DNA of 64,000 nt from Octopus vulgaris (taxonomy: Eukaryota): the NCBI GenBank assembly GCA_951406725.2, contig OX597830.1:22878001-22942000 (forward strand), given 5' to 3'. The position numbers and the translations under genes are program-made. Shown here piece after piece: positions 1 through 64,000 of the stretch. Each line of letters opens with the position of its first letter. The stretch's first letter is position 1. The notes under the pieces were generated by a model. That model was not told the DNA's origin, searched no databases, and saw only the letters and a program-made list of their open reading frames with translations.

Positions 1-258
1 AAAAAGGTAGAGTTGCGTCCCCTACACAGTTTGTGGTTCGTATTCCTGATTCTCGACCCCATGTCGAATTTATCGATTTTTTTCAGAACTGGGGGAACTT
101 TTCAAAATTTTCGCTGCGTTAGTTTTGAATTATGACATTGGGCTATGTGTGTGTCAAGTTTCATCAGAATCGGTTGAAAGCCGTGGTCAGGGTGAGGGTA
201 CAAGCAAACAGACACACAGAAACACGCACAGACAAACTGCCGTTTATATAGAGAGAGA
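1..258 (-). mobile_element. Non-autonomous Helitron-like element (5' part; cut by window start)
   Basis: Near-identical to 38184-38441; minus strand begins A|TCTCTCTCTATATAAAC (5'-TC). Confidence 0.7.
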
Positions 259-335
259 TTCACGCAAACCAAGGTCATACTGATAAATAAATAATATACG
301 TATATACATTCATACATGAATACATACATAGACAC

Positions 336-442
<107 letters not shown>

Positions 443-691
443 CACACACTCCTGTCTAGTACTTTTTCACTTGTATACCTATGCATGCATGGTTTTGTAT
501 GTATGTGTGTGTATGTTTGTATGTATGTGTATGTATGTTTGTATCATGTATGTATGTATGTATGTATGCATGTATGTACGTACGTACGTATGTATGTATG
601 CATGTATCTGTGTATATCATTTATTAGTGTGACCTTGGTTAGCTGAATTTGAGATGGAAGTGTTGTTTACTGTTGGTTTCAACCTTACTAT

Positions 692-759
<68 letters not shown>

Positions 760-1098
760 GTTGTAGTTGTTGTTGTTGTTGTTGTTGTTTGCTTACTACG
801 GGAAGAGGAAATTCTTGTCGAATCTGTTTTTGCTGAGCAACAAATAAAATTCTACACTTTCAACTGATAAGGAGCTGTTCTTTTGTTTTCCTTTTCTTGC
901 AGAGTGAGCTGGTTTGCGTGTGTACGTTGATGCCTATGCTTAGTTCGTTGCTTGTGGCGTGGCCTTATCATAAACAAGAATGCTGTATGTTGTTGATGTT
1001 GCTGTTTGTTGTTTAGTCCCAGGCCATAAGTGCAGGAACGAAATTTGTTTAGAGGGTGCGGACCCAGGGCCAATTTAAAAAATCTTTTTTTACAAATA

Positions 1099-1263
1099 GG
1101 CGCAGGAGTGGCTGTGTGGTAAGTAACCTGCTTACCAACCACACTGTTCCGGGTTCAGTCCCACTGTGTGGCACCTTGGGGAAGTGTCTACTGCTATAGC
1201 CTCGGGCCGACCAAAGCCTTGTGAGTGGATTTGGTAGACAGAAACTGAAAGAAGCCTGTCGTA

Positions 1264-1302
<39 letters not shown>

Positions 1303-1528
1303 CTGTGTGTTTGTGTGTCTGTGTTTGTCCTCCCAACATCGCTTGACAACCGTTGCTGGTATGTTTACGTCCCCGTTACTTAGCGGTTCGGCAAAAAAGA
1401 CCGATAGAATAAGTACTAGGCTTACAAAGAATAAGACCTGGGGTTGATTTGCTCGACTAAAAGGCGGTGCTCCAGCATGGCCGCAGTCAAATGACTGAAA
1501 CAAGTGAAAGAGAGTAAAAGAGAGTAAA
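1099..1528 (+). mobile_element. tRNA-derived SINE, family A (internal (TA)n(TG)n, CR1-type 3' tail)
   Basis: Head GGCGCAGGAGTGGCTGTGTGGT...GGTTCAGTCCC (A/B-box-like), tail GGCGGTGCTCCAGCATGGCCGCAGTCAAATGACTGAAAC plus (AAAGAGT)-like repeats; many copies in the window. Confidence 0.85.
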
Positions 1529-1564
1529 GCCGAATTTTTCAATCTCAATATCAAATGAAATAAA

Positions 1565-1777
1565 GAGCGGCGAACTGGTGGAATCGTTTGCACGCCGGGC
1601 AAAATGCTTAGCGGCATTTCGTCCGGCTTTATGTTCGGATTTCAAATGCCGCCGTAGTCGAGTTTGCCTTTTATCCTTTCGGGGTCAATAGAATAAGTAC
1701 AAGTGGAGCACTGCGGTCCATCTAATCGACTCACCACACCCACTAAAATTTCAGGCCTTGTGCCTATAGTAGAAAGG

Positions 1778-1780
<3 letters not shown>
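1565..1780 (+). mobile_element. SINE family B, short-tail variant
   Basis: GCGGCGAACTGG...GCCTTTTATCCTTTCGGGGTC...AAGTAC core shared with more than 10 copies; tail GGCCTTGTGCCTATAGTAGAAAGGATT. Confidence 0.75.
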
Positions 1781-1837
<57 letters not shown>

Positions 1838-2907
1838 GAGTGAGAGAGCAGTGCATGCCATCAAAGTGACACTGGGGTAAAATATACGAAGCCCAGCATA
1901 CCCATCATGACTACCCGTCTGATAAGGGTACACCAGGCACTTGCATCACAACCATATGTGCGCGACATGGTGATTTCATATCAAGATAAACAGCACATGA
2001 CCTTGCAGGTGGGGCCCAGTTAGAATTTTCTTCGGGTTAAGTAGCCCATCCCGCTCAAAATGTCCCTGAATAAGGGTTGTTTAAGGATGTTGAAAAAAAC
2101 CACCCATGTTTCCAGAGGTGAATTATTCAAACCCCAAAAGAATCCCTCGCAACACATGGCTATGATGCTCCCCCACTACTTCTGCTCGTGATCAGAGATG
2201 CACACATCGCCAGCCACTAAGGGACATGCTTAGCTGGTTAAGATCAAACAACTGACAAGCAAATCTGTGGTATTGAGCAGAATATTTGCTGTAGCCCATC
2301 TTTTATACCAAGACAAAACAATGTACGTGATAACACTGCAAAACAATATACATGATATTATTATTATTGAGTGAGAGAGCAGTTCATGCCATCAAAGTGA
2401 CACTGGGGTAAAATATACGAAGCCCAATATACCCATCATGACTACCCGTCTGATAAAGGTACACCAGGCACATGCATCACAACCATATGTGCGCGACATG
2501 GTGATCTCATATCAAGATAAACAGCACATGACCTTGCAGGTGGGGCCCAGTTAGAATTTTCTTCAGGTTGAGTAGCCCATCCCGCTCAAACGGTCCCTGA
2601 ATAAGGGTTGTTTAAGGATGTTGAAAGAACCACCCATGTTTCCAGAGGTGAACTATTCAAACCCCAAAGAATCCCTCTCAACACATGGCTATGATGCTCC
2701 CCCACTACTTCTGCTCGTGATCAGAGATGCACATATCGTCAGCCACTAAGGGACATGCTCAACTGGTTAAGGTCAAACAACTGACAAGCAAATCTGTGGT
2801 ATTGAGCAGAATATTTGCTGTAGCCCATCTTTTATACCAAGACAAAACAATGTACATGATAACACTTCCAATCAGTTAAGATCAGAAGCCATGAGAGCCA
2901 CTGCCTG

Positions 2908-2957
<50 letters not shown>

Positions 2958-3234
2958 GAGTGAGCGAGCAGAGCATGCCATCGAAGTATCGAAGTGACAC
3001 TGGGGTAAAATATACGAAGCCCAGTATACCCATCATGACTACCCGTCTGATAAGGGTACACCAGGCACATGCATCACAAGCATATGTGCGCGACATGGTG
3101 ATCTCATATCAAGATAAACAGCACATGACCTTGCAGGTGGAGCCCAGTTAAAAATTTTCTTCAGATCGAGTAACCCATCCCGCTCAAAAAGGTCCCTGAA
3201 TAAGGGTTGTTTAAGGATGTTGAACGAAACACCC
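1838..3234 (-). mobile_element. Three tandem copies of a ~540-bp retroposon in a (TAA)n microsatellite
   Basis: Copies at 1838-2340, 2369-2910 and 2958-3234 share the same left end (GAGTGAG) next to (TTA)n and have variable right ends, i.e. 5' truncation on the minus strand. Confidence 0.75.
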
Positions 3235-3289
<55 letters not shown>

Positions 3290-3522
3290 GTTATTATTAT
3301 TGTTATTATTATTATTATTGTTATTATTATTGTTATTATATAGCAATCAAATCAGATAAATCTAATATTGGAAAAATAGTGTTTCATATCAGTCCAAAAA
3401 TGTTTCTACACTCGTTCATCTTGGCGATCCCACCCACCCAAAAAGTTTCAGGGGATGCGCTTGCACCCCTTGTATCCTCTGTTCTCGTGTCTATGCCCCA
3501 GGCCTGTCCTGACTCAGTAGAC

Positions 3523-3597
<75 letters not shown>

Positions 3598-4567
3598 CGT
3601 GTGTTTGTGTATGTGTGTATGGGGCCCGAAGTGAGTATTGAACCCAGCGCCCCAGTGGTGAATTATAATGAAAGAAAAAGTGACATAAAATGGTAAGTTG
3701 AGATTATTTTAAAGAACTGTTAAATATGCTCTGTTTGAAATAATTGAAATCACGTAATCATCCCGGAGTGGGGCCGGGTTGACCGTTTCACCTTCATTGT
3801 AATATTTTCATTTTATTCATTTTTCATGTGTTAATTGTCCCAGCATGTGTGTTTGTATCCTCTATGTCGGTCCCTTGTGGGCAATAAAAAAAAATCATGT
3901 ATGTAGCTAGCTTGCCTGATTAATGGATGGAGAAAGAGAAAGAGAGAGAGAGTGGGAGGCGTGTATGCACCCCACCCCACCCCCACCCCCACCACTGAGT
4001 TGGCCCATGACCAAACCTGTTCCGTTAATGATTCTCTAAACCATTTTTGCTTCGGGTGTTTGGGTATCAAAAAACAATATTGTCCAGTGTGACATTTTTT
4101 TCTTTTTAAATAAACGGTTGGGTATATTTTTAGAGAGATCTGTTCACTTTTCTAACACCTTGAACCCAAAACCTCCTTCATTGTGTAGTTTAGTAGGTCA
4201 ACAATGCGCTCTATCGATACCATGGTCCACAAGGCATGGTCTCTAAACCTGGATATTTTTCAGAAGTCACAAGAAGCACACTTATGTATGAGAGGATCCA
4301 AATGAGATTGAACCTTGTCTCAAGGCAGTGTTAATCCACTTATCAATAGGTTTCTGGCCGTTTTTCTTTCTCAAACTCTGTAAACTCCAGTAAAATATTA
4401 ACGTCTCCAGATTTCAAAATTTGTTGGATGTTTATCTTTTAAAAAACTGATTTCTTGTTCGTAATATTTTCAGATTTTCTATAAATTTGTTCTTTTCAAG
4501 CGACAGGCACTAGGCAAGCATTCTAAAATTTCCTCTGTGAGAGAAAGGAGTGGCTGTGGGAGGAGTA

Positions 4568-5091
<524 letters not shown>

Positions 5092-5483
5092 ATTAAGATT
5101 TTTTGGGGTATTTTCGACTCCTTCATACGCATTGCACATTCAACCCATCTGGTCTTCACTTTAAGAAGCTTTGTATTCTGTGCAGTGATGGTGGTGTTCT
5201 AGGTAGGATGTAATTTGTGGGAGATTTGGCTGATATTTCTAACATGTCAAGCAATCAAGTAGAGGCTGTCCCTGAACAAGAATCCCGTTGCTTTTCACTT
5301 TGTCAGACCAGGAAATGGCCGCAGATGTTACGTAGAGATCACCCGATGCTGACATAACAGCTGCATGGTTCGATTGCAGAGTTGCAGAAAGGATCCGTTT
5401 AGCGAGCATCTGTCAATGATCCTATAAACCGATTAACTAGTAAATTATAGATCGATACATGCATTGGTTCAATGCATATAGAG

Positions 5484-5780
5484 TAGGGCCCGGATTAAGG
5501 CCCATTTAGGCCCTAAGCACTTAAGAGATTTTGGTGGCCCCAGATACAAACAATAGAAGCAATAAGAAACTATTAAAAACTTTTTATTTTTCAAAATGAA
5601 ACAAAACTAACAGTAAGAAGGAAAGTAGTGTATATCTTTGTATATTTCCACTTTATTAATATATCTTATATATAGAGATGAAGTTCTCTATTTTTTTAAT
5701 TACAAAGTCTTTGATCATATCCTCAAAATTAATCTTACATAATACGTCTGTTTCTGTACTTAAAACAGATAAGGCATTCC
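5484..5780 (-). mobile_element. hAT (Tip100-like) DNA transposon 3' remnant
   Basis: TIR-like TAGGGCCCGGATTAAGG at 5484; minus strand about 5703-5778 reads NALSVLSTETDVLCKINFEDMIKDF, resembling the end of the hAT dimerisation domain. Confidence 0.6.
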
Positions 5781-5817
5781 GAATATTATTTTAACAAGTT
5801 TGAAGTGATATCGTTTG

Positions 5818-6155
5818 TGTGGAGGCGCAATGGCCCAGTGATTAGGGCAGCGGACTCGCGGTCGTAGGATCGCAGTTTCTATTCCTGGGTGTTGTGAGTA
5901 TTTTTTTGAGCGAAAACACCTAAAGCTCCACGAGGCTCCGGCTGTACTTTTTCACCACAACCTTCTCTCACTCTTTCTTCCTGTACCTGTATTTCAAAGG
6001 ACCAGCCTTGTCACGCTGAATTCACCCCGAGAAACTGCGTTAAGGGTACACGCGTCTGTGGAATGCTCAGCCACTTGCACGTTAATTTCACGAGCAGGCT
6101 GTTTCGTTGATCGGATCAACTGGAACCTTCGTCGTCGTAACTGATTGAGTGTCAC
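5818..6155 (+). mobile_element. tRNA-derived SINE, family C
   Basis: Head GGAGGCGCAATGGCCCAGTGATTAGGGCAGCGGACTCGCGG; body CGTTAAGGGTACACG...GTCGTCGTAAC. Related pieces at 6380-6760, 18213-18515, 32290-32400, 37315-37475, 41763-42053, 46295-46500, 50601-50880. Confidence 0.8.
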
Positions 6156-6427
6156 GCACGATTTCTTTTGTGCTGTAGACTATTTACCATTTTGCTTAAT
6201 GGTTAATCCAACACTGACTCAGAGTGAAGAGTATATATCCAGGAGTCACAGTATGATCGAATGTTTAAGAGGTTTAAGAGGTTAGCACTTTAGGTAAAAA
6301 AAATGTCACTTTTTCTCATAACTTCAGGTAAATCTACGAGTCGAGTGAATTCTACAGGTAACTAGAAAGTGAGTCTTGTCACTTGCTGTGCTGCACTGTA
6401 TTCAGCCGGAGAATTACGTTAAGAGTA

Positions 6428-6652
6428 CAGTGATCCCTCGACTATCGCGGGTGTTACGTTCCAAAACACCCCGCGATAGGCGAAAATCCGCGAAGTGGAA
6501 ACAGTACTGTACAGTCTATTTTTTAAAAATTATTTTCATAATCTGTATATATTTATTTTATTATAAATGCGAAACAACACTACGGAGGAATGGGCGTAAA
6601 GCTTAAATAATAAACCGCGTTAGATGAACCGCGATATGGTGAGGGCTTACTA
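6428..6652. mobile_element. pogo/Tigger-like MITE nested in a family-C SINE
   Basis: TIR CAGTGATCCCTCGACTATCGCG / CGCGATATGGTGAGGGCTTACT; a TA duplication splits the SINE motif TTAAGAGTA|CTCGTGTCTGTGG; second copy at 35294-35531. Confidence 0.8.
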
Positions 6653-7302
6653 TACTCGTGTCTGTGGTATACTCAGACACATCTAACGCGTCATTAGTTC
6701 AATAAGCAGGCAATGAGCAGTTGGTCGAACAACTGAACCCTCATCGTCGAACGACGGAGAGATACCAAAACAACCACCACCACCACCACCACCACCACCA
6801 CACCACCACCACCACACCACCACCACCACACCACCACCACCACCGTTGCCGCCGCCACCTTACCAATACCACACTTAACAGCAATGTGTTCCCCGACCCT
6901 ACTTCCCTATTCCTTGCCATCATCCCATCCTCTTACCATCACCATCATCATACTACCACTACTACCATTACCAGCAACACATAATCCCACCGCCACCACC
7001 ACTACCATCACCTCCACCACTAGATCACAGAAGTACAAGGCTAGAAACTGTAAATCATTTATTCCGACATCAACTTTCTGTCAACTCATCGTCCTACTTC
7101 CGATTTTTATCTATTTATTCATTTATTTTATTTTATTTTATTTTATTTTAAATAAAAGAGGGATTGTCGTCGTTTTGGTTCCTTCCAAATAAATTAAAGC
7201 GTTTTGAAAAAATTTTATCGTCTGCTTCAGACAATTTTACAATCGGTTTAACGAAAATGCAGACTTATATATGTAGGGATACACATAAACGTACATATTA
7301 AG

Positions 7303-7625
<323 letters not shown>

Positions 7626-7841
7626 AGTCTGTCTGTCTATGCAGGCATACATATAAACATACTTGTTACTCAGACACACGTATATACATATATATGTATA
7701 TGTGCATGTATGTAGGCAAATCAAAAATAAAAACAAAAACAACAAAAGCCAACGGACATACACAGTGAATGTATAAGGTCGACGATATATATACATATAC
7801 ATAAATATACATACATATACATGCGTGTGCGTGTGTATGCG

Positions 7842-7896
<55 letters not shown>

Positions 7897-8032
7897 GTTC
7901 AAATACATATACAAGTGTGTGTATATGTATGTATAAGTGCGGTTGCGTATGTAAGCAATTTTAGGCATGTATGTGTTTCGCCTGTGTATGTAGGCGTGCG
8001 TATGCTCTACACTAACGTGCGCACGCGCAGAC

Positions 8033-8101
<69 letters not shown>

Positions 8102-8854
8102 TCTCCCTGGTTCTCTTTTCCTGGCGCCATGATAAAAGGCCTAACTTTATGGCTACTAAGACTAGAGATGGTGTAAAATCTCAGCCAGCAATGATAGTCA
8201 GATTTATTAACGCCCGTTTCCGAGATAGTTAAAGCTTCTGTTAGCTATCTTCAGTTTATAGCTGCAGGTCTGACGTCCTCTGCTGGTCACTGAAAGACAG
8301 TTATAAAAGAACGGACGAAACGCTTTGATTGGTTTCTCACTCGGAGGAATAGACATGTGATCTCACTTTATCGTAGTAAAAGCGACGATGTATGTATGTA
8401 TGTATGTATGTATGTGTGTGTGTATGTGTGTGTGTGTGTGTATGTGTGTATGTATGTATGTATGTGCGTGTCGGTGTGTATGTATGTACGCATGCATGTA
8501 TATATACATAAGTGTTTGTTTGTGTGCCTGTATGTGTGTCTCAGTATGTGTGTGCGTGTGTTGTACACATGCACACTTCCATTTACACAAACACGAAATT
8601 CTCTCCTTCTCTCTCTCTCCATCCATTCATCTGACAAGCTACCTACACACACACACACATACACAAACACACGCACGCACACACACATATATGTTTATAT
8701 ATATGCACGTATATGTATCTACACACATACGTATATTATATATATATCCATACACACACACATACAAATTTAAATATATATATATATATATCAGTCGCCA
8801 TGATAGATTGTTAGCCACTACACACATTTTTCTCTCCTTGTTTTTTCTGTGTCC

Positions 8855-8890
8855 CTTTCTGTAGAAGAGCGTAGGTTCGAAACGTAAAAG
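8855..8890 (+). ncRNA. Minimal type-I hammerhead-like motif with variant core (CUGUAGA)
   Basis: CUUU-CUGUAGA-aGAGC(gtag)GUUC-GAAA-CG-UA-AAAG; lies in a ~190-bp insert (8791-8981) between (TA)n tracts; homologue at 36995-37035. Confidence 0.55.
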
Positions 8891-9742
8891 ACTTTTTCTA
8901 TTCCGGAGCGTTATACTAATACATCTGTTTGTTTTGTACACCACCTGTCTTCGTCTTTTGTTTTTTTTCGTAAACTCTCCTTATATATATATACGTACAC
9001 ACACGCAACATACACTCACACAAGTACATGCGTACACACAAACATTGTCGAAGTTGGCTCGCTCGAGAGTGCGCGGGAATACCAACCAATCGGACAGACG
9101 ATGGTTCGTGTACTGATACCAGTTTTACATTGTGTCCCTGCCGAAGATACTTTGATTTCAGCAGCTCAGTTCATAATGGATTCAAATATCATCCTAGTGT
9201 ATCCGGTAAAACTTTCAACGAAGTTAACTGCTATCAAGCACAACTCTCTCGGACAACTGCTCCTATCTTACCCGAACAACTGCATCCACTCACCCGGACA
9301 ACCGCCTACTAATAATTGTCTCCAGGCAATTATTAATTACATGGAAAAATGTGAGCAGTCTTAAGACTATAAACCTGGGAAATTATAGGACAGGTTATTA
9401 CACTTGGAAAAGTTCGGGACGTCTAGTGAAATACAGAACAAGAAACTTTTTACTTAAAATATTGCAGCCAAGGATAAAATTTCAAATAAAATATTTTGAT
9501 TTAGGAAATATTAGCTTTTATTAAAACTAAAAGTTTTATTACTAGTTATTACTTCCGTTTGTTATTGTTACTTCTATTAAAAATAAAAATTAATCTTAAT
9601 TAAAATATTTTTTTGCACTTTAAAGCAATTAATTTTTTTAATTATTAATTAATAATTAGAAATTTGAAAAGAGGTTATAAAAAACAATAGTAGTACATAA
9701 TTAGTACAATAAATAGAATAATACAAAAATTAGTTACACATA

Positions 9743-10145
9743 GGCGCAGGAGTAGCTGTGTGGTAAGTAGCTTGCTAACCAACCACATGGTTCCGGGTTC
9801 AGTCCCACTGCGTGGCATCTTGGGCAAGTGTCTTCTGCTATAGCCCCGGGCCGACCAATGCCTTGTGAGTGGATTTGGTAGATGGAAACTGAAAAGAAGC
9901 CTGTCGTATATATGTATATATATATATGTGTGTGTGTTTGTGTGCCTGTGTTTGTCCCCCTAGCATTGCTTGACAACCAATGCTGGTGTGTTTACGTCCC
10001 CGTAACTTAGCGGTTCGGCAAAAAGTGACCGATAGAATAAGTACTGGGCTTACAAAGAATAAGTCCCGGGGTCGATTTGCTCGACTAAAGGCGGTGCTCC
10101 AGCATGGCCGCAGTCAAATGACTGAAACGAGTAAAAAGAGTAAAA
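9743..10145 (+). mobile_element. SINE family A
   Basis: Full-length homologue of 1099-1528. Confidence 0.85.
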
Positions 10146-10331
10146 AAAAAAGAGAGAGATTACAGTAAAATCTACCTAGAACAACAAATTCACAGTAAAA
10201 TTTTGTTGAGTTATTGCCAAGTCTTCACATTTTTAGTCTTGACCCAATGTCTATTTTTTACATAACGAATTTGCCTGTCATATATACTATTCTCCTTTGC
10301 ATAAACCTTTAGCTATATTGGTACTTCTGGC

Positions 10332-10745
10332 GGATCTTTTCGGTTTGAACGGCAGTTTTTTAAAAATAATTTCCACGTAACTAAACACTTTTAAACTTCG
10401 TATACTAGTAGAATGTGTTTATAAAACATCTTTTTCTCTTGGCTTTATTGAGAAAATTCTATAGTTTGTAAGATATTTGTTGTTGTTTTTTTCAATTTCT
10501 GCAATTTCAACCAATCAGTTACGTCTATTGAGGTAAAAAAAACATTCTGTCACTCGTTTAAGAAACAGATTGGGTTTATTTACATTTCTGAAGAAAAAAA
10601 AAAGATACCCTTCCTCCCAATCCTAACCCTAACCCTAACCCTAAAACAGATTGAAATGCAATAGATCAATACTAGGGTCATAATTATGGGTAACAATTTC
10701 ATATGACACCGCTAGAAAAAACTGCCGTTCAAACCGAAAAGATCC
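10332..10745. mobile_element. MITE with GGATC...GATCC TIRs and internal (CCCTAA)n
   Basis: ~29-bp TIR GGATCTTTTCGGTTTGAACGGCAGTTTTT; flanked by a 21-bp direct repeat at 10311-10331 and 10746-10766. Confidence 0.9.
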
Positions 10746-12410
10746 AGCTATATTGGTACTTCTGGCTCTTATTTTTTAAGTATTCCAGTGTGTCAATATT
10801 TTAACAAAATGATGGTACCTTTTTTTAATTATAATATTACTTTGTAAATTAAAATCAAATAATTTTTAATATTCATATTTTATCCTTAGCTGCAATATTT
10901 TAAGTAAAAATTTCCTTGTTCTGTATTTTACCAGATGTAATAAGTTGTTTTGAACTTTTCCAAGTGTAATAACCTGTCCTGTAATTTTCCAGGTTTATAA
11001 TCTTAAGAATATTATTTCTGTTGCTCGCATTTCTTCATGTAATCCAGGTTTTTCTTTCCAGGCTATGTTATTATGTTAATTAATAATGTGTCAAATGTGC
11101 CAATTAGCGGTGTCGTTGATAATTTTTTCCTTATGTCAATGATGCCGGTGACATACATTGAAAGTCCCCTTTTTGGACTATATTCATAAAAAGTATAGAA
11201 CTATATTATCACCCTCAAATTTGAGAAACAAACACTCATAACTTTTTTCTTTTAAAACTTCATTGCATGAGATTGATATCATGAAATTCCTCGATTTGAG
11301 CCCTATCATTTAAACTTAATTAAAATATAGTTCGCTTTTAAAATAAAAATGTTAATTATATTTAAATCCAATATTTTGCCTTATTTTTTTTTCATGATTT
11401 TTACCTCACAACGTTTTTGTCACAAATTTTTGTTGCATGAGAACAAAACTATGAAATTCTTCATGTTTTCTTTTATCATTGAAGCTAAGATAATATATTT
11501 TGCTTTTAAAACAAAAAAAAGTTATTTGGATCTAAACTTGATTGGTGGCGTCTCTCCTATAATGTTACTACAAATTTTGATGTTAACTTTTTTCTACTGG
11601 ATTAAATCTCAATTTTTTTAATGCCAAAATGTAGCTAGGAATCAGTCCTCTTCAAAAATGTTAACAATTTTCAATTTGGTTTAGAACTGAATTGGCGAAA
11701 AGCTCTGAAAGGTGCTGCGTGTGAGTAAATTGCGGCCTTAAGAATATTATCCGACTACTGCCGTAGTTGAATGAATATATTTGAATATAAGCAACTTTGA
11801 TAATGTAAACATTATCGATGTCACATACTGTATGTGTTTTGTTTATATACCCATTATTTGTGCGATAGCGTCCTGGGGGAAAGTCCTTTTAAGAAAATAG
11901 TACTTCAAACCAGGCGAGGCAATTCGCTGTGTGTGTGATCGAAAACGATGGATATTGATAATTCACAGTTTTCGCTACTCATAGGTATCATGTACTCGAT
12001 TGACCTCGAGACGAATTAGAACACTGACCTGAGATATATATGCAAATAGTGTAGAGTCTATCTGCTTATGTACAACAACGCCACGCAAGTAATACGATAT
12101 TAAACTTGAATTATAAGCAACTCTAATAGTACATAAATACATAAATAATCAATGTTACATACTTAATGCATGTATTTTGCTTATGCGCTTATTAGCTGCG
12201 GGTTTAGCATCAGAGGGAAAAGTCTCTTTAAGACGCCGAATGTAAAAAAAAAAAACCCAAAAAGACCACTGAATAACGCAAACCAAACGTGACAACTCCC
12301 CACGCAGGTGAACAAGAACGATGAATATCAATAAGACACTGTTTTTGCAGCGGCAATATTTAATTCTAGCAATTAGTAATTATTATGTTTATGTATGATC
12401 TACAACAGTT

Positions 12411-12843
12411 TGATCTTTTCGGTTTGAACGGCAGTTTTTTAAAAATAATTTCCACGTAACTAAACACTTTTAAACTTCGTATACTGGTAGAATGTGTTTA
12501 TAAAACATCTTTTTCTCTTGGCTTTACTGAGAAAATTCTATAGTTTGTAAGATATTTGTTGTTGTTTTTCTTCAATTTCTGCAATTTCAACCAATCAAAT
12601 ACGTCTATTGAAGTGAAAACATTCTGTGCCGTATGAATATGTCCCTCGTTTAAGAAACATATTGGGTTTATTTACATATCTGAAGAAAAAAGATACCCAT
12701 CCCCCCACCCCTAACCCTAACCCTAAACCTAACCCTAACTCTAAAACAGATTGAAATGCAATATCGATAATAGGGTCATAATTATGGGTGACAATTTCAT
12801 ATGACACCGCTAGAAAAAACTGCCGTTCAAACCGAAAAGATCC
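12411..12843. mobile_element. MITE with GGATC TIRs and (CCCTAA)n, copy 2
   Basis: Homologous to 10332-10745; flanking repeat CAGTT(T). Confidence 0.9.
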
Positions 12844-13103
12844 CAGTTTTCAATTTTGATGGAGTAAACATGCTTTATTTATACAGAATCGGCTAAAACG
12901 ATTTCATAGATGGTACCAACGATCTCATAACGGCAGGATCAAATAAGAAATATCGACAGTGCGGTATCAAATATTTTAAGAAATGAGTTTATAGCATCAG
13001 CCCCACACAAAGCATTAAAAATGTTTTTGATTTGCCAAGAAGTGATTTCCAATAAATCTAAGAAACCTTCAGGATAAGAAAAGCACCTGGAAATAATTCA
13101 TAT

Positions 13104-13268
13104 TGGCGTCAGCGTGGGTGTGCGTGCTAAGAAGCTTGCTTCCCAACCACATGGTTCTGGGTTCAGTCCCACTGTATGGCACCTTGGGTAAGTGTCTTCT
13201 ACTAAAGCCTCGCGCCGACCAAAGCCTTGTGAGTGGATTTGGTAGACGGAAACTGAAAGACGCTTAAC

Positions 13269-13326
<58 letters not shown>

Positions 13327-13560
13327 GTGTGTGTATGTGAGTGTGTTTTGTATGTGTGTGTGTCTATGTTTGTTCCCCAACACCGCTTCACAACTGGTGT
13401 TGTGTTTATGTCCTAAAACTTAGCGGTTCGGCAAAAAAGATCGATAGAATATGTACCAGGCTTAAAAAATAAGTTCTAGGGTCGATGTATTTGACTAAAG
13501 AGTCTTGAAAGCGGTGCTCCAACATGGCCGCTGACTAATGATTGAAACAAATGAAAAATT
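13104..13560 (+). mobile_element. SINE family A (diverged)
   Basis: Head, body and tail align with the other family A copies. Confidence 0.8.
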
Positions 13561-14308
13561 AACAAAAGATATAGAGAATTACTGCCTTTGATGGCATAAA
13601 AGACACACGGACATATTAGATGCACTCCAATTTCAGCAGCGCGTATTCAGGAGAAAAAGTGTTTTTAGTACATTAAGTTATGTAATATAGGCCCAACTTT
13701 GCATACAGGAATCGAGGTGTTTTTTTTAAGCGTTTTTTGAAGGAAAATGTGTATTGAATGCCATCAAGTACGGTATTTTGTTTTAAAGCAATTCAGAATT
13801 TTGCAATTCAGTTTTGCAGACGACCGATTTTGCTATTCAATTTTGCAGACGACCGACGTTTCAACAAAATGCATGAAAACGAGGAGTTACGTACCTCTTA
13901 CAATTTTTCTTACCTACTCTTCCAGATCAGAAAACCACATACTATTGACGAAGAATTGATCCTAGTAGCTGTTGGTGAGGTTCTACATAGCTTGTTATAC
14001 AAACTCAGCAACTGAAATAATCAATAAAATTCCTTTGAGGAATAATACAATACAATGTCGAATAGACGAAATAACCAAAGATCCAATTTTTTCTAAGGTC
14101 TGCCTAATTTTTGTTACAGCTATATGAACCAACTCTGCGAACATAAACTAGCATTAAGAACTCATTCGAGACTTTAATGTTAGTTTATGTTCGGTTATAA
14201 AGGGCGAAAAAACACACAGAGACAAAAAAACACAAGAGTTTATTATTTGCTAGACATTTGGTAACAAATTCTAAAAGGAGAATCGATAATTCTTGCAGAG
14301 GAGATGCT

Positions 14309-14346
14309 TCCTTCCTTTCTTTCTTTCTTTCTTCCTCCCTCCCTCC

Positions 14347-14388
<42 letters not shown>

Positions 14389-14426
14389 ATCTTCCTTCCT
14401 CCCTTTCTTTCTTTCTTCCTTCCGCC

Positions 14427-14483
<57 letters not shown>

Positions 14484-14636
14484 TTTCTTTCTCCCTCCCT
14501 TTCTTTCTTCCTTTCTTTCTTTCTTTCGTTCTTCCTTTCTTCCTTCATTTCTTTCTTTCTTCCTTTCTTTCTTTCTTCCTCCCTCCCTTTCTGCCTTTCT
14601 TTCTTTATTTCTTTTTTTCTTTCTTTCTTTCTTTCA

Positions 14637-14667
<31 letters not shown>

Positions 14668-14706
14668 TCCCTCCCTTCCTTCCTTCCTTCCTTCCTTCCT
14701 TCCTTT

Positions 14707-14740
<34 letters not shown>

Positions 14741-14822
14741 TTCTTTCTTTCTTCCTTCCGCCCTTTCTTTCTTTCTTTCTTTCTCCCTCCCTTTCTTTCT
14801 TTCTTTCTTTCTTCCTCCCTCC

Positions 14823-14855
<33 letters not shown>

Positions 14856-14866
14856 TCCCTCCCTCC

Positions 14867-14915
<49 letters not shown>

Positions 14916-14928
14916 TCCCTCCCCCTTC

Positions 14929-14978
<50 letters not shown>

Positions 14979-15031
14979 TTCTTTCTTTCTTTCTTTCTTC
15001 CTTCCGCCCTTTCTTTCTTTCTTTGTCCCCC

Positions 15032-15096
<65 letters not shown>

Positions 15097-15155
15097 TCAC
15101 TCCCTTTCTTTCTTTCTTTCTTTCTTTCTTTATTTATTTATTTATTTCTCCCTCC

Positions 15156-15204
<49 letters not shown>

Positions 15205-15211
15205 TCCCTCC

Positions 15212-15244
<33 letters not shown>

Positions 15245-15361
15245 TCCCTCCCTTTCTTTCTTTCTTTCTTTTTTCTTCCTCCCTCCCTTTCTTTATTTCT
15301 TTCTTTCTTCCTTCTTTATCCCTCCCTTTCTTTATTTCTTTCTTTCTTCCTCCCTCCCTCC

Positions 15362-15402
<41 letters not shown>

Positions 15403-15493
15403 TTTCTTTCTTTCTTTCTTTCTTTCTTCCTTTCTTCCTCCATCCCTTTCTTTATTTCTTTCTTTCTTCCTTTCTTCCTCCCTCCCTTCCTTC

Positions 15494-15539
<46 letters not shown>

Positions 15540-15585
15540 TTCTTTCTTTCTTTCTTCCGCCCTTTCTTTCTTTCTTTCTCCCTCC

Positions 15586-15667
<82 letters not shown>

Positions 15668-15765
15668 TCCCTCCCTTCCTTCCTTCCTTTCTTTCTTTCT
15701 TTCTTTCTTCCTTCCACCCTTTCTTTCTTTCTTTCTCCCTCCCTTTCTTTCTTTCTTTCTTTTTT

Positions 15766-15803
<38 letters not shown>

Positions 15804-15833
15804 TCCCTCCCTTTCTTTCTTCCTTTCTTTCTG

Positions 15834-15867
<34 letters not shown>

Positions 15868-15910
15868 TTCCTTCCTTTATTTCTTTCTTTCTTTCTTTCT
15901 TCCTCCCTCC

Positions 15911-15941
<31 letters not shown>

Positions 15942-16022
15942 TTTTTCTTTCTTTCTTTCTTTCTTTCTTCCTTTCTTCCTCCCTCCCTTTCTTTATTTCT
16001 TTCTTTCTTTCTTCCTCCCTCC

Positions 16023-16059
<37 letters not shown>

Positions 16060-16430
16060 TTTCTTTCTTTCTTCCTTTCTTTCTTTCTTTCTTTCTTCCT
16101 TTCTTTCTTTCTTTCTTTCATCCTTCCTTCCGCCCTTTCTTTCTTTCTTTCTCCCTCCCTTTCTTTCTTTCTTTCTTTCTTTCTTCCTCCCTATCTTTCT
16201 TTCTTTCTTTCTTTCCTTCTTTCTTCCTCCCTCCCTCCCTTTCTTTCTTTCCTTCTTTCTTCCTCCCTCCCTCCCTCCCTTTCTTTCTTTCCTTCTTTCT
16301 TCCTCCCTCCCTCCCTCCCTTTCTTTCTTTCCTTCTTTCTTCCTCCCTCCCTCCCTCCCTTTCTTTCTTTCTTCCTTCCTTTCTTTCTTTCTTTCTTCCT
16401 TTCTTTCTTTCTTCCTTTCTTCCTTTCTTC

Positions 16431-16467
<37 letters not shown>

Positions 16468-16546
16468 TCCCTCCCTTCCTTCCTTCCTTCCTTTCTTTCT
16501 TTCTTTCTTCCTTCCACCCTTTCTTTCTTTCTTTCTTTCTCCCTCC

Positions 16547-16619
<73 letters not shown>

Positions 16620-16657
16620 TCCCTCCCTCCCTTTCTTTCTTCCTTTCTTTCTGTCAT

Positions 16658-16699
<42 letters not shown>

Positions 16700-16901
16700 T
16701 TCCGTCCTTTATTTCTTTCTTTCTTTCTTTCGTCCTCCCTTTCTTTCTTTCTTTCTTTCTTCCTCCCTCCCTTTCTTTCTTTCTTTCTTTCTTTCTTTTT
16801 TCTTTCTCTCTTTCTTTTTTTCTTTCTTTCTTTCTTCCTTTCTTCCTCCCTCCCTTTCTTTATTTCTTTCTTTCCTTTCTTCCTCCCTCCCTTTCTTTAT
16901 T

Positions 16902-16967
<66 letters not shown>

Positions 16968-17034
16968 TTTCTTTCTTTCTTTCTTTCTTTCTTTCATCCT
17001 TCCTTCCGCCCTTTCTTTCTTTCTTTCTCCCTCC

Positions 17035-17071
<37 letters not shown>

Positions 17072-17231
17072 TCCCTATCTTTCTTTCTTTCTTTCCTTCT
17101 TTCTTCCTCCCTCCCTCCCTTTCTTTCTTTCCTTCTTTCTTCCTCCCTCCCTCCCTCCCTTTCTTTCTTTCCTTCTTTCTTCCTCCCTCCCTCCCTCCCT
17201 TTCTTTCTTTCTTCCTTCCTTTCTTTCTTTC

Positions 17232-17262
<31 letters not shown>

Positions 17263-17443
17263 TTTCTTTCTTTCTTTCTTCCTCCCTCCCTTTCTTTCTT
17301 TCTTTCTTCCTCCCTCCCTCTCCCTCCCTCCCTCCCTCCCTCCCTCCCTTTCTTTCTTTCTTTCTTTCTTCCTTTCTTTCTTCCTTTCTTTCTTCCTCCC
17401 TTTGTTTGTTTGTTTGTTTCTTTCTTTCCTTCTTTGTTTCCTT

Positions 17444-17478
<35 letters not shown>

Positions 17479-17571
17479 CCTCCCTTTCTTTCCTTCTTTC
17501 TTCCTCCCTCCCTCCCTCCCTTTCTTTATTTCTTTCTGTCTTTCTTCCTCCCTCCCTCCCTCCCTCCCTCC

Positions 17572-17604
<33 letters not shown>

Positions 17605-17619
17605 TCCCTCCCTCCCTCC

Positions 17620-17656
<37 letters not shown>

Positions 17657-17851
17657 TACCTCCCTCCCTTTCTTTATTTCTTTCCCTCTTTCCTCCCTCC
17701 CTACCTCCCTCCCTTTCTTTCTTTCTTTCTCTCTTTCTTTCTTTCTCTCTTTCTTTCTCTCTTTCTTTCTCTGTTTCTTTCTTTCTTTCCTTCTTTCTTT
17801 CCTTCCTTCTTTCTTTCTTTGTTCCTCCCTCCCTCCCTTTCTTTCTTTCTT
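14309..17851. repeat. 3.5-kb compound polypyrimidine satellite (TTTC/TTCC/CTCC)
   Basis: Almost purine-free plus strand; this explains the three ~1200-aa F/L/S/P ORFs. Confidence 0.95.
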
Positions 17852-18053
17852 AAGGGAAATGCGTTACTTGACAGATTATTCAGAACAACATTGCCTGTGT
17901 GGTTTAAAACCTTGCTTTGCAACCACGCGGTTTCGGTTTCAATTCCACTCCACAGCGCCTCGAGCAAGTGTCTTCTGCTATACAGTCTCGGGTCAGCTAA
18001 CGCTGTGTGAATGGATTTGGTAGACGGAAACTATATGGAAGCTCGGTATATAT

Positions 18054-18114
<61 letters not shown>

Positions 18115-19609
18115 CACACACATATATATATATATACGTATGTATGTGTGTATGTATGTATGTATGTATGTATGTATGTATGTATGTATGCGCGTATTTG
18201 TATTTTTCCCTGAGAGCGCGTGGTTTAGCAGTTAGTGATATTCGGCTCTCAATCGTAAGCTCGTGAGTTCGATTCCCAGCAGCGTGTTGTATCCTTGAGC
18301 AAGACGTTGCTTCAGTTTACTCGGCTGGCCAGAATGAACAATAATTCAAGAGCCAGCCTTGTCGCATTTTGTTTCACGTTGAACCTCCCCTAAGAACTAC
18401 GTTAAGGGTATGTGTGTTTGTGGAGTGCTCAGCCACTTGCACGTTACTTTCACGCGCGGGTTGTTCCGGTGACCGGATCAACTGGAGCGCTCATCGCCGT
18501 AATCAACGGAGTGCCAGTTTGTCTTCCATCCATCGCTCGACAACCGGTGATGGTTTCTTTACATTCCCGTAACTCAACACTTCGGTAAAAAAGACCGATA
18601 ACATATGTACCAGACTTGAAAATAAGCAGTGGGGTTGATTTGTTCGACTAAAACCATTCAAAGCAGTTAAAGCGACGAACAGGGCCACAGTCGAATAATT
18701 AACAGAAGAAGAAGAATGATAGACGGAATAAAAATACGAAAAAAAATTTAATCGAGTGTTGAAATACGCCACGCAGAAGTTTGTTGGTTGTTTATAGAAC
18801 GACACTTGTCTTATTTTACAAGTTTTCTTGAGACACATTCAGGAATTCTTAGGAAACAATGATGTTTACATGCGAGATAACTTAAAGAAGTTGAAAACTG
18901 ACTTAGTTTATATGTTTGGTTTATATTTCAAGTTAAAAGGAATGAATGTGCGGCTGTATTCTCTCTCTTTTTTACTCTCTTTTACTTGTTTCAGTCATGT
19001 GAGTGCGGCCATGCTGGAGCGCCGCCTTTAGTCGAGCAAATTGACCCAAGTATAGGTTGGTTTACGTTCCTGTAACTTAGCGATTCGACAAAAGAGAATC
19101 AATAGAATAACTATCAGGATTAAAAAATAAGTAATGAAGTCGATTCGTTCGAATAAACGCTTTAAGACTGTGCTCCTTCATGGCCGCAGTCCAGTGACTG
19201 AAGTAAATAAAAGAAAGATAAAAGAAAAGAAAAGAACAAAAATACATAATGATGACGTTCGGGTTTTCTGTTTTCATTTGGATGGGTCACATAAAGATTT
19301 CCCTGAATATTTGGAAGGGAAGACTTTCACAAACAATTTGAAGATATTTTTACCATAGATATTCCAGATAAGGTTTAGATAAATTTTCATGTGTTGACGG
19401 ATACAGAAATGCGATTATAAGAATGAATTAAAAACCAACGTAGGGTTGAGCCTCAAATTTAAGAACGTGCCATCATTTCTAGATAAAGCATCGAATATTT
19501 ATAATGGTGTTCTATGTATGATTCTTAATGTAGATACGTTGTTGAAAGGCAAATTTATTGTGGTATTCGTCCAGAGATAACGTCTCTTATAGACGTGGTG
19601 CATTTATGA

Positions 19610-21875
<2,266 letters not shown>

Positions 21876-21934
21876 AAGCCACAAACGCACTGTTCTAAGT
21901 GACTGACAAAGGGAGTTAAGATCCGAGCGTACAT

Positions 21935-21990
21935 AGCCGGATCGCGATTTCGGATTTTGGTGTTGACCATGCTAATCCTCATCAGCGGCT
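21935..21990 (-). ncRNA. Type-I hammerhead ribozyme (canonical core)
   Basis: Minus strand AGCCG-CUGAUGA-GGAUU...AAUCC-GAAA-UCGCGA-UC-CGGCU: 5-bp stem I, 5-bp stem II, palindromic stem III, AUC cleavage triplet. Confidence 0.85.
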
Positions 21991-23619
21991 CTTAACGCCT
22001 AGGGTTAAACTCAACTACCTCTGTCAGTCTTTTAAGAAGAACCGTTGAAAACGTGTTCTGATTTCCAAAAGGGTAAAAGTGTAAAGGACAAATTGAAAAA
22101 AGGTGGCTTATTAGCAATTAGAACGCAAAGGCAAAATGAATGTCTGTTTTAATCGTTTATGTCAAATGCCTATAGTCATAGTCACCAGCGGTGGTGGTAT
22201 CATCTGAACCTGCTGAGTTAAGTACACGAGCTGGATTTGTATGCTATTGATCGTGCCAGAAGCCAACCTCAAATCAATTTCGACAACTCCCGATTCCCAC
22301 CTCTCTTTCTTACCGAACCTCCCGCTAACACTACTTTTGTGTCGGATTTGTGCCTGCACATAGACACGAGAAAAATGCTATAAAGAAAGAAAATAAATCC
22401 TCGACACCCACAACTCCGAAACCCCTAAACTCACTTATTTCAGAAGATTTTTAGTTGGGATTTTAGACAGAAGTCTTGGAACATACAAGTTCCACATTCC
22501 TGAATTTTTACTCTTCCTGTTCATGGTTTCTGATTACATATGTTGATAGCTTGTTAGTATATCAGTTATACGTGCAAGTTGTAGTTTTCCCCCATTTTAA
22601 TGCGCAAAACATTAGCTGTTACACTGGCAAAGCATTTATTATAAGAAATAGTATATCTAATATATATGTATATATATTCTAAGAACATATAAAACATACA
22701 AAATAAGGCACGCGAAAATAGCTAATTTTTTTTTGATTTTGGGTGTGGTTTGTTATTACTAATCATGCTTTTTTTACTTTCCCAGAAATAGATTTTTATA
22801 GAAACGTAATATTTTATCCTTTAAAAAAAGAATCACATGAAAGCATATTTTATAAATATTTTAAAAGAAAAATAAAGAACGTTGAAAAAATCTTTAAAAA
22901 ATATTGAATATGCTATTGTAAAAAATGCAGGGGCATTTTGTCGCCTACATTGCTAGGTGACGCTGGGTAGCTCTGGTGTTGTGGCTGAAAGGGCCGAGAC
23001 ACTTATCCAGCTGCTTCACTCCCAACAGGGCAACGACGTTGGCCTTCATAGACAAAATGTGGCGGCACGCTCATCACACGAGTGTCTACATTAAATGTTA
23101 AAAGAGCTATAAAGAAGAATACTGAAAAATCTTCAGCGAATATTGAATATGCTATTGTAAAAACAAACGGTAAAAATATTTAGCCTCAGAGCATCCACAA
23201 TAGAATATCATAATAATGTATTCATTATTAAGTGTCTCGTATATAATTCTTTCTAATATAGCACATGGCCTGAAATTTTGTGGGAGAGATATAGTAGATA
23301 ACATCGACCCTAGTGCTTAACTGGTACTCATATTATCGAACCCGAAGGGATGAAAGGCGAAGCTAACTTCGTCAGAATTCGAAATCAGGATGTAAAGAGC
23401 CGGACGAAATACCAGTAAACATTTTATCCAACATGTTAACGATTCTACCAGCTTGCCACCCTTCTATCTCTCTCATATGCACGCGCGCGCACACACACAA
23501 ACACACAAAATTTATCCATTTTCATTATATGTATGTATATATATATGTGTATGTGTGTAAAAATGAATAAATTATATATATATATATACACATATATATG
23601 TATATATATATATATACAC

Positions 23620-23650
<31 letters not shown>

Positions 23651-23681
23651 TTTATATGTGTATATATATATATATATACAC

Positions 23682-23742
<61 letters not shown>

Positions 23743-23794
23743 TGTATATATATATATATATATACATATATGTATATATATATATACATATATG

Positions 23795-23910
<116 letters not shown>

Positions 23911-24087
23911 CATTATGTGCATTAGGTATCAAAGTAATGCCCTTTTTTATAAAAACAAAGATATATACATACAAATAAATTATTTGACGTAAAATAAAGA
24001 AATATAAAAAAAATCATTATTATGACTTAATATAGAAAGCTACACAGGTTTCGTCATCGCTTTTCCCTATAAATATTTATATATATA

Positions 24088-25240
24088 CTTTACTTTGATA
24101 CTTTGATAGGTTTCGGCCATTATTGGCCCAGGCCATGTCTAACTTAATAGCACCACCTGGTGAAGTCTTTCAAGTCAGAATTTGGGCACTATGGCCCACT
24201 CAAGTAGAGAGTTATTGTTTACAGAGACATATCCGGGTGTAGGGGGTTTATCCGGGATTTCTTGAAGGAATCTGTCCAAAGACTTCTTGAACCCTATAGG
24301 GTCAGTTTCTGTTTTAATGTGTTTTGGTGTAATGTTAAAGAGAGCGGGGCCAATTGAGGTGAAATAATTGTGCCGTATTGTTGTTATGAGATGAGAGTGC
24401 GATTTTTGTTTTGGGCGGATGGCACGGGGCCCAAGCCTTGGATGTACCCTAAAGGTGATGCCAACATCATTTGGGCAATGCTGATGGAATATTTTCCACA
24501 TCATGCAGATGATGTAGCGCTCACGACGACGTTGGAGAGAATAAAGTTTTAGCTTTTCTAGTCGACCCCAATAGTCGAGGCCTGTCATGCCATCTACCTT
24601 TTTTGTGATTGCCCTTTGAGGTGCTTCAACTTTTATGATACCTTGTATTGTGTGGGGAGACCACAGTGGACAACAGTATTCAAGGTGGGGTCGGGCAAAA
24701 GTGGAGAAGAGAAGGATAATGGTGTGGATATCTCTCGACTGGAAAGTTCTGAGAATCCAGGAACACATTCTGCGGGCCATGTCAACTTTGGTGTTTATAT
24801 GAGTGGCCCAGCTTATGTTGTTGTCCACAATTACTCCCAAGTCTCTGATGTTGTTGGACGCCGCGAAAGTTTCACCTGAAGGAAGGGAGTATGGGAGTTT
24901 CAGGGCATCCTCTTTTCCAAAGTGGATTAACTCAAATTTATCCTCGTTCAGCAGCATATTGTTTTTTTCTGCCCATTGGATAACAGCCAGTAGATCTGAC
25001 TGAAGGCATGTCCGGTCACTCGCCTCATTTATGACCTTCTGTAGCTTGGAATCATCTGCAAAAATTTTTATGTTGCTGTGCTTGATGATGTCATTAATGT
25101 CATTAATGTAAATGATGAAAAGAAGTGGGCCCAGCACAGTGCCTTGCGGAACGCCACTACTGACTTTGGCTGGGCTTGATTTTACCCCTTCAACTACAAC
25201 ATGTTGAGATCTGTCTGTCAGGAAACACTTGATCCATTTC
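24088..25240 (-). mobile_element. 5'-truncated CR1-type LINE (RT C-terminal half and 3' tail)
   Basis: ORF 24175-25242 with [47 protein letters not shown]; tail ends in (TATCAAAG)/(TAAAG) repeats; 5' junction lies in (TA)n. Confidence 0.9.
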
Positions 25241-25543
<303 letters not shown>

Positions 25544-25829
25544 ATTTCAACAATTGAGGGTAAAATTAATTAATTATTAATCAATTTCACCAAGTGTTCA
25601 GTATGCAAAGGGACCATTTAAGGCGAATTCAAATTATTACATTATATAAAAGGGCTTAGTAAAATAAATTACTTTGCCGCATACTGAACTCATTAGAAAT
25701 AGCAGCTAAAAAACTTTTTAAAGCTATTTCTAATACTTAAAGAAAATCTCTCTCATATATAGTGTTTGCTTAATTCAACTCACAAAAGTTTGGGGTAAGG
25801 ACATCAAAAAATCAAATGCTAAGGTTATT

Positions 25830-25881
25830 TGAGAACGTACGTTTCAAGATTAGTCAAAACGACACTTCTATCATCAGCTCA
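25830..25881 (-). ncRNA. Minimal type-I hammerhead ribozyme
   Basis: UGAG-CUGAUGA-(uAGAaguGUC..GACuaaUCUu)-GAAA-CGUACG-UU-CUCA. Confidence 0.75.
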
Positions 25882-26360
25882 GAAACTCCTTGGTTTGGAT
25901 TTGGAAACACTGAAAGTAAGAACATACCCTTTCGGCTTCTCATCGCTCTCGAAGATCTGCTCGTAACTAACAGTGCCAACAAACTCAAATAAGCAAGCGA
26001 AGAATTTCTGTTCTCCCCTTTCCACCAGCGTGGGTTAAAATCATCAAACACTATGCTTATTTCGGTAAAATCCGAAGCATTAATTAGAGGGAGATTAATT
26101 ATAATTTCAACAATTGAGGGTAAAATTAATTAATTATTAATCAATTTCACCAAGTGTTCAGTATGCAAAGGGACCATTTAAGGCGAATGGTGTTTGATGA
26201 TTTTAACCCACGCTGGTGGAAAGGGGAGAACAGAAATTCTTCGCTTGCTTATTTGAGTTTGTTGGCACTGTTAGTTACGAGCAGATCTTCGAGAGCGATG
26301 AGAAGCCGAAAAGGGTATGTTCTTACTTTCAGTGTTTCCAAATCCAAACCAAGGAGTTTC

Positions 26361-26412
26361 TGAGCTGATGATAGAAGTGTCGTTTTGACTAATCTTGAAA
26401 CGTACGTTCTCA
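26361..26412 (+). ncRNA. Minimal type-I hammerhead ribozyme (inverted copy)
   Basis: Reverse complement of 25830-25881; palindromic ACGUACGU stem III, GUU triplet. Confidence 0.75.
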
Positions 26413-26694
26413 AATAACCTTAGCATTTGATTTTTTGATGTCCTTACCCCAAACTTTTGTGAGTTGAATTAAGCAAACACTATATATGAGAGAGATTTTC
26501 TTTAAGTATTAGAAATAGCTTTAAAAAAGTTTTTTAGCTGCTATTTCTAATGAGTTCAGTATGCGGCAAAGTAATTTATTTTACTAAGCCCTTTTATATA
26601 ATATATATGTATATATGTATATATATATATATGTGTATATATATATATGTGTATATATATATATATATTATATATATATATATATGTATATATA

Positions 26695-26730
<36 letters not shown>

Positions 26731-26736
<6 letters not shown>

Positions 26737-27723
26737 GATGATACAAAAGTTTCACAGACAATACAGAACCCTGAGGACACTAAACGCCTGCAATGTGAGC
26801 TGGACAAAATATACAAGTGGGCTGAAAAGAATAGCATGCAGTTCAATGCTGAAAAGTTTCAAGCTTTATGCTATCAGCATGCAAAACTAAATGCAATACC
26901 CAATGAATACACTGGACCCGGAGGAATTGCAATCCCAGAGGCACAATCAGTGCGTGACCTGGGTATTTACATGAGTGATGATGCAACCTTTCGTGTACAT
27001 GTTGCTAAATTGGCAATGAAATGTAGACGACTGGCCGGATGGATTCTCAGAATCTTTAGAACAAGAGAACAAGAAACCATGATGGTCCTCTGGAGGACAC
27101 TTGTCCTAAGCCACTTTGACTATTGCTCTCAGCTATGGTCACCATCCAGTGTCAAGTTGATCACAAAACTTGAGGCGATCCAACGAAGCTACACGAAGAA
27201 GATAGCCTCTGTGCAGAATATAAGCTACTGTGAAAGACTCAAGAGATTAAAACTCTATTCCTTGGAGCGTAGGCGAGAAAGATATGCCATAATATACATC
27301 TGGAAGATCCTGGAAGGACTTGTCCCAAACTTTGGCATCGAGAGTTACACAAATGCCAGAATTGGGCGTCACTGTGTGGTGCCTAGGACTCCAAATTTGC
27401 CATCAAGATGTATGACAAGATACTGTGATAACCTGGGCTTCTGAGGCCCACAGCTCTTCAATATCCTCCCGAAGAACCTAAGAGACCTGCATGGAGTGGA
27501 TGCAGATGTCTTTAAAATGAAACTGGATTTCTCCTTGTCAGGTATCCCAGATGAACCAACTTCACGGCAGGAGGGGCAGATGAGGGCAGCTGCATCGAAC
27601 TCTCTCATGCACCAAATGGCAGTTGCTAAAAAGCATTCGTGAAGTAAAACCATGTAGCAACAACAAATGGCGGTGCCCCAGCATGGCCACAGCTCGTGAG
27701 CTGAAACTAGAATCAATCAATCA
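26731..27723 (+). mobile_element. 5'-truncated CR1-type LINE, second family
   Basis: Starts at YADDTK inside (TA)n; VRDLG, SHFDYCSQLWSP, LYSLERRRERY; one in-frame TGA at 27442, real stop at 27640; tail followed by (AATC)n then (TA)n. Confidence 0.9.
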
Positions 27724-28610
<887 letters not shown>

Positions 28611-28889
28611 GTTCATATCTATTATATAAAATCCGTTCTGTCTGTGTGTCTTCTAGGATCTCGGGCATCCTCCATCCGATTGCGCTCGAATGTGATATGT
28701 AGATACCGACGGTATCAGGGCGTGTATAAGTCTTGAAAAAATTACAAAAATCGGTTCCAGGTGAGAATGCGATAGATAAAGCCGTGGGAACGTGCATTTG
28801 TACACGCAAGTACATCAACTGTTGCGATCGATACTACGCATTATTTGATTGCAGCCAATATAAGCCATCAGTTAGATACGTATGTAAAG

Positions 28890-29815
28890 ATGATAGGAAG
28901 CGAAATAGAGGTAGTAAAGAGATGAGTAAAACCAAGAACTCATGTTCTAGAATACGGGAAGTCATATGGTTCACCCCCACCCTTTTTCTCTCAGAGTAAG
29001 AAATTTGCCCTAGTTGTTTTTTTAGGATTATGAAGGAGAATTTCCCAAAGAATCATAAATACTACATCATCTTTAAGAAATCCTCCATCAAATTTTCTTA
29101 CTCGGTAATGCCAAATTTGGCCTCAATTATTGCATCTATTAATAGAAGCAAGTTTAATGAGCAAGTGCACTGGAAGTATTCTTTTGCTGAAAACCCTGGT
29201 ATTGGGCAGGTAAGCCCTAATATGCCTAAGATTAGTGCTATAAACCATTTGCTCCCACCGGTCTAATCGAACCCCAGTAATGAGATATGCGAAGGTAAGA
29301 AAGCCGGAAGCCAGATAAGTAATGTTAGTATTAGTAATAAGGTTAGGGATGGCTCTGGTAAATCCTGTAATTGGTAGAAATCCTGGACTATGTCCCCTTG
29401 ATGGAGTTTGTCTCACTACTAATGCTATATATAAATGCATTGTTAAAGAGGAGGGTAATTTGGATAGGTTTTATAAAGGCAGTACTGTAAATTTTAGGGC
29501 TCGGTATAGGACCCACATGAATTCGTTTTCGAACGAAAAATATTGTAACTCCACTACACTTGCCTCTTATATACATAGTTTAAAGAGGAATAATAAAAAT
29601 TATTCTCTTGAATGGTCTGTTATATCGAGGGCCCCTTATTTCAGAGTTAATATCAACAAGTGTTGTAAGTTATGTGTAAGGTAATCCCTTGCCATCCTTA
29701 AGTCTTTTGGGCCTAAAACTTTAAATAAATTTACAGAGGTGATCCCTTTTTGCAACCATAAGTTTTCTTCTACTTTTCTGAAAGCGTACAGAAATAAAAT
29801 TAGATGTGGTAAATA
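28890..29815 (+). pseudogene. Penelope-like element C-terminus: linker and GIY-YIG endonuclease (Naiad-like motifs), decayed
   Basis: VIWFTP, KFSYSVMPN, CN(C)RNPGLCPLDGVC (frameshift about 29373), AIYKC..FYKGST, RYRTHMNSF, STTLASYIH, CKLC, CNH; stops and frameshifts present. Confidence 0.8.
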
Positions 29816-29899
29816 ATATTTAGTTTTACGGGGTTTTGAAACTGGATAGTTAAAGTTCCTATTAACACAGCCTCCTGCATGTTTAGCAAGGAAATAACT

Positions 29900-32165
29900 C
29901 GTTTTTTTTTTTGTTTTTTTTTTTAGTGTGTTAGAAAATTTGGACTGGTCCTGTGATGGATTATTATTTTTCAGTCTTGAAGAAGAAAGGTAGTGTTTTT
30001 TTGTGACTCTTGAAGATTATTGTTGAAACTTGACGAATTTGTTGTCGCGAGCGTGTTATTTGCTGGTGTTGTTGATTTTTGCTGTTCTTTTTTTTCTCCA
30101 TTTTGGGTTAAAAGAGTAGCGTAGTCATTCCGATATGGAGAGCTATGCAAAAAAAAACCGCTGCGGCGAGAACAGCCGCGCCATTAGAATCGAAACAAAA
30201 ACACATTGACATAGGGGAGATACTGAAGAGCGAAGAATTAATAAGGAAGGAGGGAGATGCTATCAAGTTGATCCCTCCGCAAAGGATTACAAAAGATAAA
30301 AGTTTTAAAGACGGTGGTGTACCGAACGCGGTAGAGGAAGAAGGTTTGGCACGGTGGAGGTGAGGTTTGCCCCAAAGGAAGAGGCGGCCTCACATTTCAC
30401 CACCATTCTGAGAACAGAGAAGGTGACGCTGTTACCCAGTTACAGGGGAAGGCGCAGTGTCCGGATCAGAATACTAAGGGTACCACCAGAAATTAAGACC
30501 GAGTGGTTTGTTGCAGCTATTCTGGCTGCAACCGACGACGATCCAGAACTGGGACCCGTTTGAGTGACGAAAAGGTTGAACTTGTGGGGATTCGGAGTTG
30601 AAACGTGGTTTTTCATCACATTTAGAGACGTCGAGGAAGAGAAAACGTTGAATGTGGTGGTGAAGGGACGGAGGCCGAACTGCAATATATGCGGTGTGAG
30701 GGGGCCACATGAAGACTCAGTGCCCCTTGTTTGTGTACACGCATAGTGAGAAGAAGGAGCAAGAGAGGTAGACGGAGGAGAAATTACATACAAGGAAAGA
30801 TAAGGAGTGTACCCAGGAAGTTAAAGAGAAGAATTAAAACGAGGAGGATTATACCCAGGAAGTTAAAGAGAAAGAAAAGAATAAGATGAAAGAAACAAAA
30901 AAGAGTTCAGCAGAGCCAAAGAAAGGTAAGGAAGGATTCGAATTTAAAAATTTGTAAGAAAGGAAAAAAAATGGCAAAAAAACAAAAACAATGTAAATAC
31001 AAGGGTTTCTTGGTTGTGTATGAGAGGGGTGTAGATACAGAGAAAAAAAACTGCGAAATGGAAGGGACAGGTGAGAGTGAAGCTGCCAAAAGAGAGATTT
31101 GATATGGATGATATAGAGGTGTTTGGATACCTGATGAAAAATATGAGAGATTTATGGGTGCATTTTCTTTAGAACATGTGAAAATGTTAGATGAGTGCTG
31201 GTTGAATGAGGATACACCTTCTGTTGTGGAATACGAGAGGTTGAAAAGAACAGTGATACCAAGGTAAAAGAACTTTTAATTTGAAAAAAAGACTGGAAAA
31301 TAATGATGTGAACTTTGTGAAAAATAATGCATGTAGATTTGTTAATGAAAAGAGAAAAGCCTGTTAAAAAATGTAACCACTCGACTTCGGGGTTCGAGTC
31401 TGGCATTGCGCTTTGTTTTCATTCTTTGATATTATCATTCGTTTCTTTCATTTTTTTCTTGTTTCATCCCCTGTTTTTAATTTTTAGTTCCTCGAATTTG
31501 TTTTGTCACGTTTTGTATTGTCTTTATGTTTTGTATTTGTCGACAAGCATCTTCGCGTAGTCCTTTATAGGTAATAAAAAAAATTAGTCCGAGTTTCTCG
31601 TTCATCTTGATGAGGGGGTCATTGCTGAGATGCTCTTTAACTGTAATCGAACCGCAGCAATGAACCCCCCTAAATGGCCATAGGTGTGTTTGATTTGATT
31701 TCATGGAACTCTTTTTTGCTCCCGGACTCAAACCTACCATGGTTTTACGAATTGAACATTTTTGGACGTACTCTCTTTTGTGTGAGGTAAGTAAAAACAT
31801 TTTTTTAGTCGGCTGATATTTTATTTTATTTGAGTTTATTTAGATTTTTAGTAGCATGACACGCTTTAGAATTTTTAGTCGATTGTATTTACCTTTCTGA
31901 TAAGCCGTTCTATATATTTGTATTTTTATTTGCATATATATTTTTACCTTCTGTTTTTTGTATATGTATATTTTATGTTTAAGAACCATGGTAATATTTA
32001 TATATGATCAAATGTTTGGGAGTATGGTGTTATATATAAAGCCGTTGACTTGAATTTGATGTTTGTTCTATGATCAATGTTTCTTTATCTCTGTCGCAAT
32101 TACATTTAAGCACTTCTTTTTTGCAGTCCTATAAACCCTTTTGTTTCCATAAAAAGAGACAAAAA
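29900..32165 (+). mobile_element. Decayed Tx1/L1-type element (ORF1 remnant)
   Basis: LLPSYRGRRSVRIRILRVPPEI and a knuckle-like GRRPNCNICGVRGPH, followed by a K/E-rich stretch and T-rich 3' region; boundaries approximate. Confidence 0.5.
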
Positions 32166-32417
32166 TTATTTCTTGTCGTGTATGTGTGTTCCTTCTCGAG
32201 CCATGCCTGGCTCATAAGGGCCGGTTTCCCGGTCTCCTTGACGTATAGGTTCCCCACCTGTGGCGAAAGAAGTAGAAGTTCGCCATTACCTTCTGCCGGA
32301 GCCGCGTGGAGCTTAGGTGTTTCCGCTCATAAACACACACATCACCCGGTTTGAGATTCGAACCCGCGAGTCCGCTGCTCTAACCACTAGGCCATGTGTC
32401 GCCACCTTGTGTGTGTC

Positions 32418-32452
<35 letters not shown>

Positions 32453-32469
32453 ATGTATGTATGTATATA

Positions 32470-32505
<36 letters not shown>

Positions 32506-33550
32506 CACACACACACTCCTTCTTTCCTCAGCGTCCAATAATACTATACTTGTTCCACGTCCTCGCGTTGTTGTGTTTTCTCTTTGTGATTTCATGTTTG
32601 GATTAACTATATATATATAGTGTGTGTGAAATTTATCCATTTTCATAATGTATGTGTGTGTGAAAATGGATAAATTGTTTTTCAAGTATTTGTGTATTTG
32701 TATTCTAGAAATTAATATTTTGTCAAAATATTTTTCATTTGAAAAATGAAGTGTTTTGCTTCAATTTGATCGATATTCTTTGATTATTAACGAACTGGTT
32801 GAGTCACAAATCAATAACAAATGTAAATAAATAATTTATGAAAGTCAGTGCGGTTGAGTGCAAAGTTTTGTCGATTTAGTCACCAAAAATTTTTAAATTA
32901 AGAATTTAATTTAAAACTTTAATATTGATATAATTAAGAGACAGCATTGATTTCAAATTTTGGTACAAGGTAAGCAATTTCCGGGTAGGGGGGCAAGTCG
33001 ATTACAATGACCCTAGAGTTCATCTGGCGCTTATTTTAGCCAACTCGAAAGGATGAAAGGCAAAGTCGACGTCAGCGGTATTAGAACTCACTACGTAAAG
33101 AAAGGTGGAGGCGCGTGGCTTGGTGGTTAGGGTGTCATCATCATGATCGTAAGATTGTGGTTTCGATTCCTGGACCGGGCGACGCGTTGTGTTCTTGAGC
33201 AAAACACTTCATTTCACGTTGCTCCAATAATACTATACGGGCGGAGGTCTTGCCACACTTTTGGTTTGTATATTTTTACGATAAAAAACATAGCTGCCAG
33301 AGCTTTTGTCTTCCAAGAGAACAATATCCTGCAACGCATTTGTGGTACCAGTCCTGGAACAAACATTTGCGATACTTAACTGGTCTATGCAACCTATACA
33401 TATTATTTCCAGCAAGATCGTGACCTCTACTGGAAGCTTCCTTAGAAATGGGGATATTAGTTGTTTCTAACTCTGAAGAGGAGAGGAGAGCTCTTTAAAA
33501 ATCATGTTAAACAGCTTGTGCGTGTCGTACAGGGTATCAATCAGCAATTA

Positions 33551-34150
33551 GGGCGGCGAGCTGGCAGAAACGTTAGTACGCCGGGCAAGATGCTTAGCGG
33601 TATTTCGTCTGCCGTTACGTTCTGAGTTCAAATTCCGCCGAGGTCGGCTTTGCCTTTCATCCTTTTGGGGTCGATTAAATAAGTACTAGTTACGCACTGG
33701 GGTCAATGTAATGGACTTAATCCGTTTGTCTGTCCTTGTTTGTCTCCTCTGTCTGTAGCCCCTTGTGGGTAGTAAAGAAATAGGTATTTCGTCTGCCGCT
33801 ACGTTCTGGCTTCAAATTCTGCCGAGCTCGGCTTTGCCTTTCATCCTTTCGGGGTCGATTAAATAAATACCAGTTACGCACTGGGGTCGATATAATCGAC
33901 TTAATCCGTTTGTCTGTCCTTGTTTGTCCTCTCTGTGTTTAGCCCCTTGTGGGTAATAAAGAAATAGGTATTTCGTCTGCCGTTACGTTCTGAGTTCAAA
34001 TTCCGCCAAGGTCGACTTTGCCTTTCATCCTTTCGGGGTCAATTAAATAAGTACCAATTACGCACTGGGGTCGATATAATCGACTTAATCCGTTTGTCTG
34101 TCCTTGTTTGTCCCCTCTGTGTTTAGCCCCTTGTGGGTAGTAAAGGAATA
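33551..34150 (+). mobile_element. SINE family B trimer with 14-bp TSD
   Basis: One head plus three ~184-bp units; GGTATCAATCAGCA at 33533-33546 and 34151-34164. Confidence 0.85.
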
Positions 34151-35293
34151 GGTATCAATCAGCATCTGTTGAACAACAGCAACAAATAAAAAATATATAT
34201 ATTGACAAAGTGAAGAGAACATCATGTGGGTCGGAAGTGAAATCCGCAAGATGTACTTGCTTCCCGTTGACCTTTCATGCAACCCCAGACTAGTGTACCT
34301 CACTAAAAACCCAGAAGAGAACTACTCTATCTACCACAGAAAAAGAATAAAAACAAAAGGGTTGTGCGTGGGTATTTTTCTCGCAAATTTGTATATGATG
34401 CTAAAATTAAGATGAACTGTAGCCGTCCTTGGGGTTATAGTCGTTGCACCACGTGACATTTCGTTCGAAGGTTATGTGTTTGCAATACAGAAACAGGAGA
34501 TAGCTACAAAAAGCAAGTCGAAAATAAGTACAAAATGCAACAGTAATTATATGCAAGATTTTCTGAAGTTCATCGTATAACTTGTCACTGTTTTTGTTAT
34601 CCAAATTCCATTAATGGAGTTTTATTTCTTTGTTAGAGACTGACTCCTCATTTGTTGGGAAAATTCATTCAAATAATAATAATGATGAGGAGGATAATAA
34701 AGATAACATTCGTAAAATAACATGGCGATTGGAACTTGTTCTGCGGGAAATATCTAAGTAAACACTTGGAATAACACACGTGTTTCACTGTAAGTTTGTG
34801 TGTGTGCGCGCGTGTATGTATGTATGTGTGTGTTTGTGTTAGAATACGTATGTGAAGTGTGTGTGTGTGTGTGTGTGAGGCAGTATACGTACGTTTGTGT
34901 ATTTGTGACATTTTTTTTTCTCCCTAATTAATTTTCTCCATCACTCTCTCTTTCTCTGTCTCTCTCTTCTATATCTCTCTGTATATCTATTTAACTCCCC
35001 CCTCTCCGTTCTTACTCTTTTCAACATCTGCATGTCTTCCCTGGGAATTTCCTTTCGTCTTTTTGCAAACTCACGCACTCACTCACACTCTCAAGCACTC
35101 ACTCACTCACACTCTCAAGCACTCACTCACTCACACTCTCAAGCACTCACTCACTCACACTTTACCTGCTCACTAACATCCTTCACGCTCTCTTATTCTC
35201 TAACAGTCACACATGTATACAAACACATTGCACATAGTACATGCTTATATACGTACATGGAATCGGGCATGCTTGTATATATTTATGTATGTA

Positions 35294-35407
35294 CAGTAAT
35301 CCCTCGCCTTATCGCGGCTCACCTATCGCGGTTTATTATTTAAGCTTACGTCGATCCCTCCGTAGTGTTTCTTTGTATTTATAATAAAATAAATATATAC
35401 AAATTAT

Positions 35408-35448
<41 letters not shown>

Positions 35449-35531
35449 CAGTACTGTATCTACTTCGCGGTTTTTCACTTATCGTGGGGATTTTTGGAGC
35501 GTAACACCCGCGATAGTCGAGGGGATTGCTG
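35294..35531. mobile_element. pogo/Tigger-like MITE, copy 2
   Basis: TA|CAGTAATCCCTCG ... CGAGGGGATTGCTG|TA. Confidence 0.8.
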
Positions 35532-35796
35532 TACGTATATCTATATATATATCTATATATATTTACCTTGACTCTTTTTTCCATATATATATTAACTCGT
35601 TCCTTTACAAACTTCTATACACACACAGAGGCGCAAGAGTGGCTGTGTGCTACTAAGTACCTTGCTTACCAACCACATGGTCCCGGGTTCAGTACCACTG
35701 CGTGGCACCTTGGAAAAATGTGTTCTACAGCCTCGGGCCGACCAAAGCTTTGTGAGTGGATTTGGTAGACGGAAACTGAAAGAAGCCCGTTGTATG

Positions 35797-35837
<41 letters not shown>

Positions 35838-35951
35838 AAAGCAATTAAGATTCACGTGAGTTCTATTGAATTCACTTGAATGCGGTACTTAACTTAGATG
35901 CACCAGAAAACTATATGGTATTAACCATAAAATAATATGGGGTGATTATAA

Positions 35952-36035
35952 ACAAGAAAAAAGCAACAAGAATGGATTAGTTTTTCAGTACAATTGTACT
36001 GAAAAACTAATCCATTCTTGTTGCTTTTTTCTTGT
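35952..36035. repeat. 84-bp perfect palindrome
   Basis: 42-bp arms, no spacer, centred on CAA|TTG. Confidence 0.9.
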
Positions 36036-36994
36036 ATATATATATAAATATATATATATAGGTATGTATATGTGTGTGTGCGCGTGTGTATCTCTGTCTC
36101 TTTAATCATTCGTGCGTTACTTTTTCAGCATAATTATCTCACTCCATCAACAAACACATCAACGCAGGTGTGCATAATATGTGTAGCTGTTTATATAACA
36201 CACGTATATACGTACACATACTTACACACACACACATTCACACTCGTACTTTTATCTATCTGTCTGTCTATCTGTCTGTCTGTCTATTTATCTCTAGCTA
36301 TCTATCTAGCTAGCGAATGTGCAGCACATACTCTTGACCACTATAAACAAATCGCTTGTGCAAGTCATTCGACACTCACACACAGTCTTCAACGGGAGAG
36401 TCTATGATAAGCTTATATACTCAATCTATAAGTTTTCGCATATATAAGCAAAGTGTATATACTATTTACATGCGTAAAATACATAAATAAAAACAAACAA
36501 TAGGTTCAAGTAGATATACCACACGTCATATACATATATAGATACATTGGAACATATAAACACGTCTATGCTTATGGACAGATAAATAAAAATTAATCAT
36601 TAATAATAATAATAATATTATTATTATGTTTATCAATTATAACAATGCAAGAAAAGGTTTTGCCTTACCAGAGATGAGATAACTACACGATTAAGGTTTT
36701 AATCTCGTAAGGATACTTATGAAGTCAGGACGGAAATTAAAGAAATTTACCTGGCAGACATAAGGGAAGAAAAAAAAGATACCAGTAATACGTTGGGGTT
36801 TTTTCATTTTACTGTAGATTATCTTAAGAGACTATTCTTAAATTTCTCCATTCGTTTTCATGTATGTATGTATGTATGTATGTATGTACAAATCAAAGAA
36901 ATATATAGCTCAAATTTACAGAAAACAAAAGACGAAGACTGGTGTAGGAACAACAAGCAAATGTATTAGTTTAACGCTCGGGGAGAATAGGAAA

Positions 36995-37035
36995 ATCTTT
37001 TACGTTTCGAGCCTACGCTCTTCGATAGAAAAGAT
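36995..37035 (-). ncRNA. Minimal hammerhead-like motif with variant core (CUAUCGA)
   Basis: AUCUUUU-CUAUCGA-aGAGC(gtag)GCUC-GAAA-CG-UA-AAAGAU; homologue of 8855-8890, in the insert 36908-37080 next to TA repeats. Confidence 0.5.
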
Positions 37036-37077
37036 TAAGATTAAAATAAAATGTGTAGAGAATAAAACGGTTCAACA

Positions 37078-37117
<40 letters not shown>

Positions 37118-37503
37118 TCAATAAATGGTGGGGTTGTGTTGACCGCACGTGGAGAAATGATAAGTAAGGAAAAATTTTTTTTAAAAATGCAGAATGCTCC
37201 TGCATTTAAAAAAAAAAAAAAAAAATTTTTTTCCTTCCTATATTTTGTTTTGTTTTGTTTTTGTTTTTCCAGTTTCAGCTCTTGAGCTGTGGCCATGCTG
37301 GGGCACCGCCATTGTGGTGAAAGAGTACAGCAGGGATCACCACCCCCTGCCGGAGCCTCGTAGAGCTTTTAGGTGTTTTCGCTCAATAAACACACACAAC
37401 GCCCGGTCTGAGAATCGAAACCGCGATCCTGCGACCGCGAGTCCGCTGCCCTAACCACTAGGCCATTGCGCCTCTACGGGCTATATATATATATATATAT
37501 ATA

Positions 37504-38019
37504 TCGTAAATTCTCGAGTATAGTCCACCCTTGAGTATAATACACAGGGCATTTTTAGGGGCGGGGGCTGTACCTCTGAAACAACCTAAATCTTGTGTAT
37601 AATACGCACCCCTTCTCTAACTTGAGTCAAGGATGTCTATATAACGTCCTTGGTTTGTAAAAATGTATACGCTAACGTCCTTTATTATTGTATATATAAC
37701 ATAAAGCAAACGTGTACCTTTTTTATGCATTTTGTTTGCAGAAAGTAAATAAATAACAGTAATAACGTTTAATAAATGTAGCTTACTGCAAGTTATGGAT
37801 GATTCTTTTATGACTTCATTGCTTTCAGGCTTAGCTTAAGGTATTTTCGCGCCCGACATCACAAAATGCGTCTGAATAAACATTGCCGGACAGCAAATAG
37901 AGACTCGGGCATTGCTTAGGAAATATTTTTCATTTTTAACCTCGTATATAGTACGCACTAAGGATTTTGACCTTTAAATTTGGGGGGGAAAAATGCGGAT
38001 TATACTCGAGGATTAACTG
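37504..38019. mobile_element. Tc1/mariner-superfamily (pogo/Tc2-like) MITE
   Basis: TIR (C)CGTAAAT(C/T)CTCGAGTATA with TA flanks; related to 61054-61568 in the opposite orientation. Confidence 0.8.
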
Positions 38020-38052
<33 letters not shown>

Positions 38053-38057
38053 ATATA

Positions 38058-38441
38058 CTAGCAGTACTGCCCGGCGTTGCTCAGGTTTGTAAGGGAAATA
38101 ACTATAAAGCATTTTTAGAGAGTTATAGCCAAAAAATAGCAAAAAAATGGAAAAAAATGATGGTACATTTTTTTTGAGATTTAAAAAAGGTGGAGTTGCG
38201 TCCCCTAGACAGTTTGTGGTTCGTGTTTCTGATTCTCGACCCCATGTGGAATTTATCGATTTTTTTCAGAACTGGAGGAACTTTTCAAAATTTTCGCTGC
38301 GTTAGTTTTGAATTATGACATTGGGCTATGTGTGTGTCAAGTTTCATCAGAATCGGTTGAAAGCCGTGGTCAGGGTGAGGGTGCAAGCAAACAGACACAC
38401 AGAAACACGCACAGACAAACTGCCGTTTATATATAGAGAGA
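38058..38441 (-). mobile_element. Non-autonomous Helitron-like element
   Basis: 5' TC; 3' hairpin CCTGAGCAACGCCGGG then CTAG; inserted between A and T. Confidence 0.8.
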
Positions 38442-38462
38442 TATGTAATATATATATGTATA

Positions 38463-38970
38463 TCTATATATATAAAACTGTAGTTGTGTGAGTGTCTGTC
38501 CCCTTCGATTTAGATTCCTAACTACTCCCACATTTTGCGGTGCAGTTTAACCAAATTCGGGTATCTTATAGTCGTGATTCATATCGAGCCCGTCTGTGTA
38601 TTAGCGCGCGTCTACGATGAGTCTACGATTTAAAAAATAATTTAACATTTTTTATTCCATTTTAATGCATAATTTTTCGTGTGTCGATGGCGGCGGAGTT
38701 GGCGTCCATGGTCACACCTGCACCTGTTTGCTTCTCCCCCTTCTTCCTCCCTCGTGAAGCTGTGGGGAAGGGAGTGTAAGGAAATCAACGTCGTAAAGCG
38801 TTGTCAAGGAGACCAGCGTTCTTTTAGAACAACGACTTCATGGCTTGAAGACACCAAAACAGAAATGGCTAAGAAAGCCCGAATTGGCATCTATAAGGGA
38901 AGTAACTCTCTAAAAATGCTTATATAGTTATTTCCCTTACAAACCCGAGCAACGCCGGGCGATACTGCTA

Positions 38971-38971
<1 letters not shown>
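38463..38971 (+). mobile_element. Non-autonomous Helitron-like element, second family
   Basis: A|TCTATATATATAAAA ... CCCGAGCAACGCCGGG CGATACTG CTAG|T. Confidence 0.8.
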
Positions 38972-39022
<51 letters not shown>

Positions 39023-39771
39023 ATTTGTGTATTGAGGCTTCCATTGTTTTTATGGTATGGCATCTCTTAACTATCAAGTGTCGGTGTTCATCTCCAGTCA
39101 CTATGGAGACGAACACCAATGTTCAATGTAATATTGGCTCGAGGACTTCCTTCCCGTGAAACCAATGGTAGCCTTAATGCACAAATAAATTTTTATCCAT
39201 CAATGCGATCTTGAGTACTTATTCTCTTCGTTCGATATTTACATACATACATACATATATGTATATATATTACGAGGTGGTGTATGTATATCAGTTAGCT
39301 GACAAAAAGTAGTACCCAGTAATTCAAAGGACCAACCTTGTCCTATTCTATGTCATGCTGAATCTCCTTGAGAACTACGTGAAGGGTACACGTGTCTGTG
39401 GAACACTCAGCTAAATGCACGTTAAGTTCATGAGCGAACCGCTAAGTTATGGGGACGTAAACACACCAACATCGGTTGTCAAGCGATGGGGGGGGGGGGG
39501 CAAATACACACACACATGAATATATATACACACACACATACACACGAAGAGCTTCTTTCAGTTTCCGACTACCAAATCCACTCACAAGGCTTTGAACACT
39601 TGCCCAAGGTGCCACGTAGTGGGACTGAACCCGGAACCATGTGGTTGGGAAGCAAGCTTCTTACGAGACAGTCACACCTGCGCCTGTATGATTTTTCTTA
39701 AAATTTATGTAAAATAAATTGGTTATATACATTACATTTGACAGATATTTGTCCTCATCTTGTTTGTTGTT

Positions 39772-39817
39772 AACACAACGTTTCGGCTGATATGCTCTCC
39801 AGCCTTCATCAGGTGTC
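39772..39817 (-). ncRNA. Minimal type-I hammerhead ribozyme
   Basis: GACAC-CUGAUGA-aGGCUG(10 nt)CAGCC-GAAA-CG-UU-GUGUU; AACGUU palindrome. Confidence 0.75.
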
Positions 39818-40608
39818 TTGGGGAAATTTTGAACCTGGGTTCTCATTCTTAAGGTATTTTTCGATGTTATGTTGTTGTTGTCGTCGTCGTCGTCGTCGTT
39901 GTTGTTGTTGTTCAGGTCACTGCTTGGAATCGCTCTTAACCCCCAAGATTCTGAGTTCGATTCCAAGCAGTGACCTGGACAATAATAATATCGAAAAATA
40001 CCTTAGGAATGAAAACGCAGGTTCGAAATTTCCCATCTCTTAAATATAGAACTGAAATTGGTTATACTTCAACAAAAATTATTTTAACAATTATTTTATA
40101 CATTTCCTAATTAATTATAAAAATATGATTTTTAGACATCGAATGGCCAGGAGGGTCTGAATAAAATAAGGAATCAGAGGGATTCATAGGTAAAAAAAAA
40201 TGCTCCATCATTTTCCCTTTCTATCTCCACACTCCCTCTTTCTTCATATCTATCATTCCCCAACATTCTTTACTCGTTTCGTTTCGTCTATCCCTTCTGT
40301 TTTCTCTTTATACGACCCTTCTCTCGTCCTCACTCTCCGCCATCGTCTCTACCCTTTATAACCAGTTCTCTCCCTCTCTACTTCCTTATAGGTACCACGT
40401 GACAATCCTCCTTTTTTGACTACCCATCCTTTTACTGCCTGACTACTGGTTTGCTTGGTTGGGTTTTTTTAAGGTTCTCATCGTAGCATTTCTTTCAGCC
40501 CCTGGTTTGTTTTGTTTTCTTATATCATTTTTCAACTTCGAAAGAACGACTTTCTCTTTTAGTGTTGTTACATTCGCACATGTCTTAATTCTGTCGTACA
40601 GCTGAAAG

Positions 40609-41025
40609 GGATCTTTTCGGTTTGAACGGCAGTTTTTAAAAATAATTTCCACGTAACTAAACACTTTTAAACTTCGTATACTGATAGAATGTGTTTATAA
40701 AACATCTTTTTCTCTTGGCTTTATTGAGAAAATTCTATAGTTTGTAAGATATTTGTTGTTCTTTTTTCTTCAATTTCTGCAATTTCAACCAATCAATGAC
40801 GTCTATTGAGATGAAAACATTATGTGCCGTATGAATATGTCCCTCGTTTAAGAAACAGATTGTGTTTATTTACATTTCTGAAGAAAAAAAGATACCCTTT
40901 CGCCACCCCTAACCCTAACCTTAAAACAGATTGAAATGCAATAGATCGATACTAGGGTCATAATTATGGGTGACAATTTCATATGACACTGCTAGAATAA
41001 ACTGCCGTTCAAAGCGAAAGGATCC
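40609..41025. mobile_element. MITE with GGATC TIRs and (CCCTAA)n, copy 3
   Basis: Homologous to 10332-10745; 8-bp flanking repeat GCTGAAAG at 40601-40608 and 41026-41033. Confidence 0.9.
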
Positions 41026-41655
41026 GCTGAAAGTCTATATATACTAAGTGGTATCAAAAAGAGAATATCACATTTCCGGATGTGACGCTCGTGGCAGGGC
41101 TTCCTGATCGCTCATCTTCTTCCAGGAAGGTTCTTTCGATTGTGAAGCACCCATGTCGCTCAAAATAAACGTGAAATAAAGCTGCTTGCTCAAGGAAATA
41201 ATACGCTGCCAGTGATCGAACCTTCGACTCTACGATCGTAAGCAGAATATCCCAACTACTAAGTCACGCACCTTCACGTATGCATGCACACACACACATA
41301 CTTTGAGACCCCCTTCGGTCATGACTGACCATGGGATTGCACCTAGAAAGTTACACTCCTAGGCACAAGTCTGGGCAAGGTTGTTTATGGACGACCATCA
41401 GTCGCCCATGCATACCGACCAAGGATGTTATCCAAAGGAAAGGCAAAGGCCGGTTCAGTTTGGCACCTGTGACGTCGCAACTCATTTCTACAGCTGAGTG
41501 GACTGAAGCAACGTGAAATAAAGTGTCTTGCTCAAGAACACAACACGCAGCCCGGTCCGGGATTCGAACTCACAACCTCACGATCGGAAGCTCGACGCTC
41601 TAATCACTGAGCCACGCGCCTTTACATACATACATACATACGCACACACATTTGA

Positions 41656-41703
<48 letters not shown>

Positions 41704-42362
41704 TTTGAGGGAATATTATTCCTAACTTACAGGGAATACTATATATATATATATATATATATAGCGAAAACACCTAAAAGCTCCACGAGGCTCCGGCAGA
41801 GGATGGTGGTGATCCCTGCTGTACTCTTTCACCACAACTTTCTCTCACTCTTACTTCCTGCTTCTGTTGTACCTGTATTTCAAGGGGCCGGCCTTGTCAC
41901 TCTCTGTGTCACGCTGATTACCCCCGAGAACTACGTTAAGGGTGCACGTGTCTGTGGAGTGCTCAGCCACTTACACGTTAATTTCACGAGCCGGCTGTTC
42001 CGTTGATTCGGATCAACCGGAACCCTCATCGTCGTAACCGACGGAGTGCTTCCACATATATATATAGCACAAATACACACGTACATACATATTCGTATAG
42101 AAATACTCATTGATGAATGTACGGAAGCAAACAAATATTTTCATTTGTCCATGTTTCGTGACGCCAGAGAATCTGTAGACAAGTGTGTTTGCTGACGTCA
42201 TCATCGTTGATCTATTGTATTATATTGTAGTGGAGTCTATAAAACTAGCAGTTTTGAATGCAACAGAATACAAGGTCTTATTGTTATTAATTCTATGTAT
42301 GTATGCACCTAGATGTATATATGTGTATGTATGTATGCATATGAGTATGTATGTGTTAATGT

Positions 42363-43035
42363 ATGTCACTACTCATTTTATTTCAAAATTTTTTTGTCAA
42401 TAAAGAGCCGATTTCTAACCTAGATCCAAGGCCCCTTCATTGAAATTTCAACATCGACAGGGTGTATTTTGTATGTATATTTGAATGTAGGTTGGTATGT
42501 GTGTATGTATTTATGCAAGTATGCATGTATGTGTATGTGCGTATGCATGTATTTATGCATGTATCCATGCAAGTATGTATGTGAATGTATGTATGTGCGT
42601 GAGTATGTGTATGTGTGTATGCATGTACGTATGTCATTACTCATTTTATTTCAATTTTTTTTTGTCAATAAAGAGCCGGTTTCTAACCTAGATCCAAGGC
42701 CCCTTCATTGGAATTTCAACATCAACAGGGTATTTTGTATGTATGTGTATGTGCAGATTTGTATGTCTTCTCATGCATATACTTACATATCTAGACATGC
42801 TCATATATACTTAAATGATAAATTTCTGGAAAGTTTTACAGATTTTTGCAGTTCCAGTGATGGCTTGGATTTGTAATCTTCGAATCAACTTTCTCCCTTT
42901 TGATTTTGAGAAGCCTAATTTCTCGAGATTGGTATTTAGGCAGTGTGTTACATATCCCAGGGCCCCAATAATTACAGATGTAAACACGAACTTGTAATCT
43001 GGATAGAGTAACTGCAGATTTCTCAGTAGTTCAGC
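42363..43035 (-). mobile_element. R4/Dong-type (RLE) LINE 3' end in a (CATA)n microsatellite, with duplicated 3' UTR
   Basis: VIIGALG...LEKLG...LQIQAITGTAKICKTF resembles the RLE C-terminus; a ~110-bp 3' block is repeated at 42363-42475 and 42631-42740. Confidence 0.7.
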
Positions 43036-43309
43036 GTGCGTATGTATGTATGTATGTATGTATGTATGTATGTATGTATGTATGTATGTATGTATGTATG
43101 TATGTATGTATGTATGTATGTATGTATGTGTCTGTCCTCTCCTCTTTTCTCTCTTCGTATACTTGTTTGTCATTAGATTGACCATACTGGAGCACGACCT
43201 TGGAGGGTTTAGTGGAACAAAACGATCCTAGTACTTATTCTTTTTAAAGTGTGGGTCCTTATTTTATAGGTCCTTTTTTGCCGAACCGCTATGTTACTGG
43301 GACGTAACA

Positions 43310-44512
43310 TAGGATGTCGTCAGCCGCTCACAACTCTCTACCAGTCGGGCAATGGGATTGGTGGATGTTCCGCTTTAGAAATTTATTGAGGATTAGTGTC
43401 GGGGGAGTGCGACGACGTTCTTGGGAAGACTCTGGGCGCCGACGAGAACGAACTGGCTAGTCTGTTCTGGAAGACTTTCCGGTCGGAAACTATCATAGAT
43501 AATTTCTAGATGTCCTTGGCCTGGTAGTGCTACCGGGGGTCGCTACCGGTTCGAGATAAACTCTAGAGGCACGGATGTGCTGTCAGACGGACTTGTCCGA
43601 GGTGCGCACAGAGTGACGAAACCGTTTTGCGCGCCCTTGTTCAGTGTCCGGGTATTTCTGATCTGTGGGGTTATGTTGAACAGCTGCTGTCACGTGTGGG
43701 ACGGATCTGTCTGTCGGCCGAGTCTGTAGTGATAATTGCACCGCCGCCCTCCTTCAGTCGGACAGGGAAGGCAGTTTTCCTTTGCCTGGTGGCTGTGGCG
43801 AAAGAAGTTGTTTGGTGGACAAGGCTGAAGCTGGCAGAAACGTTAGCACGCCGGGCGAAATGCGTAGCCGTGTTTCGTCTGCCGTTACGTTCTGAGTTCA
43901 AATTCCGCCGAGGTCGACTTTGCCTTTCATCCTTTCGGGGTCGATAAATTAAGTACCAGTTACGCACTGGGGTCGATGTAATTGACTTAATCCGTTTGTC
44001 TGTCCTTGTTTGTCCTCTCTGTGTTTAGCCCCTTGTGGGTAGTAAAGAAATAGGACAAGGCTGAAAGACATGAGGACAGATACATTCCTCTTTGGTAGAG
44101 CTCTCATTGACTTTTACAAGTTTCACTTGAAAAGGAAACTGAGAATGGAGAGGGAACTACTGACCCTGTGTGAGTTTATCGTGGATGGCACCTCTCTGAG
44201 TGTAGACCTGTGAGTCGGAGGGGAGGAATTGGAGAGAATATTTGCTCCTTGGGTTTCAGGGAAATCTTGGACAGTGGGGTTCCTCGATTATCCCTAGAGG
44301 CGTTCCTGTATCAGGAGGGCCACATCTCTAGCACCCTTTCCACTTTTTTTTTACCTTTGTATGCTGTTCCTATGTCCCTTTTCCAGTGTATATCGTGTAT
44401 ACTTTAATTGTTTTTTACTATTTCATTATTATATGTAAACTCCCACACTTTGTCTGTCTCTGTATTGTGCCCCTCTTCCTTCGCCCTTGTGGCAAATAAA
44501 TGAAATCATTAT
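43310..44512 (+). mobile_element. Tx1/L1-type LINE ORF2 C-terminus (zf-RVT) and 3' UTR, interrupted by a SINE
   Basis: LPVRDKL..TCPRCAQSDETVLRALVQCP..LW..VAKEVVWWTRLK; 3' end CCCTTGTGGCAAATAAATGAAAT. Confidence 0.75.
43830..44052 (+). mobile_element. SINE family B with 13-bp TSD
   Basis: GGACAAGGCTGAA at 43817-43829 and 44053-44065. Confidence 0.9.
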
Positions 44513-45153
44513 TTAAGGCGGCGAGTTGACAGAATCGTTAGCACGCGGGACGAAATGCATAGAGGTATTTCGCCCGTCGCTATGTTCTGAGTTCAAATTC
44601 CACCGAGGTCGACTTTACCTTTCGTCCTGTCGGGGTCGATAAAATAAGTACCAGTTGAACACCGGGGTCGATGTAATTGACTTACCGCTCCCTCAAATTC
44701 CAGGCCTTGTCTCTATAGTAGAAAGGATTATCATTATAAACAAGAAATTCTGTCTGTCCGTTCGTCCGCGACCTCTGTACTTCAGTCTCCATTTGCTCTA
44801 CATAGACACATTATACCTTTTTGGAATCAAGACAATCCCAAGGTTGAAAATCTGCCCTTCATTTCTTTCTCAAACATCCAGTGTTGGGATCAAGTCTGGA
44901 TGAGGATTTGTTATACGCTAACAGTTGAAAATTAAAATTTTAAAAGAACTCCCAAAATTTGTGAACTTAAAGTCTTTCATTTAAACTGAATGTAAAGTAA
45001 TACTGTATTGGTGGGGTAATACTATATTAGTAGGGTACCAAATAAATGTTTTATTATTGTTGCTCTCTCTAGTTTTGAGCCGCAGGCCCGATTAACTCTA
45101 TGCAGCAGCTAGCCCAAAAGCCCGCGTGGAGTGCAGTTTTTAAACTAGTGTGT

Positions 45154-45207
<54 letters not shown>

Positions 45208-45694
45208 TATATACCACAACAGGGAAAGAGAATTACAAGAAAAAAGATAAGGAAAACTGTGCACATGGGCGTGCACAAGTGTAATTCCTTCAGCAGTTGT
45301 CTATTGGAAATCATAATTTCGGCACCTACAATAAAATTGTTTAATTCCAACTGTGCCAACCACATATTAGAGTTGCGATGGCATAGACGAGTGCTGTCGA
45401 AAAAGAAAATGAAAAATGCAAAACGAAACTAAAGATTGAGTATAAGACGTAGCGAATTGAGAACAATAAAAGGAAGAGAGGTTTTAAAAGGATAGAAAAG
45501 ACGAATAGATTAGGGAAATAAGTGGTCGTTTCACTTGTCGAGAGAGAGAGGGTAGGGGAAAAAGGGCTACAGTTAAGGGAAATAAAATGGAGAATGGTAC
45601 AGAGTGGAAGTGATGAATAACTACAAAATGAAAAGAATGACATATATATATATATATTTATATATGTGTGTGTGTAACTAGAAGCTTTGTTTAG

Positions 45695-45796
45695 CACAAC
45701 AATCGTTTCGGCTTCCTTCTGCATTGCTCCCTAGTGGGTATGAGACGATGTAATGACATGATATGCAACGCACAGTGAAGGAGGCCTCATCAGGTG
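45695..45796 (-). ncRNA. Type-I hammerhead motif with long stem II
   Basis: CAC-CUGAUGA-GGCcUCCUUC...GAAGGAaGCC-GAAA-CGAUUG-UU-GUG. Confidence 0.65.
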
Positions 45797-46501
45797 ACGT
45801 TACATACTTCCAAAATCATAAGATTTACATTTCGTTTTCGTTCCATGTTATATGTTGGTGGTGTGTTGCAAGTAGTTCACACATTGCTGAAGTGAGGAAA
45901 GCTGAGGTCAGGAAGTTGTTAATAAAAAAAGAGACATACAAATAATCTAATGTAAAATGAGGTGGAAGGCGGGTGTTTATACTTGTGGTCAGAAAGTGGA
46001 TGGTATGTGTGTATTCTTCATTCAGTCATACACACACACACACACACATTTTTTACTTGTTTGTCATTTGACTGCAGCCATGCTGGAGCACCGCCTTAAT
46101 GGGTTATAGTAGTCGAAGAAATCGACTCCAGGACTTGTTCTTTGTAAGCCTGGTACTTATTATATCGGTCTCTTTTGCTGAACTGCTAACTTACAGGAAC
46201 ATAAACATACCAGCATCAGTTGTAAAGCGATGGCGGGGAGACAAACACAGACAGACACACATAAATATATGCGTATATATATATATATATATGACTGGCA
46301 CTCCATCGCGTTTACGACGACGAGGGTTCCAGTTGAGCCTGCTCGTGAAATTAACGTGCAAAGTGGCTGAGCATTCTACAAACACGTGTACCCTTAACGT
46401 AGTTCTCGGGGAGATTCAGCGTGACACCGAGAGTGACAAAGCTGGCTTTTTGAAATACATTATGATCATGAGCCGAATTCCCTAACAGCCAGGCCACGCG
46501 C

Positions 46502-46562
<61 letters not shown>

Positions 46563-48816
46563 GTTTGTGCGTGTGTATACATCATTTATACGAAAGAAAA
46601 GTCTACTCAACACATGTTATAGTTTATATATTTCTATTAATAGTTTCACTAGGTTGAGTCATAAAAATGAAACTGATTGTCATTAGATGATAAATAAAAC
46701 TCGCAGTTATTGGCCAGCTTGAATCACGTGTGGGGGCTCGTTGTTTCAGCGATTGACACTAGCTGCTGGATATGAGGGAACTCTAATATGATAAATAGTA
46801 TTCTGGCTTTCAGCAGAAATTTCAGTGTAATTCAAATATCAGTAAAGTCCATGAAATAGTTTACATTTTATTGTGACTGAAAATTAGCTAACAGAGACTT
46901 CTATTGGCGGTAGAAATATGATAGTTCAGTCTTCTTGTTCAGGAAGTTAAAATATACAGTAGGCTGTCGCAGGATATGCAGTTTCCAGTGAAAACAAAAT
47001 TGCAAGCTCCGAACGAGTAAGGAGGAGGCATTAAGTTTTGTTCAGGTTTTGTTGGACAGAACCTCCAGATGAAACGTGACAGAGTGGTAGGGTTTTCCTG
47101 GACCCTGGAGGTGAAGATGTACATATGCTGACTGAACCCACGTTTGAAGGCATTGGTTGTAAGCTCTCTGTTGCTTCTCGGCATACAATCTGGTGAGATT
47201 AAGAAAAAGCAGAATACCCTCAATGGACAACTAGATTAATTGTTGTAGTTGCAGGTAGACACGCTGAGTAAAGCTTGCATGAGCGTACATTTTCTTTAAC
47301 AGTAGTGTGCGACTTTAGCAGCAATGTTATCTAGGTATGAATAACTCACTTTTAGCATATGCGCATAAATGGTAATAGCGTGTCACTGGTTTTATTTAAC
47401 GTAATTGTGGTTGTGGTGGATATTATATATCAATAATAGCGTTTGGAAATAGTTGTTTTAGCGATGGTGTAAGTGGCACAGTTGTTCTTGTTTAAGCCCA
47501 GGTCAAGCCTGATCAACGATGCAGTGCGTAGAAGAGCACATTAGCCAATGACTCCTGTTCTAATATGATAGGGTGTGGTTTGAGGAAATGTGGCTGCTAT
47601 TTCTAACGCCTTTAATAACCACGTAGAGGCACCTTCGATGTTGTTAGCGATACAGCTGTTAGAAATATTGGTGTAGTTGACACGATGGTGTTGTTATTGT
47701 TGTTGGTAGTGGTGGTGGCGATGGTGATAGTGTTAGTAGTGATAGTGACAGATAGTGGTGGTGGTGGTAAAGGAATGTCGATGGCGGAGCGGATGTTAAT
47801 GGAGTCAGTGATAAATGATAGCAACAGTAGTATGGTGCAGGGAAGGGGATGATGGTCATACTGATGGTGATGACGTGGGTATTGGTGGTTACAGTAGCGC
47901 TGAAAGCGGTGGAGTAATAGTCGTGGATGATGCTGATAATAATGACCATGATGATGATGATGACGGTGGTGATCAACGGTTCCTGCTCATCTTTCTTACC
48001 CCTTCCTCCTTCGTATCATCATTATTATTGCCGTCATCACCATCTTCAGAATGATAATCACACCAAGTTCATTCGTCCTCTCAACTGTATTTTTATTTTT
48101 ATTTTACACCCCTTTCTACAGCACCCCCACCGTCTTCCGCAACATTTGCATAAAACTGTTTATTCCGTGAATGACATATTTTATAAATTGGAATCGACCA
48201 AAGGTCACAATACACTTTTAGGCTTTGCCTGGGAAAATATTCATTTATAATTTTATTTTTTAAACATGGCGTCATTATTACACAAATTGTCGTCTGCTTC
48301 TACCGTTCTTTATATCCCTATTCCTCTCTCACGCACCCTCCCGATGAAATCTCTCCTTTTCTCTTTGTTTCCTCTCTCAGTCCTCGTTGTGTCTTTCTTT
48401 TTACTTTCTCTCACTTGCAACTGTATTTATTTTCCGTATACTCTCTCTCTCTCTCTCTCTCTTCCTCTATCACTTTCTCTCTTTCTCTCGTTCTACTTTG
48501 TTTCTTTCATATATTCTCACGTTCTCGTTCTTTTCCCTCTCTCCCTTTCTCCACCAATCTATCTTCCTCAGTTGGTTTTTATTACATATCTTCTTACATA
48601 TTTCTCTCGTTTTCTCCCATACCACTTTTAATCTGCTTGTAATTTTGAAAAGTTGGACTCGGGAGCTGAGAAGCCCAATAAAGTCGCTGTTCCATTGGAT
48701 GCAACTTTCACAGAAGTTCATCGCAAGTATTTGCCAAACGTCCAGATGGTCTGAGAAGGTGATGGACAATTGGCCCTAATAATTGATTACCCCCCATACA
48801 CACATACATGAACGTA

Positions 48817-48851
<35 letters not shown>

Positions 48852-49400
48852 CAGGTCACTTTTGAGTGCTATTGGTAACATGTAACCCAGTACAACCTGT
48901 TGCATGGTCGGATCGTCGGCGACTAAACCGGCAACCCCACCAAGCTTGCTTGGTGAGGAGGGTGTTTATTGGACACCCTGCAGGATGAAAAACAAAACCC
49001 GTCAAAGGGCGGAGGAACTCTTGAGAGTCAACGGCCATCCAATAAATGTCTTAAGGCTGTATCATGCGCGGGGACATAGAAATAATCGGACTGAATACCC
49101 GATCGCGCGGTTAAACCATTGGGAGTGAAAGACTCCTAGCCTTTCTTTGGGCCTCCTTCTAGGAGAAGATAACTCAGGTAACTGGGATAACTCCGACATA
49201 AAACCTGCGGCTCAATGGTTACCTTTGATGTTGACTTGTTCTTCTTTTCGGATTATGGCTGCTGTTGCTTAGCGAGCGGGATTGACTCTGCACAGCCTTT
49301 CCTCACTTTGAAAAAAATCTTCTTGCACAGGCATTTTACGATAACAACATTGATTGAGCTTCGTGCAATGGCCATACTCGATAACGTGGGGGCAGCCACC
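48852..49400. mobile_element. ~550-bp GC-richer insert in (TATG)n, probable non-autonomous retroposon
   Basis: Sharp compositional boundaries, (TATG)n on both sides, no convincing ORF; single copy in this window. Confidence 0.5.
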
Positions 49401-49876
49401 ATGTATGTATGTATGTATAAATTTGTCACAATATATGGATTCAAGTAATCAGGCTGTACTCATAAAAATACTCTTTGACATATTCTAGAAAACATATAGA
49501 ATATATAGTACAACACAAGAGAAGACCATTAGGAGTTCATAAGGTCATAAACGACAGTGAAATAGTTTGATGAAATTTTATTTAACAATAAGACAATTTA
49601 AATATCACAACAAATTGTTTCGTAACTTAAAAGCATGTAGATAATTTATATTATTATATCTAATAATAAATAAATTACATGTCTGCATTATTTTGAAAGA
49701 TTGCTTGCAGTTTGCATTAATACAGACATGTAAGTAATTTATTCATTATTAAATATAACGATATAAATGATTTAGATATTAAGTTACGAACAATTTGTTG
49801 TGATACTTGAATTTTCTTATTGTAAAATAAAATTTTATCAAACTATTTGTCATTTATGACTTTATACGTGTGTGTT

Positions 49877-49907
<31 letters not shown>

Positions 49908-50540
49908 TTCAGCTGAATTGGGTACTTAAGTTGAAGCATTTCGTTAGGGCAGAATAATACACACACACACAACAATATTATTTAAATACTAATCATGGTT
50001 CAGAAGTATTGGCAAAGTGATATTCTTGCAGTGCATGCAGACAATTGGACCCATCTGAGTATATAATCCACTCTTGAGCTATTCAAACATGTACATTTTA
50101 TGAACTATACAGTCCATAATATACATGAGGATTTGCAAAGGGCATGTTCCGAGATAGGTGAATAAAATATAAACAGGTAACAATTGAAGGACAGATGTCA
50201 ATTCATTACGGCTGTTTTTAATTAATTTTTTAATTGATTAATAAATAAATTATATCATTATGAAGAAACCGTTTTCTGCAGATGAATATGTGAACTTTAC
50301 AATCAAGGACATTCCAAATGATTTAACAGTTTAAATCCATGGAGCAAAACATTTTCAATGATTCTGCTACTATTTCAGTTGAAGGAATGGATTTACCAAA
50401 GTAATGTAGATATAATCAGATCAGAGAAATTTAGAGGTTAGTCGGGTCTTTATGTGGAGGAAGGAATAAACGACCTCCAGTGACCCAATGTATGTGGGTG
50501 TGTGTGTGTGTGCGTGCGTGTGTGTATGTGTGTACTTACA

Positions 50541-50604
<64 letters not shown>

Positions 50605-51322
50605 GAGGCGCAATGGCCTAGTGGTTAGGGCAGTGGACTCGCGGTCGCAGGATCGCGGTTTCGATTCCCAGACCGGGCGTTGTGAGTGTTTATTGAGCGA
50701 AAACACCTAAAAGCTCCACGAGGCTCTGGCAGGGGTGGTGATCCCTGCTGTACTCTTTCACCACTCTTTCTTCTGTTGGCCTGCTCGCTTACCCAGTGGG
50801 GTGGCGTCATTTGAAGGCTAAAACAATGCGAACGCATTGTGACCAGCGATGTGTAACAACATCTGATGGTCTGGTCGGTCCCTTGATATATATATATATA
50901 CACATACACACACACATGCATACACATACATATATATCGTTGCTATTATACAAAAGTGTCGTAAGCCCAAAACGTTGCTTTTTGTGGAAATGAAAAAAAT
51001 AGTTTCACCATTCCGTTTCTTTTTACTTTAACAGCAGTCTCAGCTTAACAATAATACTTTGTTGGGTGCATGAAATCATAACTCCATGCATATATGATAT
51101 TTTCAGTCAGAAATATTTTTGCAAAACTGTTGTATATGGGGCTTACTGCACTTTTGAAAAATGCTAAAACTTTGTACTACACTCTGACAATTTTCATGTG
51201 AAGCATCTGGGAAATACGATAGCTTGACCAAAAGAAGCGGCTATTGCAAGCAAAATTAAATATTGGAAAAAAAAACGCATTTGGCCAAATTTGGACATAC
51301 AATAGTTTAACAAAATTGCAAC

Positions 51323-51384
<62 letters not shown>

Positions 51385-51665
51385 TGTGTGCATGTAAGTA
51401 CACACACGCACATACACCCCCCACACACACACACACATATACATATAGGTACGTATGTGTGTTGTACGTATGGAAAGGCGAACTGGTAACCCGAACACAA
51501 TGCTTCGCAACATTTCATTTGTCTTTGCGTTCTGAGGTCGACTTTGCCTTTCGTCCTTTCGGGATCGATGAAATAATAAGTACCAGTTGAGCTGTGGGGT
51601 CGACTGAACGCCGAGCCAAGTGGTAGTGAAACAACCATCTTACCACACATACACGCCTGCACCTA

Positions 51666-51744
<79 letters not shown>

Positions 51745-52264
51745 AAACATAACTTCAGCAAGATATGATTCCTAAGTGTCGTCTACCCTAATCTGGACCT
51801 AATTTCATATCGTATCATTTTACACCGGTCAATTTGTTGTAACACGAGTCGATTGTTTAGCAGATAACGAGACTAACAGGCGCCATTTTAATAGTTCACG
51901 CGTTTGTTGTTGTTGACGGTGACGATATTGTTGTTGCAATTGATGCCGTTGATGTTGTAATTTTTGTTGTTGTACTAGTTGTTGTTCTAATATTAAAGAT
52001 GTGGCTAATATTGTATGTAGTAGGGTTGTGAGCTGTCAAAATCGTTAACACGTCGGACACAATACTTAGCGGCATTTCTCACGGCTTTTTACATTCTGAG
52101 TTCAAATTTTGCTGAGACTGACTTTACCTTCTGTTTTCTCAGGGTCCATAAAATAAGGTACCGGCTGAACACCGATAAGTCGAAGTAATCGACCAGCATC
52201 GGTTGTCAAGCGATGTTGGGGGACAAACACAGACACACAAACATATATATATATATATATATAT

Positions 52265-53770
52265 GTATGAAATTAAAGACAATATTTCAGAATTCTGCAG
52301 AAAACTACGACTCGCAGAAGCACTAACTGACTACGACAACGAAGATGAATCACTAGTCAAAAACAGAAGTAATTACCTCCCACATAAGGGTAGGAATAAA
52401 ACACTGGATGACTACTGCAACCATATCCAAAATTTCCCCTACACATCCATTAAACGAAAAATTAATCCTGACCTCAACAATCTAGAATGGAAAAATCTGA
52501 CTGAACTAAAAAACGACACAGATCTGACAATTAAAGAAGCTGGCAAAGGAAGTGCTGTAGTTTTGATGGACACAGAACACGATAAAAAACTAGTACTTTC
52601 CATATTAGAAAACGAAGCCTTCTACGAAAAAATTATAAACTATAAACAACAAAAAACCATGAAAAATCTTGTATCCTTAATTCTCCTACATGGAAAAGGC
52701 CTGACAGAAAAAGAAACAGACTACATCACGAACTTCAAATGTAAACCCAGTCTTTTTTATGGCCTCCCTAAAATACACAAGAGCAAGATAATCAATGAAG
52801 CCTGCAAACAATCACCAGGCAAATATATAAACATCCAAACGCCAGAAGACTTGACTTTAAGACCCATTGTAGCTGGGCCAGCCTGTGAAACTCACCGACT
52901 GAGCAATTTTCTAGACATCCTACTAAAGCCCTTGCTGAAATACATTAAAAGCTTCATTAGGGATGATTTAGACATGTTAGAACACATACCAAAAACGATT
53001 AATGAAGAAGCAGTATTGGTCACCCTCGATGTTATCAATCTTTACACCAACATCCCCCATGACTATGGAATAAAAGCAATTAAATTCTGGTTGGAAAAGT
53101 ACCCCGAAGTCCTCTCGGAACGCATAAACCAGATCTTTATTATTGAATCCTTAAAATTTATACTTCAGAAAAATTATTTCCTATTTGATGACACATACTA
53201 TCGTCAGAAATGCGGAATTGCGATGGGGACGAAAGCAACTCCTGTTCTTGCGAACCTAATAATGGGTTATTTTGAATTCACCTTATATGAAGTATCACTT
53301 CAGAAATATGGTTACCCATTTTACCTCTACATAAGAGAAAATTGGAAGCAATACTTGGATGATTGATTTATCATCTGGAAGGAGAACATCGACAAACTTT
53401 TGGATTTCAAAACAACAATAAATGACATAAATAGTAACATTCAATTCACAATGGAATATGATAAAGAACAACTTCCTTTTTTAGACATCATGATAAAAAA
53501 AGTCAACAATGAAATCATAACTGACATTAATTATAAACCAACTGACACAAAACAATATTTTCTTTTTAACTCATGCCACCCGAAACACATAAAAATAAAC
53601 ATTCCTTTTAACTTAGCAAAAAGGATCTGCACAATAGTGTCTGCTAGAACAACTCGGGACCTTCGTCTTCAAGACCTCAAAACAACACTTATTGAAAGAC
53701 AATATCCACCCTCTCTTATCGACGAGGGAATTAAACGTGCCAAACAATTAGACACCAAAACACTAAGAAC
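52265..53770 (+). pseudogene. Penelope-like element reverse transcriptase, truncated at both ends
   Basis: IKEAGKGSAVV (DKG motif), FYGLPKIHK, LRPIV, LDVINLYTNIPH, GIAMGT, YLDD, IQFTME..LPFLD, YKPTD..SCHPKH. ORFs 52203-53366 and 53400-53825 are in one frame separated by a single TGA. Confidence 0.9.
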
Positions 53771-54129
53771 ATTGAGTTTGAGCAAATCTTACGTAAATTC
53801 TGGGGGATATGTTTTTAGTAGATAACCCCTTGCTAAGAAATACATCCTAGCTGATTGGGGACGATAAAATAAGTACCAGTTGAGCACGGTGTCGGTGTTA
53901 ATCGATTTCGCTATTCCTCAAAATTGCTGGCATTGTACTAGAATTAGAAGGAATTATTATACCTAGCACAAAGATCGTCTTCCGTGCGGTCATTCTTCTG
54001 GTCGCAAAATGATATTCCCAATTTGTGTAACTTTACTGGGATGTTATGCCTAATTTTCCCTTGTATCTTTTATTCGTCTAATAATACTAACTCGTAAGCT
54101 AAATGTTTCTTTCAATATTTTATCGTAGT

Positions 54130-54545
54130 AAGGCGACGAGCTGGCAGAAACGTTAGCACGCCGGGCGAAATGCTTTAGCGGTATTTCATCTGTCTTTACG
54201 TTCTGTGTTCAAATTCCGCCGAAGTCGACTTTGCCTTTCATCTTTTCGGGATCGATAAATTAAGTACCAGTTACGTACTGGGGTATGTCTAATTGACTGG
54301 CCTCACTCCCCCAAAATTTCGAGCCTTGTGCCTAGAGTAGCAAAGAATATTTTATCGCAGTCTAAATCGGTGAGCTGGCAGAAATGTTAGCACGTCGGGC
54401 GAAATGTTTTGCGGCATTTCTCCTGTTTTTTTCGTTCTGAGTTTACATGTTACTGAAGTCGACTTTGCCTTTCACCCTTTCGGGGTCGATATAATTAGTA
54501 CCAGTCAAATACTTAAAAATTGCTGGCCTTGTGCAAAAATTTAAA
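54130..54545 (+). mobile_element. Two adjacent family B SINEs
   Basis: Heads GGCGACGAGCTGGCAGAA / GGTGAGCTGGCAGAA and the conserved core. Confidence 0.8.
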
Positions 54546-55347
54546 ACATTCTTTTATCTTTCGCCTCTGATGTTTTTTCGAATTATGCCGGTATATCTGG
54601 AAAATTCATTTTGTTAAAAAATATTCATTTAAGAAATTCCAAAAGGTAAAATGGGTGGAATAGTTCTCAAAAGTAATATTTTCCAACACAATTGTAACTA
54701 ACATTATCGAACTGTACAAGAAAACAAAGCCGAGACGCCTGAAATAACCGCACACCACCCTCCAATTTCACATTAAATTGGTTCTACATTATTTAAACGG
54801 AATTTATAGGAAATTTGATTTTAAAATATCCATTTTTTTTTCTGAAAGTTATGTGGAAACAGTCATGGAGGTGGGTAGGTATTTGTAATTATGTCCAACT
54901 GGCGTTATTAAACTTAAAGCAGTTTCTTATTCAGCTTTCAATTTCTTCAACAAAACCCAATATGAAAGGATAATGGAATCAACTCAATTTGGCTGACGCT
55001 GGATTAAAGATATAACTAGGATATTGATATATCGGTAGAGTGTAGCGTCGCAAATATTTGGCAACCTTTATACTTCCAGAAGAAGTATAAACAGAGACTT
55101 TAAAAATACTATCTTGTAGTGTTAAATAACTTTGTCGCTTTGAATAAAAATTAGTCTTATAATTGAACCACGAAGTTAAAATTTTCAATAATAAAAGAAT
55201 TTGACACTCCTGTTTTGATAAAGCAATATATCAAAATTGGAATTTATAGGGATTTTCTAGAGAGTATAGACTTCAATAATTGCTTTTATTTTTACTAAAA
55301 GTTACATATTCCAAATTAATTAATAAACAGCTTTCTTTATTATAGTA

Positions 55348-55902
55348 TACGAGCTGACCCCGTGCCGTCAGAAAATGACGACTAATTGTATTTTGTATAT
55401 TGTATCACAGATACAAAAAATTCACATACTTCCCTTGTACACGCAGACACATATATATTCACACAGAGTTGAAATGCTGTTTGATTTTTTTCCAGTGCTG
55501 AATGTTCCCCATCCCACTTCCATTGCACGCGTGCACACACATTCACATTCACATGACTCCCTTTTATAGACACATATACTCTGAAGAGTTAAAACGCTGA
55601 TTGATTTTTTCACCGTAGAACTTCCATCATTCCCACTACCAAGTTTGCCATCATCTCTTCCTTCCTTTTTCCTCTATCACCCCTTCCTTTCTCATTCATA
55701 TGTTGTGACGGAGAAATACACACGAATATTATTATAGTAGAAGATATGGATGGTAAATCAAATTAATACACTTGTCAATGTTCACATACATTCACATGCT
55801 TCCCTTCTGCATTTACACACATATACTCTGTTGAAATGCTGTTTGATTTTTCTCTTCAGCGTTAAACGTTCACCATCCCATTTCCATTGCGCGCGCGCGC
55901 AC

Positions 55903-55962
<60 letters not shown>

Positions 55963-56244
55963 ACACACAAACATCTCCCTTTTACATACACATACATTCA
56001 TTTTTTTCACCCCTTCCTTCGTTATTCATCTATCACCCTTCTCATTCATATGTTGTGACGGAGGAAAACAGAAGATACACGACGCGCTCTTTGCCACTTC
56101 CTTTCTCTCATTGCAATTACTTTCTCTCACTCCCTCTCAGTCAGCGCTATTACTCTCACTACTTCTCCTTCACTGAATTACTATTTTCTCTCCCTTCACT
56201 TATACTACTCTTTCTCCTACTCCGTCCAGCGTGATTTTGGACAA

Positions 56245-56320
<76 letters not shown>

Positions 56321-56345
56321 ACACAACGCTCATTATTATATTAGG
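55348..56345 (-). mobile_element. Degenerate Helitron-like element(s) with internal duplication
   Basis: Terminal hairpin CGTCAGAAAATGACG, ends like ATTATTATAGTAGAAGAT, repeated blocks (GTTGAAATGCTGTTTGATTTT; CTCATTCATATGTTGTGACGGAG). Confidence 0.4.
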
Positions 56346-57079
56346 AAATATATATATATATCTGTGGTCATCTGATCCAATTTTAGGAGAGAGTATCGGA
56401 GACTACATTATCTAATGCATTATATATTTTTAAGAACATGGGAGAGAGGTGTTCATTTAAAGTAACATTGATTGCTATTTCTAGCACATCGAGCGACTAC
56501 ATAAAGACTCCCTTGTTGACTTGACAGTAATGGAGTTGAAACAAACAGCGGGAAAGATGGTCGTTAACTCCATTGCATGGAAAGCAAGCTGACAGAAGAC
56601 TGTAATCGAAATAAGACAATATAATCAGCTTATCAGCGTTTTGTTATTCCGTAATCTGTTTAAATCTAGATTTCTAGAACGGGAACAGGAAAAAAAAAAC
56701 GAATAAAATAAATCAATGAAAGCAAATTGTCAGCTTTAAAAGAAGCGACTTGACTCTATGTTGGTAAATTTAGTTTCGTAAAAACCTGTTAAGCTTTTTT
56801 TCCGCTTGATCTATTCTTATTTCCAGAGTATAAGTTATTATAAAATATCCATTTGCTAGTTTTTTTGTTTTCTTTTCGTTTACTTGCATGGTATCACGAC
56901 TTGTAAACAATAGCGTCGGTACTGACAGGCCCAACCACAAAGCAGTGTTTAACCAGATGCGAGGAATTACGTTTGTAAATCCTTTGTTTCTCCTTTATAT
57001 CTAATAACCTAATCCGATATGTATCGTTGAGTAGTTATTACTGGTTATGGCATATGACTAGTCAGAATGTTAGCGTCGG

Positions 57080-57480
57080 AAGGCGGCGAGTTGGCAGAAT
57101 CATTAGCACGCCAGGTGAAAATGCTTAGCGGTATTTCGTCTGTCTTTATGTTCTGAGTTCAAATTCCGCCGAGGTCGACTTTGCCTTTCACCCTTTCGGG
57201 ATCAATAAATTAAGTACCAGTTACGCACTGGAGTCGATATAATCGACTTAATCCGTTTGTCTATCCTTGTTCGTCCTCTCTGTGTTTATCCCCTTTTTAG
57301 TAGTAAAGAAATAGTTATTTCGTCTGCCGCTACGTTCTGAGTTCAAATTCTGCCGAGGTCAACTTTGCCTTTCACCCTTTCGGGATCAATAAATTAAGTA
57401 CCAGCTGCGTACTGGGGTCGATCTAATCGACTGGCCCCTTCCCACAAAATTTCGGGCCTTGTGCTTTGAGTAGAAAAGAA
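57080..57480 (+). mobile_element. SINE family B dimer (long tail then short tail)
   Basis: Junction GAAATA|GTTATTTCGTCTG. Confidence 0.8.
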
Positions 57481-57638
57481 TGATACCGTCAGTTTCGCGT
57501 CTACTATTGCAGCTCGGCAATATTAATGACTCTTCAGATATGATGACCTCTTTTACGCTGGAGGAATATATTTCCCCCAGATAGCTCAGTGTTGAGGAAA
57601 AGAAATGTAACAAAACATAGTTACTAGAATAGTCTGGC

Positions 57639-57835
57639 CATATCTGATCGAAAGTAAACGTTGCAGATTCTGTTTCGCGGAAAGGAGAATTATTCTAAAA
57701 TATTTATACGATCCGGGTCGTTTTCCGCTTAGGAATAATTCCTAAGCGGAAAATGACCCGGATCGTATAAGCATTTTAGAATAATTCTCCTTTCCGCGAA
57801 ACAGAACCTGCAACATTTACTTTCGATCAGATATG
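57639..57835. repeat. 197-bp near-perfect palindrome (foldback/MITE)
   Basis: 98-bp arms with a 1-nt centre at 57737 and few mismatches. Confidence 0.9.
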
Positions 57836-57859
57836 TTCACAGACTGAACATTGTAAATG

Positions 57860-60500
57860 TTCCGTCTGTTTATGTTTTCAGTTACTGCTCCTTCTAGGCT
57901 CAATCTCTTTCGGTGCTGACACATCGAACATGTCGTAAAACACCTCCATTGGAGTTTCTTTCATTTTTTCTGTATGTCTGGGTTTTAATTGATTTAAGTG
58001 TCGTTTATGTTCCCATCGTTGGCCTTTTATTAAATACATCAGGTTTCCTATTCTTTTAGTCACTACACCATCCTGCCAACTCTCTTTACCGTTCTTGTAT
58101 ACTTTGAAATGAACTTTGTCTCCGACATCAAAATGCTTTGTTAAATTTTTTGTATTTTCTCTATACGTTTTTTCCTTTGGTAACAATTTGTCGAAGATCG
58201 ATTTAATCTTTCGAGCGAACATTATCTCTGCAGGCGACTTGCCTGAACTGGAATTCGGATTAGGCATTATTCTGTACACCTTTTAAGTATTTAGTTAGCG
58301 CTTCGCCATTTCCTTACTCATTCCTTGCTTTTTTTTCGCGCTCGCTTGAAAGTACGAATCGTTCTGCTTCCTCATTTGACCTTGGGTGGTAGGGCGGGGT
58401 AAACACGTGTTTGATTGCATGCATTTTGCAGAATTTCTTCAACTCGTATCCGGTAAATTGTTGCCAATACACGTAGCTCCTCACCGAAGCTTTCATTCTT
58501 GACATGCCCTGATGTCCACTATGAAATTCATGTAATATCTATTTCTGTAGTGCAGTTGGATCTATCACTCTTTCTGCGTACATTAGTACATCGTCGCAGA
58601 GGGAAAAATGGTTGTTATTCGTGTTTCTCTTTTGTTTATTTTTCAAAGTTTCTTTCATTTTGATCATGTATCTGTCCTCCGCTGATTTACTTTTTATACC
58701 TTGTACAGTCACTGGCAACACCTGAATGACATTACACATAGCGTTCTTAATTTCCTTTTCTGATTAAGGCGGCGAGCTGGCAGAAACGTTAGCACACCGG
58801 GCGAAATGCTCAGCGGTATTTCGTCTGCCGTTACGTTCTGAGTTCAAATTCCACCGAGGTCGACTTTACCTTTCATCCTTTCGGGGTCGATAAATTAAGT
58901 ACCAGTTACGCACTGGGGTCGATGTAATCAACTTAATACCTATGTCTGTCCTTGTTTGTCCCCTCTGAGTTTAGCCCCTTGTGGGTAATAAAGAAATAGG
59001 TATTTCGTCTGCCGTTACGTTCTGAGTTCAAATTCCGTCGAGGTCGACTTTGCCTTTCGGGTTCAATTAAATAAGTACTAGTTACGCACTGAGGTCGATA
59101 TAATCAACTTAATCCGTTTGTCTGTCCTTGTTTGTCCTCTCTGTGTTTAGCCCCTTGTGAGTAGTAAAGAAATAGGTATTTCGTCTGTCTTTACGTTCTG
59201 TGTTCAAATTCCGCCGAGATCGACTTTGCCTTTCATCCTTCGGGGTCGATAAATTAAGTACCAGCTGCATACTGGGGTCGATCTAATCGACTGCCCCTTC
59301 CCTCAAAATTTCGGACCTTTTTTGATTGTAATGCGGCTATCACCGTATCTTCCAGCGGTTCTGTATTCTCAGCCAATTTTCTTAGAGGGAATGTACTCCA
59401 TCTTAAAGTTGTAATTTAACAATATTGTAACCCAGCATTGGCTGTATTCCTTTCTTCGATCCGAAAATTGATAGTAATTGTCGGTAGTCCGTTTGAAACT
59501 GAAAACTTCTACCGTGGAGAAATCTGTGAAATTTCTTCACGGTAAAAACAATCGCTAGAGCTTCTTTCTCTATCTGACTGTAGTTTTTCTCTGTTGCAAT
59601 CAGAGCACGTGAGGCATGAAGCACCGCCTTCATATTACCGTCTTTGAATTTATGTAGCAAAACTGCTCCTATATTCAGAAGCGTCAGATGCTACAGTAAA
59701 CTCCGCTGCAGGATCGAAATCAGCCAGCGACAAATCTGAAATTAATATTCTTTTGATATCCTGAAACATTATTTGACCAATTCCATTTGGCGTCTTTCTT
59801 TAGCAAATTATTAAGTGGAGCTCTCAATTCATACATGTTTGGTGTGTAATTTTGATAATGGTTTACCAGGCCAAGAAAAGCTTGTAATGTCGCTATGTTA
59901 GGAAAGGCATATTTTTAATCGCGTCTGCCCTCGACGGGTCAGGTCGTTTTCCATTTTTATCGATAATCTGTCCTAAATATTTCATTTTAGGCAAAGCAAA
60001 TTCACATTTCTTCTCACTGGGTGTGAAACTGTAATATCTTATTTTTTGTAAAACCCACTTCGCATGTCCGATATGCTGATCACGAGATTCACTTTTAATT
60101 AATGCATCATCCAGGTATGGAATTGCGAATTGACAGTCCACCAATATCACATCTATTACCTGTTGAAATATTGCAGGTGCATCCTTCAGACCAAATGGAA
60201 ATATATTGTATTTGTATAGTTCTTTGTGCGTACTCACTGTTAGAAACTTCGAGCATTTCTTGTCTACTTTTAATTTGTAGATACGCATCAGACAGATCTA
60301 GTTTCGAAAATATTTTGCCACCATTTAATTATGCAAAAATATCCTGTGGAGTAGGCAGTGGATAGTAGCACATTTTTAGATTGTCATTCAAGCTAGTACA
60401 GAAATCGGCAGACACCCTCATTTTTTTTAAATACACACAATTGGTACTGCCCACTTAGAATAATCTACTTTTTGAATAATTTCAATTTTCTCCAGTTTTT
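57860..60500 (-). pseudogene. Decayed Ty3/Gypsy (Mag-like) pol: RT, RNase H, integrase
   Basis: YPLP, FSKLDLSDAYLQ, FPFGLKDAPAIFQ, YLDD; ASDAS, ASRAL..EKNYSQIEKEALAIVF; HSGHQGMSRMK..RSYVYW, PPYHPRSNEEAERFV, GKSPAEIMF; many frameshifts; no LTR seen. Confidence 0.9.
58766..59320 (+). mobile_element. SINE family B trimer inserted in the Gypsy pol
   Basis: Head plus two long-tail units and one short-tail unit; junctions GAAATA|GGTATTTCG. Confidence 0.85.
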
Positions 60501-61053
60501 AAATTATTTTCTTCAAAACAGCTGCTCGGTCAAAATGTATATAACCGTAGCTACATGTATGTATGTCTGTATACGCATATATATATATATAAGAAATTAA
60601 AAAAGGAAAATACGCACACTTACATGGTTTTAATATAATTTTTAATATATCGACCGGTTCACGTGGGGACAACCGAAATTCCTCTTTTCTGTTACTACTA
60701 CTACTACTACTATATATATATAATTTTGTCTCCGCCTCACACACTACTTTATCAACACCAACCAGTTATAGTCTGTTAATGTGCCCGTAAATTAGCAGTT
60801 CGGCAAAAGACACCGATAGAAAAAGCACTGAGATCAGTTTGCTCGTTTGTGTGTACACACACACACACACTTTTTATTTTGCTCCAGTCGGTCTCTTGTT
60901 ACTCTGAGTATCAGATGTCGGTACATAGGATCTTCAGGCAAGGCACCTACAGATGAAACTCGGGGTAGCAAGTGAGTGACTCAACAAAAATAGACTGTAT
61001 TATTAATCTCAACTAGAGATTACTCCTTTATCTTACAGTTAAAACTACAGTTA

Positions 61054-61568
61054 CCGTAAATCCTCGAGTATAATCCGCATCTTTTCCCAAAATTTAAATG
61101 TCAAAATCCCTAGTGCGTACTATATACGAGGTTAAAAACGAAAAATATTTTCTAAGCAATGTCCGAGTCTCTATTTGCTCTCCGGCAATGTTTATTCAGA
61201 AGCATTTTGTGATGTCGGGCGCGAAAATACCTTAAGCCAAGCCTGAAAGCAATGAAGTCATAAAAGAATCATCCATAACTTGCAGTAAGCAACATTTATT
61301 AAGATAAAAGTATTCAGAACACAGAAAAGCATGTAACAAAAACAATTTGCAAACATATTTGCATTCCCATATAACAGTTAAGAACATCATCATTGTTGTA
61401 TTACGCATGCGCGGAGGTGTTTGTTCGATTAGGTGCTGCTGGTTTAATTATGCACAACTCAAGTTAGAGTGCGTATTATACACAAGGTTTAGGTTTTTCA
61501 GAGGTACAACCCCTTAAAAATCCTCTGCGTATTATACTCAAGGGCGGACTATACTCGAGGATTTACGG
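61054..61568. mobile_element. Tc1/mariner-superfamily MITE
   Basis: TA|CCGTAAATCCTCGAGTATA ... TATACTCGAGGATTTACGG|TA. Confidence 0.85.
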
Positions 61569-62261
61569 TATACAATTTTCATTTTTATTGGAGCTGAAAA
61601 TACTTCACAAACCGTTACTCAGTTTCACGGAACCGTTCGCCAAACACTCGTGAGTATTATTCAGAATATTTTAATCTATTTCCTTTGGTATTCGTGTGTT
61701 ATTTTCTCCACCCTTTATGGCAATGCCCCAGCATGGCCGTAGTCTAACGGCTGAAACAAATAAAAGATAAAAGCTACAAATGCACAAACGCAGAACTATA
61801 TTAATCAGTTCAGCTCCATAAATACGTTAAATGTAGTCATCATGAAGACGAAAGTTAATGAGGCATCGTTAAGCGCCATTATAGAGTGAATAATGTGCAC
61901 GTGCTTATGTGCTTGCCTTAATGACTGAGTTAATTGACGCTAATTACCGCGATGGATTATTAGTCAATACTGCTGGTCATATGAAGGTGGCGAGCTGGCA
62001 GAATCGTTAGCACGCCGGAGAAATAGAAACCAGCATTACTAGTCATATATAGGACGGTGAGCAGGAAGAATCGTTTCGCACGCTGGGCAAAATACTTATC
62101 TGCATTTCTTCCGAGTTTTACGTTTTGAGTTCAAATTCCGCCGGGGTGGACTTTGCCTTCCATTCCTTTCGGGGTCGATAAATTAAGAACCAGTTGCGTA
62201 CTGGGGTCGATCTAATCGACTAGCCCTTTCCCCAGAAATTTCGGGCCTTGTGCCCAGAGTA

Positions 62262-62306
<45 letters not shown>

Positions 62307-62660
62307 CACCTAAGTGCAGAACAAGATGGAGAGAATAATACTCGAATATCATAGGAGAAAGATTAAACGTATTCTTAATACTTACGACTGTCTGGTTAAC
62401 AGCTCTGGGAAACTCTAATTTTCAGCTCCAATAACACGTAGATTATCTACATTTGTAAAAAGGGAGTACTCGATACTATAGAAGAGACTAATATATTTTA
62501 TTTTAGTGGAGTCACTCTCTTGCTACCATGAGTTTCAACTGTAGGTGCCTTGCCTAAAGATCCTATGTACTCATATCTGATATTCAAAGTAGCAAGAGAC
62601 TGACTCGAGCAAAATAAAATACACTGTGTGTGTGTGTGTGTTTATTTGTGTGTGTGTGTA

Positions 62661-62695
<35 letters not shown>

Positions 62696-63081
62696 ATGAA
62701 GTTAATAAAAGAAAATGGAGAGGAAAAAATATAATATATACTTGGTTCATTTTATTTGTATCACAAAGGAAACGTAAAAGTGATACCTAGAAGAATAAAG
62801 CTAAAAGGAAGCGGATTAACAAAACAACCAAAAGATATCCGAGAAAAATCCTACACATGTTTCTTATAGGTATCGTTTTTACTTTGCATTACTTTTCCTT
62901 TGTGATACAAATAAAATGAACCAAGTATCTATTATATTTTTTCTTCTCTATTTTCTTTATAATTTATTAGACTGTTTATACATCTATATTCAGGAACTTT
63001 CTTTCAATATTTTTGATAACGCTAGTTGGCATCTGGATTGTTATTAACAATCTCTTTCAAGGAAACTATCTCGTCAAAATG

Positions 63082-63117
<36 letters not shown>

Positions 63118-63119
<2 letters not shown>

Positions 63120-63628
63120 TGGACGAATGACCTGTTAGGGTCACTCCTAAATTGTTATATTTATATATTTAGTCGTTGACTATTTTCTCTTTTCCACTAG
63201 GCCGTTGGTAGCGATAAATTTCTATTGAATTTTTTTGCTACCCTAAATTGACTAATTGATAATTTTCTGAATAATTCTGAGATTGAATCGGCAGTTTATA
63301 TTTACTGCTGATAAGTTTGGCGCGAATACGTCAGTCTTGAAAATCTTAAGACAGATATTCCGTAGGCATCGATACAGACACCTCGTGTATATTTGTCTCT
63401 CCCAGGTTTTTTACTGATGAAGTGTAACCTATGGTAGATTAGCTTAATTTAATTTAATTAAGCTAATTTAATCATTAATGACACAGAAACGTTGCAACGT
63501 CTAAAAGATGAATTAGGGTAAATGTTTTTAAATTTTCACCTAATTTCTGAATTACTACTACTTGGCGGTGTGAGTTATGGCTGCTCTTTCTGGTGGACGA
63601 ATGACCTGTTAGGGTCACTCCTAAATTG

Positions 63629-63634
<6 letters not shown>
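63118..63634 (+). mobile_element. Non-coding hammerhead-bearing element (474-bp unit and 43-bp terminal direct repeat) in (TA)n
   Basis: GGTGGACGAATGACCTGTTAGGGTCACTCCTAAATTGTTATAT at 63118-63160 and 63592-63634. Confidence 0.85.
63409..63506 (+). ncRNA. Type-I hammerhead ribozyme (canonical core, GUC site)
   Basis: UUUUA-CUGAUGA-aGUGU(long AU hairpin)ACACa-GAAA-CGUUGCAACG-UC-UAAAA; 12-nt palindrome ACGUUGCAACGU. Confidence 0.85.
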
Positions 63635-63693
<59 letters not shown>

Positions 63694-63696
63694 CAC

Positions 63697-63975
63697 TGCT
63701 TCAGCTCTGCTATCGTCCTTGTAGTATAAGGTGACCATAGCTGAGAGCAGTAGTACAGTCGGCTGAGGATACATGACTTCCATAGTGTCATCATAGTTTC
63801 TTGGTCCCTTGTCCGGAAGGTTATCAGAATCCAACCGGCCAGTATTCTGGATGCTGCTACCATTTTGTTGATATGTGTGTGAAATGAGGCATTGATGCTT
63901 ATTTCTATTCCAAGATCACGCACCGTATTTGATTCTGGGATCGTTACTCCACTTGGTCCAACGTACTGATGTCGT
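63697..63975 (-). mobile_element. CR1-type LINE RT fragment
   Basis: VRDLGI..HINKM..LAGWILITFRTRDQETMMTLW..YCSQLWSP; close to the 26731 family. Confidence 0.85.
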
Positions 63976-64000
63976 GATTACTGAGCAGTGCTTAACTGGT

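What the first reader, a model, noticed from the sequence alone, without database searches (positions are those of the whole stretch)
10311..10766. TIR element with internal telomeric repeats and very variable target duplications (21, 5-6 and 8 bp)
Seen: three ~415-430-bp copies (10332, 12411, 40609) with GGATC...GATCC TIRs and 2-6 CCCTAA-like units at the same internal position. Flanking direct repeats are AGCTATATTGGTACTTCTGGC (21 bp), CAGTT(T) and GCTGAAAG. Established: most cut-and-paste superfamilies make fixed-length TSDs, and TTAGGG is the common metazoan telomere repeat. Inference: an atypical integration mechanism or a poorly characterised transposase, spreading interstitial telomere-protein or G4 sites.
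Basis: partly seen in the sequence, partly recalled or inferred. Interest (0 to 1): 0.7.

Follow-up and report, generated by a model that had tools for sequence, protein, structure and literature searches.

The report
Octopus mini-transposon with uneven target duplications
A small non-coding jumping element in octopus DNA carries a few telomere-like repeats and, unusually for its kind, is flanked by duplicated target sequences of different lengths (8 and 21 bases in the two undamaged copies), which hints at an irregular way of inserting but rests on only three copies.

Summary
Confirmed: three copies (414-433 bp, 88-90% alike) of a non-coding element with 30-bp GGATC...GATCC terminal inverted repeats, 3-6 CCCTAA-like units about 100 bp from the right end, and flanking direct repeats of 21, 5-6 and 8 bp. 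The host is an octopod. The 21-bp repeat is no chance match (0 of 42,700 control pairs). It also cannot be a pre-existing tandem plus an ordinary 8-9-bp duplication. But copy 2 has a damaged left end, and an 8-bp duplication minus a 3-nt deletion reads the same. So variable length rests on two intact copies, 8 versus 21. It is a MITE, most likely moved by a GG...CC-type DDE transposase (Merlin slightly ahead of MULE). No transposase was found and membership is unproven. I put about even odds on loose cut spacing as a family property, against a fixed 8-bp family with accidents. The telomeric units are a short slipping microsatellite. A strict G4 motif occurs in 1 of 3 copies, and protein binding is untested. 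Within-family variation in duplication length is published for IS481EU in parabasalids; my ten searches found no such report for animal TIR elements.

The parts
10311..10331 (+). c1 left target duplication, 21 bp
   Evidence: exact match to 10746-10766; no internal period, no third copy
10332..10745 (+). MITE copy 1, 414 bp, non-coding
10332..10361 (+). c1 left TIR, 30 bp
   Evidence: 100% complementary to 10716-10745
10621..10644 (+). c1 CCCTAA-like run, 4 units (3 perfect)
10716..10745 (+). c1 right TIR, 30 bp
10746..10766 (+). c1 right target duplication, 21 bp
12406..12411 (+). c2 left duplication, 5-6 bp visible; junction damaged, so a lower bound
12412..12843 (+). MITE copy 2, 432 bp; first G of the left TIR lost or changed
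12709..12744 (+). c2 CCCTAA-like run, 6 units (4 perfect); the only copy with a strict G4 motif on the other strand
12844..12849 (+). c2 right duplication
40601..40608 (+). c3 left target duplication, 8 bp
40609..41025 (+). MITE copy 3, 417 bp; right TIR with 2 changes in 27 nt
40907..40924 (+). c3 CCCTAA-like run, 3 units (2 perfect)
41026..41033 (+). c3 right target duplication, 8 bp
9336..11043 (.). older inverted-repeat element (arms about 9336-9533 and 10819-11043) into which c1 and a SINE-like repeat are nested; context, not part of the family

Best explanation
A young non-autonomous cut-and-paste element (MITE) of an octopus genome. It encodes nothing. Its 30-bp ends are bound in trans by a DDE transposase of the GG...CC class (Merlin/IS1595 slightly ahead of MULE/MuDR). 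SHOWN: precise inverted ends, three independent insertion sites with different flanking duplications, no ORF, and a 21-bp duplication tied exactly to the ends. INFERRED: the transposase joins the two ends to staggered positions in the target and host repair fills the gaps. The spacing of the two joins is loose in this family (usually near 8 bp, sometimes about 21), as if the two strand transfers were not rigidly coupled. INFERRED: the CCCTAA run is a passenger microsatellite inherited from the founder element. It gains and loses units by slippage and is spread by transposition, not added by telomerase at each site. Separate odds: MITE moved by a TIR transposase about 0.95; uneven duplication length as a family property about 0.5; partner is Merlin or MULE about 0.6.
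For: Ends and duplications. No coding capacity: longest stop-free stretches overlapping the copies are 70, 84 and 83 aa, and the 84-aa one has no homologue. Low divergence at the ends (2-3% substitutions in the left 190 nt, 3-6% in the right 95 nt), so a perfect 21-bp duplication is plausible as original. Pre-existing tandem plus canonical duplication excluded. All three copies have different visible lengths, which a fixed-length family explains only with two separate accidents in three copies (inference). Merlin fit: GG ends, TIR 24-462 bp, 8-9-bp duplication, frequent internal tandem repeats, 191 sequences in Octopus bimaculoides (PMC8101967); in an automatic annotation of molluscs, almost confined to cephalopods (PMC10294476). 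The TIR matches 7 of the 10 non-GG positions invariant in 3 bivalve Merlin termini; 21 of 4,763 GG-starting window sites score as high (0.4%). Fixed position and varying unit number of the CCCTAA run.
Against: n = 3, and only two intact junction pairs. c2 is compatible with any original length of 6 or more, 8 included. No transposase among 146 window frames. The Merlin pattern was drawn from only 3 termini, after the fact. A bivalve MULE terminus matches equally well by eye (12 of the first 22 positions each; best of 33 MULE against best of 3 Merlin). Neither reaches Repbase's 10-of-11 terminal criterion (6 of 11 each; criterion). In the passages read, Merlin duplications are 8-9 bp and MULE 8-11 bp; nothing near 21. 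The lengths 5-6/8/21 do not follow the ~10-bp steps of IS481EU.
Confidence: 0.5

Rival explanations
1. An ordinary fixed-length (8-bp) Merlin- or MULE-type MITE. c3 is the norm, c2 lost 3 nt across its left junction, and c1's 21 bp came from a one-off aberrant or secondary event, such as re-insertion of an end from the sister chromatid or homologue 13 bp away (hybrid-element insertion, recalled from P and Ac work, no call).
For: c3 has GG...CC ends with exactly 8 bp. One 3-nt deletion explains both the short duplication and the missing terminal G of c2. Duplication length is generally conserved within a DNA transposon family (PMC2817418, passage). Merlin-like MITEs in Nosema have 24-34-bp TIRs and 8-bp duplications (PMC4405373, table).
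Against: Needs two independent accidents among three young copies (inference). c1 has perfect TIRs and a perfect 21/21 duplication with no scar or filler.
Confidence: 0.37
2. The element is inserted by a nick-primed route (through RNA by a LINE or Penelope-type enzyme, or a Helitron2-like route), or captured at staggered breaks, which naturally gives variable duplications.
For: Variable duplications are the hallmark of target-primed insertion (PMC7805219; PMC2817418). Helitron2-type CRe elements give 7-19 bp (PMC3627910). The window is rich in RT remnants, one with a weak GIY-YIG hit nearby in another frame set. All three duplications are followed by TC on the right side only, if c2 is read as 6 bp (three sites share a dinucleotide with probability 0.006 at one fixed position, chosen after the fact).
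Against: No tail, no 5' truncation, and both ends are defined by a perfect TIR in all copies apart from one base. No RNA family match. The TC pattern vanishes if c2 is read as 5 or 8 bp.
Confidence: 0.08
3. The telomeric units are telomerase-made interstitial insertions, or the 21-bp repeat is an assembly artefact.
For: The only tandem CCCTAA runs of the window are in these elements. Raw reads could not be checked.
Against: The run sits at the same internal position in all three copies, so it predates the insertions. The window has no N, and both copies of the 21-mer abut the TIRs to the base.
Confidence: 0.05

Closest known systems
Merlin superfamily (IS1595/IS1016-related) and Merlin-like MITEs
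   Same: GG...CC ends, TIR length in range, one 8-bp duplication, internal tandem repeat, abundant in octopods; partial TIR pattern match.
   Different: A 21-bp duplication is outside the reported 8-9 bp; only 6 of the first 11 bases match the best of 3 bivalve Merlin termini; no DDE_Tnp_IS1595 partner found.
MULE/MuDR superfamily (including Rehavkus)
   Same: 33 of the 39 curated bivalve MULE families begin GG; 8-11-bp duplications; one terminus matches 12 of 22 positions by eye; Rehavkus carries a minisatellite before the 3' TIR.
   Different: MULE TIRs are typically much longer; this TIR is 30 bp with no subterminal similarity beyond it; 21 bp is out of range.
IS481EU (and bacterial IS481/IS1202)
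   Same: The published eukaryotic precedent for very different duplication lengths within one TIR family (4, 15, 24 bp in IS481EU-7_TV).
   Different: TNT...AYA or TGT...ACA ends, found only in parabasalids, lengths in ~10-bp steps; here GG...CC, an animal, 8 and 21.
Zisupton/KDZ elements
   Same: In an automatic annotation, Zisupton is almost confined to cephalopods among molluscs; fungal KDZ2/KDZ3 gave 4-8-bp duplications (PMC12810828, passage).
   Different: Those elements are 9-11 kb with 139-241-bp TIRs; termini were not compared; nothing near 21 bp.
TBE telomere-bearing elements of ciliates
   Same: TIR transposon with telomere-like repeats (PMC7325037, passage).
   Different: [quoted passage not shown]

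Membership tests
MITE (non-autonomous TIR element) | short, non-coding, bounded by TIRs | tested here: met
   414-433 bp, 27-30-bp TIR, no real ORF
MITE (non-autonomous TIR element) | dispersed copies each with its own target duplication | tested here: met
   3 of 3 copies, different flanks
MITE (non-autonomous TIR element) | high genomic copy number | not testable with these tools
   no eukaryotic genome collection; 3 copies in 64 kb
Merlin | 5'-GG termini, TIR 24-462 bp | tested here: met
Merlin | 8- or 9-bp target duplication | tested here: inconclusive
   1 of 3 met (c3), 1 of 3 not met (c1, 21 bp), 1 of 3 damaged
Merlin | terminal match to a known member (10 of first 11 bases, Repbase rule) | tested here: not met
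   best 6 of 11 against only 3 bivalve Merlin termini, by eye; no octopus Merlin termini available; wider pattern 7 of 10, 0.4% background
Merlin | autonomous partner with DDE_Tnp_IS1595 transposase and the same TIRs | not testable with these tools
   no transposase hit in 146 window frames; rest of genome unavailable
MULE/MuDR | 8-11-bp target duplication | tested here: inconclusive
   as for Merlin
MULE/MuDR | typically long TIRs | tested here: not met
   30 bp only; short TIRs do occur in some MULE groups
MULE/MuDR | terminal match to a known member (10 of first 11) | tested here: not met
   closest of 33 GG-starting bivalve MULE termini matched 6 of 11, by eye
IS481EU | TNT...AYA / TGT...ACA termini | tested here: not met
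   ends are GG...CC
IS481EU | duplications of about 4, 15 or 25 bp | tested here: not met
   8 and 21
Zisupton/KDZ | termini and transposase of the group | not tested
   no termini on hand; only distribution and duplication length read
SINE or other target-primed element | simple-repeat tail, 5' truncation, RNA-derived head | tested here: not met

The most novel reading that the evidence does not exclude
The family belongs to an undescribed animal group of GG...CC TIR transposons whose transposase makes its two target cuts uncoupled, one at a weakly preferred site (TC on the downstream side) and the other at a variable distance. This gives a broad spread of duplication lengths (about 5 to over 20 bp) within one family. 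The elements also carry host telomere repeats as a kept functional part, for example to recruit telomere-binding proteins.
Probability: 0.3. Interest if true: 0.72.

Novelty: new variant of a known kind. Interest (0 to 1): 0.45.

Why it matters
Target-duplication length is used to classify DNA transposons because it reflects the fixed geometry of the transposase. The eukaryotic TIR exception with very different lengths that I found in print is IS481EU of parabasalids, whose mechanism the authors call unexplained. An animal family with GG...CC ends and lengths of 8 and 21 would be a second, differently spaced case. A family with three copies in 64 kb should offer enough genomic insertions to read out cut-spacing and target preference from sequence alone. 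Classifiers that read variable length as a sign of non-LTR elements would mislabel it. If the census shows a fixed 8 bp, it is an ordinary octopus MITE whose only side interest is that it scatters short interstitial telomere-like runs.

Tried and rejected
Transposase in the window: 146 complexity-filtered stop-free frames of 55 aa or more (low-complexity and shorter frames left out) gave only RT, RNase H and integrase-zinc pieces, a weak GIY-YIG hit and two further weak hits. Rfam: 0 matches. Element against phages: no match; plasmids: 7 records with short matches at E 9e-3, taken as chance. Bacterial and archaeal genomes: the 21-nt TIR word gave 0; the 18-nt word gave 22 single matches, none extending ungapped (0-5 of the next 12 bases) or paired with an inverted copy (best 13 of 18), so chance. 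Protein search with the longest frame across c2: none of 32 candidates passed. Empty-site paralogues in the window: none spanning any of the 3 junctions. Composite transposition of c1+c2: no shared duplication at the outer ends. Longer degenerate duplications: none. The fold is dominated by the TIR stem. The promoter scan is bacterial and uninformative. CryptonV was considered and dropped: it targets microsatellites. Ptychodera-type contigs in the Merlin paper's S2 appendix carry (TTAGGG)2 at a fixed place near Merlin hits (host inferred from the text), but element ends are not visible, so this is a weak lead only. No TIR word of this family was seen in the supplements searched. Those searches see only the first few hundred letters of each record, and one search covered 12 of 33 files, so absence is not shown. 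Two papers were not held. The metagenome and viral contig collections and any eukaryotic genome stayed unchecked.

Full report
Observation. The window holds three full-length copies of one element, at 10332-10745, 12411/12412-12843 and 40609-41025, 87.8-89.9% identical by BLAST, and no other copy or fragment above noise. The ends are inverted repeats beginning GGATC: 30 of 30 complementary in c1, 29 of 29 in c2, 27 nt at 93% in c3. The 23-nt terminal word occurs six times, once per end, against none in 100 shuffles. Similarity between the two ends stops at position 30. Substitution distances are 2-3% over the left 190 nt and 3-6% over the right 95 nt; the middle, around the repeat run, aligns worse. 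The family is therefore fairly young. The copies have no real reading frame and the window has no Rfam match.

Flanking duplications. Exact direct repeats abut the ends: 21 bp at c1, 8 bp at c3, 5 or 6 bp at c2. In 42,700 control position pairs at the same spacing, 192 reached 5 bp, 75 reached 6, 31 reached 8 and none reached 21. A tandem that existed before an insertion with a t-bp duplication would leave a 21-mer whose first t bases equal its last t. No t from 1 to 20 does so exactly (8 of 8 mismatches at t=8, 6 of 9 at t=9), and there is no third copy next to it. What remains is an insertion with no duplication exactly at the joint of a perfect tandem, which is implausible. So the 21 bp were duplicated by the insertion or by a later event at the element's ends. 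A single deletion across that junction turns any original length of 6 or more into the observed text; an 8-bp duplication needs a loss of 3 nt. The firm evidence for uneven length is thus two copies, 8 and 21.

Telomere-like run. The copies hold 4, 6 and 3 CCCTAA-like units (3, 4 and 2 perfect) at the same place, 102-104 nt from the right end. These are the only runs of two or more perfect units in the 64 kb. The fixed position means the run belongs to the family and is carried along; the varying number looks like slippage (inference). A strict G4 motif of four G3 runs is present in c2 only. Binding by telomere proteins could not be tested.

Host and surroundings. A retroelement frame at 52254-53363 is 77-93% identical to its best Octopus sinensis relatives, so the host is an octopod. 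The window is repeat-rich DNA with RT and LTR remnants and no DNA transposase among 146 filtered frames. c1 sits inside an older inverted-repeat element of about 1.7 kb. No empty-site paralogue exists in the window. Prokaryotic collections gave only chance matches.

How it most likely works. The anatomy is that of a MITE: short TIRs are all that a cut-and-paste transposase needs in trans, and the duplication arises from gap filling after staggered joining (established knowledge; PMC10045372). The open question is why the lengths differ. A fixed-length family needs two accidents in three young copies: a long aberrant duplication and a junction deletion. A family with loose spacing needs at most the one-base change at c2. 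I have no measured rates for such accidents, so I put the loose-spacing reading at about 0.5 and the fixed-8 reading at about 0.37. One unexplained hint: on the right-hand side only, all three duplications are followed by TC if c2 is read as 6 bp (probability 0.006 for a shared dinucleotide at one fixed position, but picked after the fact). It would suit one preferred cut and one variable cut.

Comparison with known families. Merlin has GG ends, TIRs of 24-462 bp, 8-9-bp duplications and often internal tandem repeats, and is abundant in O. bimaculoides (PMC8101967: passages; section 10 part 1 of 2; section 11 part 2 of 2; S1 Table part 1 of 2). Automatic annotation found Merlin, Zisupton and Novosib almost confined to cephalopods among molluscs (PMC10294476, passages). 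The TIR matches 7 of 10 non-GG positions that are invariant in the three bivalve Merlin consensus termini of that paper's library; 21 of 4,763 GG-starting window sites do as well. However, 33 of 39 bivalve MULE families also start GG, and one matches as many of the first 22 positions by eye (12). Neither meets Repbase's 10-of-11 rule (PMC4455052, passages). MULE duplications are 8-11 bp and TIRs usually long (PMC6446971, passages). It works like a Merlin- or MULE-type MITE; membership of either is not shown. IS481EU is the precedent for very different lengths in one family but has other ends, hosts and spacing (PMC10045372, parts 1-3 of 5, abstract through conclusions). Passages only were read of PMC8869645, PMC5753468, PMC12859917, PMC7325037, PMC4405373, PMC8277862, PMC12810828, PMC7805219, PMC3627910 and PMC2817418. 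Hybrid-element insertion as a source of longer flanking duplications is recalled and comes from no call. I also recall, without a call, that short TIR elements with internal telomere-like runs are common in repeat libraries of aquatic animals, which would make that feature ordinary.

Novelty. Ten full-text searches (listings read, only the papers above opened) turned up no description of this family, of an animal TIR family with 8- and 21-bp duplications, or of MITEs with internal TTAGGG runs. Repbase and Dfam, subscription journals, bioRxiv supplements and the truncated parts of the supplements searched were not visible, and the family may well be deposited there. Verdict: a real, young octopus MITE with one clearly over-long target duplication. 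It is a new variant of a known kind if the census confirms the spread, and an ordinary new member if not. Interest 0.45.

Noticed in passing
window 10767-10770, 12850-12853, 41034-41037: On the right side only, each duplication is followed by TC(T/A) (c2 read as 6 bp), which also resembles positions 4-6 of the TIR; possible one-sided target preference.
   Followed up: partly
window 25641-26602: Near-perfect 962-bp palindromic element in AT microsatellite whose centre holds an exact 89-bp copy (26100-26188) of its own left flank (25540-25628); looks like local template switching or an assembly oddity.
   Followed up: no
window 9336-11043: Older element with ~200-bp inverted arms that hosts c1 and a SINE-like repeat; its true ends and duplication were not resolved.
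   Followed up: partly
window 9243-9305: Three copies of a GGACAAC-type 22-23-bp unit just left of that element, similar by eye to the repeated terminal motif of several bivalve MULE families.
   Followed up: no
window 14307-17851: 3.5-kb (CTTT)n array, about 886 units, extreme strand skew.
   Followed up: no
window 38053-38976: 924-bp element with inverted ends inserted in a TA microsatellite; its left part has a second copy at 1-259.
   Followed up: no
window 61052-61570 and 37769-38021: Another short TIR family (27-bp TIR starting TACCGTA), Tc1/mariner-like by recalled terminus.
   Followed up: no
window 52179-53825 and 29319-29684: Retroelement RT frame (395 aa, continuing after one stop) with 93% identity to Octopus sinensis proteins, many relatives carrying GIY-YIG, so Penelope-like; a separate weak GIY-YIG fragment.
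   Followed up: partly
window 57878-60297: Broken LTR-retrotransposon pol remnant (RT, RNase H, integrase zinc domain) on the minus strand.
   Followed up: no
window 33599-34155 and 58815-59234: SINE-like unit of 176-184 bp amplified as short head-to-tail arrays.
   Followed up: no
PMC8101967 supplements (not the window): Sequences next to Merlin hits carry short telomere-like runs: (TTAGGG)2 at a fixed position in several contigs of one animal and TTTAGGG-like units in one contig of the protist set; element boundaries not visible.
   Followed up: partly
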